Below the pieces are notes generated by a model, which saw nothing but the letters and a program-made list of their open reading frames with translations, searched no databases and was not told the DNA's origin. Shown one piece after another: positions 1 through 64,000 of a stretch of DNA of 64,000 bases (position 1 is the first letter of the stretch; the number at the start of each line of letters is the position of its first letter). The DNA comes from Lingula anatina (Eukaryota > Animalia > Brachiopoda). The stretch covers positions 24,636,534-24,700,533 of the forward strand of contig CM120644.1 of the NCBI GenBank assembly GCA_051362555.1. The letters run 5' to 3'. A program made the position numbers and the translations under genes.

Positions 1-385
1 TCAATCGTTTTACGATCGCAACTTTAAGAACTGATTTAAGGTAATTGGTGTTGATGATTTGAGGGGGCGTGTGTTTTTTTCTATGTGGTATTTCTCTCAT
101 CAGTCACAAGAACTGGGTATATTTGGATTGTCACAGAATAAGTTAACACCGGATTCACAAAGGGTTCGCATTTTTATTTTGGTGAAAGATTCAAATCAAA
201 GTTTTGTTATGTCAAGTTTTGGAAATGTCGTACAATTTTAGTCGTGTGGGGGTATTTCATAGTTTTATATACTCGGGGCGTCGTTCTCAATGTTGATTTT
301 ATGTTTTATTTATAGATTGATTGAAGGATGTTTTATTCATTTATGCCTTCTGTTACTTTGCTTTTATGTACTTTATTTTATGCAG

Positions 386-3378
386 CAAGCAATGGTTATC
401 ACATAAATGGCGGCGTCTTGATCCAAGGCATCAGTGACGCTGCCACGTGCGCGGCCCGCTGTGTGGCCCTCCCCCTCTCCCTCTGCCAGGCCATTGACTT
501 CAACAGCCGGACGTCCAGGTGTTACTTCCACTCCCCCCGGACAGCCTGTAACACCCTGCTAGCCAAGGCCCACTGTGTCAACTACAGGCGGGTCAGGTGT
601 ACAGGTGAGGCACGCCTTATTTACCTGTCTGTTCAAATGTTATATCAGGGTAGTACGTGACGTCATGCTGACGTCACATCAATAATTAAGGTAAACGGTT
701 CTGACTATTAATGATATTGTCTCCTTTTGTCACAGCGACCATTTGTGTTTGTGTGCTTCAGTGGGGGCCTTATCTATGACCCCATTCCCAGAGATTAGAT
801 CGATCCAACTAGACGGACCTAACTCCCTGGGGGTTCACGCTAAATAGCTGTCAGGCGAGCGGGCACGAAAGTTAATTACCCCCTTGCAGTAGGCGGGACG
901 GACATTTAAGCCGGATTATCTGACAGTAATCTAGTGAGACTCCCCACGGGGATAGATCGATCTAAAATCTATGGGAATGCTCCCTAAACGGTCGCAGTTA
1001 TCATGACGTAAAAAGATAAAGGTATTTTAATTGTAACACACACACCGTCTAATATCTGAAATATATTAAGATTTTTTTGCTGTTGCTGATGATAATTGTT
1101 GCTGTACTTACTTCAGGATCCTACCAAGCACCTCACCAACCCACCTACAGCCATCGAGTCCACCACGCCCCCGCCAAGCCAGTGCACCACGCCCCCGCCA
1201 AGCCAGTCTACCATCCGGTGGTCATTCATCTACCTGTCCAAAAAACCTACGATGAGAAACAGACCCCGAGCGTGGCTCCCCCGCACCAAACCTATCACCA
1301 GTCTGCCCCTGCCGTACAACAGGCCCCACAGCCACAGCCACAGCCACAGGTCCCAGCCCCGGCGCCTGCGCAGTCAGTGCAGACAGCTGGTATGCTTTGA
1401 TATTTTAATTTGATTGATATTTCTATAAAAAAAAGAAAAAAACTCGAGCTTGGTCCATGCGTTGTAATTTTTGTTCTTTTCGGAGATTATTGAATGTAGA
1501 TAGGGGAGACCGGGGCACGTTCGGCCCCTTTTCCTTTGATCGGTTGTAGTTCAGCTGTTTGACGACGAATCTCAATGATGTGTTTTGAGTAGATAGACTG
1601 CTAAATTTCCTTTTTTTATACATTGGTCAAATGTAAAGAAGACCTTGCGTTTTTAAGAAATTTAACATGAAATAAATTTCCAACACGTGGCCGAACGTGC
1701 CCCGGCCTGGGGCACGTTCGGCCTCTCGATGGAGCACGTTCGGGCTGCAAATTCAAATGCTTTCCTACCGATTTCTTTTATTTCCATTTCACATGAATAC
1801 CTTAAAAATAGGTGTTTTGGTGCTAAACAGTGACGATATACTTGAAATAAGTAATATAGTTAGGTTTTAGAAAGATATGTAGGCCTAATTGAAATTGTTT
1901 GTTTGGTACATGTTTGTCCTGGAACTACATATATTGAACTTCTATTTTTTAATGCATAGGTCTTTATACTTCTCATGTATATACATTACAGAACATGAAG
2001 GAACCGACCTACGTCAGTTTTGAAACCCCACATTTAATCCAACGGGAAAACTTTCTAATATTTGAAACCCAACAAAGCATTCAAACGCAAAACATCAACT
2101 TTAATCACAAAGAACATATTAACATACACAATTTGTTTGAGATAATGTCACGTTAAGGAAATATTTAAAAAAAAACTAGATAACAACTCCAGTGATCTTT
2201 AAACAATGTTAATATTTCCGGCCAGATGCCATAGTGTTTCTCTGGAAAATATAAGTTAATGATATGTACATGTATTAAATATTTGAATTAAAGGCTTCAT
2301 GCGTGGTTGAAAAAACGCGACAATTAAAATGTGAAGATACAAGCTTAAGTTTTAACCCCATTAATGGCGCTGAAATGTTAGCATATAACAAACTTTTTGG
2401 GCTTAAAAATAATAATTTTTAGATCAAGTCTTTCGCCAAAGCCACGGGGCACGTTCGGCCCCAGGCCGAACGTACACAACCCAGGGGCCGAATGTGCCCC
2501 ACCTTGAGGGGCCGAACTTGCCCCAAGCCTGCATTCCGAATGTATGTTACCATAGCAACATAATTAAGAAGACGACAGTGTGGTGCCATACCTCATTTAA
2601 ATTGGCTTTCTATATGCTCTTATATTATAATGCATTGGTGACAGTAAGTCAACTAATTAATGCTAAAGTAGACCCAAATTAAAAAAACCCGTAAAAAATT
2701 TAACCCGTGAAAAATAAGTTTTTCAATCATATCTTCCGAACGGAGTGCACCACAGAAGCCTTATTTTTGTAGGACCCGCTAAATAGATCAAGTGACACGT
2801 AAAGGGGTCGCTGCTGGACCAAAAGTGTTAATTGTGGAAAATACGAGTGAAAGCCGAACGTGCCCCGGGGCCGAACGTGCCCCGGTCTCCCCTAATTGTG
2901 TTGTAGTAACACATAAATATCAACATTTGACTTTTCAAATTTGTTCGCGGCAGCTGCATTAAACAAAATCAACAATATACCTCTTTGCATTCCATGGAAG
3001 ACATAAGCCAATTATTAACGAAAAAGAAAAAGGAGAGTGCAGATGTTAGAACAGACGTGAGACTCCTAGAATATTACATTGAACAGGAATAAGCTCTGAT
3101 ATATTTTCAGAAAATTTGAAAAATGATTTCGTATCTAAAAGCGTGTTGTTAAAAGGCCATGCTGGTGGCAATCCTACCAATGAGCTTTGTATTTTTCTCA
3201 TCTAGGTAGTTGCCCGCGTTGCCAGACTGTAGGACAGTTCTCTCCGGGACCCAATCAGAATCAGTTCTGTGTGTGTGGTGCGGGACTGCTGTCAAATTTG
3301 ATGACGTGTGCCTCGGGGACGGAATGGTGCCAGCGCGTCGTCACCTGCGTTCACGCTGGATCCTGCGGCGGAGCTTAA
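386..3378 (+). CDS. Matrix-type protein 1: PAN/apple domain + His/Pro/Gln-rich linker + chitin-binding type-2 (CBM14)-like domain; 5' exon(s) not identified
   Basis: Exons 386-604 (tgcag|..|gtgag; CAARC..CQAIDFN...CYFH..C..HCVNYRR, PAN pattern), 1117-1389 (cttcag|..|gtatg; HHAPAKPV x2, QP repeats) and 3206-3378 (tctag|; FCVC..LMTCASGTEWC..TC..C, TAA). All introns are phase 1 and the exons splice in frame. Confidence 0.8.
776..987 (+). mobile_element. MITE family 1 (PIF/Harbinger/Tourist-like), ~210 bp
   Basis: TIR cattcccagagattagatcgatc ... gatcgatctaaaatctatgggaatg; five further copies in the window. Confidence 0.85.
1501..2894. mobile_element. Non-autonomous TIR DNA transposon (~1.39 kb), TA termini, Tc1/mariner-pogo-like
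   Basis: Perfect 27-bp inverted termini taggggagaccggggcacgttcggccc / gggccgaacgtgccccggtctccccta; internal ggggcacgttcggcc motifs near 1690-1745, 2446-2525 and 2853-2884; no transposase ORF; lies in an intron. Confidence 0.85.
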
Positions 3379-4407
3379 GTCTAACTTCTTCAATTTTACC
3401 TGACTGCGTACTGATATAGCAGTGAACAATTAATTTTTCCAAGTTATTTTTATACGTTTCCAACCACCACCATTATTAAATCACTTTAATTTTTTTTAAT
3501 GTGCAAATATTTAGTTCAGTCCTCAGCTATGGACAATGCAGTAGATATGTTGAGAGTGATAGGCCAATTTAATGCAGACCTATGCGTGAGAACTTGTTTC
3601 TGGTTTAACGCCGAGATGGAGAAGTTATTTAGATTAGATGACAGAATTTGCTCCCAACGGAGAATTATTATAGTATGTCACTCGCTACTGTGCTTTTACA
3701 ATCCTCCAATACAATACCTCAGAATTAAAGTGAATTATAAATGTATAATCAACTGGTAATGGGTTCATTTGGATTATTATATAATTGTACACTCGAAATC
3801 CATGTTACGTGTTTTTGAGAGCTGAAGATGGTTCATTGAAGAATTGTTTTAACTTATCAGTAAAACAACGGCAACATCAGTTAGACAAGAGGCTGTAATA
3901 TCATTTATACTGTTATCCTTTGCCTTACTGTACATCTTAGAACAGATTTAATTTTGAGTATGCAAATACTGATTTTTTTACAGACAAATTGCTCGTTTAT
4001 TTTCTGCAAACATTAAATTCGTAACAGGTTGAAAAAATGGAACAAAAGTCGGCTTGTGACTTAAGAAATGGGAAATAAGCTTACAAAGGTATGAAGTAAT
4101 TAAATAAAACCCATTTCAGCGGTTGTTTTCTATGTGTTTTTCCTTCTTGAAAATATTTAATACGGTATTTGGAGGTTACCAGTAGCAAACCTGTTGTAAA
4201 TGTTCGGTGTCTTATTATCAGACCTGCACATGCGCACTGTCATAGTATGTAGCTTAAGGCGTGTAGTTAAGGTGTGGGGCTTGATACTCAGAAAATGCCT
4301 TCTAAGGCTAGCTACTTGTGTGATAGCATTTATTTTGTGTTTTGAACATTTTAAATACTGCCTTAAGTTCAGTTCGTTTGTCAGTGGGTTACTATAAGTG
4401 GTACTAT

Positions 4408-4626
4408 AAAATCCCATTCCCAGAGATTGGATCGATCCAACTAGATCGACCTAACTCCCTGGGGGTTCACGCTAAATAGCTGTCAGCCGAGCGGGCACGA
4501 AAGTTAATTACCTCCTTACAGCTTGTAGTAGACGGGACGGACATTTAAGCCGGATTATCTGACAGTAATCTAGTGAGACTCCCCACGGGGATAGATTGAT
4601 CTAAAATCTATGGGAATGCGCCCTAA
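4408..4626 (+). mobile_element. MITE family 1 copy
   Basis: Near-identical to 776-987, with both TIRs. Confidence 0.85.
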
Positions 4627-5099
4627 GAGTCAGGCTCCATCCTTGAAGAACATAAATAATAGACAAAATCAGAGTTGTGAGATGGTAGAGTTTTTTTTTC
4701 TGTTTGGTTGCCGTTTACTTCAATTTTTGTTTATCTACGTTATGGCTTCTTTGTGACGAGAAGAAAGAAGTGCGGCAAAGGATATTTTATGTTACAACTC
4801 ATTATTTCAAAAAAAAAAAAAAACATTGATTTTTTATGGGTAACGGCGGTGGTAACAAGCAATTTGTGTCTGGCAGAGGTTAGAAAGGAACTGGTAAGTT
4901 AATACCTTATTACTTTCTTTTTTTTTATTCTTTTTACGTTTCTGTATTACAAATATCCTGCGTAGAGCTTTTGCAATCTTGAACTGCTAGTTAGACTGCG
5001 AAACCGTGGGTGAGGTATTTTGGTATTGGTATGTAAAAAAATATTTGTAAACTTACAATATGTGTGCAACATATTAAGCTACGATCTCATTTCTTTCAG

Positions 5100-7676
5100 T
5101 CAATCCTATGAGTCAAATCCTGGGTGGAGTCTTAGTGGACAATGCAAATAACGTGAGCACGTGTAACCTCATCTGTCAGCTGACCTCTGTCCACGGGTGC
5201 GCAGCCTTTGACTTCAACCACATGACCCGCAGGTGTTTTCTTCACGGTTACAGAACTGCCTGCAATACCATACTGCGCAATGAGAACGTGACACATTATA
5301 GGCGCCAGCTATGCCGTAAGTAAAGATCTGTACTAATAAGTTATATAGGCCCCAGATGGTGTTTTATGCTCGTGGATGAGGCGTTGATCAGACTGCAGAT
5401 AACCCAGTCTGCGGCTTATCCTTTGTTATTGTAGACTTATTATGACACACGCTGACGCAATTTAGACGTTAACTGTGTGTTTAAGACCAAGGTAAACGAC
5501 CAACAGACTTTTTATTAATTTATATATCCGAGGAAGTTAAATTTCTTTAACCATTAAAATGTTTACGACGTTGATCTACCAGTAAAATTGAAATCGACAC
5601 TCTTTAAAGTTGGACTTAGTTATCTTAATTCAATCATTTCAGCAAAACATCCAAACAAAGTTACGAAAGCAGCCACTACCCGCCACACTTATCCCCCGAC
5701 AACCACAACTACAACCACAACTACAACCAAGGCACCTCGCACCTATCCCACAATGCACCACGGCTATAACATGGAAACTTTACCCACCACGGCCTCCGAG
5801 CCTACTAGACCCACTTCACCAAGCACTTATCAAACCCATCCAACAGTGCCGCACACGTATCCAACAGCTCCGCCATCAACCTCTCCCACAATGCCTCACA
5901 CCTATCCCACAATGCCTCCAACCTATCCCACAATGCCCCCAACCTATCCTGGCCCGGATGCCAGCCCAGAACCTACGCCCAAGCACCCGATTTACGCCAG
6001 ACCCATGCCCGGAATGCAAGAAATGCCAGACATGCCAAAAGCCGAAGAGGGCTACCCAATGCCAATGATGCCAAACATGCCACAAATGCCTAACATGCCA
6101 GACATGCCTCAAAGACCAGGTAAGATTTGTTTTTGAACACATTTCCAGCAGGTCTGGTTCATTTACATAAAGCAGAAGCAGCGTAAATGATGATAACACA
6201 AGTAAACATGTTTACATGAAAGAACATTTACAGTCAAATTTTGAGAAGACGACATACAAATATGAGATTGAGGTGTGAAAAATTCTACGTGAAACTTGCA
6301 GTCGGCTGCTGTCCGATGAAGTACGTACACATTTACGTAGCCACAGGTGGCGGGATATTTCAATTATATAACCATACACTCTATGTCTCTATTTCTTCTT
6401 CTTTCGAAATATTATTTTTCAGACCATTTTAAGACTACCGTGCTTCAAATACCGTGTAATATCCGGTCAAAAAGTCTCAGCTCATCCTCATTTATTGTTT
6501 AACCATTTCGTTTTAGTTCACGTGTTCCCTATCCATTATCACTTCCCGATGATGATGATGAAAACGGAGGCAACCACCACCATGAAACCAACTACAATGT
6601 CCACCACACAACCTACCACAACTACAACAAGACCAACCATGAAGACCTACCCTCCACCTACCATGAAAACCTATCCTCCACCAACCATGAAAACCTACCC
6701 TCCACCAACCATGAAAACCTATCCTCCACCAACCATGAAAACCTACCCTCCACCAACCATGAAAACCTATCCTCAACCTTCCACTTCCCATATGACATAC
6801 CCGCAACCTACAACAAGCTCAACCATGAGAACCTACCCTCAACCATCCACCACCACCACAATGATGACGTACTCTGAACATATGCCGACAGCTCCTGCAG
6901 GTAAGGAAGCATTTCAGGAATAACTTTTGCTTTTGTTGAACATAATACACGTCTTCACAGTATTGCAACTGAAATAAAAGGGCGTGATAAAACCGCTAAC
7001 GCTCCTATTACTCCAAAATAAATGAATAAATAAATAAATAAATAAAACCCCAAAATGTGTTGTGCTTTAGAACCATTTTCACTAACGTATTTTCTTTTGT
7101 TAATTGTTTCGATTCCGTCCACCTTCCTCTGAAAATAACACGTGTGCAGTGGGCACTTTTTGAAGACCAAAATTATACAGAAATAATACAGAAATAATTT
7201 AATATATTTCAATACAGTTCATACAGCAATTCAGAGCATGAAAATGTTCTAGATATTCACTTCTGTGTATCTAAACATTACCTTACTTCAAATTGCTGAC
7301 GGTGTATACTTTTGCTTCTTGTGACCTTTAAAGATGCTGAAAAGTATATTCAAATATTTTCTTTAACATATTAATGTACACAAGCGGACAGGTAGCTAAT
7401 ATTTTGCATATCTGTAAAAGCGACTGTTATGTTTTTATGTCGACAGGTACTTGCGGCTCATGCTCCCAGCCTGGGCAATACATGGCGGCGTCCAACCCTA
7501 ACCAGTTCTGTCTGTGTGACGGCAGCCGCCTGGCCCACTTGATGACCTGTGCCTCGGGGACCGAGTGGTGCCAAGCCAAACTCACGTGCGATTTCCCAGG
7601 ATCCTGCTCGAGCGGAGCAGTCCATAATGGTAACAATGGGCAGACGCAGACGACAAAGAAGACCAAAAGATATTAA
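5100..7676 (+). CDS. Matrix-type protein 2 (paralogue of protein 1): PAN/apple + Thr/Pro/Met/Tyr repeat (mucin-like) region + chitin-binding type-2-like domain; 5' exon not identified
   Basis: Exons 5100-5315 (CNLIC..CAAFDFN..RCFLH..C..VTHYRR), 5643-6119 (YPTMPPT and MPNMP repeats), 6517-6900 (TMKTYPPP repeats) and 7447-7676 (FCLC..LMTCASGTEWC..TC..C, TAA). All AG/GT, phase 1, in frame; AATAAA at 7689-7694. Confidence 0.82.
6636..6779 (+). repeat. Coding 24-bp tandem repeat: (TMKTYPPP)5 + TMKTYPQP
   Basis: accatgaaaaccta(t/c)cctccacca unit, six copies, in frame within exon 6517-6900. Confidence 0.9.
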
Positions 7677-10017
7677 ATGACGTATTGAAATAAAGTGGAT
7701 GGAATTATCAATAATCCGTGGGAAAAAAAGGCTAAAACTTGCTTTTTTTCTCTCGTTTTCACACACTTTGCTGTCAAAGGAGAGAAAATAAATTACAAAG
7801 AAGATCAAATAAAATATATTTCCTTTCACTTGAAACATGAACGAGGACTACATCCTTCACTTAAGGAGAGTTTACGTGAAGTGTAGTTATGGACTACGGA
7901 TGGTAAGGGAATCAGGACATTAACATTTTATAGATTGCTTGTGTCCCATGTTCAGAGAAATGACTCCTTGTATATGAGTTGTCAAAGGATTGTCTGATTC
8001 GTTCCAAAAATTAGGGTTTATTCTTTTTCCTTTTTTTATTTTAAATGGAGTGCAAGTGGACCGTCTTCCAGGTACTAATGCGCTTGATGGGTCCAGGCCA
8101 AACAAAGTGCAATAGATCCATTACTTATTAACGTCTTGGAAGCTATAAAGAACTGATTTTATCAGGACGTTAGCAAACAAATTGAAAGAGTTAATTACAA
8201 TTGCACGCATGGCAATATAATATAATTATATTAGGCTCTCAAAGGCATGTGATCGATATATGTTACCGAAGCTTATGAACCATTTATGCCTAGTTTATTT
8301 TTTGTTTGGGCAAGGGGTTTATTGAAATCATCACTGTACCCAATTAAGAATATGTCTGAAGGATACTATTATTTGTTATCCGTTATCCGGTGCTGCGTTT
8401 CTGTCGCCATGGCACCGTATGTAAACAAGCTGATCTTGCAAAGAGATGCGTGGTCTTTAATTAACCTTGACCTTGAAAACGGACTTACTCTCTTTTTTTT
8501 CCTATGTCGTGTATGTATTCTGGAACTTTGGTATGTGCATATGTAGTTAATTAATATTCCAATGTGAAATACATGGGTTTGGTGTCTCATATACATATAT
8601 ACGTAGGGTTAGAGGGGAAACGGTCAATGCAAATCCAGCTAGATGGAATGTAGAAAACATTTATTTGTTAAAAATAAACTATACATAATCGAAAATTAAA
8701 GCCAGTGACAATTGTATTAATGTTATTGTCCATTTGTTACATTAGTCATTTATTGTTTACTGTATATAATCCCCGTTACTTCAATTTCCCCACCAATCTA
8801 CTTGAATTATATGCTCCTGATTGTGTACAATGTTTTTTTTTACGGATTAAGGTGAATGCATCACTGAATTTAGGAAAATTAGAAGTTATAGTAATACAGA
8901 ATAGCTAGCTTACTTTGGGTCATTTTCGTTGGTACTCATGCTAATTATGTTTTACTGTAACACCTTTCAATAGCTTATGATATCAGTTTTTGGATATGAA
9001 AAAAAATGCTGGCCACATGAAAGGCCTTTGGGAATTTTTTTGGTATTTGGTCATTGTCAAAGAGATTATTTCAACGCAGTTCCCTATCACTCGTCTTGGT
9101 CTTATTAAAGATCATTATACATGACATACCCTGGTATTGATAAACGCTAAAAACAAAGCGTCCCTTAATTTGGCAGGGCGCATTGTCCAGTGAAATGGAC
9201 GCCTTTTCTGCCGTAATGTGCAACGTGCATGCCCACACAGCGCTTGGTTTACCATTTGGATGACCAAATATCCTAAAATCTTACTATGAAGAATGCAAAG
9301 TCCACAATACACATTAATCCCATATGCTAGTTTTTTTTAAGAAAATTTGATAAAATATATATACACTGCATTGCCAGAGCACCTTAACAATACAAAATTT
9401 CAAGTGTACAAAAAAATCTTATAATCAGAAGGCACTTTTTCAATTTTTTTAAAACGGAAACGGAAACTTAAAAGTTGAAATTTGCTGTAACTTATAACAA
9501 ACTTTTATAGACATCACTGAGCATGCATTTGAGTTTATCAACGTAAGGTCCAGTTGATATTACAAGATTTTAATTACAAAAAAAACTCAAGTCATGTTAT
9601 CACAAGGGCAGTAGGAGTACATTTTAATTGAACCAGTAGTTTATAAGCATGCATTTCTCTGCCCATGATGTATTCTTCAAATCATCAACACAGAAATTCC
9701 CCTTTTGTGCAGTGGACGTGGTGTGATGTGGTCGTGAAATGTCCCAGTAAGTCTTGTGGCGCTCTCTGGTCAGATTTTTTTCGCACAAAAATAACCTAAA
9801 GATCAAAAGTATTAGTACACCGATTTCATACATTTTGGTGCAACCAATATTCATGACATGTAACTTAATTTCTGTAAAAGCAAAGAAACAGAGTATTAAC
9901 AGGAAAGGGACCACAGGATCATTTTTATCTTTTTTTCTACTGAATTCTGTTCACTCAAACCCAGCACACTTTCCTTCTCTGCCAAAGGTCTCCTTACCTC
10001 GTGTCCATAGGTTTCCG

Positions 10018-13000
10018 TTACTTCTTCTCGTTCATGTTGTGGTTGATATGATCATCAATGACATCACCAGCGCCACCTAGGACATCAGGTTCTTCAGAAC
10101 TCTGCTCCTCGCTCTCACTGCGTTCATCTTTCTCTACCTACCACCACAGAAATGTTTAAAGATCAAATATCAAAAGGTCAACTTTACAATGTTTTTGAAG
10201 ACAACTCTACATCATGAGCAATACTTTCTAAGCAAATCTAAATTAACTGCCTAAATAATGTCAATTAACAAAATGACAACTTTATAACTTAAACTATGTG
10301 TAACATATTAAATAACTTAAAAAAGATGCAGTAAAAAAAACATCATAGAAAACTTAACTTTTTTTAGCTAGATGAAATTTATTTCAGATTTGTATTTGGG
10401 TTCATTTTCAATTCCAGACTGTCAAAAATAGTCAATAACCTGTGGATTGTGTGCTACTGTTTTCTGTTGCGAGAATTTGTCATTGGTGTGTGTATGTGTG
10501 TGTGTGTACGAATGCTTTAAGAAAAGACTGGAAGGGAGAGGGGTGGGGTGGGGGAATGGGGGGACTGCTGTACTGCTAGCTTTTTTTTTTTTACATCCTG
10601 GGCAAATGAAAAATATATATAAAGAAAAGATAAAGAAATGGTAATAGCCAACAAGAATTGTGACTGCTTCAATGAAGTAACACCCATATACATTTTAAAA
10701 ATCATAACACTGTATAGTGATGTTGACGCACCTTTCCCAAGGCAAGCGAGTTGTAGATGACTCTACTGATCAGATAAGACCAGTAGAAGTGGAGGAGCTG
10801 GAGCACTACCACTGCAGCGATAAACACCTGCATGGAGGGGTACCAACCCATTATTACTGTACTCTCAAATAAAAAAGTATGGATTATCCTAGAAGATAGA
10901 ACAATGGCAACGGTATTGGAGAAACTGAGGCTAACCCAGAATACCACCACCTTGATTACCTGTGCTGATCATTTCTACCTAAGCAAGAATGCCAGATACT
11001 GTACACTATGATCTACAAAACCCTTTTCCTTCATTCAGCAGCCAAGTCATTCTGGCCACTGTTTGTTCCCAATCACAAATATAAACTCTTGGATGAAGAC
11101 AAATTAATGTTATATCATCAAATACAATCTGGCAAAAATGATCATAAAGCAAATTTATTATCAATAATTTGGATTGGTTTAGACCATTAACATCAACATT
11201 TCCATGTAGTTCAATTAAATGTCAAAGTGCAACAAAATTAATTTTTCTATAAAACTGAGTGCACTACCTCAACTTGATAATCTTTCATCGTCATCATCAT
11301 CACCATCATTGTTCCACTGTGGTGCCATTGGATTTCTGATACACAATACAATAGTAATCTTTCAACCCTACTACTACTGAAAATCCTAAGTCAAAAACCT
11401 TAAGCATTTGTCTGTTTAATGAGACACAAGCAACAACTGATAGGTAATAAAACGTTATTATATATATATGTGTGGGTGTGTGTGTGTGTGCATTTTTACA
11501 AGAAATTCATCATTTTATGTTTGAATTGATTTCTGCATTAAATTTATACATTTTTTATTGCTCAATATTGGATATACACAATCTGACAAAATTACATTGG
11601 GTGAAAATGTTATTGGCAGCAATTTCCACCCCAAATCAGGTGTTTATAATTGCTTATCAATAAATAATGTTTCATTAATATTGCTTCATATTTAAAAATC
11701 ATGATTGTCGATTAATTGTATTATTAAAAATATGTTTATCCGATACAAAATAGACACAAAACCTAGCAAAATCTTTAACAACATTCTGAAATAAAGTGCA
11801 ATATTTCATTAGTGCAATCATACCAGTATTGATGGTGGAGTCCACACTTACCTTGTAGGAAATATGATCAGTCTAGTGATGAGCCAGACCAGAGCAAACC
11901 CTACAAACAAGAAATCACACAGCTTCTGCCGACCTGCATATTTTGCCATCTTTGCTGCCTAGAACACAGAAATATATGACAAGTGCTGCCATCTAGTGAG
12001 TAGAGACCAGAGTTAACCAGCAAACATCTACATTTGTTTTCTTTTCCAAACTATGTATCTTTTTGTACATCAGAAGTGTTAATAATAATTAATAATACAT
12101 TATTAATAAAATATATAGTGAAGTCATTTTACAGGCATTTGGTATCAAATTAAAATGTAATGAAGGCTTTTATCAGTCAGGAAGTTTTTGATGGCGTTTC
12201 AGGAAAAAAGCCCCAACAGTCTGTGTGCGTGGGGGGTATTACATCTAGCCAAACGTCAGCAGCATTATGGACAGCTAACATCAGTGTTCCTATCCTGACA
12301 TAGTTACCGGACCAAGACATAGATATCAGGAAGATGGTCACAATGTGGTGCAGGAACGTCTCCCAGAAATCCTGAAAAAGAAATTATAGAGAAAATAAAG
12401 TCATGTATAAAATCAATTAACTAAAGGCTGATTTACTGATAACTAGAGGACCAGAGAGCGATTGCGGGTCCGGATATTGTACCACTAGCTGGAGTAAGTG
12501 CATTCGTATGCCTTTTTCTCCCACCATTTTTTCTTAGAGCAGTTGGACCCCTTTTTAAATAACCGTCGTATGAGCCGGTGACTCCCAGGGGGTACAGAGA
12601 CACCACTTAATATGAACATAATAATAATAATAATAAATTAACCCTTGTATCACCATACTGTACCTTTCTTTTGATGTCAACAAAGTGTGAGGCGGAGAGA
12701 GACCAGTAGAAGGCTAACTCTAACATATAGTACCAGAATACATCATCTGACACATGCTGGGGAGGAAAGAAACCAATATTATAGACATATTTTTCCCTTT
12801 TAAGGCAAAAATGACATTTTGATTTTTAAACATACATACCGGTGTGGATATAACTCCGTTTTTATATTAGCTGCCGTTAAACAACTGTCTTTGCATACAT
12901 TAGATACATATTAGTGTTTGCTCTATATAAAAGCAATGATATAAATGTTTCAGTCACTTAGCCATGGAGTCCATAATACTAGCCTATAGGGAAGAGAGAT

Positions 13001-16000
13001 AGAGTGGATTACCTGGTCTGGATAGCCTATCCAGCAATTCCGTATCTCCCAAAACCATGGTTTCTGCAGTTCCAGAGAAATTAATTAACTTCAACATATA
13101 ACATAATGGTTTCAAAGTAAAACAATATACATTTACTTAAATACACCTTTCATCATTATTTATTTATATAAGTTTGATGATAACAATTAAAATCAAGACT
13201 GTCTCTGCCTTCCATTCTTAAATATCCCTGTTTGAACAGTGTTAACAATGATAGGGTCTATTGTTCCAACTTACATCCCATAATATGGTGATACCGTACA
13301 CAAAGGCTGATAGGTAGAAACAAAACCTCCAGCTAAAAAAGAACAAACAGGAAACTCTACACACTGGAAGTGCTAAAATGCTTCTTTAGTTTGCCACCAA
13401 CATAACGTGTTGCCATGGCAACAGCAATAAGAGACAAACGAATTTTGGGCTTGCTGTTAATTATGGTCTCAGAGGAACATGATGTAAAAATGGATTGTGA
13501 AAGTAACAATAACGATGGATCTGGTTTGGACAGTGTAAAATCAGGTTTTAGCTGTGGTCCCAGAGATGATGTATGCCTACAAATCAATGGTATAGTTTAT
13601 ACGCCATACTGGGCTGGGTTGTATGAAAGCCGTATAGCACTATACACCGGATAACTCTATACAGTGTGTAAATGCCCTATACGGCGTATAGCTAAACGGT
13701 GGATAAATAAACGGTGGATAAATATGCATTGTATAAAGAGCGTATAAACAGGCGGTTAGTTAAACGGTGGATAAAATTGAAGATAGTTGCTATGAACAAC
13801 TTGGTCTATGTCCATATTTGGTTACCCATCAGACACTGTTGCTAAATCACTTTACTGATAAAACAAATCCAAGAAATTGACAATAGATTAATTTCTTTTC
13901 ATATATTATTCATTTTTATTTAGCATTTATGTAGGCCTACTGTTCATCTTTGTCTCAAATACAAGACTTAATTATTGCAATCAAACGCTGAAATGAACAA
14001 AAGAAACTGGCAAACACTGAGATTAAATGCATTGTAGGTGAAAATTCATTTTTAACTTGTAGTGTTAATTGTTGTTCATGAATAATTTTACATGTGAATA
14101 TTATATTCTAAAAGAAATGTAGAGAAATTGCTTTACATTATTTACTATTTTCAATTTTATTATTTATTTTACTACTTGTGCATTATATGTGCTGATGAAA
14201 ATGTACATGTAATGTTATTTATACAAGGGTATCACATTGAACACAATAATTGAACACATTCAATTACGAAACATAATGAATAGATGATTACGGTCTGAAA
14301 CGGTACACAAATAATCTTAATCTGGATCAGTACTTTTATATCTACATATATGTGAAATATTAATGTTTGTTTGAAAAGTTTTGAAATATATCCCCTGGTT
14401 GCTGGTGTTGAGGTGGAAAAAATGTGCACAATGTGGATGCTTCCAGGCCACTGGGAGACAATACATGTAAATCTACATGAAAAAAGAAAAGAAATGAATA
14501 TTAAGAATGATTTGAAAAGGGGAAGGGGGTGGGGGAGACAATAATTAAAACAATAATAATGGTGAAAGCACATCATTTTTGGAACATTTTCTTTTTTTTT
14601 CAATATAGTCAAAGAAATATTCAGTTTGCATTTATGAGATAGAATATGATAAGGTGATGAAAATAAAATTCAATTAATATATTAGCATTTAATTCCATCA
14701 TGTATAGTCCTTATTTACTTTGCAGTTTAAAAGGGCCTACTTTTTAATAACCAAATAAATAGAAAGTAAAGTAATCAACACATTCCCAAAGTTTTAAAAT
14801 GGAAATTAACTTAATTTTTGTAATTATGTGGTTCTGCAATGATTTTGTTATTCATTAAAAAAAGATTATAGACTATTAAGGTAGATTGCATTAGCTGCAC
14901 CTGCATAAACATTGCTTGCACATTCAGTCACACTGAAGAAGCCAAGGTCATGGCCACAAAAATGGCCGACTTTCAAAGTTGAACCACGAATGCTGCAGAT
15001 GTTGGACGTGTTATTTACGGTGAGCTCTTCAAATTTATGCTTTGAATATGTAATAAAGATCAATATCTTTGTGGTCACATATAGCCTGAGCATTCAAACT
15101 GTGGTATTTCTTTCTGTTCACCAATGCAGGCTCATTCAACGTGGGCACTGTTATCCTAATGCGAGTTCCGTCCACAGCCGATGACCCCAGGGAATCTGGC
15201 AATCCTAAAAAAAGCCACGCCGGATCGTGGCCTTCTTCCTCTCTCTTCTCTGTCTAGGTGGACTATACTGCTGAGGATTCCTGTGGAACCTCAGCAGGCA
15301 TGCCATTTTTATCCACTGTATAACTATTTAAACGACCTCCCTGAGACGTATAACTTTAACCGACCGTTTAGCAGATTTATCCACCGTATAAAGTTATACG
15401 TCTTTCATGCAACCGTATAGGAACCGTATAAGTTACACGGCTGATTTATCCAGCGTATAGTGCTATACGGCTTTCATACAACCCAGCCCTGGGCGTATTG
15501 CCATCGGTGCCGTTGTTCTTCACAGGGTTATTAAGTGCTGTACCTGAATCTGTTATGTCTAAAAATTACAGCAGGCACATTAAAAAATATAAAATGTTTG
15601 TTAGGAAGCAGGTGTAATTTGGACTGTTTATATCTGACATATTTGAGTGTTTCCAGGCAGCTGGCAGCACAATGTTAACATTATGATATATAAAACAGAA
15701 ACTGAGAGAGATAATCTGAGGTTCAGACATGAAATAGAGCATGTAAAAAAATTGTCACATCTGTATATGTGAACTAACTAGTTTGTAGTCCGAGGGTCAA
15801 ATATGGCAACCCATTACAAAAATTGTCGTCTAAACCGCTTATAGACACTGAATAGATTTCCCGTGGAGAAGTATTTAATACCCCCGTCACACTTATTCGG
15901 AATCAGCAGGAATGAAGAAGAATGAGCACGAACGATGAATTTTTAAAATTCGAAACACATTCGGGGGGAAATTTTCAAATTGACCTTAATTATTGTAAGA

Positions 16001-19000
16001 GGACCGTTGGAATACTCAGAATGCGCTTGAATTCGCCTGGAATGATGAGTGCATTTTCGACTGTGTAGCTCTCAAAAGCAGTTCGAATGTAGTTGGAAAA
16101 TTAGGAATATTTATAATGCCGTAGAAGGCAGTAAGAATATTTAGAACATACTTTGAACGGCGCACTAGTGTAGTTCGATTGCTGGCAAAATTATTATTTC
16201 AGCTCATCCGAGGCACATTCGAAACATTCTGGCGGAGTATAAAATCATTTAATGCCCGTCACACTAGAGGCGGAATGATTAAGAATGGCGTCGGAAATAC
16301 AATCCTTTGTGCGTTCCAGGATGTTCGAATAGCATTCTAAAAACATTCTAAAAATTCTGAGTGCATTCCAAATATTTTAACACATTCTTGTGGCCGGCTC
16401 GAATGTTTTTGTCATGTCAAAAACTTTCGAAGTGCATTCCAAGAGGAAATTTATCGAATGACATTTGAACAGTATTCTAACTGCACTATGACTGCATTCT
16501 AAATATTCTCACGGCCTTCCGACAGCATTCGAAACATTATGATCAGTTACCATTCCTGTGGCGTTATCTATACACTCTGGGCATCGTGTTACATTCTAAA
16601 CATGTTAGAAAGTAATTTTAATTAAGTATTTTAGGTATTTCAGCTGCATAATGTTTGAATTCTTTATATTTCAAACCATCATTGGCAGCCATACCGGGAG
16701 CAGTTAACTGCATTTGAGTTCGCTTCGTATATCATTCGAGGCATCTTCTTACATACTTCTGCCTGTATTCGGCCAGCAGTCAAACCACAATCATACGGGA
16801 TTTGAATTTCATTCGGAATATTCTGACTGCAATTTGAAATTCCCTCCCGATTATGGCACGAATTTTTCAATTTATTCATTCTGGCTGGTTCTACCTATAT
16901 TACTGCTGGTTCCGAATAAGTGCGACGGGGACCTTAAGTCGCGCACCAGTTCAGAATGGGTTAAAGTATTTGAAATGCACTCAGAATTTTTAGAATGCTC
17001 TTTGAATATCCAGGAATGCACAAAGGATTGTCTTTCCGATGGCATTCATGTTCATTCTGTCTCTAGTGTGACGGGGGTATAAGCGGGTCGGTTCTGTTTG
17101 ACCCTCCGACTACGGCAGTTAGCCCACTGCTGTGAAAGCGGCCTAATAGAAACAGCATGTCACAAGATTTGAAAACTAATTAAACTGTTCAAATAAATTA
17201 CCAATTATAACTATATTCTAAATGAGAAAACAAACAAAATCACAAATGATGAGTAGCCGCGTTTTACGCAATCATAGCAATCTCTTCATACCTATTTTCC
17301 GAGAATTTTACAATATCACTGGGTCTGCCCAGATTCCTCCTGAGTCGAAACCATCGCTCTACGCGCCGCCTGGTCCAATCTGTTTGTTTTACTATGGCCT
17401 GAAATAATGGGAAAAACATTTAAACTTGAGTAAATATAACAGTATAAAAGTCAACAAGTACAGTTATGAAACTGTATTTCTAATGATTATGAGCCAAATA
17501 TTTATTTTAACGGCTGCATCAAGATCAGTATAAATTAAAATAACATAATATAATAACATACTTTTTATAAATCCTGTGTAGCCAGTTTTACCAAGTGGAA
17601 ACTAGATGTGATATTCTTGCGCTAACAAATCCTTTAGAATTGTCAAAAATTTCCATTTAAAAGAAAAGTTTGCATTTTAAAATCCGCTCACCTGTAATTG
17701 TTTATCACTCGGGTTTTTATTTCTTTTAAATTCACTTTCTAATATGGGATTTTTCGGGACTTGAACAATTACTTTTCCCTTCACTCCCAAATGTACAGCA
17801 ATAGGAGAAGCTATGTACCTAGGTAAAGACATAATAAAAACTAATAATGTGCCATGAATATGGAATCTGGTGAAAGTGGCCATTATTAACAAGATACTGC
17901 TCTGGAGACACTGGGAATATTAAAATAATTCATTCTCAGCCTATGTGCTCAGAATCTTAATGCTCTTTCCATGATGCATTGCTTACTCAAACAGTTCCTG
18001 GTGACCTCCCCGACTCCACAAGCGCGCCTTTAAACGGATTAAACCTCTGCTCCAAGGTTTAATTGCTAGGTCCTACAGCGACGGCGCGAGTGGAGGCGGG
18101 GAGGCCATCAGGAGGCATAGACATCACTTTTGAACTGTGGTCGGCCATATCCATTCTGAATGGGATCAAACTGACAGCCGAGTATCAGCGGCGAGGGCCA
18201 GTGTGTTCCCCACATTATATAATCTGTACTGAATTACGTGAATGTAAATAGGCAGGTGTCTCAGTGTTCCTAGGTAATGACACAGAGCCACAAGGTAAAT
18301 ACAGATGACCTGTCTGTTATCAAACAGCAGAGCAGAATGAATTGAACATCTTACAGCAGCATCTATTATTTACTATGACATAATTAATACCCTTCCATTC
18401 AGAAATGCACAAAAGCTAATACAACACTACATATGACTGTTATAAGACATTAACACTCAAACAATGGGTATCACTTCTATCTTGTTAACACTATTTCAGC
18501 AGTGTGCATCGACTGCGGTAGGGCAACCAATTTTTTAAATTTTTAATTAATTAATTCTTATTTATTTATTTATTTTATTTATTTATTGTCATTTTTTTTT
18601 TTTTTTTTTTGCTTATCCAAATTACTTCTTTTCGTCGCTTTTTTCTCTATATGGTTTAAATAGGGATAGAATAAGTCTAATCAACCCTATCCTGTTTATC
18701 TAAATTAAGTCAGTTTAAGCATTTAGCTAAACTGCTGAGTGTTACCACTACCCCAGATTGGTCTCAGTTCACATGTCCTACATAAAGAGAATTTGGATTG
18801 AGGACTTAAGGTCAATCAAAAGAAAAATCAATCAAGCCACCTTCACCCCATTAATTTGCCACTGATCCCCAATATGCTATACAGTACCTTTTATTGTCAA
18901 AAGAATAGAACCATTCATTCATTGATTCAGATTACAATTATTGATTCAATCATCGTCACAACGGGCTAAGAATGACTGTTTTGCGGTAAGTATAGTTACT

Positions 19001-19922
19001 GGCGCTACTAGTAAAGTGTTAGCAGAAGTACATATCAGACATGCTTTCTTTCATTTCCCTTCAATTAACAGTATTAAAACTGATAAGAAAGATAGCAACA
19101 GCACGTTGTTAAACTTCGTATACCACAGTGTACAGACCGCACAAAATTTTTGATACGTGTAATTATTTTAAATTGAGTCGCGGGCATGGGCACGCGGCTC
19201 GTAGTCGTAGTGTAATTGTCCCTATCTCTTTAATTGGTCTCTGTCAACTTAAAGTTTACCTTACTTTATTGGCCTTTATCTAAAGTTACGATAATTTGCG
19301 GCCACGCGGTCAGACACGCCAATATCTGAGGTATAAAGCCAGGTAGCAGCTAAGAAATAAATAGAGTTTTAGATTTTATAACGAAGCTGTGGTTTTGCGT
19401 TACTTTTCTCTCCGGGCATAACTCAAGTCGTGGACTGAACCTTGAAATATCCAGCATTGGGATTAGAGCCCATATATTAAATTATACCCCGCGGTATCTT
19501 TAAGAACCCAGTACAAGGGTGCCAAGATATGTAATAAAAACGGGAAATTCAAAAAATATCTTATTTAATTCAAGACAATGAGTGAATAACCCATGCAATA
19601 CGACCTCTTACATTTTAACATTAAAAGCATATGCAACATTTTAATAGACTGGTGTTTAATGTCCATCTTGACCATCCAGTCTTAATCCTGCTGATAAGTG
19701 GGCGTTCACCAAACACCTGGTCAACACAAATACTGACCTCTCGAAGAGTGGCCTTAGCACCAAAAGCACTGCCGCTATTGGAATAGAATACCAGATAAGA
19801 TCTTGCACTTGTGGATGATATATTCCATTATCTGTATTTTCTAAATGTTTCCACGTAAAGCCTTCTGGAAGCCAAAATTTTTCGTTCCAAAACAATGCAC
19901 ATAACGTCCGCCAAGCTTCCAT
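10018..19922 (-). CDS. Ceramide synthase (CerS5/6-like, homeodomain + TLC/Lag1 domain), duplicate copy A, 10 exons, 377 aa
   Basis: Exons (minus strand): 19738-19922, 17692-17818, 17292-17398, 13275-13332, 13013-13063, 12664-12756, 12243-12371, 11852-11958, 10732-10888, 10018-10137. All GT-AG; total 1134 nt, open. Motifs [19 protein letters not shown] (Hox helix 3), [31 protein letters not shown]. Confidence 0.93.
12442..12511 (-). mobile_element. 3'-end fragment of the Helentron/HINE-like family seen at 53831-56033
   Basis: aactagaggaccagagagcggattgcgggtccggatattgtaccactagctggagtaagtgcattcgtatg is the near reverse complement of ~55962-56031; absent from the matching intron of copy B. Confidence 0.75.
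13612..15488 (-). mobile_element. Decayed PIF/Harbinger DNA transposon with transposase remnants
   Basis: TIR ggctgggttgtatgaaagccgtatagcactatac / gtatagtgctatacggctttcatacaacccagcc; CTG duplicated at 13609-11 and 15489-91; minus-strand peptides [37 protein letters not shown] (~15060-15203, frameshifted) and [14 protein letters not shown] (~14430-14472) match HARBI1-type DDE motifs; empty site in copy B near 40320. Confidence 0.88.
15772..17125. mobile_element. MITE family 2 copy, split by a nested insertion
   Basis: actaactag..gagggtcaaatatggc..gaagtatt[insert]gcgggtcgg..tttgaccctc; an uninterrupted homologue is at ~37230-37405. Confidence 0.7.
15879..17079. mobile_element. Non-autonomous Harbinger-like element (1.2 kb) with TAA target duplication
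   Basis: TIR tacccccgtcacact / agtgtgacgggggta; TAA at 15876-78 and 17080-82; internal TIR-like copies at ~16254 and ~16910-16931; interior rich in gaatg/cattc. Confidence 0.82.
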
Positions 19923-20495
19923 TTCGGTCTGCTGAGATCTCGTGCCAGACGAGATTTTACGTGAACGATCTGACATCAAGGCTCTTAGAATGGCGCGAGA
20001 TACACTGTAACACGTCACAGTTTGTGCGTTAGTACACGTGTTTAGAATAGATTTTCCTTTGGTCGGGCAGTAAGCGATTTTTTTTACAGAAGCAATAAGC
20101 AAAGGCGGGTGAAAATGATACATTAATTGTTTTTAACGAAACTGCTGTTGTGACCGTGCATTTCCCTACCTTCACCAGGGGTAATCCTAGAGAGGGGTGA
20201 GGAACGACCATTGTTCTCGTCAGAGAGGCTAGCCATGTTCAGGGTATGTTGATGTACGAACAGACAGAAAAACATGAAATGTGGGAACGTTACTAATGAA
20301 GCCACTGGTAGTAGCAGTAGTAGATATTAGTTTGTAGTCTTGAACAAGCACTTCGATGTCGAGCTAACAGTTGTCAAAAACAAAATGCCCCAGTGCGGTA
20401 CATCGACTACTGTTCCTGCGTGCCGCAAAGGCCAAGCCCTAATTGCCCTTGAAGGTTACAAACCAGTATATATGGTGCTGGCGGTTATGCTCGTC

Positions 20496-20716
20496 TTAGA
20501 CCCCATTCCCACAGATTTTAGATCGATCTATCCCTGTAGGGAGTCTCACTAGATTACTGTCAGCTTAGCCGGCTTAAGCGTCTGTCCCGCCTACTAAAAG
20601 CTGTAAGGGGGTAATTAACTGTCGTGCACGCACGGCTGACTGCAATTTAGCGTGAACCCCCAGGGAATTATGTCGATCCGGATGGATCGATCTTAATCTC
20701 TGGGAATGCACTCTTA
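20496..20716 (-). mobile_element. MITE family 1 copy (reverse)
   Basis: Reverse complement of 776-987; TTA on both flanks (20496-98, 20714-16). Confidence 0.85.
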
Positions 20717-23700
20717 ATAATATACCACGCGTTTCCACCCACTGCCTTCACCCGGTGTGCTCTCCCTGCGCGGAGAGCGCGCAATAACGGTAAGTACTGC
20801 GCACACCAGGTGGAGAGCCCAAATTCCCTGCCTGATCCCGGTGAGTACAATTCATCCACGGCTACCGACCGTGCAGACGTGTACGGTACCAAAGACGAAA
20901 ATAAACAGAACTGAGACACAATGCACGGTGGTCTATAATCTCACTCCGTAAGTAGAACCAGTGAATACTTTACTGCCAACACTAAATGTAGAGGATCATA
21001 TATACGTTGTTTTGAAATGATGTAGTAAGACTGTCAATGGCGAGTTGGGGAGAAAAGAGCAGAATTATTAGCAAGGTACTTTGTACACGTGAACCGGTTA
21101 AGTTACTGATAATTACATTTTGCAAAAACGTTTAATTGAAGGAGTTATTTTCCAAACTCTGTTATTTGAATAGCAGATACATACGGTAGATGAACTAACA
21201 ACAGTGTAAACATTTGATGACATTGAAAATCAAAAACCTGCGGTGCACGGTAGGTTGAGGAGCACACTGTCATAGCAAGTAATACATGGAATTTTGTAAT
21301 ATAGTTCTAATCTATATAGTTCTATGCTTGTGTCATTGGTAACAGTGTGGTTTTATTGCTACTTAAGTTATTATCTGATATTATTTCCTGGGCTACCCAG
21401 TACATGTCAACTAATTTCGTGGCAATTCACCTCCATGTTCCATCATGTGTGCAGACTGTTTAATAATATTATTAATATTATTATTTGTTCAAGCACATTT
21501 GATAAAGTAGCTATGCTGAAAGTCAAATTTTATGCTGAAGTTTAAAAATTTAAAAACCATCGCGAGCATCTACAAATAATGCTATTTGATCATGCGTATT
21601 TGATTTTCAATTATCTTGATCGTGATGTAAGATCTTTGCCTTTTGTCTCTCCTTGAAGACAATATGTCATGTAACTAGAGAACTGAAAGTGCTATATCAC
21701 CATTTATACTTTCAGATGCAAAAACTGTGTACCAATGGGCAAGGCGATCGTCGCCTGGTGAGGGCATTAAATAGGAAAGAGCTGCCTGACCACGAGAGGG
21801 CTGCCACAGCCTTGGAGGATTGGTGGGCCTCGTTCTACGGGCCGGGCTGCTTCTGTTGATTATGGTGGGCTGGTGCCCCACCCCTGGTGGCACAAGGTCG
21901 GTGGGACAGCTTCTTGCTCTCCTATGGTGCACACCATGGCTCTGTCAGCTTGGTACCAACGGACGAGGGTTATATTGCTACCTTCTGTCGGGTGTAATAT
22001 TTGTCCACCAGAGAAGAACTACTGCGCGCCCAGTCTTGTTTTAGTGGCCTTCGTTTGCACCCTCCTCTCCTACAGCCGTGAGCCCCCGCCGCCATGACGG
22101 GTGGCCTACAAGCTGCCGTAGACGACGTCATCACAGTCCCGCCGCCGGCATGTACCAGATTCCGCCGTATCATAGTCCGGCGATGCATTCCATCATCGGA
22201 GCGAACCGGCAGCCACCCAGAATATCCGCCTTCGGCCGCCCCCGTCGGACAACAACGTTGACTAGATGTGGGGTTAACAACCTGTTAATTACGTCTTTTC
22301 CTTTCTCCAATATTCTCAACATTCACTATTTAATTGCTAGACCCCTGCAAGAACGGCATTTGTGGAGGCCATCAGCGGTTTAGTTCGTTTTTCTTATCAC
22401 TAGGCCGTGGAAAAAAGATTCATCAGTGTTTGGATATGAAAAAAAATCCTGGTTTCATTAAAGTGCTCTGGAATTTTTTTTGTTTTTCAGTAGTCTCTCT
22501 CTCAAAACGATTATTACAACCCAATGCCCTTTTACTTGTCTTGGTCTTATTATTAAAGATAACTATACATGGCATTTCCTGGTACTGACATACGCTAAAA
22601 ACGAAGCGTCCCTTATATTGGCAGGGCGCATTGTCCAGTGAAATAGGCGCCTTTTCTGCCGTAATGTGCAACGTGCATGCCCACACAGCGCTTAGTTTAC
22701 CATTTGGATGACCAAATGCCCTGACAGCTTACTAGGAAGAATACAAACCTCAAGATTGTTTTAAAACGTTTATTAACGCAATGGTTAACGCCTTTTCCCC
22801 TTAATCCTTAATGTTTTAAAACGGTTATTAACACAACAGGCAACACCTTTACCCATAAACTTTTTGTTGAAGACGCAAGTTTCAACAACCTCCCGAAAAC
22901 TTGTTTAACACATGTCAAAAGTACAGGACAGAGCAACTGTAATCGTTTCAAACAAGTATTTGAAAATGCACATCAATACACACTATTCTGATAAATGTTA
23001 ACCTCCATAAACTTTTCCAAGTACGATATTTCTTCAATGATCAATTATTAATGAATTGGTACTAAATACTTTAACAATTCCGCCATACGCTAAAAATCTA
23101 GAAATAATTAAGAAAGAAGTCACTTATTGCAAGAATTAATAGAAGTATGTTAATAGCAGGGAAACATCATTAGTAGTAGAAACAGATATTACTCAAAGAA
23201 CTAAAAAATATGAATTTAAAAAAATTGGAAAAAAATCTTACAATTCGCCTGCTAACAATTGCAACAACGTTATCACATAAATAGTAAATATGCTTCCCAA
23301 TGTGCCATGTTTTTACCTAATACAAGTTGGTGGTGATGAACTGTACTGATTTTTTTCTTGCCACATGGTGCAGCACTAAACAACAAGGGGATGGTCCTTT
23401 GTTATGTTTTAATTTAGCTCCTCTGTACATTTGCTGATTGTTCGGTAATTTCCTACCAGTCTAATGCCTATCTTATAAGTTATACTTAGTAAAAGTATGT
23501 GTTGTGAAGAATTAACATGTGAATTAATATTCCTGTACACACTACTACATACAAAGCATTCTAAAAAAATCCCTCAAACGTTTACAATATGGCTGCTAAG
23601 GCACCAGTCGTCAGTTCAATAACTGTATGAGCAAGCATCCTATTCTCCAACGACAGAGTTGGGTTTGCCGGGCAAGTTTACTCAACCCACCTTATTTTTG

Positions 23701-25618
23701 AACAGTCAAAAAGCTTGTTCCTCTTATTTCACAGGAGACAATAACCAGATCCAGTCAATTTGATAAAATTTGAAGAAAAAAAAAATTGCACATTTGAAAT
23801 AGTTCTACAACTATGTCAAACAAGAATCAGTCACATTAACAGAGGTGATTTTTAAAACTGTCCTTACACAACTGGCAAGACTTCAATACAACAGAATATT
23901 TTAACATTCAAAGTGGATCATTTTTGACAGGAACTAAGTCTATTGTCAGAGTGGAGAGAGTAAACAACACAAAATACCTGTTACATAACATAACTGACTC
24001 AAATGGCCTATTTACAAAACGCAGTTTGAATTGGTCTCACATTTTGATTAAGTCACAAACCCTATGTAAAATGTGGGTAAACAGACTGTTGTAATGGTCA
24101 ATTATCACAATGATCTGCTCTTTCACTTCCTGTGTTGTGAAAAAAATATGTATGTTAATTATTGAAAATAATTTAACTGACATATCAACAGCAATCGATC
24201 TCTGTACATTTTACCCTCATGATTCTTAACTGAACAAGAAACATCCAACAAACTTCAGGCCCCAGATAAGAAAAAAAAAATGTTTCAATAATCTCATTCA
24301 ATACACTTTCATCAATAGTTTGCCTTCAAATTTTTATTTTTATGTACACTTTAGCAATTACAGGCATAAGCATTAACTTACTATATACAACATTACACAC
24401 ATACATTTTGGTTGTAGGACTTGAAAGAAAAGTTCTTTAGAAACAACAGGAATAAAGGAATTTTACAGAATCAATTGAATAACATCCTTTCTACCACTAC
24501 ACTGGTAAGATGGAGAAATACGTATAGATAAGTAGTCCCCAGTAATGTGTGCCTTTATAATTGTCAACAAGCTGGTTTAAGAGAAAATACAAATGTCTCA
24601 AAGTTCACACATTAATCCCACATGCTAGTTTTTAAAAACGAAAATTTGAAAAATATATGTATATCAATTGCATTACCAAAGCACCTTAACAGTACAAAAT
24701 TTCAAATGCAGAAAAAAAATCTAATAGTCAGATGGCACTTTTCTAAAATTTAAAGTTAACAATTGCTGTAACATACAAAACACTTTTATACACATCACTG
24801 AGCATAATTTTGAGCTGCTAAACATAAGGTCCAATTGACATTTCAAGGTTTAAATTATGAGAAGAATTCACATCATCTTTCACATAACATACCATATTTG
24901 AAGATGTATGAAAAGATGGCCTTAGAGCGGTCAGTAATTCACATCCACACTTTCCCACTTTTTTCTTTCACTAACTTTTAATTTTTTAAGAATTTTATGA
25001 CCCATGGTTGGGTGAGAATTTGGGAGAGTAAGCTTAACCAAACTCGACTCCAAAGGAAAAAAAATCACTTAATTTTGGAATGTGTGGCCTCACATACAGG
25101 CTTTAAACACAAAGACATGCAATGGTCAGTTTTAGGGTCCTCTGCAGATGTCTTGGCATCTCTTTGTCTCATCAAAAACCACCCAGTCTTGTTATCACAG
25201 GGGCAGTGGGAGTGCATTTTAATTGAACCAGTAGTTTATAAGCACGCACTCCTCTGTCCATGATATATTCTCCAAATCATCAACATAGAAATCCCCCCTA
25301 TAGCCTCTGTGCAGTGGATGTGGTGTGATGTCACCATGAAATGTCCCAGTAAGTCTTGTGGCACTATCTGGTCAGATTCTTCTCGCACAGCAATGACCTA
25401 AGTATTAAAGTATTATTGGGTACACTATTTCATACATTTTAATTCAACTAATATTCATGACATGTAACTTAGTTTCTATAAAAGCAATGAAACAGTATTA
25501 ACAGGAAAGGGACCACAGGATCACTTTTATCTTTTTTTTTCTACTGAATTCTATTCACTCAAATCCAGCACACTGTCCTTCTCTGCCAAAGTTCTTACCG
25601 CGAATCCATAGGTTTCCG

Positions 25619-28329
25619 TTACTTCTTCTCATTCATGTTGTGGTTGATATGATCATCAATGATATCACCAGCGCCACCTAGAACATCAGGTTCTTCAGAA
25701 CTCTGCTCCTCGCTCTCACTGCGTTCATCTTTCTCTACCTACCACCACAGAAATGTATACAGATCAAAATATCAAAAAGTCTCTATTACAGTGAAGCAAG
25801 TCAACTAAAATGAGCAATACTTAATAAGCAAATCTAATTTAACTGCCCAGGAATTTTAATTAACAAAATAACAACATGATAAAACAAACTATACATAAAA
25901 TGAAATGAAAATTACTTTTAAAAAATAATGCATGAAGTTAAAAAAACAACACTGGAAGCTTAAATTTCACTTAAAAAAACAGTTGAAAATTATTTCAGCT
26001 TTTCATTTTTCATTTTTAATTAAGATTGAAGTTGCAGCAATGGGAATCAAAAATCTTAATTGTCAACAATTTATAGATTGGGCCCTATTATTGTTTCTGT
26101 TGTGAGGAACTGTCATTTGTATGTGTTTGTGTGTTGCGTGTGACTGCCTATAGAAAAGACTGGAAGGAAGGGGGGTAAAGGGTTGGCAAAATGGGGGGGG
26201 GGGGGGGGGGGGGGGGAGGGGTTAGGTTGACAGGGGAGGAAGGGGGTAGAAGGCAAACATAAGGCTTATTATACATGCATACACATACCAAGGTGGTCGT
26301 TTTGCAAGCCCCACCCTTCACCTGCATGCACATGCACAAAACATGACCTATAAGTATATATCCATTAATGGCACATGCACTTTTTGTACAGGGGTATGGA
26401 GTTTAATTCTGCTGTGTATAGGGTGTTAGTACAGCACCGATGCATGGGGTCGTTATGTTGCTGAAAGCCGTAGCTACAACAAGTCTCTGGAATACTGAAC
26501 AATTTGAAAGATAACTGCTTTCAAGATACCATGTTTTGGTGGGGTGGGGGGGTGTACATTCATTTACAATGTTTATTTTGAAACCATAGAATTGCCTCTA
26601 CTTAATAGTTAAATGCTTTATGGTTTTCAAAATGTTTTCATCTTTGATTTAAAAAAAAAAAATATGGGAATAAATGGACTAATCCCTGTTATTATCTCCT
26701 CCACGGATTGCCCCTCTATGCAACTTGTAAAAAGGTGGTTGGTATGAAAATAGGCGACTGCACTTTATTCAATTTCTTCAGTTATATTGCCAAGAACAAG
26801 AAAAGAATAAAAGTTCCATATAAAATAAGCTGTTGTTATTTAGGTTAAGTCCAGTATATTCTGCATGTTACTTGAATGTTTGAAAGTTATCTATACTTCG
26901 CAATACAGATGAAAAGTGGAGTGCTGGGCATTGCTTCACTTCAGTGCCTGTCACAGGGCAGTGTTCAGCTTTATGTAAGTTTTAGCTTTGTTTTATGTGA
27001 TGGCTCCCTGAAATCCTCCTGAAAATTTAACATTTTCAGTATACTGTTCTCCTGTGGAAATTCCATAAAAAATCAACCAAGCATGATAATAAATCTGAAT
27101 GCTACAGCATCAAACTGGCCATGAAGTTGTGAAGACAATTCTTCTAAATGGTAACTAACAATAAACATAATAAAACAACATAAAAAGCCCCCGTAATATT
27201 TGGCAACTTAAAGTAAAGTCAATTAATGCTAAAGAACCAAATGCAGAGCTAAAAAAAACTTATTTCACCACACAGCTAACAGAAGTGCAGGTTAATACTC
27301 TATTACCTAGTGCAAGTTAAATAAACAATAAGAAAACACATGCTCTCAGACACACACTGTTAACTATCAGCAGAAACCATCACTGGTGGGAGGAATTGAA
27401 ACACCACACCCAATTATTATCATTATATACATATACATATATATATATTCCAGAGCACCCTGCAGTAAAGCACACACACAACAACAATTCACTGCACTAG
27501 ACAATAATTGGTAAACAGTTAAATCAATCAACACAAGGAAATATTGAAGTCTGACTGAGTATACGTCATATGATATTAGGGATTTGATCTGAACTGCAAA
27601 GTCAATTAACTGGCACATAAAACATTGACATAATTTTCTATATCCCCTTCAGGGCTTGGCGTTAAAGGTGGCTTGCCGGCCTGGGCCACTTAAAACCAAT
27701 ATCAGGCCAGTCAATCACAGGGGTTACTGGTCCCAGGGGCAGGTAAAGTTTAATGTGCCAAATAACCCTTGTAATATCTACCAGACCTCCCTGGGCTGTG
27801 GAGATAAAATTAGTGTCAAGCCCTGGTCCTACTGAGATAAAGCAAAATCCCATTATTGGTCTCAAGTTGTAGGTGCCACACATCGTAACCATGGACTGAA
27901 TGGTTAACATGTAATGGTTAATATCTCATATACTCCAATTATGGGAGGAAGCTAAAAGCTACTCAAACATAATATATTTAAAACATCAACATTCAGCAGG
28001 TTTATGAGTGTCAGACATTTAGGAAAGATTGGCACAAGGCTATCATAGGCTAAACACTGCAGAAAGGTTTCTTATGGTTTGATTAGTTAGTAAAAATAGT
28101 CACCAAAAGGAACTGGAAAGCCATTCACTGTGAAAGACGTGATGTTTACAAATCACAACCTCACAATACCAGCCATCCACATATATTAGGAAGAAGGAAC
28201 TGTACAACCTGGTGGGACCTATTTCACCAGACGTTTCACTGCTTAGCTAATGCTGCAGAACTTCCACAGCCAATAATATTGAATATAACGAAGGGGACTC
28301 TGTGACAGATGGCTGAGTGGTGGACAAAC

Positions 28330-28374
<45 letters not shown>

Positions 28375-31300
28375 CACCAGGGTATTAAAACTGAATTGTG
28401 TGCTTTCAACTGATACAGGTAAGACTTAATAACAGAACAGATCCATTCCCTTACAAACAATTCCTACGGGGTTTCCTTTTGGACTCTAAGGGACTCTTTA
28501 GGATTTCTATTGGATTCCAGAGGCGGATCCAGAGATATTTTCTGACAGTCTTCCAAATTATCTTTGTTGATCCATCCTCGATCCGCCCCTGGATTCCTAT
28601 CCAGGACATGTCCTACAGGATTACTATCTAGGAAATATGTCCTACAGGACTACTATCTGGGATATATGTCCTACAGGATTCCTATCTAGGACACATCTTC
28701 TATAGGACCCCCTTGGGATTTCGGACCAATTTTCCCACAAGTCTCCCTGCAGTAAACTTCTGTAAGCGGGGTTGTGAAGCAAACATTTCCCAGGTGGTCG
28801 AGTCCCAGGCCCAGCGTGAAGCACGGCGTAAGCACATGTTATTTGACTCTGCAGTTCACATGCAAATGTTACATATTTGGCTGTAACCTAGCAACTGTGG
28901 CAGGTGTGACAGTGTGGTTTCTATGGTAACACAGGCCGAATGTTTTTATATGGCAACACCACACTTGAAAATTGTGACTTGGGACATCTGCCAATGATAA
29001 GTATGGATTATAAGCTGTAGATGGGGAAAAATGCTCAGAAATAAGTTTAATTATCAACTGTGCTTTCTTGTTTTTAGTGTGATAGACCCAAGCTAGAAGA
29101 AATTCCGCTCTCTTGAATTCAATGTTTTTAAGTGATTTGCATGTTGTTGTACTGCTAGCTTTTTTGAATGAAATAAGTAAATAAAAACAAATAAAAGAAA
29201 CAGATAAAAAAAAAAGGTAATAGCCAACAAGCATTGTGACTGTTTCAGTGAAGTAACACACAACTACATTTAAAAAACATAACACTTTATAGTGATGTTG
29301 ACGCACCTTTCCCAAGGCAAGCGAGTTGTAGATGACTCTACTGATCAGATAAGACCAGTAGAAGTGGAGGAGCTGGAGCGCCACCAGTGCAGCAATAAAC
29401 AACTGAATGGAGGGGTACCAACCCATTATTACTGCACTCTCAAACACACATGAACGGATTATCCTAGAAGATAGAACAATGGCAAAGGTATTGGAGGATT
29501 TTTTCATTAACATTTTCTCTTCCTTTCATATCTGTAAAAATAATTAACGGAAAGGAATTCAGCTTCTGAATCAGTGCTTCTCTTTGAAATATCCTAGAAT
29601 ACAACACAGTGGCAAAGCTAAATGACATCTTGGTTATTTTCTTTTTTTCTTTCAGACTGTTTTGTTGGCCTTTCTGTTTAAAGGGGTACCGTCTTGTCAT
29701 CAAGGCTCAAAGAGTAACCCTAGAATATAGAATGTTAGCAAAACTTATTGCAGCTTTCAAATTCTGTGACTGTGTTTCCATTTTACTCATCAAAAGATTC
29801 TGTTGAGGAATGGGCAAAACCCCTTCTTCCCTGATAGCCAACAAATTATCTGGCACATTTTTCATTCCATGTTGCCAGAAATATTTGTTGTTTTCCTTTT
29901 GAATTTTCTAATTGTTGTTTCATCACCTTAATATGTCTGCAATAAATTAAGCACCTTTACATTGGTTATTCACTGGTCTCCACAATGCAAAGCAATGACT
30001 GAGGGCAAGTAGTCTATGTAGGCAAACAAAGAATGCGCCATGGAGCCTTAACCTACCAGCTAGAGAAGCAGATGAATTGGCAGTAGCTCATGCACTGGTG
30101 TTTTCTGGCATTGTTCCTCTAACAAAAGCTTAAAATAGGATAGAATTTTCTGAGAAACCTCTGCTTTTATTCCTTGAACCATATAACCAATTACCATGTA
30201 TGTATCTCCTTCCAAAACGAAACATTTACCCATACATATCTGATCAACAGCTCAACACTGACACATCTTGTACTTCTCAATAACAGTTCACAGCTGCTTT
30301 ATTGGTACAGAAAAATTTGACGATCAAAAGAAATTGTTTACAAAGTGCTGAAACAGTGTGATCTTCTTGCCTCATGCTTAGCAACATCAGTGCTACTTGC
30401 TGTTGTTGGATGTTCCATATTGCTTGTGCAACACATTCTACAGTCACATCTACCACAATATGGCTGTAATCTATACATTGTGCTGGAGCTCACCCAAACA
30501 CACTCCACTGTCACACCTAACACAGCCGTGGTGTCCACAGGACTCTGATGAGGTAGGTGAGAGGGTGACCAGGTAAATGACATCATTAAATAGGGACATT
30601 TCATTTATCATACAGATTGCAAAGCATGCTCTAGTGTTGGCAATGCACTGTCACACACAAAACATTCATATGCCACAAGTACACGTTCTGAGGAGATGAC
30701 ACTGATCTCATCATGAAATTCAAAACAAAAATAAACACATAAAACACATACAATAACAAGACCAAAACAACATAACACTAATAAATGAAATAACACTGTG
30801 CCATGCTGAACAGTACAGTGTAACAGATGGATATATCACAGACATTGCACAGACACAAAACAGACATTGTACAGACATCACACAGACATTGAGAACACAA
30901 AACAGACATTGTACAGACATCACACAGACATTGAGAACACAAAACAGACATTGTACAGACATCACACAGACATTGAGAACACAAAACAGACATTGTACAG
31001 ACATCACACAGACATTGAGAACACAAAACAGACATTGTACAGACATCACACAGACATTGAGAACACAAAACAGACATTGTACAGACATCACACAGACATT
31101 GAGAACACAAAACAGACATTGTACAGACATCACACAGACATTGCAAACACAGAAGTGACATTGTACAGACATCACACAGACATTGTGAACACAGAATAGA
31201 AATTGTACAGACATCACACAGACATTGCAAACAAAGAACAGACATTGTACAGACATCACACAGACATTGCACAGGACACTTATACACAGACTGCATACAT

Positions 31301-31641
31301 GTCTAGCCTTCCAAACAGTATTCATCAATGAATACACAGCTTGTACCAAACAGGTGGCCAATTAACAAAACACGTTCTGGGACATTTTCTGGAACATCAT
31401 ATGATATGATCTTAAAATTTTAATCCTGAAAAGCAGTTCTCATTCAATAATTTTACTTCTGTCCTCTTTTATGGGTATTTTTTTTAATCACATGTGATCT
31501 AAAATCCAGTGGTCTTAGGGCATAACTTAAAGCTAACCAAAACAATCCGGAAGCACCCTTTCTTGTAAAAATGATAACATGCATATATCAAACATTCACC
31601 TATAACCTCTTTATCCTAAAGGCAAACATGCCACCCCCCCC

Positions 31642-31695
<54 letters not shown>

Positions 31696-33020
31696 ATGGA
31701 ACTACAGGGTAAACGCCTGCATGTTCAACATCATTTGAATTAAATGATAAATAACCTCAGTTTGGAATGCATACTTGGCACCTAATACAAGATGGGAGAA
31801 CCTTGCATACATAGCATCTTTTACATAAGAGAGGGGGACACCTTGCTCACATGGTATACAATATGGAGAGGGCCAATTAACACAATACACCTTGCAGCCA
31901 GATGCAGTATTGCAACTGTAGAAGCAGCAAAAAAAGATGTCAGACTAGCTCCAAGCTGATGTTTTGTAGTGTCCTTTTACAGCCACCTGTCCAACCTGTG
32001 TATATGATGAGCTTACATGCTCAATGTAGTGTCAGTTTTAATGACTGGCCATTTATATAGGTTTCTATTTTTAAATTATTAAAATAATGGGATAAACTGT
32101 ATGCCTTCATGCAGTTTCTGAATATCTTATTTCTTAAAATTATTTTTTACTCCACTGCTTTGCTAAGGCCAAAATAAGAAATCCAGATTTTGATATAAGT
32201 TGTACAGGAGAGAAGAAGATAATATAGTTCTTTATTACTTTTTGTTTTTCATTATTGAGTCTCCAAAACTACACTGAATTTGTATGCAGTGATATGTTAA
32301 AAGACTGGGTCATCATATATCTGGTTATTTATATGTAAAATAACAGAATAAATGACATAAACAGTTTCAGAAGTTAGTTGTCATCGACACAAAAAACAAG
32401 ACAAAAACGCTCACAAAAAGAACTTCACTTCAACATCACAATTCAGTATCACAGACAGTATTCAGCCATGCATACAAAGAGGCATGCAACCACCATATAG
32501 AACACACTCAGACCAGCTTAGCGTCAGTTCACATGTACAGAAGTGCTGCTACAACCATTAGTGTGGCTCTAACTGCAGGCATGAGACCAGCTTTGGGTGA
32601 GATCTACCTGGCAAATGTCTCACATCACAGTACAACATTACAACGGTCCTCTTCTGAACTCTACCAAAGGTCTGGAGGATCTCACGCCTGCTCTAGAAAC
32701 TGAACACCACCCTTGTTAACCCTGAGAACAAACCGTCCACCGCAAAGCCCGTTTCACATTTGATCATGCGTTACACCACCGTGTGCTAACATGCCCCAGC
32801 CCTAGCCCACGTAGCATGCAGTCATTAAGCAGTACAAACTGGGCACAGGGAATGTGGAGGTGGTGCCGACATGCTGAAACATAGGGCCACTGGATAAGTA
32901 CATTGGATTGACATGGAAGACAGGTTTTCTATGTGATAGTGCTGACTAGTGAAGTAAGGAAGAGAATTGATTATGTAGCAGTGTGTGTCACAGTGAGAGA
33001 GAGAGAGAAGAGAGGATAAG

Positions 33021-33063
<43 letters not shown>

Positions 33064-36000
33064 AGAACATCATTGTTATCTTGCCTGTCTGGTATATTTA
33101 TATGTTATAACACTCCTTTTCATGTTAGCTGCAGTTAGAAGTTTTAGATATTAAATAACACTACTAGTATTCAAAACTGGTTAATTTCTCTCCTTTAAGG
33201 AAAGATGATTTACCTGCTAGAATTTTTTCAATGAGAATCTATGAAAGTCTTAAAAAGTACCCCTTTTTGAAGTTTGAAGTAGAGCCAGAATTTCTAGTGA
33301 AGAATCCAAGAATAAAATAATAAGATATAAGTTAATAAACTATGTTAAATCTAGGACTTGGCAAGAAAGCGAGTTAGACCAGTTGTAGTTACAAGATATT
33401 ACATAACGTGCAGCGGAGAATACAGTGACTCAGTACTTATGGTACTTATCACAAGTTAAATGTTATGTTAGTGGGTAGTTTAAGAATGTTCTGAATGCTA
33501 TTTGAGTATTATTTTCACCCTGACTATCTGATCACGGGAGTAACAGGACACTTGAAGAGCATTCACAACCCGCTGATGTGGGGACTAACTAGTCTGCTGA
33601 TCAAATATGGCTGACTCACTTCAAAGCTGGCCCAATAATCACCTAACAGACACTGAACAGATTCCCAGGGAGGATTACATGGCAAGCGTTCAGTGGAATT
33701 TTCAAGTGGGTCAGCCATATTTGATCCAGGTTGGGTATGCTCTCTTGTTGAATGAATGAACATGTTCTACCAATCATTTCAAATCGAGTTTCTATTATAA
33801 GGGAAAAATAACTTCTATGTGCATTTTTCTGCTTGTCATATTTCACTCACCATAGTTTAACTTTTAAAGGTAAAAGGCAAGGTTTCCTCTTTATCAAAGC
33901 AAACTCTGCATTTAAAAATATCCAAAAAATATCATGAAGTTTCAATTACTTTTAAGGCATTGCTTTAAGGCACCCATACAGATATTCTTTGAATTACAAC
34001 TCCCAAAATAACAAATTTTTAAACTCTTTTTTTTTTTTTTTATACATCAAATAATCTATTCCCCACAGTAGTTTCTATCAAACTTCCCCAGTGTCAGTGT
34101 GCAGGAAACCTGACATGGTGGTCAAATGGGGCTGTGTCTACTGGCCCACACCCTGATTCTACTTGGAGACACGGCAGGATTCTACTGCAACTAGCCCTAT
34201 AAACTATACCCAGGAAACTAGCTCTATGATATGCTATGATCAAAACCCAGGAAATTAGCTCTATGATATGATCTATAGCTGTATGCGTGGAAACTAGCTC
34301 TATGCGTGGAAACTAGATCTACATGTGGAGACTAGCTCTATATGTGGAGAATAGCTCTACAGCCTGTGGAGTGTATGCAGGTGCAATCAGACAAGAACAG
34401 TTGCCCAGAACGGTTTAGGTCCAAAATACCAGACAAACAGTTGGGTTGGCCACCAATTACAAGACTGTAGAGATAACTGAGGACATAATTCTTCCTTTTT
34501 TATTATTAGTCTGTGCTCTCAAAGATACACTAAACCTTAAATATGACAATATTAAAAAAAACTGCATTTAAGGTTTTCATCATGGCATATTTCAAAAACA
34601 TATTATCATGTAAATGTTGGACGACCACAGGTTAAGTTTTTAGACAATTAATGCAGATGCCAAAGTATGAACTAAATTCTGCAAATCATGATAATTTATT
34701 GTGGACATTGTTTGCATATCTTATGTCAGTTTCGAGCACAAGGTGGCTGCAGAAGTTACTTCTGGTTGTCTGGTGACATAATTCAGACTTGAACCAGTTT
34801 AGGTCTATCCTTGTCTGAAGATCTAAACGTGCATTAAATTCTACAGAAGTGAGAAAGAGGAATAAAAAGAAGAAGAAGAAGAAGAAGAGAAAGAGATTGG
34901 AAAAGAGATGGAGAACAGGTACAGAGAATAATAAGGAGAAAAGAGCTGTGAGGGTGTTATGTGGTTGCCATGGTGCAGAGAGCAGCAGTGAGGTCTGCAG
35001 TGTGCACTGATGTGCTGATAGTGTATATATATAGTGTGCACAATCAATGAGGCTGCTGCCACTGGTGATAACTATGATGGCAGTTGTCTTTAACTCGAAA
35101 TCATTCTGGAGAATTTCTAAGACCATTTATCAATGAAAATAGGTAGAGATGCGCTTCCCATAGTTGATGAAATCATAAACATCAGGTTTTGCTTCACTTC
35201 TCAATTGCTGTAGTTGAGATAGGTTCATATGATCCACAATCATGATGGGAGCACATTGTGATTGCTGTAGTTGAGATAATATCACAATCATCACGTAGGG
35301 GGGAGGGGAGACAGTGCTATACGCCTACCTTGCCCTTAAGAAAAGCTGTGAAGGCAACTTTGCATATCAAATAAAACCAAAATATGTGGAGCACCAGTAG
35401 GGATGTCAGCAGTATGTTATACACCCAGTAAAAGGGGTAAGTGAAGGGGTCCACCTTCACTGTGGTGTGCCCCTCTAACAGTGTGCTGCGGATCACCCTG
35501 GAAGAAGACAAGAGATTGGAGACGACGTCAGATTCACTTCATACAACAGTAGCAGGTCTTTGCACTGAAAACTGAAATGTCTCTAATCATGGTCCTTTGA
35601 TTTAAGTGATTTCAAGATGATGAAAAAAAAAAAACTTTTACAAATGGGGCTCATGCAACTGATGTGAAATGGGAAACATAAAACGGGGTCCAAGGGACCT
35701 CCCAGGACCTGAGGTTTACGCATTTTTGGCTCCAAATAGTCAGAAATCAGCAGAAAGTTGGAAAAATCTCATCCGCGTAGTATCTGACTCTGCGTGGCAC
35801 TAACCCAGGTTACCACCACCTTCATTACTTGTGCCAATGATTTCTACCTAGGCACAAATGTCAGATACTGAACACTATGATCTACAAAACCCTTTCCTTC
35901 ATTCAGCAACCAAGTCATTCTGTTTGTTTCCAATCATAAATATAAACTCTTAGATGAAGACAGAGGCTGGAAGACTAAATCTATGTTATATCATCAAATA

Positions 36001-39000
36001 TAATCTGGCAGAATTTATCACATTTTTACAAATATTAAATTGGTTATGATAATCAATAATAAATTGGGTACATGATAATCAATAATAAATTGGGTACATA
36101 ATAATAAATTATAAATTGGTTACATTATAGCTATTGACATCAACATCATACTATTCAGTTAAAATATCAAAGTGCATCAAAATTAATTTTTCTATAAATC
36201 TGTGCACTACCTTAATTTTTCAGCCCTACTGAAAATTACTGAAAATTTCAATCAAAAACCTTGTGCATTTGTCTAAATGTTTGATAAAACACAATTAAGC
36301 AACAACTGTTAAGTGATAAAACATAATTATGTATAAGTGCATCTTTGAAAGAAATTTCATCATTTTCTGCTTGGATTTATTTCTATATTGGCAATCCATC
36401 TTATGTGATCAATATTGAATAAACATAATGCAACATTAATAATCATTATCAATTTAGCTAAAAAAGGATTTCTACCTGAATCAGGTGATCAGTTGCCTGT
36501 CATTAATATTTGATAATATTGCTTAGAGCCTTGAAGGTAAGCATATTTCAAAATCATGACTGGCACCATTTCAACAAAAAAGATCAATTCTTAAAATTAT
36601 AATCTACTTATCCAATGCAAAATAAAAACAAATCCAAGTGACATATTAAAAGGTTTCAGTCTGAAAGAAAGTGCATCATTTTGTCAGTGCAATTGTGCCA
36701 GTAAACCAGTAATAAAGGTCCGCACTTACCTTGTAGGAAATATGATCAGTCTAGTGATGAGCCAGACCAGAGCAAACCCACCAAACAAGAAATCACACAG
36801 CTTCTGCCGACCTGCATATTTTGCCATCTTTGCTGCCTAAAACACAGAGAATAAAACATTATTTGATGGTTTTCTTCTCACATTAAACATATTACCCAGT
36901 TTATGAAACACTAAACATGGTCCTTGTCACAAAAATTAAATAAATAAATAAATAAATAAAAATAAATAAAATAAAATAAATTAAAAAATAAACTTCTACT
37001 TCATAAATTATATTATCTAATGCAATGTGTAATATGGCAGAAATATATGACGAGAGGTGCCATCTAGTGAGACTTCAGCCACCAAAAGTTACCAGGAAAC
37101 AGCCACATCTGTTTTTTTGTTAAAACTCAGAACCCTGTTATGTATCTTTTATGTATAAAAGGATTAAACATATTGTTTACAATATAATATTATACTAAAA
37201 TCGATTCGACGGATATTTGGTTAAAAGTTGATCCCATTCAAAACAGAAGACTTACTAGTCCGAGGGTCAAATATGGCGACCCACTACAAAGCTTGCCCTC
37301 TTATCCACTAATAGACACCAAATAGATATCCCGTGGGGAAGTATTCAAGTGGGTCGGCCATATTTGACCCCCAGACTAGTTAGTTCCCTATTCTGAATGG
37401 GACCACTGAGACATGGTTCTTGTCAGTCAGAAAGTCCTCCAACATCTAACAAACTCTGTACTATCTAACACATGCCTTTCATGTGTGTGTGTGTGTGTGT
37501 GTGGTGGTGGTGGTGGTGGTGGTGGTGGTTGTGGTTGTGGTTGTGGTGGTGGTGGTGGTGGTTGTGGTGTGTGTGGGGGGGGGGGTTTACCTCTAGCCAG
37601 AAGTCAGCAGCATCATGGACAGCTAACACCAGGGTCCCTATCCTCACATAGTTATTGGACCAAGACATTGACATCAGAAAAATGGTCACAATGTGGTGGA
37701 GGAACATCTCCCAGAAATCCTGAAATTATAATAAAAATTAATTAATTAACTAATTTATCCAAGGCAGATTTGTTGAAATAACATTTCTTCTCAGTTACTG
37801 TGGTATTAAGAAAAGTTAATGGATCCAACTCCTCTTTTGGAGATGCAGACATACATGAAAATATGTACAGAAACTAAAATAATAATAATAATAATAATAT
37901 TAATAATAATAATAATAAAACACATCACCATACTGTACCTTTCTCTTGATGTCAGCAAACTGTGAGGCAGAGAGAGACCAGTAGAAGGCTAACTCTAACA
38001 TGTAGTACCAGAATACATCATCTGTTACATGCTACAAGAGAAAGAAATCAATATCTCAGACAAATTTACCCTTTTTTCTAGCAGTGATGACATTTTAAAA
38101 TTTCATCACACATATTTGAGCAGATGTAGCTCTGTTTTTATTTTAATTCTCTCAAATAACCTGTTATTGTAACTCCAACTGCCAACCTGAGTAATATACT
38201 GGTACATGTATTCTATAATAGCAAAAGCTTATTAAAAAAAAAAAATTAATTGTTAATTTTGATAAAAATGCCCCAGTTTAAGTTCGCCTAGTGGATTACC
38301 TGGTCTGGGTAGCCCATCCAGCAATTCCGCGTCTCCCAAAACCATGGTTTCTGCAGTTACAGAGAAATTTATTAACTTCTACATATAACAATATTTTCAC
38401 AGTAAACCGTATACATTTACTTAAATCCACTTCTCTTACTGTTTAATCAGAAGTTTGATAATTATGATTGAAATCATCACTACTGATACTTATGTAAAAT
38501 GATTCAACTTAAATGTGCATTCTTGCAAATAATAATGATACAACATATAATATCAACAAATAATATTAACAAATATATAAACAAAGTTGGGAAATATACT
38601 AATATTACTAAGTGAAAAAACTTACTTTAACAAATTGAAAATTATCTGCAATTTCTAATTTTTATAAAAACAGAATTAAAACAACATGTGATTGACAAAA
38701 ACACTGTTGTGGCTAAATCATTAGTATAACACCCAATGCAAGGACTTAAGAGGGCAAGGGGGCACTGAGGTCACACTCACAACCAAAGTTGATCCACAGA
38801 CTAGCTAACACATCTGCAGATCAAATATTGGTGATCCACTTAAAAGCTTCACACATAATCTCCTAATAGACACCAAATAGATTTACTGCAGGGAATTATG
38901 TGGCAATCTTTCAAGTGGGGAGGCCATATCTGATCCGTGGATCTGCTGGTCCGTAGATTAACTTTAATTGTGAATGCAGTCAGAGAGACTGAAAGGATGC

Positions 39001-42000
39001 GGCTGTATTAGTTCACTAAATGAAGGTAATAGATATGCAACATGCTACACCTTACCCTGGGAAAATAAATGATGCCCTGGGGTATGAGTACTGCCCCAGA
39101 GGTCTGAGTGAGGCCCCCATTTATAAAAACTGACTACTGAAACATGACTTTGATTTAATTTTTTAAAACACTATTTTCTTTTAATAAGACGCCTGTTCTG
39201 CTATTGTGAACGCATTTCAATCAGTCCACATTTTCACTATCAAAGTGTATCAGGACAGCGTTTTCTACTGTAGAGAAAATTGTACTTCTATTTTTGAACC
39301 ACACTATCTTTTAAATGATTTTGTTTTAGAATGAAAATATAGTTTGTCAATTTTGTTCAGATAAAGTGAAAATAACCATACTCCCATGTTTATGGAAATC
39401 TACCCCTGATTGATTGAATAGGGAGATAAAGGGATTAAAGGATTAACTTGGGGGGGGGGGGGGGGTCAAGGGATTTTCTGCCTTAAGATAAACCATACAT
39501 GCACCCTGGGACTATAAATGGAATTTGAGGGTCATCAACTGTGGTTTTATTCAGGAGGCAGACAGACTGGTGCTAAATCAGACCTGATATATATGACCAC
39601 TAAGGTAATGACTCCATCTTTTCTATGGGGAAAAGATGATAAAATTGAATCTTTCAGATTTTTAATTTCTGAATCATTAAAATATATTCTTTATAGCAAC
39701 TATTTTTAGTGTATAGAACAGGGCCATGCTTTACAATTTTGTTGTTATCACACAACAAATATTTCAATCTTCAGAATGTATGATTAAAAAATTTACAATA
39801 TTTAAAATTGTCACCTGTCCCAATTGAAAACATCAAGTCATTGCCATAACTTCTCACCAGAATCAAATATTAAAAGTCTCTTTTAAATCTGGTTGAGAAA
39901 TAACACAAGTCTGTCTGCCTTCCATTCTAAAACAGCCATGTCTGAACAGTGTTAACAATGATTGGGTCTATTGTTCCAACTTACATCCCATAATATGGTG
40001 ATACCGTACACAAAGGCTGATAGGTAGAAACAAAACCTCCAGCTACAAAAGAACAAACAGGAAACTCTACACACTGCATGAGCTGAAAGACAACTTCATT
40101 AGCGTGCCACCAGTACATTGTGTTGCCATGGCAACATAGCAATAGGACACAACCAAATTTCCGGGGTTTGTTAATCACGGTCTCAGAGGTACATGATGTA
40201 TGAAGGGACTGTAAAAGCAAGAATAACCACAGAGCTTGTTTGTACAATAATCAAGTTTTAGCTGCCATCCTCAGAGACAATATATATATACCCACAAATC
40301 AATGGTATAGTTTATACTTCATATTGAGTGAAATGCCACTGGAGATGGTGTGTTTTGTGAAACATTCTGCACAAAATTATAAAATTCTGTACTTGACTGT
40401 GTTATGTATAAAAAGTGTATATATATATATATATGGAATATAATTACACATTTACACTGCCATCTGAAAAAGCTGGATTTTTCAAATTCGAATTATTCAA
40501 ATCGCTGCTAACAGGATTTTGAGAATCCGGTTAACAAAAATCCTCATGTGTTCAGACTACTGCAGTTATTTGAATTGGGAGCTAATTAGCCATTAATTCG
40601 GATAAAAGGCTGTAGTTTGAACGGATTATAAGTGTTTGTTTGGAGGTAGGTGTAATTTGGACTGTTCATATCTGACATATTTGAGTGCTTCCAGACATCA
40701 TCTGGTAGCACAATGTTAACATTATGATTTATTAAACTGAAAACGAGAGAGATAATCAGAGGTTCAGATGTGAAATATAGTTTGAAAAGAAGAAGAAAAT
40801 GTTAGTGTTTCTGTCCTAATATGTCTGTCCTTTTGGTCCTACAGATTGTAAAATATTCAAGTCTTCAATATGGGCGGGCGAGGGGGGGGGTATGGGAGGG
40901 TAGAGAGAGAGAGATTTCTCAAACCCGTCCCAAGGATAGACCTTCATTTTGGAATACAGGTCTGATAAAACACTTTTTGATTGATAACAAATATGTAATA
41001 GTTTGAAAAGAGTGTTACATCTGTAGATCTATGAATGTCATGTCACTGTCCTCAACATGTCTGCCATTTCTATCCTCCAGCTGTTATATACAACTTTCTT
41101 CAGCATTAAATTTATCGTCAAAAATTTTCAAAGGGCGAATAAGGCAAGGAGGGAAAAAGTTCTGTCAAACCTGTCCTAAGGGAAGATTTCTGTTTAGGAA
41201 TTCAGAGCTGATAAAACATAATTTTGATTGCTAACATCATCAGTGTATAAATATTGAATAGAGTAACTTTTGCCTTCACTGTCCAGATGATCATGTTAAC
41301 TAGATGATATCAAATAAATCCCACAGCCCAACCAAGACACACCACTCAACTCCGGCGACAGCAAGTGGGATAACAAAGAATTCAATGCACTCCCCAGAAA
41401 GAGACAACCATAGCAACCTTATCTGTTGTAATGTGAGGACTAGTGAGATGAAGAATATTGTTTTGTGTGAAAAGTGTAAGAATCACAGCAAAATAAAGAG
41501 TGGAAATACACAGATGTGTGCACAGCACAAATATTAAATCAATGCAATAAAACCAATTATTTATTATGTGGTACTCAACAGGTGTTTTGACAAAATCTCT
41601 AAATGTATAATAGAAACAGCATGCTACAAGATTTAAAAACTAATTTAAACTCTTCAAATAAATTACCAATTATTACTATATTCTAAATGAGAAAACAAAC
41701 CAAATCACAAGTAATGAGTAGCCGAGTTTTAGGGAATAAGAACAATCTCTAAATACCTATTTTCTGAGAATTTTACAATATCACTAGGTCTGCCCAGATT
41801 CCTCCTGAGCCGAAACCATCGCTCTACGCGCCGCCTGGTCCAATCTGTTTGTTTTACTATGGCCTGATAAAAAATAGAGAAAAATTCAAACTTGAGTACT
41901 AGAATATATAACAGTTATAACGTACAGTTATGGCTAGAGCCAAATATTTATAATTTTACAGTTGCATCAAGATCAGTTTAAATACCATATTATATGTTAT

Positions 42001-45000
42001 AAATCCTGAGTACTGGTAGCCAGTTTTACTCAGTGGAAACTAGGTGTGATGTTCTCTTGCACTAACAAGTGATGATTTTTAACAACCACTGACCTTTAGA
42101 CTTGTCAAAATATCCATTTTTAAAGAAAAAAAAAATGTATAAAAAAATCCACTCACCTGTAATTGTTTATCACTTGGATTTTTATTTCTTTTAAATTCAT
42201 TTTCTAATATGGGGTTGTGCGGGACTTGGACAATAACTTTTTCTTTCACTCCCAAATGTACAGCAATAGGGGCAGCTATATACCTAAGTAACAACAAATA
42301 ATTAAAACTAATAATGTGCAATGAAAATGAAATTTGGTGAAAGTGGGGCAGCATTTTTAAGATATTCTGAAGATACTATACAGATAGTAAGACCGAGTTC
42401 CCATACTTCAGATCCATCTGGATAGACCTAACTCCCTGGGGGTTCATGCTAAATTGCTATCATTTCAAGAGGGAGCCGAGTGTGCATGAAAGTTTAAACT
42501 AAATTACCCCCTAACAGCTTTTAGTAGGCAGTACAGACATTTAAGCTGGTTAAGCTGACAGCAATTTAGTGAGACTCCCCAGGTAGATATATCGATCCAA
42601 ATATCTGTGGAAATCTTATGTAATTTCTTTTTTTTTCTTTATTTACTGGCTTTTCTTTTTTTTAGTTTTGCTGAATACTCTCAAGGACAAAATCAATAGT
42701 TTTTCCCATCCAAATGTTCAAGGCCTCTTGAGCATTGCTGGGAGACTATCAAATTCACTGAGGAAGCAAGTACTGGATCACCATTTTCTCTCAAGGAAGC
42801 TAATCATTAAGCTATTTCAGCATTAAGAAATCTGATTCTCTCCATTAAATACACACACACATCATGATTAAGCTTGCTGAAACTGGTTATAATGACAGGG
42901 GAATATTTCTGTCTTGTAAGATAACAATCAGTGAAGGAGACAATGCAAGTATAAATCCTTAGCAATGTGTTAAAACTTGAATCAACACCACATTCAACAG
43001 TTAACAAGAGCAGAAAATTATCTACACCACAAACTGACAGGTGAGGATCAAAGGTGAGGGGCCAGTGTGTTCCCCACATTATAAGGTGTGATAACTGAAT
43101 TCCCAAGGTACATTGTGTACATTATAAATAGGCAGGTGTCTCAGTGTTCCTAGGGAATGACACAGAGCTACAAGGTAAATACAGATGACCTGTATGATAT
43201 CAAACAGTAGAGTAATAGAATAAATGGAACCTCTTCCAGCAGCATCTATTATTTACTATGACATAATTGATGCCCCTATTCAGAAATACATGAAAGCATT
43301 GTTACATATCAGTCATACAGGAAGACCTAAACAAAAGATATTACTGCTTTGTTGTATATATTAATCATGGTCACATGTACTGGCTATGAAGGGTTGTTTC
43401 TTTTGCACTGTAATAAAATGAAATGTTCTAAAACCAGATCGACCTGGACTTATGGGTAATGGGGACAAGCTGACCCACATAATTACCATCACACTGAGAA
43501 CAACCTACTCTACAAGTCACCTACTAGTACTAGGATCTTTTTTTTTTCTTTTCTTTTCTTTTTTTTTGTACAATTTCTCATTATACAGTAGAGAAATGTG
43601 CACATAATTAGCCAGTGAAATATCTGTGAATATTGACAGGCTTAAAGGACAACCCTAAACAGTGGGCAGGTTCTTGTTGTCATTTGATAGTCTATAAACA
43701 TCTGAAACACTCAGGGTGACTGCCACTGTTAGTCTCAATAACTTCACTAAAATATAGTCAAACATTTAACTGATTTTTCTTTAAATACACTTTATCCTTC
43801 CATTACTACAAAAACACTGACTATGCTTTGTTTTCAAATTCTTTTCAGTACACTTTCAAACAAGGCGTGATAAAGCATTTATTTGAAACCAAAGTTCATT
43901 ACTAGTGCATGCTCACAAGAAAGCAATTGTGTGGACTTTATGCTCTTTTAAGGTTCAAATAGTACCATTCTCAGCAGGGCACTGGGGTTGTCATGTAGCA
44001 AATCCTTACTGCACAAACTTCATATGCCTATATTACACATGCTATAATATACTGCAGTGACAGAGCAGTTTTCATTATTCAGCACTTGCCCCTTTCAGAT
44101 AAATGTCATGAAAGAAAAAAAATTAAAGTGCCCTTCTTATGACAAAAAACATAACACCACACATTGAGTTTGCTCTTTGCCCTGTAAAAACACTTCCCCA
44201 CACCTTTTAATATCGTACGTAATACATCTTGTTTCTGCTGTTAGATCTGTATACCCTAGACAAACATGCTTATTCAAAGGGTGATTTTGTACTTTGCTCA
44301 CAACCTAAAGAGTAAATATATCTTTATGCCTGTTTGGGAATTTGAGTGCTACACCCTTAGTTCTCAGTATTGTGCATTCAGAGCTTGTCCTTTCAATTAC
44401 ATAAAATTATGTAGTCTAGGATACTAGTGATTGTATGAATGATTAAGAAGTTACTTGCAGTTGGCCTAGATTAAGAAATGAGAATACTGGTTGAAAATAA
44501 ATTGTACAAGAGAAGCACAGTACATTACCCGACAACGCGCAGACGGCTGTACATCCCCCCCCCCCCCTTTTTTTTTTTTTGACTCCTTACTCTTAATTCA
44601 ATGTGAGATGGCCATTTATAGTATTTTAATTATCGGAACATAGTTGTTGTTGATGCTGTGTAATGTTTCCTGCTTTCTCAAGCACAAGAACAGAAATTAC
44701 ATTACATCTGCAGTTGTTATAATAATTCTATTTATGTTAACTTGCAACATCACAAAATGTTGCATCTTGAAGATTGTAAAATTCTATCAGTTCTAATCCA
44801 TGCCTAACTCATAGTTACAATTTAAGTTTTTTCAACACAACAGATATAACGAGAGCAGGTGTGTTTGCTTCCATGCTATATAACAGTTTTAAATGAAAGG
44901 AAAAAACACACAATGAATCCAAGCTAAACTGCAGTCTTCAATTAAAGGAAGGAAATGTATTTTCAGGATGTCCAAATGAATAATCTTCTGCATGAATCAT

Positions 45001-46355
45001 TCATAAACCTGACATATGCATGTACATAAGTATCTCTCTTATAAGGTCATATTAAGTAAATCTATGTAACACATGGTTTGCTAAGTGCCCCCTCCTTTCC
45101 TGGATGTCAGATACCATTAGATTTTAGATCGATCTATCCCCGTGGAGAGTCTCACTAGATTACTGGCAGATAATCCGGCTTGAATGACCGTCCAGCCTAC
45201 TACAAGCTGTAAGGGGGTAATTAACTTTCGTGCCCGCTCGGCTGACAGCTATTTAACATGAACCCCCAGGGAGTTGGGTCGATCTAGTTGGATCGATCTA
45301 AACCTCTGGGAATGGGGTCTAAGGCCTTAGGATCTTGATAAAGAAAACAAAGCAACAAAACATTTGAAACATTCAGGCCAAATCTAAATTGTAGTAAAAA
45401 AAACAACCCCTCTAAATTAGTTTTAAAAAATCCTCATCAGCAGGAGACAAAAAATTAATGTCCTCGGTTGATTCTCTCCCATCATCAGACCAAAAATTCA
45501 GAATGCTCCTTTGATTTTCTCGCATCACGTGTGGCATTTTGCACCTAGGTAACACGTGGCTTCATGACAGAAATTTACAAACAGCTGCTACAGGACTAGG
45601 AATAGGTGCATTTTCAGAGAGAAAGAAAAATTACATGCTGAATCTGAGGTTGCAGTCCATCTTCACAGTCAACTGGTATAAGTATAAATACTACATATAC
45701 TTGTACTAAGTCATTAATCTTTCACGCTATAATCTGTATCTACTGGCCTTGTAATGTGTATAAGCTGATTAAGCTAAGTAGTTACTGGTTAGTAGAAGTG
45801 CATGCATGCATGCTTTCTTTCTTTCTTTCCATTTCTAAAATCAACAGTATTACAAAAGAAGCCAACATGTTGTTGAACTTCATATACCACGTTATGTAAT
45901 AAAAACGGGAAATTAAAGAAATATCTCATCTAAACAAAATTCCCGCAGATTAATTTAGTTCAAAATAACGAATGAATAACCCAAAATATGATCTATTTTA
46001 TCTCAGCATTAAAATCATGTGCAACATTTAAATAAAAGGGCGTGTTATGTCTATCTGGACCGTCCAGTCTTAACCCTAACCCAAGGTAATTAAATGCTCG
46101 GGCCGGTAAGTGGGCGTGACGAAACGATCACCCCACTTTCGCCACACGGCGGGTCAACACAAATACTGACCTTTCAAAGAGTAGTCTTAGCACCAAAAGC
46201 ACCACTGCTAAAGGGATAGGATACCAAATGAGATCTTGCACTTGTGGATGATATATTCCATTATCTGTATTTTCTAAATGTTTCCATGTAAAGCCTTCTG
46301 GAAGCCAAAATCTTTCGTTCCAAAACAATGAACACAACGTCCGCCATGCTTCCAT
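25619..46355 (-). CDS. Ceramide synthase (CerS5/6-like, homeodomain + TLC/Lag1 domain), copy B; 381 aa with exon 9a or 377 aa with exon 9b
   Basis: Exons (minus strand): 46171-46355, 42157-42283, 41757-41863, 39985-40042, 38300-38350, 37939-38031, 37591-37719, 36730-36836, [35329-35497 or 29307-29463], 25619-25738. All GT-AG; canonical Lag1 motif [23 protein letters not shown]. Confidence 0.94.
27650..27825. mobile_element. Short hAT-like MITE (family 3)
   Basis: Termini cagggcttg..caagccctg; related reverse copy at 57904-58083; no clear target duplication. Confidence 0.55.
28448..28770. repeat. Probable MITE containing a ~29-bp tandem repeat
   Basis: cctacaggattactatctaggaaatatgt-like unit, 3-4 copies at ~28600-28695; loose termini cccttaca..tgtaagcggg. 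Confidence 0.5.
29307..29463 (-). CDS. CerS-B alternative exon 9b
   Basis: tcttctag| 157 nt |gtgcgt, phase 2 in and 0 out; [52 protein letters not shown]; corresponds to the only exon 9 of copy A. Confidence 0.88.
30836..31272. repeat. 42-bp minisatellite, ~10 copies
   Basis: cacacagacattgagaacacaaaacagacattgtacagacat repeated; source of the repetitive ORFs at 30720-31361. Confidence 0.95.
33580..33730 (-). mobile_element. MITE family 2, degenerate copy
   Basis: actaactagt..tcaaatatggc..tcaagtgggtcagccatatttga. Confidence 0.55.
34210..34365. repeat. Degenerate ~20-bp tandem repeat (ggaaactagctctatgcgt)
   Basis: About 7 imperfect copies of aaactagctcta(t/c). Confidence 0.65.
35329..35497 (-). 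CDS. CerS-B alternative exon 9a
   Basis: cttcttccag| 169 nt |gtaggc, phase 2 in and 0 out; [56 protein letters not shown] (LH.FW..LI..GK pattern of the last TLC helix). Confidence 0.88.
37230..37405. mobile_element. MITE family 2 copy
   Basis: TIR cccattcaaaacag..ctattctgaatggg; inner inverted repeat gggtcaaatatggc / gccatatttgaccc. Confidence 0.75.
37482..37585. repeat. Compound (GT)n/(GGT)n microsatellite
   Basis: Read directly; adjacent to the CerS-B exon 7 donor. Confidence 0.9.
38795..38945. mobile_element. MITE family 2, degenerate copy
   Basis: tcaaatattgg..taatagacaccaaatagattt..tcaagtggggaggccatatctga. Confidence 0.5.
42394..42615 (+). mobile_element. MITE family 1, degenerate copy
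   Basis: gacctaactccctgggggttca..aattacccc..agtgagactcccc.. Confidence 0.75.
45113..45322 (-). mobile_element. MITE family 1 copy (reverse)
   Basis: Reverse complement of the family; ends gggaatggggtctaa. Confidence 0.82.
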
Positions 46356-46452
46356 TTCGGCCGTCTGCTGAGATCTCGTGCCAGGCGAGATTTTACGTGA
46401 ACTCTCTGAAATCGAGGCTTTTCCTTTTCGTGCAGGCCGCCATATTGCCTAG
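46356..46452. promoter_or_regulatory. Compact bidirectional promoter; RPL27 5'TOP/TCT start and non-coding exon 1 (~46418-46452)
   Basis: Pyrimidine tract cttttccttttc at 46418-46429, then gccgccat (YY1-type motif) and donor ag|gtaata; the CerS-B ATG is at 46355 on the opposite strand. Confidence 0.75.
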
Positions 46453-46855
46453 GTAATACCCAGAATTGGGTGGAAATAAATCCACGATCATCTCAATTAT
46501 TGGAACTATTTCAAACTTTTGCGTTTGTGTGAAAATAAAGTGTAAAATTTTCTGTCGACAAGGTTTCTTATGACTAGATGACGGTAGAATTTAGAGGTGT
46601 AATCGCTGTCGAAATTCGGCATGTGTTACATTTTAAAGGGTGATTCTTGAATGGGCAAGTGCTTTAAAATAAGTGTCGGCAGTTTTTATGGCTACCAAAT
46701 TTCTGAACAGAAAAAAAAAAAAAAAACTTCCTATCTAGAGACGCATATTGTTGGTATGTAGGGCCTTGATTAGTGGTTCTTCAAAAACTTTGTTTAGGTT
46801 TCAGTTGTTGCGGTCTGAAAAAAAAAATGCATTGTACTATGAGCAGTGTGCATAA

Positions 46856-49519
<2,664 letters not shown>

Positions 49520-52500
49520 ATATTGCCGTCAATTTATTGTACAAAACACAAAAAGACTGTAACATATTAAAAAAAGCCAATTGAAAAGAATAATATACTG
49601 TGGTTTCTTGTTCTTTTGTCTATTATGCACCTTTTTGTTATCAAGAAGAAAGCCCAACAAACACAGAAAATGTAACAACTACAACAACGCTGTAAACCTC
49701 AAAAGAAAAAAAAAAAAGGAAAGTAAGGTAAAGCTGCATCAGGAATGATCTTGTCGAACAGAAGGATTCTTGGTAAAACCACTTCAAAATTGGGATTCAT
49801 CGCTGCTGTTGGCCTTGGCTGAAGACTGGCATGAAATGGGATTCCTTTTACCACTAAGGAAAATTGTTTGAGAATATTGTCTCCCCTTACTTTTTTAGTC
49901 GGCCAGTTGGTTAAATCCCACCTGCCCAATCCAAATAACAGCCAGTATTTTAGCGATTATAGAATGTTGTCAATTTAAGATGCCCAATCTTTAAATAGCA
50001 GATCTGGACACGGAACTGGCTTGTTCACTCCCCCCATCGTTTTGTGGAGGTGGAACAATTAATGAGACATGCAAATAAAGCAAGGTTCCATCCCTGACTG
50101 TCTCCGCTACTCGTCGCAGAAAAAAAAGTGATTTTTTTTCATCCTGACCTTCACCTGAACATAATCCTTGATCCCGTAGTGCGCTGTTAAACCAATGATG
50201 TTTTATTTTATTTCGCTGAATATTTGTAGTGCATCCCCACTGAAATAACGTGCATTGGAATATTTAACCCCACGGTGATCATTTGATCATGTACAGATTA
50301 TGGTTCAGTTTTCGTTTGATTGTGGTAGGTGTGACAGCAGAATGTGTACATCTAACGCATCCGCTGTGCACAGTTGTAAAACCATAGAAGTGAAAGTGAT
50401 TGCTATTCTTTACCTTATGTTTCCATTTAACAGTGAGTTATACTTTAATTATATAGTTAGATACCGGAAACGGACACCCTTGGGTTCCTAATGCTAACTG
50501 ATTACAGAAATGCAAATGATGACATGAACAACAGAACGTTTGAATGAGTGACTCTAGATAACTTGCAAAAACTGTTGAATAAGAATAATAAAAAAAGTTA
50601 AGGATTTTAAGTTCAAATTGTCGATGATATGCACTTCGGCAAGCATTAAAAAAAAAAAAAAAAACATTCTCTCCTCTTTCTCTCCAAGGTTGATTTGTGC
50701 TAGCGCAACTCGTGGTTCGGCTCGTCTTGGTATTACTGACAGAAAACGCCCCCTACACTTGAGTGGGAGGAGGAAGCACACACTCTAGTGAAAGTTGGTG
50801 ACGGTGACCTAAGTTTTTAACTTACTTTACAGCCACCAGATTATGGTTACAAGTAGACCTGAGTTTACGGATAACATATTAAGGTAGGTTGCTTTCGTTG
50901 ATTATCTTAACATCGTAGAACGGCAAATAGAAATGGGTTTTGCTGTGTCACAAACTTCGGTCCCTCGATTCTCGTTGACACGACTACGCAGTTCGCTTTG
51001 AGACAATTCGGGCTTCACAAGTTTACTGCACAATCTTTTCGCATGTTCTCACTGGTTAGACAGGTGTGATTTATAAGTACATAGGTGAATTAAGTGCTGA
51101 ATCGTTATCAAAGTATCCCTGGTGACATGTAGGATATCTAGAAATTGGTTATTTTAAAGAAAATTTCAAGAAATGAGTTCAAAGTCCCGAGGGAGAGACC
51201 CTCTTCTTACTGTCCTTACAGTATATGCTGGGAAGAAGATGTGATCCTGAAATGGGTGATGTGGTCATAGGGATTTGTATGACTTATATACCTTTTATCT
51301 GCATTTTTTATAAAAGTAAAAGATATCATTCAAATAAAATTGATAATTACACAAATGGTTAAGCACATATTAGTAAGTGCAAGTCATGGGGATGGGCCAG
51401 TGATAACCAACACATTTCAAGTGTAAAAGTAAAGAAAATTCTTAAAATCATTATAGGATCAACTTCAGTGTGCAATGCTACAACAGTGCAATACTGAGTA
51501 GTCAGCTGTTGTTTATTATCTTCAATCTTTATATATATTTCATTTTGTCTATTATAACTTGTCAAACTCCTTGAATTATCCCTTTATTTTCCTTAATGTG
51601 ATCTGTTTAATCTAATTGAGGGCATTCCACCACATCTCAGTAGACGTGTATGATCTCATTGTATTAAACCACCAAGGAAGATCAGAAGAATTACTGGTAA
51701 TGTTCTGGCTGAAATGAACAGCAATTTATCACAAGATGATAGAGTTTTTAAAGAGACTTTTTTTCTACTGATCCATCCTCTCCATTAGTGCGACTTCCAT
51801 GGGTCATTGACTGACTCTGAGAAATATAAGTACTATAGTCTTAGATATATACAATATATTAAAACCTTGTTCATTGCCCCCCCCCCTCCCCCCACTCCTG
51901 ATCCGTCTGAAAAGTGCAATTTGTTACTGGATACAAACAAAATACCTACTAGTATATTCTCAGATTTTGAGATAATTTCAAGGTAATAAGCCACCACTAA
52001 TGAGGAGATCCTGATAGAGTTGAAATCTTAAATATCATTTTTTTTTCTTCTAAATAACTGTCAATCCTAAAAAAATCATCAAAAAAATTAATAAAATCTT
52101 AAGATATTTTGTCAACTGACAAAATGACAGTCAATACTGATGACAACAAGGTCAGCATTTCAGGTGTTTTTTTAACGCCTCATAAAAACCCCGCACAGGC
52201 TCCTATGGGCCATGTTAAACTGGCACAGGTGATCATTGTAAGTAGTTGACATGTTGTTGGACAAGGGCCAGTGGAAGGTCAGTGGTCTTGCTCATTTATT
52301 TAACTCATGTGTTCATGGAAGCATGCTCTGTAATTTTAAAATTGTCAAGAGTTGATGTGTGTTAGATAGCATCATTGGGGTAGAATTAACACAGGTCAGG
52401 ATAGGTTTATTAATGGGAGTGAATGCCAGAGTAGCACTTTATTCAATTACTTCATAATAGGAAATGTGTTGACTTTATTACTTTGGGGAATACAAACTTG

Positions 52501-53060
52501 TATCTGAAATTGCATAGACTCTAGATTAGATTTTGATTGACAGTGGCCTGTTTCAGTCAACATTGTGCTTTGTTCTATCTCTCTATCTCCCCCCCCCCCC
52601 CCCCCGCGTCATCCGGTTAGTCTGATTTCTAACCTTCCTGTCCTTTAGACAAAGCATGCAACTAATTCCAGTTACAAAGCTAGCAAGTGGGTCAACAGAG
52701 AGATTAGATAGGATTTCTGTGATTAGACACTAAAACCTGTCGTGATGGGCAAGGCAGTGTGGTTGTGAAGTCACCACAGTCTCAGCATGATCTAGGCATT
52801 TTAGTTGTCAGCTGTGTATGCTGTACACTGCCACCTCCAGCTATTACTAATTGAACTATCCTCTCACTGTCTCCTCCTGCTCTCTATTCCTTTTAACAGG
52901 GTAACACAATTAGCATGGCAGTAGACATGATGGCTTAAGAGAATGGCATCTGGAAATGGTTGAGCGAAACTTTGATGGCGAGGAAAACTCTGATGGGATT
53001 TGGTAATGTTTGGGGGATCTGCATGATGTAATGCAATCAAATTGCCTTTTGCTGTATAGC

Positions 53061-53092
<32 letters not shown>

Positions 53093-53830
53093 TTTTTTAT
53101 CAAGATAGAACATGGCACCTTATTTGTTCTAATGAGAGTAATCAAGGAGTAATGAAGTAGACGCAAGATGGATGGACTCGGCCATATACCATTCTCATAG
53201 TATTACACATGTCTGCCATTGACATAAGTGAATTAATCTGTATTAAGCGATCATCCTGGTAATACCGTTCTCCACCTTGTGGGTACTGATAGATGAATGA
53301 CTTGATTACTGACAGCAAATTGAGTTCTGATTGATCAATCATTCAACTAATGCCTAGCGTAGTCTACCTGGTTGCTGTCACATAGGAGAGGATTTCAAAC
53401 GAGGGGAATTTCTGACATTAGATCAATGGATTGATAGGAAACTGGCTGCCTGTGTTCAGTTGAGCTGGTACCAGAGTAGGATCAACCCATCTCCAGTGTA
53501 AATGCACCCTAGGCTAAGTTAATTAAGTTTTAGTGGTAAAGATCAGTCACCAGCTCCAGTGGAAATAGATTCCGCTGTCATATTTTGTCATTAAATGATG
53601 CTGTCACTGCTTTGCGATAGACCTGACCTGGTAAGTTGCTTTTTGCAGTGGATGCACATGAGAAGACTTAAAGAGGACAGTTTTATTTGAGAAAATAATG
53701 GATCATTTGTGAAGGTTTTTATTATTTTCTTAAAGGTTCCTTGATGTTTACTGAACTTTTTGTACGTATTCAAACTAAATAGAAACAGAGACTTAAAATT
53801 TTGGCTACAATTCAAGTCATAGTCAACTAA

Positions 53831-56033
53831 TTAGTACCACCAGCGTGTACGCTGGCGGTACTCATGGTTTTAGTCCCGACCCGTCTCGTCCAGCTCCGCC
53901 GGCTCCGCCGGCTCCGCCGGCTCCGTTGGCTCCGCCGGCTCCGTAAGCTCCGCCGGCTCCGCGTACTGGCGCCGGATACAAGTCACCGTTACCGCTTCTC
54001 CTCCTAGACCACAAGGACCCCTGTCCCCATCTCTTGGATTTAGGTCACATATAACCTCAACTTGAACCCCCAGGTTTTTTTGTCTCAGTCGGTGCATTGA
54101 CCTGGGCGTGACGCTCGTTGCAATGCACCCTTGTCAAAATTTTTGAAAATTCAATGCCAATTATCTACCCTACGGAAGGAATTATGGGAAAAATTTCTAC
54201 AGACGGCTTTCCAAAAGTCATATGTGTAGATTTCAAATATGCCCTTGGATTTGACCTTTGACCTTTATTTCAAGGTCAAACGGGCCAAAATTTTCAAAAA
54301 AATGAAATTTTTTATGAAAAAAAAAATATTATTTGCACTGTTATTCAGACACTACACAGACTTAACCAATAATTATATTGGAAAGTGTTACCCTTTGGGT
54401 CATCTTTCATCTCCATGAATTTGGGGTCAATCGGTGCATTTTCTCGGGAGTAGCGGCCATAAGATACCGAAACTGAAAACTGTCTCTAATTCGGGAACCG
54501 TTAATGCTAGCGACCCGTTCTTTTTTGCATTTTATAGAGCATGTAAAGCCCAACACTGAGAGTGGACTCCGTTTTTTTTGTATTTCAAAGGGTTTTCGTG
54601 TTATGCTGTATTAAAAAGTACTTTGTGGTGGCACATTATTGTAACTCGGAATTGTAACATTTAGTCCCTTATATCTCCAAAACTGGCAGAGGTGGTCAAT
54701 AGTTATTATTTAAGTTGAATAGGAAGTCATTTACTTGGAATCTAGATGTGACCTTGAAATTGACCTTTGACCTACTTTTCACCATGAACTGAACTTTGCA
54801 AATTTTTGTTCCGTTTAATCTCCAAAACTGGCAGAGATAGGTCCATAGTTACAATTGAACTTGAATAGGAAGTCATTAGAGGCAATTTACTCTGACCTTG
54901 ACGTTGACCTTTGACCTACTTTTTATCATGAACTGAACTTTGCAAATTTTTGTTCCCTTTTATCTCCAAAACTGGCAAAGATTCACCCATAGTTACAAAT
55001 TAGATTAGAAAGTCATTAGAGACATTTTATTGTGACCTTAAAATTGACCTTTGACCTACTTTTCACCATGTACTGAACTTTGCAAATTTTCATTCCCTTT
55101 TATCTCCAAAACTGGCAGAGATAGGTCCATAGTTACTATTGAACTTGAATAGGAAGTCATATACTGGCAATCTAAGTGTGACCTTGAAATTGACCTTTGA
55201 CCTACTTTTCATCATGAATTGAACTTTGCAGATTTTCTTTCCCTTTTATCTCCAAAACTGGCTGTGATAGATCCATAGTTACTATTGAACTTAAATAGGA
55301 AGTCATATACTGGCAATTTACTGTGACCTTTAAATTGACCTTTGACCTTCCTTTTACTATGAACTGAACTTTGCAAATTTTCGTTCACCTTTATCTCCAA
55401 AACTGACAGAGATAGGTCCATACTTACTATTGAACTTGAATAGGAAGTAATACACTAGCAATCTGTGACCTTGAAATTGACCTTTGACCTACTTTTTATG
55501 ATGAACTGCTTTTTGCATGTTTTCTGGCCTTTGAATCTGCAAAATTGGCAAAGAAATGCCCATGGTTGCTATTGAACTTGAATAGAAATTCATATACTAT
55601 GATATTGAAATTGACCTTTGACCTACTTTTTCACCATGAACTGAGCTTTGCATATTTTCTTGCCTCTCATATCTTTAAAACTAGCAGAGATGTGCCCATT
55701 GTTTCCCCAAGGTTTTCTCTTTTGTCAGCATATATGCACCATTGACAACACATTTCAAGGAAAACCAATAGGCCTTTTGTCTAGAGAATACAGTAGTGAT
55801 CAAGGGTAGGAAAATGCAAGTCAATTCGAAAATCTGCTTGATTGTACCATTTTTAGTTATATTTTTTTGCATATTTTGAGAACTCTTGTTGATTGCATCT
55901 TATAGAGCTTCTCAAACACAAGACTGGTGATGGTGTCCCTTTTAGGAGGGGGGGGGGGGTCCATACGAATGCGCTTACTCCAGCTGGTGGTACAATATCC
56001 GGAGGCGGTATCGCCTCTCTGATCCTCTAGTTT
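53831..56033 (+). mobile_element. Non-autonomous Helentron/HINE-like (DINE-1/pearl-type) rolling-circle element, ~2.2 kb
   Basis: Subterminal inverted repeat gtaccaccagc (53834) / gctggtggtac (55983); 5' 9-bp repeat (ctccgccgg)n at ~53894-53961; central tandem array; 3' hairpin gaggcg-gtat-cgcctc followed by ctagttt. Confidence 0.75.
54670..55695 (+). repeat. ~144-bp tandem array (~7 units) inside the HINE-like element
   Basis: atctccaaaactggcagag..aataggaagtcat..tgaccttgaaattgacctttgacctactttt recurs at ~54673, 54818, 54962, 55102, 55248, 55393, 55536 and 55671. Confidence 0.9.
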
Positions 56034-57629
56034 AGGTTGCTTTACCTCATTCACCATGCAGTTGACTGCTACAAGCAAAAAAGGCTTGTCTCACATATTA
56101 ATTTATACAGCTTAATAGAATACAAAACAAGGGGTTTAGTTCATAGTGTCTACCGCTGCATGTCACATAATAAAAGGATGCTTGATAAATATTTATCAGT
56201 TTAAGAAACCGAGAAGATTTATGGATAAAAAACCAGAGCACAGTAGGAATTCTAAGTTCAGTGAATACTGTATTAGTATTTACATTGGAAGTGGGCTGAA
56301 ATAAACCTAAATCTGATTGTGGAAGAATAGAAACCCCAGCTGTTAACAACCGTGGCCGTGACATTGTTTTGATTATGATATATAGTACATTGAACCTACA
56401 GTAATTACTGGATCTTTTAAATGGGGGAAATTACACATTTGACAGATATAGTTTTTTAGTCATAAAATCTTGAAATAGGAACATTTTCAGTGAGTTGTAG
56501 CAACAAAATGAAAAAGCAAGCGACTCTGTACTAGCACTTTTAGTCTATGCAGCACAAATGTCATATAGGAATATTGTTTGTGATTATAAAGTCATGTATC
56601 TAAAAGTTTTATAATTTTGCCTATTAAAAAGATGTATTAATTACCATACTTTTAATCATGCCTACAGCAATCACATTTAAAATCCGTATTTATGTATCAT
56701 TCTTTGTCGCATCCATAAAGTTCAAATAGCAGGCTATAGTTACTGTATCTGAGGTAGCACTAACACTCGGCAATTTACTAGTAGCTAAATGCTAAAACTG
56801 AAAAAAACTGAAAACTGACTTATGTTGGCTAAACAAAAAAATGATCAGTTTGACTTGTTTTAGTCAAATTTAAACCTTCTGGATAAAAAAAAGTGATGAA
56901 AAAGTAGCGATTTGGCTAAGAGAAAAAAAAAATACCAGCGCTAGCCCAGAGTATATACCCAGCCAGTGGCACATCCATAGATCTGAGTTAATTTCTCACC
57001 AAGGAAATCCAATCCAATCTCTCTACTGGCCCACACACTGCATTGTTCTTGATATTTGTGAGTGTCTGCAGTACTGTAGTGCTGGGGCACATTGCACCAA
57101 ATTCTAGTGAATTAAACTCATAAATTTGTCTAGATTTGATGCAAAAAAGTTAGTCTTGGTACTTGAAACCCAAGATGAGTGTCAGAGTCAGAAGCAGTCG
57201 TTTTAAATGTGTTACTGGGAATCCACGCTAGGTTCAGATACTAGTAATTTAAAAACCTTTAATTAAGAAATGTATATTTTTAGATTTACCTGGAAATGAA
57301 GTCCACAGTTTTGAAAATAAAAAAAAAGAAAAAAAGTGGGCAGGGTTGTACTAGTACTAGTACTAGTAGCCTGATATCATATAGCTTAAATTGTGTAGTT
57401 TGTTTTATGATTTATGCCCTTTTCTAAAATCTGTTCAATCTGAGACCACCTCCGCAGGGACAGATTGGTGACAAATATCATGAAACATCTCACATATAAC
57501 AGCAATAAAAAGTTCACCCAGAAAGACATAGAGATGTTCTCACAGGAAGATGATTTATGATACCTGTCAACTTATGTGGCCTGGTTGATTGTTAACATGA
57601 AGGTCATGGCTTCTACCTCACCTGAAGAC

Positions 57630-57851
57630 TTAGACCCCATTTCCAGAGATTAGATCGATCTACTTTAGATCGACCTAACTCCCTGGGGGTTCACGCTAAA
57701 TAGCTGTCAGCCGGGCGGACACGAAAGTTAATTACCCCCTTACAGCTTGTAGTAGGCGGGACGGACATTTAAGTCGGATTATCTGAAAGTAATCTAGTGA
57801 GACTCCCCGCGGGGATAGATCGATCTAAAATCTCTGGGAATACAGCCTTTA
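57630..57851 (+). mobile_element. MITE family 1 copy
   Basis: Full length, TTA on both flanks. Confidence 0.85.
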
Positions 57852-57903
57852 AGACCTGGTGTACAGGAGTGTGGTCTTGGATAAAGAATTGTAGAGTCAA
57901 ATA

Positions 57904-58083
57904 CAAGGCTTGACGCTAACTTTTTTCAATACTGGCCCAAGATATTGGTATAAACTATTGCAAGGATGATTTGACACATGACATTTTACTTGCTCTTTGG
58001 GCCAGTCACCCCATCAGTTCAATGGCCCTTGGTTGGTTTTCAGTGGCCCAGGGCCAGTGGGCCACCCTTAATGTCAAGCCCTG
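57904..58083. mobile_element. Short hAT-like MITE (family 3)
   Basis: caaggcttgac..gtcaagccctg termini; related to 27650-27825. Confidence 0.55.
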
Positions 58084-58510
58084 AAATAATCCTCCAGTAT
58101 TATTATGTGGTGCTCAGAGACAGCTGATGAGGTTATAATTTGGAAACATCACTTCCATGTCATAGGTAACTGCCCCACCCCCCTTGCACCTCCATTCTCT
58201 TAACTATTACACAGGGACTCTTTAAGATTTAGTGTATTGGATTGCATTATTGGATAAAGAATTGAAGAGTCAAATTTTCCAGTGCTACTCTATTTTAATT
58301 GCGTTGCATACTCAGACAGGTAGGGTGATTTTAATTTTTTTTTTCAGGCATTGTTTTTCTTCACTGGATTTGTAGAGAGTGGATGGTGACATTTATTACT
58401 CGAATTTTCACTTCCCATCAAAATATATCTTTCTGTTTGAAACCAGTTTACAATAGCTGGTCAATTGGCTAAACCTTTTAGATCAAAAGTTATGTTTACT
58501 TCAGTTAAAA

Positions 58511-58511
<1 letters not shown>

Positions 58512-58563
<52 letters not shown>
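58512..58563. repeat. (TTA)n microsatellite
   Basis: About 17 units; source of the poly-Tyr ORF. Confidence 0.95.
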
Positions 58564-58564
<1 letters not shown>

Positions 58565-59237
58565 CTTTGAATAAAGTGTTGGTCCAAAACAATATCTTGA
58601 ACCTAATCAGTAAAACAAGTGCAATGTTTTATTTAATAGGACCGCTATTTTAATTTTTGTGCAGTAGGTTAAAGTAAAACAATTTGTTTTTTGTCTTAAA
58701 GTTGACATCAAACTAATTAAAGCACTTTATAAAGTGGGGCCCCAGACATCATCAGTAAATGAGGTATTAACAGTGTTGTAAGGGGCCCAGTAGTGGTGAT
58801 GTGGCTGCTGTTATATTGGCACAGTGATAACACTCTGATAACCTGCAACATTCACTGATCTCAACACAATAATACATGATTAGGGCAGGGTGGCCCAGAT
58901 ACCAGGCCCCCCTAGCTGTATAGTAATCTTATTATTGTAACATCATGGTACCTGTAGCCCTTCTGTACCCTGAGCCAGCATATCAATGACTTTATGCTAA
59001 ATTATAACTTTATAAATGTCTCATATACATGGTCAGGGCACAAATCTGATTATTCCAGGGCCCTGAAGTTGTATAATGTGTGGTTAATCACTTCGACATG
59101 GTTATTGTGGCACTTTTTGACCCTCATTGCCCTGATTGAGGATATCTATGACATAAATAGGATTTAATACCTCCACGGCACGATTTACCTGTTAATTTGG
59201 TGACCGCCATTCAATTAATGACTGCGTGTATTTTTAG

Positions 59238-59338
59238 GTGTCCGCAGACCATGCTGAGCCGTGATTTATCAGTGTTAGGAACATAATCATTGCCACGTTG
59301 ACAGTCAGCTACGGAAGGACAGCAAAGACTGCGTTCAG
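59238..59338 (+). other. Candidate non-coding (5'UTR) exon of an unidentified gene
   Basis: tttttag| 101 nt, GC-richer than its flanks |gtgagt; stops in all three frames; contains a short ATG ORF. Confidence 0.3.
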
Positions 59339-61857
59339 GTGAGTGGAATGTGCGTGTATCTTGCCATGTTGTATTGTTCCAGTGGGGCTACATGTGGCCT
59401 GGGTTAATTCACAGATTTATACACTGGCTACATTCTTCATCTCAACTATTGATCGTTGATACTTGGTGTAAATTAAAGTTATCTTATGGAAAAGGGTGAT
59501 AAATTTAATTTATTGAAAGTATACTAGTCCTCACATCTTTATATATTTCCAACAGCCAAGTTGTAACAATTAATGTTATAGATGTAACCGTTATTGTATT
59601 ATATTGTATTGAAAATTACTAGATATCCTGTTGAATTATTACTTACATTACATTGTTATACATGTATTACTTATACATGTACAAATGTGGGTTAAAGATT
59701 GTATTTTTGCGTGTATGTGCATCTTCTCATTAACCTGGTATAATAGACATTGAAAAGCGTTTAATTCATTGATGAGTATATTACAGATGTTAGAGATGCG
59801 TGCTACCAGGTGTGTTCTACCTGCTATGGTGAGCATGACATAGTAGGAATTATTTATAGAGAAAATTGACAATTATTTCAATATATACCACAGTATGTAA
59901 CAGGAGGAGGTTGTTATGCAATCAGAAAAGAACATGAAACATTACTGTAAGTGAGGTGTAATTCATGTAGAATAGAAGTAAAATTTTCAGACATATTTGG
60001 TCTTTATGGTACAGGGGCATGTTAACTAGATAAGATTGTAAACTTTGTTAAGTTGTTTAAATGAAGTGTAATGCATCAGTTTCGTTGGTGATATTTAAAA
60101 CAATCATGTGGTTGATTCTTTATTGAACAAAATTTCATAGTAAACGTATTGTGGCTTAAATTTTGATAAATATTAAAAGAAATAGAAACACCATGTATAT
60201 AGTTAAAATAGTAAGCTGCAACATTCACCAGTCAGTTTTGGATGGGGTGAATGGAGGGTTGGGGGGAGAGGGGGGGGGGCTTGAGTTTTATTTTGTAACC
60301 CCTGCAATACATAGAGAAGTTTAAGTGTCTGGGTTATGAATAGACCATGAATTAAGACAGTGAAAACAATTTCCTTTCATTTTACCAGTTACACACACAT
60401 CCACACATGCACACAAACATCCACATACACACACATGCATACGTATACACACTTGCACGCACGCATGCACGCACACACACACACACAGGAGAAGATTATT
60501 TACTAATAACATGACAGTTAACATCATGGCAATTTTTCTATTCTAGTAATTATTAAAGTATGGCACTGAGATGAAGTAGATATATTGACAGAGAGTAATG
60601 TTTGGTGTAATATTTAACACAAACTCATCCTGCCATCATGTGCCAGACTTATCATTAATTGATTGACAGTTTTCCGTGGTTTCCTCTTGATATTTATCCC
60701 CCCATTGTCCTACGGATATCATGACAACAGGGTCTATTGATTTCTGCTGTATCTTCACAATACTTGCAATGTTTTCTCAGCTAAAGTTTATCTCTTAGTA
60801 AAAGGAGTGATATGTGTATTTTCTACCTGTTATTCAGCTCTCGTGATGAGAGAGAATAAGGTAGATAAGACATGCTGATTATGGCAATTAAAACTTATGT
60901 TGAGAAGGTTGGGAAACATTTTCCATATCGGTAAAAATACTCAGTATATCAGAAAATGTTTCAGTTTTGTTTTTTGCCTGTGTTATTGATTAGATTTAAC
61001 ACTGTGATTTGGAAGAGGTATTTTTAAACCGTTGCCACAAGGTGTTTTTACTTTGAACTCCTGATTGACATATTTATCAAACATTCTCAAATTTCCATAA
61101 GATCAACAAACTGAATAAAGAGATAATTCATAGCACTAGAAAAATATTGTTCTGAAAATGGTGATACTTAAATTGTGACAACAGAGGTTTTGTGAAGATA
61201 CTTCCTCCTTTATCTCCATACAAAGCTGTAGTATAACAATATAAATAATTCATTGCCTTCTTTTCCTCAGAACATTGCAGTGTATTGTCAGAGCACAGAG
61301 GCGGCCTCATATGTCAGTGTTTAAGGTACCAGCATGGCCGTCCTTCACTAAACAATATAAGACCTGGAATTGAATGTTTAAACAGAATTTTGTAGTCTTC
61401 CTCTATATGGGATAAAACTGAGGTAGTTTGCTGAAATATGTTGATTATGAATGTGTAACACTGAAGAAGACTAACTTTTTGACTAGTTCGTACCTAATGT
61501 CAGTTTCACAAAATGGTAGTCTGAAAATTGGACTTTAGTTTTTAATTATAGACAAAAGAAGTACGTGTACATTGTGTACATTTTTCAGTTCAAGATAAAT
61601 CCATCAGTTGAAAAAACTGCGATAAAGTTATTTTAGTCTAAAAAAAGAAAACACATTATCCATTACTCCTTAATTTTAAGCAAAGTGGGCAATCTTTTAT
61701 AAAGAATTCACTGCTGTGGATTAGTCCCTTGTGGCCTGAGTCGTATATCAAAGAGTTGTCTGGCCATTATCTGGGACCGTGACCTTGACCTTCTCCTTGA
61801 CCTTGACCTTCTCACACAAGATAACTTGATACCAAAGGAAGGATAGGGAATGATTCC

Positions 61858-62038
61858 CTAGGCTGCATTTAGAACAGTGCACTAACTACTCCAAGGGTCA
61901 AATATGGCCGACCCACTTGAATACTTCCCCACGGGGAATCTATTCAGTGTCTATCAGCGGATAAGATGGCAAGCTTTTTAGTGGGTGGCCACATTTGACC
62001 TGCGAACTAGTTAGTTCACTGTTCTGAATGTGGCCCTA
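61858..62038 (-). mobile_element. MITE family 2 copy
   Basis: ggctgcatttagaacagtgcactaacta..tagttagttcactgttctgaatgtggcc TIRs; interior is the reverse of 37230-37405. Confidence 0.78.
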
Positions 62039-64000
62039 TATTTGGCGAACTTCCCTGTATTTTCTGCAAATTGGATATTTATAAGTGGTTTTATTTCAAC
62101 CTCGTGGGAAACCTGGTAGATTCTAGACAAGAGTTACGTACGTATGTTTCACTGAGGTTTAGGAGGTCATCTGAACACGTGGAGGACATTGACCTCGTGT
62201 TAACTGGCATAGACGAGAATTTAACAGAAAATATACTTATGTACTAATATTATCTGTAATTCTTAGTAAAAATGAGTAGAGAATGATATAGATCTTATGA
62301 TTATGATACAGTAAAACTGAAAGAAAATATGCATGGAACCTTGATCACCTTAAAATTTCATCTGAAGTTTCTTTCTTGCTATTTTTTCGTCTATTCCTGG
62401 ATATTTTATTTTTGTCTCCTCTTTCCTGGGGGTAAGAAAAGAGATATTTGATTAAGAAGAGTCCGTGCAGATATTAAGGAGGTAAAAGTCACCTCAGAGA
62501 GCAGAGTGTGGAGTGGTTTATTAAGTTAATGATAATTTTTACTCCTGAACCACCTGAGTCGTCTTGTTGCTTTCTTGGTTACGTGCAGGAGGTGTGTAGA
62601 TTCTTACCAACGCTGATGGTTGCCACGGAAAATTAAAGCTTTACTTGTTTTGTTTAATTTGGAACAACTGTGCACTAAAAAAAAAAAAAACAATAATAAT
62701 AATAAATAAACAAATAAATAAAAGGATGAATAAATAAATAAATAAATAAGTAAACGAGACATATTTTAAAATGAAAAATGAAGAATGAGAAAATGAACAA
62801 GTAGATAATTTAAAATCTGTCAGGAAAAACGAAAAAAAAAACAAAACAAAACAAACTGAAGACAGAAGCTAATTCTTAGAACTTTCTTTTCACCCAGATA
62901 TTTTCATTTTGGAACTATAAATGGCAATGATAGTCTTAGAAATGCATCTAACAGTGATATTTTTCCAAGAATATTGTCTCATAACAGTAAGTTTGCATTC
63001 CTCTGAAAACTGCCTCTGTTGCCAAATATAGTAGGATATACAAGTATATAAGCTGTACTGTACTTAATGACTGAGTGAAGTCATTCATATGAAGCAGCTT
63101 GTTGTAATGTCATTTTCTCCTGTCTGTTAGGTTAATACATTGTATCAGTTAAGTGAACTCGCCAGGCGCCATGCACACATCTAATCGTACACTCTGAGAT
63201 TGAGAGGTACGAGAGTAGTTGGACCGTCACGACACAATTAACATGTTTTATTGGAAGTTAATTACATAATATGGGATATAATGTCAGCTCAGTTGAATGG
63301 CTTTCCCAAGTAATAGTAGTTTACCCATGTGAATTGAAATAAGTGTATACAAGTGAATATGCGTACAGTCCTTCCCCCTCAATTCATAGTCCCATGCTCG
63401 TTTTCATATAAATGAAAAGATGATGGTGTTTTGAATGAGTTCAGTAGACATGAGATTATTATTTTTACTTTTCAGTATACATATATATTAAAATAGTCCA
63501 CGTTTCCTTGGTATTGGTAAAAAGTGTCCCATAGAACATCTCCATCAGTTACAGCAGTATGGCTGTTTCCTGTCGCACCTCCTGATTAGCTGTTGGATGT
63601 GTGGCAGTGCCCCGAGGTCTTGACTCTTTATAATTACATATATATCAAATAAATGGCTAAGCGTGTATGTGGAAATGGGAATAGCACACTAACAGAACTG
63701 GTGTCTCTTTCTTTTGGGTCTTTATTGCAACATATTAAGTTATGTTTTTAAGTTTTTTTATTGAAAAATGTGAAATAATTTACCTGTGACCCTGTTGTGC
63801 GTTCAATGACCCTCAGAATGGGCTGCAAGCAAGCTGATATATAATAGTATCCTGCTGAATTTAGCAGCCCTCAGGTGTCTTGCCATTATAATCATGATCC
63901 TCTGACATAAAAAAAATGTACTTTGATGTTGACTCAACAAAGTATTTAATAGTGATGTAGGAGCGTGGTCATATCTGTGGATGGAATTTCTCGCATAAAG

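Follow-up and report, generated by a model that had tools for sequence, protein, structure and literature searches.

The ceramide synthase (CerS) locus analysed here raises the question of what becomes of a duplicated gene that has kept one of two alternative exons, and in particular whether copy A of the pair is being turned into a gene dedicated to one splice form, as the first-pass annotation proposed. The window is the whole stretch of Lingula anatina DNA that was analysed, with a length of 64,000 nucleotides.

Structure of the two gene copies

A tandem duplication was found in the window, with copy A at about 8980-19990 and copy B at about 22420-46420, and the collinear blocks of the two were 69-87% identical. 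Both copies are CerS5/6-like genes placed in tandem on the minus strand. The annotated features were as follows:

10018..19922, minus strand, CerS copy A: ten coding exons, 377 aa, open frame
19922-19738, 17818-17692, 17398-17292, 13332-13275, 13063-13013, 12756-12664, 12371-12243, 11958-11852, 10888-10732, 10137-10018, minus strand, exons of copy A
25619..46355, minus strand, CerS copy B: exons 1-8, 9a, 9b and 10 (25738-25619)
46355-46171, 42283-42157, 41863-41757, 40042-39985, 38350-38300, 38031-37939, 37719-37591, 36836-36730, minus strand, exons 1-8 of copy B
35329..35497, minus strand, exon 9a of B: length 169 nt, flanked by AG and GT, start phase 2 and end phase 0; no counterpart in A
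29307..29463, minus strand, exon 9b of B: length 157 nt, with B-type RNA reads from X14 and from X17
10732..10888, minus strand, exon 9b of A: sole exon 9 remaining in A, 92% identical to 9b of B; RNA joints 8-9b and 9b-10
34960..35105, minus strand, alternative last exon after 9a (database model P0002): tblastn in two frames, 90% and 81%; model only
26199..29144, no strand given, second B-only block of 2.95 kb in intron 9b-10: contains the last exon of RefSeq isoform X3 (27018-26974)
9796..9997, minus strand, intron in the 3' UTR of A: donor some 21 nt past the stop; 6 X11 reads with 6 starts, canonical ends and A-type letters

All splice sites of A and B were GT/AG and both frames were open, with a single stop in A located at its end. 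The translation of B with exon 9a was exactly XP_013382240.1 (Lingula anatina ceramide synthase 6 isoform X1) and that of B with exon 9b was exactly XP_013382241.1 (isoform X2). The translation of A was XP_023931178.1 save for a duplicated stretch within the homeodomain of that model, which is absent from the window. The TLC domain (PF03798) scored above cut-off in B with 9a (169.9 bits), B with 9b (163.5 bits) and the RefSeq model of A (156 bits). The homeodomain (PF00046) was found above cut-off in B at residues 87-126, and 1 of its 40 residues differed between B and the A of the window. This domain content is that of the homeodomain-containing CerS2-6 type, in which the homeodomain lies between TM1 and TM2. 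A PF00046 search of the RefSeq model of A, which carries the duplicated stretch without a counterpart in the window, gave no match. Homology between A and B stops about 65 nt 5' of the start codons (window 19986 and 46422), and A may use a different promoter.

Elsewhere in the window, the plus strand at 325-660, 5078-5323, 7341-7676 and 5558-6923 showed PAN domains that exceed the Pfam cut-off, a weak match to the chitin-binding domain CBM_14 and Pro/Thr/Met-rich repeats; these PAN-domain exons downstream of A likely belong to a secreted matrix-type gene. A short element of intron 6 in A (12441-12510), marked by very high X6 DNA depth and many loose-ended RNA reads, is a high-copy repeat and recurs at 55962-56032. 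A dispersed repeat of about 200 bp was present in six copies that were 72-93% alike (778-987, 4413-4628, 20494-20708, 42411-42614, 45118-45331 and 57621-57841), and two stretches, 30837-31271 and 54665-55703, consisted of tandem arrays whose periods were close to 42 and 145 bp.

The deletion in copy A

The two features at the deletion were as follows:

10889..10945, no strand given, deletion junction in A: made up of 33 nt from the 9b acceptor, a 9-nt filler, and sequence from intron 8-9a of B
29497..35799, no strand given, B-only block of 6303 bp: contains exon 9a, the alternative last exon and, in two copies, a 24-mer resembling the 9b acceptor

The first-pass annotation had described a 33-nt match followed by a 9-nt filler and a return to homology at B 35800, with the intervening part of B, exon 9a included, missing from A, and self-BLAST of A against B confirmed this arrangement. 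B 29464-29496 and A 10889-10921 were identical at 32 of 33 bases, the unmatched filler occupied A 10922-10930, and past it B 35800 onward was the homologue of A 10931 onward. The self-BLAST alignments on the two sides were B 29145-29496 with A 10566-10921 (87%, E 2e-118) and B 35800-36853 with A 10931-11974 (69%, E 2e-104). The block without counterpart in A, B 29497-35799, was 6303 bp in length and included exon 9a (35497-35329), and intron 8-9b measured 7266 nt in B against 963 nt in A. Since this block held the last exon that follows 9a and the 2.95-kb block held the last exon of X3, A was left without any annotated 3' alternative of B. Within B, a 24-nt unit occurs three times at 29463-29742 (79% alike, spacing 130 and 126 nt) and contains the AG of the 9b acceptor; its two upstream copies are possible decoy acceptors and lie inside the block missing from A.

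The junction was checked for misassembly in DNA reads. A 238-bp contig from run X6 (sample S4, study P3) spanned 10775-11012 with no gap and one other letter, thereby bridging the junction, and X6 also produced distinct contigs, some with A letters and some with B letters. Sequence words of 9500-12400 were found at 0.49-0.85 in 9 DNA runs from 6 samples and 3 studies, with one of them possibly being the source of the window. The junction and the deletion are real. Almost no words were found in run X10 or in X20 and X21, which bear the same species label; this does not prove absence.

The breakpoint had been called base-resolved, and this holds for the edges of present-day homology. It need not hold for the original event: no microhomology was found at the junction edges, the filler has no proven source, and the introns of A and B are only about 70-85% alike, so that later changes or a loss in several steps are possible. 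No target-site duplication was found at the edges of the block in B. The filler 9-mer had 2 further exact matches within the window against 0.61 expected. A templated origin was considered from an inverted exact copy at 31755-31763, within the deleted block, and was rejected as the match does not extend and is near chance.

The sharp edge of the junction is not special: A retains no more than 10 bases opposite each of four B-only blocks larger than 1 kb (22748-24606, 26199-29144, 29497-35799 and 38477-39905), of which this is one. When a 6303-bp loss was placed across the coding span of B, 956 of 14435 placements spared the ten shared exons and all 956 removed exon 9a. A targeted process is therefore unnecessary, and the deletion as an event is of an ordinary kind.

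Frame and age of exons 9a and 9b

Exon 9a has 169 nt and exon 9b 157 nt, and the two share start phase 2 and end phase 0. Joint inclusion of the two produced 10 stops and skipping of both produced 3 stops. By their sequence, 9a and 9b of B are homologous tandem alternatives that are frame-incompatible together.

The protein sequences of 9a and 9b were identical at 18 of 53 residues (34%), compared with 44 of 53 (83%) for 9b of A and 9b of B. In the exon-9 tree (47 rows, 53 columns) 9b of A grouped with 9b of B with support of 100/99, and a clade of 9a and 9b of B that excludes A was rejected (p-AU 0.047). The far greater divergence between 9a and 9b than between the two 9b copies, together with this rejection, argues for a loss of 9a in A. 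The reading that both exons predate the gene duplication, with A losing 9a instead of B gaining it, is thus well supported, in agreement with what had been proposed, and so is the proposal that A is confined to one isoform, as only the 9b form is possible in A. A single Lingula clade of 9a and 9b was not rejected (p-AU 0.30), and 9b joined the bivalve X2 exons with support of 46/71. The candidate orthology of 9a and 9b with the oyster exon pair was set aside on these two values, since the tree at that depth does not establish it.

Predicted role of exon 9

Exon 9b matched human CerS6 at 284-330 and exon 9a matched it at 297-332 (E 4e-4). The encoded loop had 15 residues in 9a against 11 in 9b, the latter resembling CerS5/6, and 10 of the 11 loop residues of A were the same as those of B with 9b. 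In a rodent CerS5 row residues 299-309 read ESWEMIGPYPS, and the aligned stretch had 11 residues in B with 9b and in A and 15 in 9a. The predicted fold of the 9a form (mean pLDDT 88.8) showed a helix at 261-299, a loop at 300-306 and a helix at 307-340, so exon 9a (about residues 287-342) is predicted to span the end of TM6, the loop and TM7. The predicted fold of the oyster isoform P0007 matched CerS6 with E 5e-22.

In the CerS6 structure the acyl tunnel is reported to be sealed by the TM6-TM7 loop, which limits chain length (PMC11919693). The 11 residues 299-309 of CerS5 are reported to confer chain specificity, and the CerS2 version placed in CerS5 led to use of very long chains while the reverse chimera was inactive (PMC7876150, citing Tidhar 2018). 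From this mammalian work on the same loop, we infer that 9a and 9b would give different acyl chain lengths.

Active site and selection in copy A

A change in the active site of A was located at the following codon:

12264..12266, minus strand, codon 243 of A: Asn replacing the first Lag1p aspartate (CerS6 Asp239); Asn also in XP_023931178.1

Asp was present at the equivalent of Asp239 in all 253 non-Lingula rows, this count being derived from the 262 of 266 proteins long enough for alignment after exclusion of 9 Lingula rows; B also had Asp. The Lag1p histidine pair (His211/His212) was kept in A and B. The Lag1p aspartate pair (Asp239/Asp242) was complete in B, whereas A had Asn at its first position. 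Across 10 CerS6 active-site positions the copies differed only at Asp239, and the equivalents of His211, His212, His238, Asp242 and Arg275 were intact in A. Asp239 has been reported as essential and as lining the sphingoid (long-chain-base) pocket (PMC11919693), and its yeast counterpart is D283 (10.1101/2023.10.24.563787). Because of this position and reported role, D243N likely impairs catalysis; the mildness of an Asp-to-Asn change counts against it. Going by these residues, A is a CerS by descent and is not classed as a working one.

A total of 87 sites were conserved in at least 85% of the 253 homologues. A alone departed at 6 of these and B alone at 0 (binomial p 0.031). The A-only departures were Q200H, M212T, V238M, D243N, E250D and L312V, and four of the six fall in exon 7, the catalytic exon. 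With two shared departures the total for A was 8 of 87, and at least 8 were reached by 17 of the 253 other rows, so a count of eight appears uncommon among homologues and not unique. Per-branch rates rest on outgroup counts: over exons 1-8 with 11 outgroups, A-side changes numbered 6-11 and B-side changes 1-4 in 11 of 11 comparisons, with p<0.05 in 3 of 11.

A and B with 9b differed at 33 of 377 residues, with dS 0.20, dN 0.041 and a ratio of 0.21, and amino-acid-changing differences per site were fewer than silent ones (Fisher p 1e-11). Under neutrality about 88 amino-acid-changing differences (0.10 × 884 sites) would be expected on the branch of A, and both branches together had 35.5. The open frame, the ratio of 0.21 and a number of changes far below the neutral expectation indicate that A is not long dead. 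Silent divergence was uneven among exons (p 0.029), with 0 of 58 bases differing in exon 4, 2 of 107 in exon 8 and 16 of 129 in exon 7. Exons 4, 8 and 10 (13275-13332, 11852-11958 and 10018-10137) were 97.5-100% identical between A and B, and exons 1, 2 and 7 were 88-90% identical. This patchiness suggests gene conversion between the copies, in which case the dN/dS value carries less weight.

Transcription and splicing

Three RNA runs (X11, X14 and X17) were aligned to A at 9000-13400 with 85% likeness, so that reads of B also align. Between 6 and 25% of each run was read and the read counts are tiny. At the diagnostic sites of exons 5, 6 and 7, B-type reads were 3/3, 3/3 and 2/2 in X11, 2/2 and 4/4 in X14 (exon 7 had no reads) and 17/17, 13/13 and 13/13 in X17, and no A-type read was found at these sites in the three runs. 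In X11, all 6 reads over three UTR sites were A-type, as were 2 of the 7 reads in exon 10 (the other 5 being B-type) and both reads in exon 9b, which share one start. Splicing of A from exon 8 through 9b to exon 10 was detected in X11, and 2 of 9 reads in exon 8 of X14 were perhaps A-type. B-type 9b reads were 2 of 2 in X14, including an 8-9b joint, and 11 of 11 in X17. Spliced transcripts of A thus exist at low abundance, and B still uses 9b.

Depth of exon 9b was below that of exons 8 and 10, with 2 reads against 9 and 6 in X14 and 11 against 15 and 18 in X17. The lower depth leaves room for 9a, and divergence also biases depth; use of 9a rests on the RefSeq isoform X1 model together with this reduced depth. 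Run X17, which has the same species label, carried many letters present in neither A nor B, a hint of a divergent lineage, and had no A-type read at the sites shown except for one shared letter in exon 10. Given these private letters, the animals of X17 may not carry A.

Fate of copy A

The claim that A is becoming a dedicated gene was not supported. B keeps both exons and still splices 9b (X14 2/2, X17 11/11), so the partition of 9a and 9b between the copies is one-sided, and the claim is further opposed by D243N and the five other A-only changes at sites that are at least 85% conserved.

The account we prefer has about an even chance of being right. A Lingula CerS gene with two alternative exons 9 was duplicated in tandem, and a redundant A would have tolerated large intronic deletions, one of which (6.3 kb) took 9a as a by-product. 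The loss is proposed to have been tolerated since B still supplies both forms. The active-site aspartate of A also changed to asparagine (D243N), which likely weakens or abolishes its catalysis. The open frame and the near-identical homeodomain suggest that A is still kept, perhaps for a non-catalytic role, and selection on its non-catalytic parts may have retained it for such a role or a marginal one. B would keep both exons and switch ceramide chain length by the choice between 9a and 9b. A would thus be a likely weak or inactive enzyme, and it cautions against taking a duplicate for a specialised enzyme on the grounds that it is intact and locked into one isoform.

The strongest competitor is the reading of the first pass, in which A is an active CerS dedicated to the 9b product and represents an early isoform separation that would end with B making the 9a form. 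It is rather unlikely, even though several observations agree with it: the open frame with dN/dS of 0.21, the 8-9b-10 splicing of A in X11, a loop matching that of B with 9b at 10 of 11 residues and the absence of both alternative last exons from A. Further hints of a shift are that both 9b reads in X11 are A-type despite a majority of B-type reads in exon 10 (5 of 7), and that exon 9b in X14 has roughly one third of the depth of exons 8 and 10; however, these hints rest on 2 to 9 reads, A-type reads are a small minority, B splices 9b in X14 and X17, and D243N and the five other conserved-site changes are found in A only.

Less probable still is a recent release of A from selection, with the deletion and D243N as early damage in a pseudogene to be. 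The excess of conserved-site changes on A, its low expression, the end of homology about 65 nt 5' of the start codon, by which A may lack the promoter of B, and an open frame that gene conversion could maintain would all suit such decay. Against it, the ten exons of A have no stop, frameshift or broken splice site, spliced A transcripts are present, the region was found in the 9 DNA runs (6 samples, 3 studies; one possibly the source of the window), and D243N is common to the window and the RefSeq model.

A third reading, in which A would be a re-purposed acyltransferase whose Asn alters the acceptor and whose histidine pair goes on accepting the acyl chain, is given a small probability. Asp239 is described as lining the acceptor pocket and His211/His212 as first-step residues (PMC11919693), the histidines are intact in A, and changes cluster in exon 7 (8 amino-acid differences), but relaxed selection fits the same pattern and A expression is low.

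The last, that the junction is an assembly error, that A and B are alleles or that 9a was inserted into B after the duplication, draws on only the general risk of a polymorphic genome and is largely refuted already and highly improbable, given the X6 contig across the junction and the separate X6 contigs for A and B letters, the presence of both genes in RefSeq, the A/B dS of 0.20, the 34% identity of 9a and 9b against 83% for the 9b copies, the p-AU of 0.047 against an exon duplication after the gene duplication, and block edges in B without a target-site duplication.

Exon versions in other animals

Database isoforms differing only over this stretch of 50-59 residues, with a common boundary, were found as annotations in 9 species of 3 further phyla:

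Saccostrea cucullata, S. echinata, Ostrea edulis, Crassostrea virginica, Magallana gigas (five oysters): two versions each, database isoforms
Pecten maximus, Argopecten irradians (two scallops): two versions each, database isoforms
Priapulus caudatus: two versions, database isoforms
Lineus longissimus (nemertean): four versions, database isoforms

A single version was found in 8 other species with at least two records (Mya, Dreissena, Mercenaria, Ruditapes, Haliotis rufescens, Patella caerulea, Mytilus galloprovincialis and Ptychodera); this count was drawn only from clusters of sequences about 90% alike and does not prove absence. In the exon tree the oyster and scallop X2 exons formed one group (98/91) and the X1 type another (99/98); a further group (97/93), with long branches, joined three Lineus exons. 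One ancient origin and repeated origins of the exon versions are both possible under this tree. In the hemichordate Glandiceps several CerS6-like records were present, apparently from separate genes, and the loop of P0064 and P0108 was four residues longer than that of P0159, as in Lingula 9a compared with 9b.

It may be, at somewhat less than an even chance, that many invertebrates set ceramide chain length by a one-exon swap, brachiopods, bivalves, nemerteans and priapulids having two to four mutually exclusive versions of the exon for the loop and TM7, so that splicing would perform the task of six genes in vertebrates; A would then be a derived copy that has shed the switch, either as a pseudoenzyme or as an enzyme with an altered acceptor. 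If true, this would explain how animals with few CerS genes could produce several ceramide classes, and such isoforms would be natural chimeras for decoding the chain-length code. The choice of acyl chain length by CerS is only partly understood and is relevant to drug design against CerS6. Isoforms that are identical outside the loop and TM7 would make the question testable with natural sequences, such as Lingula 9a with four more residues and the four versions of Lineus.

Comparison with known systems

A search of the main texts of non-subscription papers, which covered mutually exclusive and tandem exons as well as CerS of oysters and other molluscs, Lingula and lophotrochozoans, found no report of a swappable specificity exon in CerS among the papers listed. 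The Lingula CerS isoforms are already in RefSeq, unremarked. The removed exon 9a and the active-site change in A, rather than the deletion, are what deserves follow-up.

Duplicates that lack one homologous exon have been described as a class (PMC4494069, Abascal et al. 2015; PMC4417111). As in the splice-isoform separation of PMC4494069, the Lingula duplicate lost one of two mutually exclusive homologous exons. In the complete cases given there (CALU, U2AF1 and others) each paralogue retains a different exon, whereas B of Lingula has 9a and 9b intact and uses 9b, and the pair does not have the different exon per paralogue that complete separation requires. A and B resemble instead the partial cases of that paper (CDC42, FYN, SLC8A3 and CACNA1C/D), and differ in that the reduced copy carries an active-site change.

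With tandem duplicated exon substitution (PMC9741552), B shares two homologous tandem exons of the same phases whose joint inclusion breaks the frame; the literature search found no CerS example of it, and Lineus has up to four versions. Skipping of CERS2 exon 8 in breast cancer (PMC7876150) likewise alters ceramide output through CerS splicing, but it is reported to delete the Lag1p motif with loss of activity, and Lingula swaps in a complete alternative loop and TM7.

Mammalian CerS5/CerS6 (PDB 8QZ6) share with Lingula the TLC and homeodomain Pfam matches, the histidine pair and, near CerS5 299-309, the 9b loop. Chain-length preference is described as spread over six genes in mammals, whereas B places the loop and TM7 in alternative exons of one gene, and A, unlike CerS5/CerS6, is without the first Lag1p aspartate. 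A possible role for A may be seen by analogy in Drosophila Schlank H215D, which is catalytically dead and is reported to retain homeodomain DNA binding (10.1101/2025.07.24.666377); Schlank H215D is an engineered histidine mutant, whereas A of Lingula is a natural paralogue with a putative nuclear function.

What the first reader, a model, noticed from the sequence alone, without database searches (positions are those of the whole stretch)
12243..12371. CerS-A has Asp->Asn in the Lag1 catalytic motif (HNAAD vs HDAAD) but an intact ORF
Seen: A reads ..[12 protein letters not shown] (AAT at 12264-12266) and B reads ..[12 protein letters not shown] (GAT at 37612-37614); the His-His pair is kept. 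Established: the HH and DxxD residues of the Lag1 motif are highly conserved and needed for ceramide synthase activity, and CerS enzymes act as dimers. All 10 exons and splice sites of A are intact although its introns have diverged heavily. Inference: A may be a pseudoenzyme or dimer regulator, or an acyltransferase with a changed acceptor.
Basis: partly seen in the sequence, partly recalled or inferred. Interest (0 to 1): 0.75.

Follow-up and report, generated by a model that had tools for sequence, protein, structure and literature searches.

The report
Disarmed ceramide synthase copy, exon-swapping parent
A brachiopod carries an intact, transcribed second copy of a ceramide-making enzyme with asparagine in place of a near-invariant active-site aspartate, so it likely no longer makes ceramide, while its parent gene has two alternative exons for the loop predicted to set fat-chain length, a swap also annotated in oysters and a priapulid worm.

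Summary
The Asp-to-Asn change is real, and a RefSeq Lingula anatina protein carries it too. It sits at CerS6 D239. No homologue has Asn there (0 of 263 with a residue). The matching acid-to-amide mutant in TLCD1 (E145Q) is inactive. The acid is shared by TLC enzymes with different acceptors, so loss of catalysis is likelier than a changed acceptor. Copy A is a tandem duplicate (dS 0.20, dN/dS 0.21), too intact to have been neutral for long, and is transcribed in 2 of 3 RNA runs. The Asn codon itself was not shown in the read table. Recent decay cannot be excluded. The same exon swap is annotated in four oyster species and Priapulus. I found no paper on it. Verdict: A is a likely pseudoenzyme (0.38) or a decaying copy (0.30). 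The exon swap is the more general lead.

The parts
10018..19922 (-). CerS-A coding span, 10 exons: 19922-19738, 17818-17692, 17398-17292, 13332-13275, 13063-13013, 12756-12664, 12371-12243, 11958-11852, 10888-10732, 10137-10018; 377 aa
   Evidence: matches RefSeq XP_023931178 apart from that model's 12-aa duplication and the adjacent residue
12243..12371 (-). A exon 7, Lag1 motif; carries M212T, M223I, N229G, V238M, D243N, F247V, E250D relative to B
12264..12266 (-). A codon 243, AAT (Asn), equivalent to CerS6 D239 and TLCD1 E145
12345..12350 (-). A His215-His216 (CerS6 H211/H212), intact
12237..12245 (-). A exon-7 splice donor, weakened by the E250D codon (5 of 9 consensus matches); read-through ends at a stop 21 codons into the intron
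   Evidence: depth arithmetic suggests about 2 reads in run X11 run into this intron (inferred)
10732..10888 (-). A exon 9, homologue of B exon 9b only (83% amino-acid identity; 31% to 9a); TM6-TM7 loop and TM7
9764..9997 (-). A 3' UTR intron (9997-9796) and start of the next UTR exon, spliced in RNA reads
   Evidence: 6 reads in X11 match A 30 of 30 and B 24 of 30
25619..46355 (-). CerS-B coding span, 11 coding exons: 46355-46171, 42283-42157, 41863-41757, 40042-39985, 38350-38300, 38031-37939, 37719-37591, 36836-36730, 9a, 9b, 25738-25619
   Evidence: RefSeq isoforms X1 (9a) and X2 (9b) are identical to these models
37612..37614 (-). B codon 243, GAT (Asp)
35329..35497 (-). B exon 9a, 169 nt (3n+1), loop 4 residues longer; absent from A
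29307..29463 (-). B exon 9b, 157 nt (3n+1); including both 9a and 9b shifts the frame, so they are mutually exclusive
   Evidence: both forms seen joined to exon 8 in run X14
29497..35799 (-). About 6.3 kb of B, holding exon 9a, with no counterpart in A (deletion in A, inferred)
   Evidence: A 10931-11974 aligns to B 35800-36853 and A 10566-10921 to B 29145-29496
8982..19986 (-). Extent of duplicated unit A (partner unit B about 22422-46422)
   Evidence: self-alignment

Best explanation
Copy A is an intact, transcribed tandem duplicate of the ceramide synthase gene B with Asn at the conserved active-site Asp, and it is likely a catalytically dead or very weak enzyme that selection likely keeps for a non-catalytic role, most likely as a dimer partner that would dampen B. 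Shown here: the duplication, the substitution, the open frame, purifying selection over most of A's history, transcription, and loss of exon 9a. Inferred from other enzymes: without the acid facing the His-His pair, acyl transfer through His215 would fail or slow sharply, while the barrel would still fold. Inferred and untested: A pairs with B through the unchanged C-terminal motif and lowers B's output (about 0.2 of the 0.38); or A acts through its unchanged Hox-like domain, as catalytically dead Drosophila Schlank still does (about 0.12); or it binds lipid without turnover (about 0.06).
For: No Asn in 263 homologues with a residue at the site, 259 acidic. TLCD1 E145 is mapped to CERS6 D239 and E145Q fails to rescue activity (PMC11838393). 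D239 lines the conserved pocket next to His211 (PMC11919693). Chance of no stop, frameshift or splice loss if A had been neutral along its whole branch: 1.7e-10. dN/dS 0.205. A lost six residues that 65% or more of the family share and B lost none; all six lie in residues 200-312, the catalytic barrel (p 0.005, window chosen after seeing the data). 16 of 33 amino-acid differences fall in the Lag1 motif and exon 9 against an expected share of 0.24 (p 0.002), while the Hox-like domain, TM2 and tail differ at 2 of 113. A-specific spliced RNA in runs X11 and X14. The model keeps the CerS6 fold (pLDDT 89.8; Foldseek E 2.5e-23). Precedents: inactive but needed TgCerS2; inactive Schlank H215D still binds DNA; CerS2 needs an active CerS5 partner in a forced heterodimer (second-hand passage).
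Against: No activity was measured, and I could not read the CerS mutagenesis papers, so I do not know whether D-to-N at this exact site was tested in a CerS. CerS has a second Asp (D246, kept) that one paper singles out as the essential one. The exons with few amino-acid changes also have few silent changes (6 of 85 against 38 of 161 sites, p 0.001), so gene conversion could explain their sameness. Neutrality over the last 5% of A's branch has a 0.33 chance of leaving the frame intact. The exon-7 donor is weakened. All exon 5-7 reads shown for X11 and X14 carry B letters at the diagnostic sites, except one site at 1 of 3 that looks like a B polymorphism. A differs from B at 46, 49, 51, 58, 200 and 202, in or near the regions that form the CerS6 dimer interface (mapping inferred). 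No orthologue of A was found.
Confidence: 0.38

Rival explanations
1. Late decay. A worked as a 9b-only enzyme, kept by splitting the parent's two isoforms, until recently; Asn243 is likely an early null mutation in a copy that now does nothing.
For: If A was neutral for only the last 2-5% of its branch, the chance of an intact frame is 0.33-0.64 and the joint chance with one hit at the 43 most conserved sites is about 0.1. B still has exon 9b, so A is redundant. The exon-7 donor is weakened and intron 7 seems retained in some reads (inferred). No orthologue was found.
Against: Five further losses of consensus residues cluster in the barrel, which needs a longer relaxed period than an intact frame allows (chance 0.001 at 30% of the branch). 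The locus is held at 57-67% of sampled words by 7 DNA runs from 3 studies and is transcribed in 2 studies.
Confidence: 0.3
2. A is still an active ceramide synthase, likely slower and with a shifted chain-length preference, because His215, His216, His242, Asp246, Arg279, Tyr146, Tyr193 and Trp322 are all kept and the changes concentrate around the acyl tunnel.
For: 42 of 43 highly conserved sites are kept. 9 of 52 exon-9 residues differ with only 4 silent changes, and this exon holds the loop that seals the tunnel in CerS6. Some natural paralogues have non-acid residues at this column with His-His intact (2 S and 1 I, the latter from Photinus pyralis), activity unknown.
Against: The amide mutant at the mapped site is inactive in TLCD1. 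Both aspartates are reported as essential in mammalian and yeast CerS (second-hand statements).
Confidence: 0.22
3. A is an acyltransferase with a changed acceptor, such as an alcohol or another lipid amine.
For: D239 lines the proposed long-chain-base pocket, and TLC enzymes use varied acceptors.
Against: TLCD1 (lyso-PE) and CLN8 (GPG) keep an acid at this position (E145, E167; the CLN8 match is inferred from spacing), so it is a shared catalytic residue rather than an acceptor selector. In TLCD1 the acceptor step depends on a different acid, D98. The other five pocket residues are unchanged in A.
Confidence: 0.05
4. The Asn codon is an assembly error or a rare allele, or A and B are two haplotypes placed side by side.
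For: Position 12266 was not among the 40 of 78 rows shown, and the DNA run could not be read. The RefSeq A and B proteins otherwise equal the window's, so the two assemblies may share an animal.
Against: Two assemblies agree. A and B differ by 17% and 136 indels in 4,455 aligned non-coding bases, whereas DNA runs hold about 60% of A's 31-mers, which B alone could not supply. The change sits among five other consensus losses.
Confidence: 0.05

Closest known systems
Human CerS6 (PDB 8QZ6/8QZ7), CerS2-6 type
   Same: TLC barrel, Hox-like domain, His-His, second Asp, Arg, pocket tyrosines; 45% identity, TM-score up to 0.86 normalised by target length
   Different: A has Asn for D239 and Asp for E246; B supplies the TM6-TM7 loop from either of two exons
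Toxoplasma TgCerS2, a pseudo ceramide synthase (PMC10946778)
   Same: Duplicate of an active CerS with an altered Lag1 motif and the fold kept
   Different: TgCerS2 lost the His-His pair, is 17% identical to its paralogue, is conserved across Apicomplexa and was assayed as inactive. A keeps His-His, is 91% identical to B, was found in one species and is unassayed
TLCD1 E145Q (PMC11838393) and CLN8 E167 (PMC13661276)
   Same: Acid facing the His-His pair; acid-to-amide change
   Different: Engineered mutant of a lysophospholipid acyltransferase that lacks the CerS tail motif; CLN8 E167A was not expressed, so it was not tested
Drosophila Schlank H215D (10.1101/2025.07.24.666377)
   Same: Catalytically dead CerS with an intact homeodomain that still binds DNA
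   Different: Engineered at the histidine; no DNA-binding or nuclear role is known for the brachiopod protein
Oyster and Priapulus CerS5/6-like isoform pairs (e.g. XP_062609791/XP_062609798; XP_014680864/XP_014680865)
   Same: Identical before and after exon 9, 27-37% identical within it, like Lingula B X1/X2
   Different: Automatic annotations only. The exon tree (52 columns) does not group Lingula 9a or 9b with either oyster type, so shared ancestry or repeated origin is open
Photinus pyralis XP_031341782 and the Penaeus CerS2-like clade
   Same: Natural paralogues with a non-Asp at this column and His-His kept
   Different: Ile or Glu rather than Asn, and much more diverged from canonical CerS

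Membership tests
Ceramide synthases, CerS2-6 type (copy A) | TLC domain (PF03798) | tested here: met
   E 1.5e-45, profile 1-198 of 198
Ceramide synthases, CerS2-6 type (copy A) | CerS6-like membrane fold | tested here: met
   Predicted model pLDDT 89.8; best Foldseek hits 8QZ7 and 8QZ6
Ceramide synthases, CerS2-6 type (copy A) | His-His pair of the Lag1 motif | tested here: met
   H215, H216
Ceramide synthases, CerS2-6 type (copy A) | First Asp of DxxD (CerS6 D239) | tested here: not met
   Asn243; 0 of 263 homologues with a residue have Asn
Ceramide synthases, CerS2-6 type (copy A) | Second Asp, Arg, pocket tyrosines, third His, Trp (CerS6 D242, R275, Y142, Y189, H238, W318) | tested here: met
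   D246, R279, Y146, Y193, H242, W322 unchanged
Ceramide synthases, CerS2-6 type (copy A) | Hox-like domain | tested here: met
   Residues 87-126 differ from B at 1 of 40 and B hits PF00046. The RefSeq A model misses the hit, likely because of a 12-aa duplication absent from the window
Ceramide synthases, CerS2-6 type (copy A) | C-terminal DxRSDxE motif | tested here: inconclusive
   A and B both read DERSESE, with Glu for the second Asp; motif from PMC8789539
Ceramide synthases, CerS2-6 type (copy A) | N-acylation of a sphingoid base from acyl-CoA | not testable with these tools
   Needs an enzyme assay
Apicomplexan pseudo-CerS (TgCerS2 clade) | Loss of one or both histidines, plus R-to-L and Y-to-D in the Lag1 motif | tested here: not met
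   A keeps His-His, R206 and Y257; definition
Pseudoenzyme in general | Maintained by selection after loss of catalysis | tested here: inconclusive
   Selection over most of the branch is shown; selection after Asn243 arose is not
TLCD lysophospholipid acyltransferases (TLCD1, CLN8) | Acid opposite the His-His pair (E145/E167) | tested here: not met
   Asn in A
Mutually exclusive exon pair (B 9a/9b) | Homologous tandem exons of the same phase; joint inclusion breaks the frame; each spliced alone | tested here: met
   169 and 157 nt, joint inclusion gives stops; RefSeq X1 and X2; both joined to exon 8 in run X14, read from a mixed loose-end consensus of 6 reads plus 2 reads with 9b letters
Mutually exclusive exon pair (B 9a/9b) | The two isoforms differ in acyl-CoA preference | not testable with these tools
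   Inferred from the TM6-TM7 loop sealing the acyl tunnel in CerS6

The most novel reading that the evidence does not exclude
Invertebrates in at least three phyla switch ceramide chain length from one CerS gene by swapping mutually exclusive exons that encode the tunnel-capping loop, doing by splicing what vertebrates do with six genes. In Lingula a duplicate froze one isoform, lost its catalytic acid and became an animal pseudo-CerS that regulates its parent. It may also lend its exon 9 to read-through transcripts from B as a third loop variant.
Probability: 0.22. Interest if true: 0.72.

Novelty: new variant of a known kind. Interest (0 to 1): 0.45.

Why it matters
If A is a kept pseudoenzyme, it is an animal counterpart of Toxoplasma TgCerS2 that is still 91% identical to its active parent, so a few changes separate enzyme from regulator and the role of CerS D239 can be tested with a natural pair. 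If it is decaying, it is an ordinary duplicate. The exon-9 swap matters in either case. Isoforms identical except for the loop and last helix are clean natural chimeras for testing how chain length is set, and they offer an answer to how invertebrates with few CerS genes could make varied ceramides. How many CerS genes Lingula has was not testable here, as no genome was held.

Tried and rejected
No whole genome was held, so other paralogues could not be counted. No RNA holder was listed by the run index; RNA runs came by species label. A search for 23-76 residue fragments of exon 7 found no candidate. The exon-9 tree had 14 of 34 inner branches well supported and did not resolve the origin of the swap. 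No clear relic of exon 9a in A intron 8: two hits of 10-13 nt at E 0.49. No Rfam match in the window. No earlier scan findings. A search for named D-to-N or D-to-A CerS mutants returned 8 unrelated papers. Five papers were not held: Spassieva 2006, Tidhar 2018, Laviad 2012, Kageyama-Yahara 2006, Levy 2010. Term searches in PMC13201657, the PMC11838012 supplement, PMC10122649 and PMC10970773 gave nothing on this residue. Rejected: A and B as alleles (divergence too high); heavy intron divergence as a sign of great age (it equals dS); the sameness of the Hox exons as proof of selection (silent sites are also low there).

Full report
Observation. On the minus strand, 12371-12243 translates to an exon ending [12 protein letters not shown] and 37719-37591 to one ending [12 protein letters not shown]. 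A self-alignment shows a tandem duplication: unit A at about 8982-19986 and unit B at about 22422-46422. Exon mapping gives A ten coding exons, canonical GT/AG ends and an open 377-aa frame. Protein searches name the source species as Lingula anatina: RefSeq XP_023931178 (A, with the Asn) and XP_013382240/241/242 (B isoforms X1-X3). The RefSeq A model has a 12-residue duplication that the window lacks, so it is another assembly. The proteins are otherwise identical to the window's, so the two may not be independent animals.

The residue. Asn243 aligns with human CerS6 D239. Among 265 homologues (117, 148), the column holds 248 D, 11 E, 2 S, 1 I, 1 A (a misaligned truncated protein), 2 gaps and no N. 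A changed 1 of 43 sites that are 90% or more conserved, and this is the one. In the CerS6 structure paper (PMC11919693; section 9 read whole, other passages), His211 is the nucleophile, D239 lines a side pocket proposed to hold the amino alcohol, D242 binds the 3-hydroxyl, and the TM6-TM7 loop seals the acyl tunnel and sets chain length. A TLCD1 preprint (PMC11838393, passages) maps E145 onto CERS6 D239 and reports that E145Q neither reacts with the probe nor rescues lipid remodelling. CLN8 lists E167 in its active site (PMC13661276, passages). In TLCD1 the acceptor step needs D98 (PMC11838012, passages). So the acid is shared by enzymes with three different acceptors. I infer that its loss cripples catalysis rather than changing the acceptor. 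The original CerS mutagenesis papers were not held, so their results are second-hand, and figures and supplements I could not see may bear on the exact mutant.

Selection. A against B-9b gives 43.5 silent and 35.5 replacement differences, dS 0.20, dN/dS 0.205 (p 1e-8 against neutrality). Aligned non-coding DNA differs at 744 of 4,455 bases with 136 indels. At those rates a neutral A would have collected about 22 disabling changes; none is present (p 1.7e-10). That bound is weak for recent time: neutrality over the last 10%, 5% or 2% of A's branch leaves the frame intact with chance 0.11, 0.33 or 0.64. The changes are lopsided. At 13 differing sites B has the family's commonest residue and at 4 A does (p 0.049). 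A lost six residues shared by 65% or more of homologues (Q200H, M212T, V238M, D243N, E250D, L312V) and B lost none. 16 of 33 differences fall in the Lag1 motif and exon 9 (expected share 0.24, p 0.002), against 2 of 113 in the Hox-like domain, TM2 and tail. These regions were picked after seeing the data. Exons 3, 4, 8 and 10 also have few silent differences (p 0.001) while their flanks are as diverged as elsewhere, so conversion between the copies may explain part of the pattern.

Presence and expression. Nine of 21 listed runs hold the A locus; seven DNA runs from three studies hold 57-67% of its sampled words. Three RNA runs (5%, 6% and 22% of each read) were laid on 9950-13400 at 85% likeness so that both copies would map; the DNA run was not read. 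In X11, 6 reads continue into a spliced UTR exon that matches A at 30 of 30 bases and B at 24, and 2 of 2 exon-9 reads carry A letters at six sites (the exon-9 joints come from one start). In X14, 2 of 9 exon-8 reads carry A letters. Against this, the exon 5-7 reads shown for X11 and X14 carry B letters (2 to 4 reads per site; one site at 1 of 3 looks like a B polymorphism). X17 carries the B letter at all 22 diagnostic coding sites shown, with at most 2 reads of the A letter at three sites, and has its own letters at ten coding sites where A and B agree, so it is a diverged lineage under the same label; rows appear only where reads differ from A, so this count is biased. Position 12266 was among the 38 rows not shown. 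Depth arithmetic suggests two further X14 reads join A exon 7 to exon 8, and about two X11 reads run from exon 7 into intron 7; both are inferences. Intron retention would fit the weak donor created by E250D.

B has two exon 9s, 169 and 157 nt, 33% identical in protein; using both shifts the frame. RefSeq annotates both, and run X14 shows both joined to exon 8. A lacks the 6.3 kb that holds 9a. As 9a and 9b are far more diverged than A and B, I infer that A lost 9a. This exon encodes the TM6-TM7 loop and TM7. Among 348 held proteins of 250 aa or more, 25 pairs are 97% or more identical in exons 4-8 and under 60% in exon 9; they come from Lingula, four oyster species (Saccostrea cucullata, S. 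echinata, Crassostrea virginica, Ostrea edulis) and Priapulus caudatus. None came from the insect, rotifer, decapod or vertebrate proteins held, which are cluster samples and not a census. Three searches found no paper on this swap (listings only), and one found nothing on Lingula ceramides among the 15 listed. The library lacks most subscription journals.

Mechanism. Shown: duplication, loss of 9a, intact frame under long selection, transcription, Asn243, fold kept. Inferred: A cannot carry out acyl transfer efficiently. Inferred and untested: why it is kept. The tail motif linked to dimer formation (PMC8789539, abstract and passages) is the same in A and B, and that paper recounts that CerS2 needs an active CerS5 partner, so an inactive A would be predicted to dampen B. 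Dead Schlank still binds DNA through its homeodomain (bioRxiv 2025.07.24.666377, passages), and inactive TgCerS2 matters for fitness (PMC10946778, abstract and passages). Odds: kept pseudoenzyme 0.38, late decay 0.30, active enzyme with shifted preference 0.22, changed acceptor 0.05, error or rare allele 0.05.

Verdict. A descends from the CerS2-6 type and folds like one but fails one defining residue, so it is not filed as a working member. It is not a member of the TgCerS2 clade. It is a new variant of a known kind, seen in one species. The substitution alone would score about 0.35. The exon swap across three phyla is annotated but, as far as these searches go, undescribed and easy to test, which raises the score to 0.45.

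Noticed in passing
window 35329-35497 and 29307-29463; oyster and Priapulus isoform pairs P0009/P0010, P0283/P0274, P0293/P0294, P0290/P0287, P0021/P0317: Mutually exclusive exon 9 encoding the loop that sets acyl-chain length in CerS6, seen in three phyla. Limpet and octopus proteins resemble one oyster type and mussel the other.
   Followed up: yes
window 9764-13063, run X11: Reads in exons 5-7 are B-type while exon 9 and the 3' UTR are A-type. Small numbers may explain it, or B exons 1-8 may be spliced to A exons 9-10 by read-through, or this animal may carry a recombined gene.
   Followed up: partly
window exons 3, 4, 8, 10 of A and B: Silent divergence is about 0.07 against 0.23 in the other exons, while flanking introns are equally diverged; possible gene conversion or constraint on silent sites.
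   Followed up: partly
run X17 on window 9950-13400: A run under the same species label carries its own letters at ten coding sites where A and B agree, and DNA run X20 holds only 5% of the words; consistent with a diverged lineage under one name.
   Followed up: partly
window 12441-12510 (A intron 6): A short element, also at 55962-56032, draws most of the laid RNA reads in all three runs, with loose ends on both sides; likely a fragment of an abundant repeat-bearing transcript.
   Followed up: no
window 325-3366 and 5117-7607, + strand: Two tandem paralogous genes with an N-terminal PAN domain, a His/Pro- or Thr-rich middle and a Cys-rich end, one scoring just under the cut-off for a chitin-binding domain; they look like secreted matrix proteins.
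   Followed up: partly
window 778-987, 4413-4628, 20494-20708, 42411-42614, 45118-45331, 57621-57841: Six copies of a roughly 200-bp dispersed repeat, 72-93% alike.
   Followed up: no
window 61866-62030; 54665-55703; 30837-31269: A 165-bp self-inverted element with a partial copy at 37235-37399; a 146-bp tandem array of about 7 copies; a 42-bp array of about 10 copies inside the segment that A lacks.
   Followed up: no
proteins P0135 and the P0225 cluster: A firefly CerS paralogue has Ile at the D239 column together with the same E-to-D change as A; a 57-member decapod cluster representative has Glu there.
   Followed up: partly
RefSeq XP_023931178 (P0003): The database model of A repeats 12 residues in the Hox-like domain that the window does not contain; likely an artefact of that assembly.
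   Followed up: yes

Follow-up and report, generated by a model that had tools for sequence, protein, structure and literature searches.

Can one ceramide synthase gene change the acyl-CoA that its product accepts by exchanging a single exon? This question is raised by CerS-B of Lingula anatina, located in the 64,000-nucleotide stretch of DNA analysed here (the window), where two alternative exons, 9a and 9b, lie between exons 8 and 10. The acyl chain length of ceramides determines how membranes behave and how they signal, and drugs are being aimed at CerS6. How a short loop sets the chain preference of these enzymes is largely unknown, according to the available text of a preprint (bioRxiv 10.1101/2023.10.24.563787).

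CerS-B comprises ten spliced exons, and either version of exon 9 alone yields a complete protein, as an earlier note on this DNA had proposed: 381 aa with 9a and 377 aa with 9b. Every residue of these isoforms is identical to XP_013382240.1 (RefSeq X1) and XP_013382241.1 (RefSeq X2), respectively. The coordinates of the two exons, their lengths of 169 and 157 nt, the AG/GT splice sites, and the entry in phase 2 and exit in phase 0 were also correct in that note. The features of the gene and of its tandem copy are as follows.

46171..46355, minus strand: CerS-B coding exon 1 (ATG at 46355); spliced model, protein identical to RefSeq X1/X2
42157..42283, minus strand: CerS-B exon 2; spliced model
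41757..41863, minus strand: CerS-B exon 3, with the Hox-like domain across exons 2-3; spliced model, PF00046 at residues 87-126
39985..40042, minus strand: CerS-B exon 4; spliced model
38300..38350, minus strand: CerS-B exon 5; spliced model
37939..38031, minus strand: CerS-B exon 6; spliced model
37591..37719, minus strand: CerS-B exon 7, with catalytic H215/H216, D243 and D246; spliced model, alignment, reads of run X7
36730..36836, minus strand: CerS-B exon 8, constitutive, donor joined to 9a or 9b; splice sites, RNA reads
35329..35497, minus strand: alternative exon 9a, 169 nt, residues 287-342 (TM6 end, the 15-residue E294-F308 over the specificity loop, TM7); splice sites, reads, alignment, AlphaFold
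29307..29463, minus strand: alternative exon 9b, 157 nt, residues 287-338 (TM6 end, the 11-residue E294-S304, TM7); splice sites, reads, AlphaFold, RefSeq X2/X3
26973..27018, minus strand: alternative last exon after 9b in RefSeq isoform X3, AG acceptor at 27018, end approximate; annotation only
25619..25738, minus strand: CerS-B exon 10, coding part up to the stop; spliced model, protein identical to RefSeq
10018..19922, minus strand: CerS-A, tandem copy of ten exons, whose sole exon 9 is of the 9b type (10888-10732)

Both isoforms contain the TLC domain (PF03798) over the full profile length, with E values of 8e-50 (9a) and 8e-48 (9b), and the Hox-like domain N-terminal to it scored above the curated cut-off. 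In the alignment, both isoforms keep H215, H216, D243, D246 and the Trp of TM7 (W326 in 9a, W322 in 9b), which correspond to H220, H221, D248, D251 and W327 of CerS5. The C-terminal motif encoded by exon 10 is DERSESE; compared with the DxRSDxE motif in the accessible text of PMC8789539, the second D is replaced by E. The best Foldseek matches of the 9a AlphaFold model were the CerS6 structures 8qz7/8qz6 (E 1e-23, TM-score 0.73-0.86). Judged by its domains, catalytic residues and modelled fold, CerS-B is a ceramide synthase of the Hox-containing CerS2-6 class, with predicted acylation activity. It resembles mammalian CerS2-6 in the Hox-like plus TLC architecture, in the catalytic residues and in the position of the specificity loop inside the swapped exon, and it shares ten coding exons with mammalian CerS, as far as the available part of PMC6315813 describes them.

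The claim that 9a and 9b are homologous yet deeply diverged was upheld. Within the window, tblastn aligned them with E values of 3e-4 to 4e-4, and their identity was 33% at the amino acid and 50% at the nucleotide level (dS ~1.5); despite this divergence, the reading frames and splice sites of both are intact. Polypyrimidine tracts precede both AG acceptors. Adjacent homologous exons with shared phases and canonical splice sites are what tandem duplication would leave, and a search of the interval from exon 8 to exon 10 revealed no third homologous copy of exon 9. Sequence variants in 9a among the reads comprised four synonymous changes and three conservative replacements, and E294-F308 was unaltered in all of them (Fisher p 0.056).

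To examine the use of both exons, reads from four of nine Lingula anatina raw-read runs (6-25% of each run) were aligned to exons 8 and 9a. Three of the four junctions proposed in the earlier note were recovered: 36730->35497, joining exon 8 to 9a, in 3 reads of run X4 and 5 of run X7; 36730->29463, as loose ends past exon 8 that read as CerS-B 9b, in 6 and 9 reads; and 35329->25738, joining 9a to exon 10, in 4 reads of run X7 (27/30 letters matching). The 9b loose ends matched CerS-B at 30/30 and 29/30 letters, versus 23-24/30 for the neighbouring copy CerS-A. Loose ends also connected exon 7 to exon 8 in 9 reads of run X7, and the junction from 9b to exon 10 was taken from the RefSeq X2 model only. 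Exon 8 is therefore not spliced to a single version, as it joins both in two independent studies, and each of 9a and 9b is used in real transcripts. The share of 9a was about one third in each of the two runs, on small counts (3/9 and 5/14 junction reads). In runs X1 and X2, which yielded only 4 and 6 reads, no junction was listed and 9a was almost absent (0/4 reads, depth <1). Among the loose ends listed at a threshold of 3 reads, all rows but one, none joined 9a to 9b, with a depth of ~5 at the 9a donor in the best run.

Exon 9 spans the end of TM6, a luminal loop and all of TM7. The earlier note had placed the published specificity loop within the swap, and both exons indeed replace precisely the stretch aligning with E290-S300 of CerS6 and E299-S309 of CerS5. 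In the accessible text of PMC10122649, E299-S309 is the 11-residue specificity sequence of CerS5, and an 11-residue CerS5/CerS2 loop alters acyl-CoA specificity (Tidhar 2018, as cited in the available parts of PMC10122649, PMC8789539 and PMC11919693). The acyl tunnel of CerS6, as described in the available text of PMC11919693, is walled by TM4, TM5 and TM7, and the TM6-TM7 loop closes its far end and governs chain length; TM7 carries W318, which orients the sphingoid base, K328 and one side of a proposed exit route (PMC11919693). The 9b loop was rightly called CerS5/6-like, since it aligns gap-free with that of CerS6 and shares 7 of its 11 residues, and the 9a segment is longer by four residues as claimed (15 vs 11). 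In AlphaFold models with mean pLDDT of 89.7 and 89.5, the loop joining the final pair of helices measured 7 residues in 9a and 3 in 9b.

We also considered reading chain length directly from loop length. The P-to-W spacing was 38 in 181 of 212 segments, and record P0292, which we take to be CerS2-like, belongs to this set. This reading was rejected: because a CerS2-like record is spaced like CerS5/6, chain preference cannot be predicted from the length of the loop.

The earlier note had allowed that the other exon might not be conserved. Instead, the same block is swapped in records of nine further species, conserved or recurrent. Counting Lingula, the block varies between isoforms, always with the same boundaries, in 10 species from 4 phyla, all of them automated protein records except Lingula: there are two versions in each of five oysters, two scallops and Priapulus, and four (X1-X4) in the nemertean Lineus. 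The version pairs compared within a species are 21-37% identical, whereas identity for either bivalve version is 82-94% among oysters or among scallops and 60% between these groups. Both bivalve versions thus appear to be under constraint and kept different. Single versions were present in the records of Mytilus, four heteroconch clams, two unionids, abalones, hemichordates and those insects that were checked. RefSeq lists frameshifted forms that skip both exons in oysters and Argopecten, suggesting that the splicing is somewhat leaky. When 1.84 billion representatives were searched for tandem exon copies within one record, only a doubled whole gene and one mis-built model were found.

We inferred a tree of exon versions from 59 rows and 52 columns, which left 29 of 56 inner branches open. 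The bivalve versions formed their own clades (support 100/99 and 98/95), and the AU test rejected an oyster-only duplication (p=0.0027); by this test, the bivalve exon pair appears older than the oyster-scallop split. Separate duplications were allowed for Lingula (p 0.295), Priapulus (0.451), Lineus (0.335) and bivalves as a whole (0.0735). Because this block is exchanged in records of oysters, scallops, Lineus and Priapulus alike, the swap would be either ancient in protostomes or have arisen repeatedly at the same exon.

From these results, CerS-B splices in either of two old, diverged exons encoding the TM6-TM7 loop and TM7, probably giving enzymes that differ in the acyl-CoA accepted, a substrate switch that we infer from the position of the exon. 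The Hox-like domain and the catalytic His and Asp lie in shared exons, so both isoforms keep them. By alignment, exon 9 supplies the counterpart of the segment that in human CerS6 closes off the acyl tunnel at its far end, and of one of the three helices lining it, with roles as given in the accessible text of PMC11919693; exchanging this exon would alter the carbon number or chain shape that fits. A broader form, in which a protostome-ancestral switch (or one evolved four times at the same exon) lets one Hox-type gene pick the ceramide acyl chain via the tunnel lid, of which the nemertean would have as many as four, is a real possibility that we advance tentatively. Since exon 9 also carries TM7 with the base-orienting Trp and the proposed exit, properties other than chain length could change. 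We consider it rather unlikely that the swap acts through these instead, namely sphingoid-base preference, unusual acyl chains (branched, hydroxylated, unsaturated), product release rate or partner binding. All of TM7 is replaced, including the region of W318, K328 and the exit side in CerS6 (PMC11919693), and in the alignment 9a has T and 9b has N at the K328 position; however, the W318 equivalent and the preceding His are retained in both exons, and the greatest structural difference between the two models is the lid loop, the part with the published chain-length role.

The two exons might also be biochemically near-equivalent, forming the same product; both would then persist because they allow control by tissue or stage, or because they subfunctionalised once duplicated. 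A single version seems to suffice in many bivalves, in abalones and in insects, CerS-A does without 9a, and no part of the TLC domain evolves faster than the swapped region (40% vs 62% identity, Lingula vs oyster). This explanation is nevertheless improbable, as the two bivalve versions have each stayed a distinct, conserved type since a time preceding the divergence of oysters and scallops, by the clade supports and AU test above, the four versions of Lineus are hard to square with redundancy, and the shares of 9a and 9b are alike in two runs. Very improbable, and largely refuted, is that a single isoform matters, the other exon being a duplicate in decay or an artefact of annotation or assembly: the low read counts and the near absence of 9a in runs X1 and X2 would fit it, but both exon 8 junctions were read in two studies, the exons are intact at dS ~1.5, and the swap recurs in the other nine species.

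The closest analogue of the CerS-B swap is coq-2, also a lipid enzyme bound to membranes, whose core is reshaped by two homologous exclusive exons, 6a and 6e. According to the available text of PMC7434440, this swap switches between ubiquinone and rhodoquinone synthesis, occurs in helminths, annelids and molluscs, and is of single or repeated origin, a choice left open there. Unlike CerS-B, coq-2 belongs to another enzyme family, has exons of equal length and has a switch that deleting the exons in C. elegans has proven; in CerS-B the exon lengths are unequal and the switch is a predicted one. Alternative splicing is also known in CerS: skipping of CERS2 exon 8 deletes the catalytic Lag1p motif (PMC7876150), and C-terminal variants of CerS1, 5 and 6 change the tail (PMC8789539). 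In the accessible parts of these papers, such variants alter ceramide levels or the C-terminus, and none trades TM7 together with the specificity loop for a complete homologous alternative as CerS-B does. RefSeq already holds X1/X2 (Lingula, oysters, scallops, Priapulus) and X1-X4 (Lineus), as labels that neither mention the specificity loop nor connect the species. In a literature search that covered few subscription journals, no description of a CerS specificity-loop exon swap was found, including an alternative loop exon in mammals, nor did one appear in the available text of papers on oyster ceramide genes (PMC3517309), the Lingula genome (PMC4595640) and CerS6 evolution (PMC6315813).

Mammals use separate CerS genes for different chain lengths, whereas Lingula has two versions in one gene, and Lineus records show four. 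The earlier note's comparison with the six vertebrate paralogues was overstated, as Lingula has two versions and a tandem gene copy. If the substrate switch is real, membrane sphingolipids would be tuned by splicing in these animals, and the exon pairs would form a natural loop-swap library on identical enzyme bodies for the chain-length code; the natural pairs and one set of four, identical except for the loop and TM7, are a ready-made test set. The switch would be a second case in marine invertebrates, after coq-2, of a lipid-enzyme substrate switch via exclusive exons, and may explain how invertebrates with few CerS genes could produce varied ceramides.

The reading frame likely helps exon exclusion. 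That inclusion of both exons or neither breaks the frame was correct, but with both included the shift begins in 9b, not in exon 10 as had been stated, leading to a stop at residue 349; skipping both gives a stop at residue 286. The double-inclusion stop lies 133 nt before the last junction, so such a transcript would be a candidate for nonsense-mediated decay. A complementary pair of intron stretches flanks 9a.

36657..36670, minus strand: 14-nt intron stretch, 60 nt past the exon 8 donor, perfect complement of 29646-29659; lead only
29646..29659, minus strand: the other half of the 14-nt pairing, ~190 nt upstream of the 9b acceptor; lead only

Whole-intron shuffles reached 14 nt in 15 of 200 cases, and shuffles of a post hoc window in 0 of 200. 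No competing pairing partner was found before 9a. This pairing is a candidate for looping out 9a, and we regard it as a lead only.

Intron 8 of CerS-A aligns with CerS-B 36429-35800 and then jumps to CerS-B 29496; thus, ~6.3 kb including 9a is absent from CerS-A, in which no remnant of 9a was found. CerS-A also carries changes at the near-invariant positions D243N and E250D, the former placing N at the catalytic D243.

Two ceramide synthase genes, CerS-A and CerS-B, lie in tandem on the minus strand of the window. The features are listed below.

Features of the two genes and of a dispersed repeat (window positions)
46355 to 25619, minus strand: CerS-B, ten coding exons, exon 9 in two candidate forms
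35497-35329, minus strand: exon 9a of CerS-B, 169 nt, with pyrimidine tract, AG and GT; enters in phase 2, leaves in phase 0
29463-29307, minus strand: exon 9b of CerS-B, 157 nt, with pyrimidine tract, AG and GT; enters in phase 2, leaves in phase 0
19922-10018, minus strand: CerS-A, intact exons, exon 9 of the 9b type only
778-987, 4413-4628, 20494-20708, 42411-42614, 45118-45331 and 57621-57841: six copies (72-93% alike) of a dispersed repeat about 200 bp long, probably a small non-autonomous element

The earlier note had claimed that exclusive exons 9a and 9b swap the acyl-chain-specificity loop of one enzyme, and we recovered both exons with the positions, lengths, splice sites and phases it gave. 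In-silico splicing yielded 381 residues with 9a alone and 377 with 9b alone, fully identical to Lingula anatina XP_013382240.1 (RefSeq isoform X1) and XP_013382241.1 (X2), as expected if single inclusion gives a full protein; both isoforms are thus already in the automated annotation. Skipping both exons created a stop at residue 286. Including both also broke the frame as proposed, except that translation already stops within 9b (residue 349, 133 nt upstream of the last junction) and not in exon 10. The exons are homologous and long diverged (33% amino acid and 50% nucleotide identity, dS about 1.5). No third copy was found in the window between exons 8 and 10. Between 9a and 9b lies a 42-bp tandem array of 10 copies (30837-31269); a second array, with units of about 145 bp (54665-55703), lies upstream of CerS-B. 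RefSeq isoform X3 uses an alternative last exon at 27018 (minus strand), which removes the acidic tail with its DxRSDxE-like motif; similar tail-less forms occur among oyster, scallop and abalone records.

RNA reads were aligned to 35200-36900 using four of the nine listed runs (6-25% of each run was read), which placed 4 (run X1), 12 (X4), 31 (X7) and 6 (X2) reads. X4 and X7 gave, respectively, 3 and 5 reads with the exon 8 to 9a junction, and 6 and 9 with loose ends at the exon 8 donor that read as 9b, so that 9a accounts for about a third of junction reads in these runs, which originate from different studies. The loose ends matched CerS-B 9b at 30/30 and 29/30 letters and the CerS-A exon at 23-24/30; the two diagnostic exon 8 letters of CerS-A were absent from the listed read variants. 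Splicing of 9a to exon 10 was seen in 4 X7 reads (27/30 letters matching). Of the four predicted junctions, reads therefore support 36730->35497, 36730->29463 and 35329->25738, and the RefSeq model supports 29307->25738; it is not the case that only one exon is ever spliced in. Among the junctions listed, none came from X1 (4 reads, none on 9a) or X2 (6 reads). No 9a to 9b read end occurred in the rows listed (all but one), but strict exclusion is not proven, because depth was about 5 and the threshold was 3 reads. Exclusion is probably aided by the frame rule and by decay of transcripts that include both exons. Exon 9a could be looped out by pairing of 36670-36657 with 29646-29659, which are complementary over 14 nt; this is a lead only, since 15/200 shuffles over whole introns reached that length. 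The seven read variants in 9a comprised 4 synonymous and 3 conservative changes, none altering the loop segment E294-F308 (p 0.056 against site counts). At 36809, all 13 covering X7 reads differ from the window by a change that would put W in place of R in exon 8. Identity of the X7 reads is 95-99% overall, so the run may represent another population or species label.

Both isoforms contain the Hox-like and TLC domains, and H215, H216, D243 and D246 all lie in common exons. Aligned to human CerS6 (8qz6), the swapped exon begins late in TM6 and ends past TM7. As the earlier note held, it covers the mammalian specificity loop: 9b E294-S304 aligns gap-free with CerS6 E290-S300 (7/11 matches), which corresponds to CerS5 E299-S309, 11 residues that alter acyl-CoA specificity (PMC10122649). 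In the CerS6 structure, TM4, TM5 and TM7 form the walls of the acyl-chain tunnel, and the TM6-TM7 loop seals it and limits the number of carbons that fit (PMC11919693). AlphaFold models of the 9a and 9b isoforms, built with 72-row alignments (mean pLDDT 89.7 and 89.5), had the same helices, and the best matches of the 9a model among solved structures were the two CerS6 structures. The loop between the last two helices was 7 residues in 9a and 3 in 9b, in line with the longer 9a loop (E294-F308) described before. The spacing from the TM6 proline to the TM7 tryptophan was 38 residues in 181 of 212 distinct segments having both anchors and 42 in 4: 9a, one version from the nemertean Lineus longissimus and two Glandiceps paralogues. 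The longer spacing is thus rare. The Glandiceps talaboti genes (P0064 and P0108) are hemichordate paralogues on one contig, next to a third (P0156) of usual loop length; on these sequences, the loop appears to have diversified there through gene duplication.

The swap is not peculiar to Lingula. Isoform records, taken from protein searches plus 21 clusters (further isoforms may lie in others), were identical on both flanks and differed in the same block, which begins just past the TM6 proline and ends just ahead of the acidic tail. For species other than Lingula, these are automated protein entries rather than genomes or reads. Two versions were present in the oysters Saccostrea cucullata, S. 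echinata, Ostrea edulis, Crassostrea virginica and Magallana gigas, the scallops Pecten maximus and Argopecten irradians, and the ecdysozoan Priapulus caudatus, and four in L. longissimus (isoforms X1-X4; P0262, P0195, P0263, P0184), giving 10 species in 4 phyla with Lingula. For an assay, this four-version gene is the most suitable single system; three of its versions are strongly derived, and the histidine preceding the TM7 tryptophan is missing from two. In the records listed, a single version was found for four Mytilus species, Dreissena, Mercenaria, Ruditapes, Mya, Potamilus, Sinanodonta, Ylistrum, Pinctada, Magallana angulata, four Haliotis species, Ptychodera, and for those insects and vertebrates that the searches retrieved. 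Among the pairs compared, versions from a single species shared 21-37% identity. Within oysters or within scallops, each bivalve type was 82-94% identical; between the two groups identity was 60%, versus 79% for the shared TLC part. Frameshifted forms skipping both exons are recorded in oysters and Argopecten.

In a tree built from the exon sequence only (59 rows and 52 columns, with bootstrap values that had not fully settled), two bivalve clades had support: type 1 (100/99), which takes in Mytilus and the clams, and type 2 (98/95), made up of oysters and scallops. Both Lingula exons were weakly placed, 9a with rows from annelids, Priapulus X1 and Lineus X4 (96/78) and 9b with deuterostomes (53/87). 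The AU test rejected a duplication restricted to oysters and Pinctada (p 0.0027). Separate duplications were not rejected in Lingula (p 0.295), Priapulus (0.451), Lineus (0.335) or bivalves (0.0735); these tests are compatible with a single ancient origin as well as with several origins at this exon.

CerS-B thus makes two expressed enzymes, each of full length, that share a catalytic core but differ in lid and TM7. In published work on mammalian enzymes, this lid sets chain length (PMC10122649, PMC11919693). By analogy, exchanging the lid and TM7 around an unchanged core would alter acyl-CoA preference, and we consider a difference in preference between the isoforms the probable outcome. Loop length alone does not give the product, because P0292, a record which we take to be CerS2-like (a very-long-chain enzyme), also has a spacing of 38. 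The exchange takes in TM7 as well as the loop, and an altered TM7 might instead change base preference, chain shape or exit, which we regard as unlikely. Equivalent products, with two exons serving regulation, seem less likely still. Decay of one exon, or an artefact, is very improbable, since reads join exon 8 to both exons.

The 9a/9b swap is real, expressed, widely shared and located exactly on the published CerS specificity element. Its isoforms are annotated but without description in the literature searched: no account of the exon pair was found in listings and abstracts of PubMed Central and bioRxiv. Among described cases, CERS2 exon 8 splicing takes out the catalytic motif (PMC7876150) and other CerS splicing alters the tail (PMC8789539), whereas 9a/9b exchanges lid and TM7. 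The closest working model is coq-2 (PMC7434440): in helminths, annelids and molluscs, its exclusive exons 6a/6e change which substrate this membrane lipid enzyme uses.

CerS-A keeps an open frame (dS 0.21, dN 0.04, dN/dS about 0.19 against CerS-B). Exon 9a was most likely deleted from it after gene duplication, because its intron 8 tracks CerS-B to 35800 and picks up again at 29496. It has N in place of D243, a residue that is D in 262 of 264 aligned proteins, the other two being its own records; the equivalent CerS5 D248 is listed as critical (PMC10122649). It also carries E250D, at another near-invariant catalytic-region position. CerS-A is possibly an inactive or regulatory copy. Its exons 3, 4, 8 and 10 are 97-100% identical to those of CerS-B and the others about 90%, a pattern that may reflect gene conversion. 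Intron 3 of CerS-A (about 15000-17100) contains a fragment with a weak match to DDE_Tnp_4, a Harbinger-type transposase (E 3e-4, under the curated cut-off). On the plus strand, open frames at about 300-7700 read as tandem genes whose products seem to combine PAN/apple, Pro/Thr-rich and chitin-binding-type parts.
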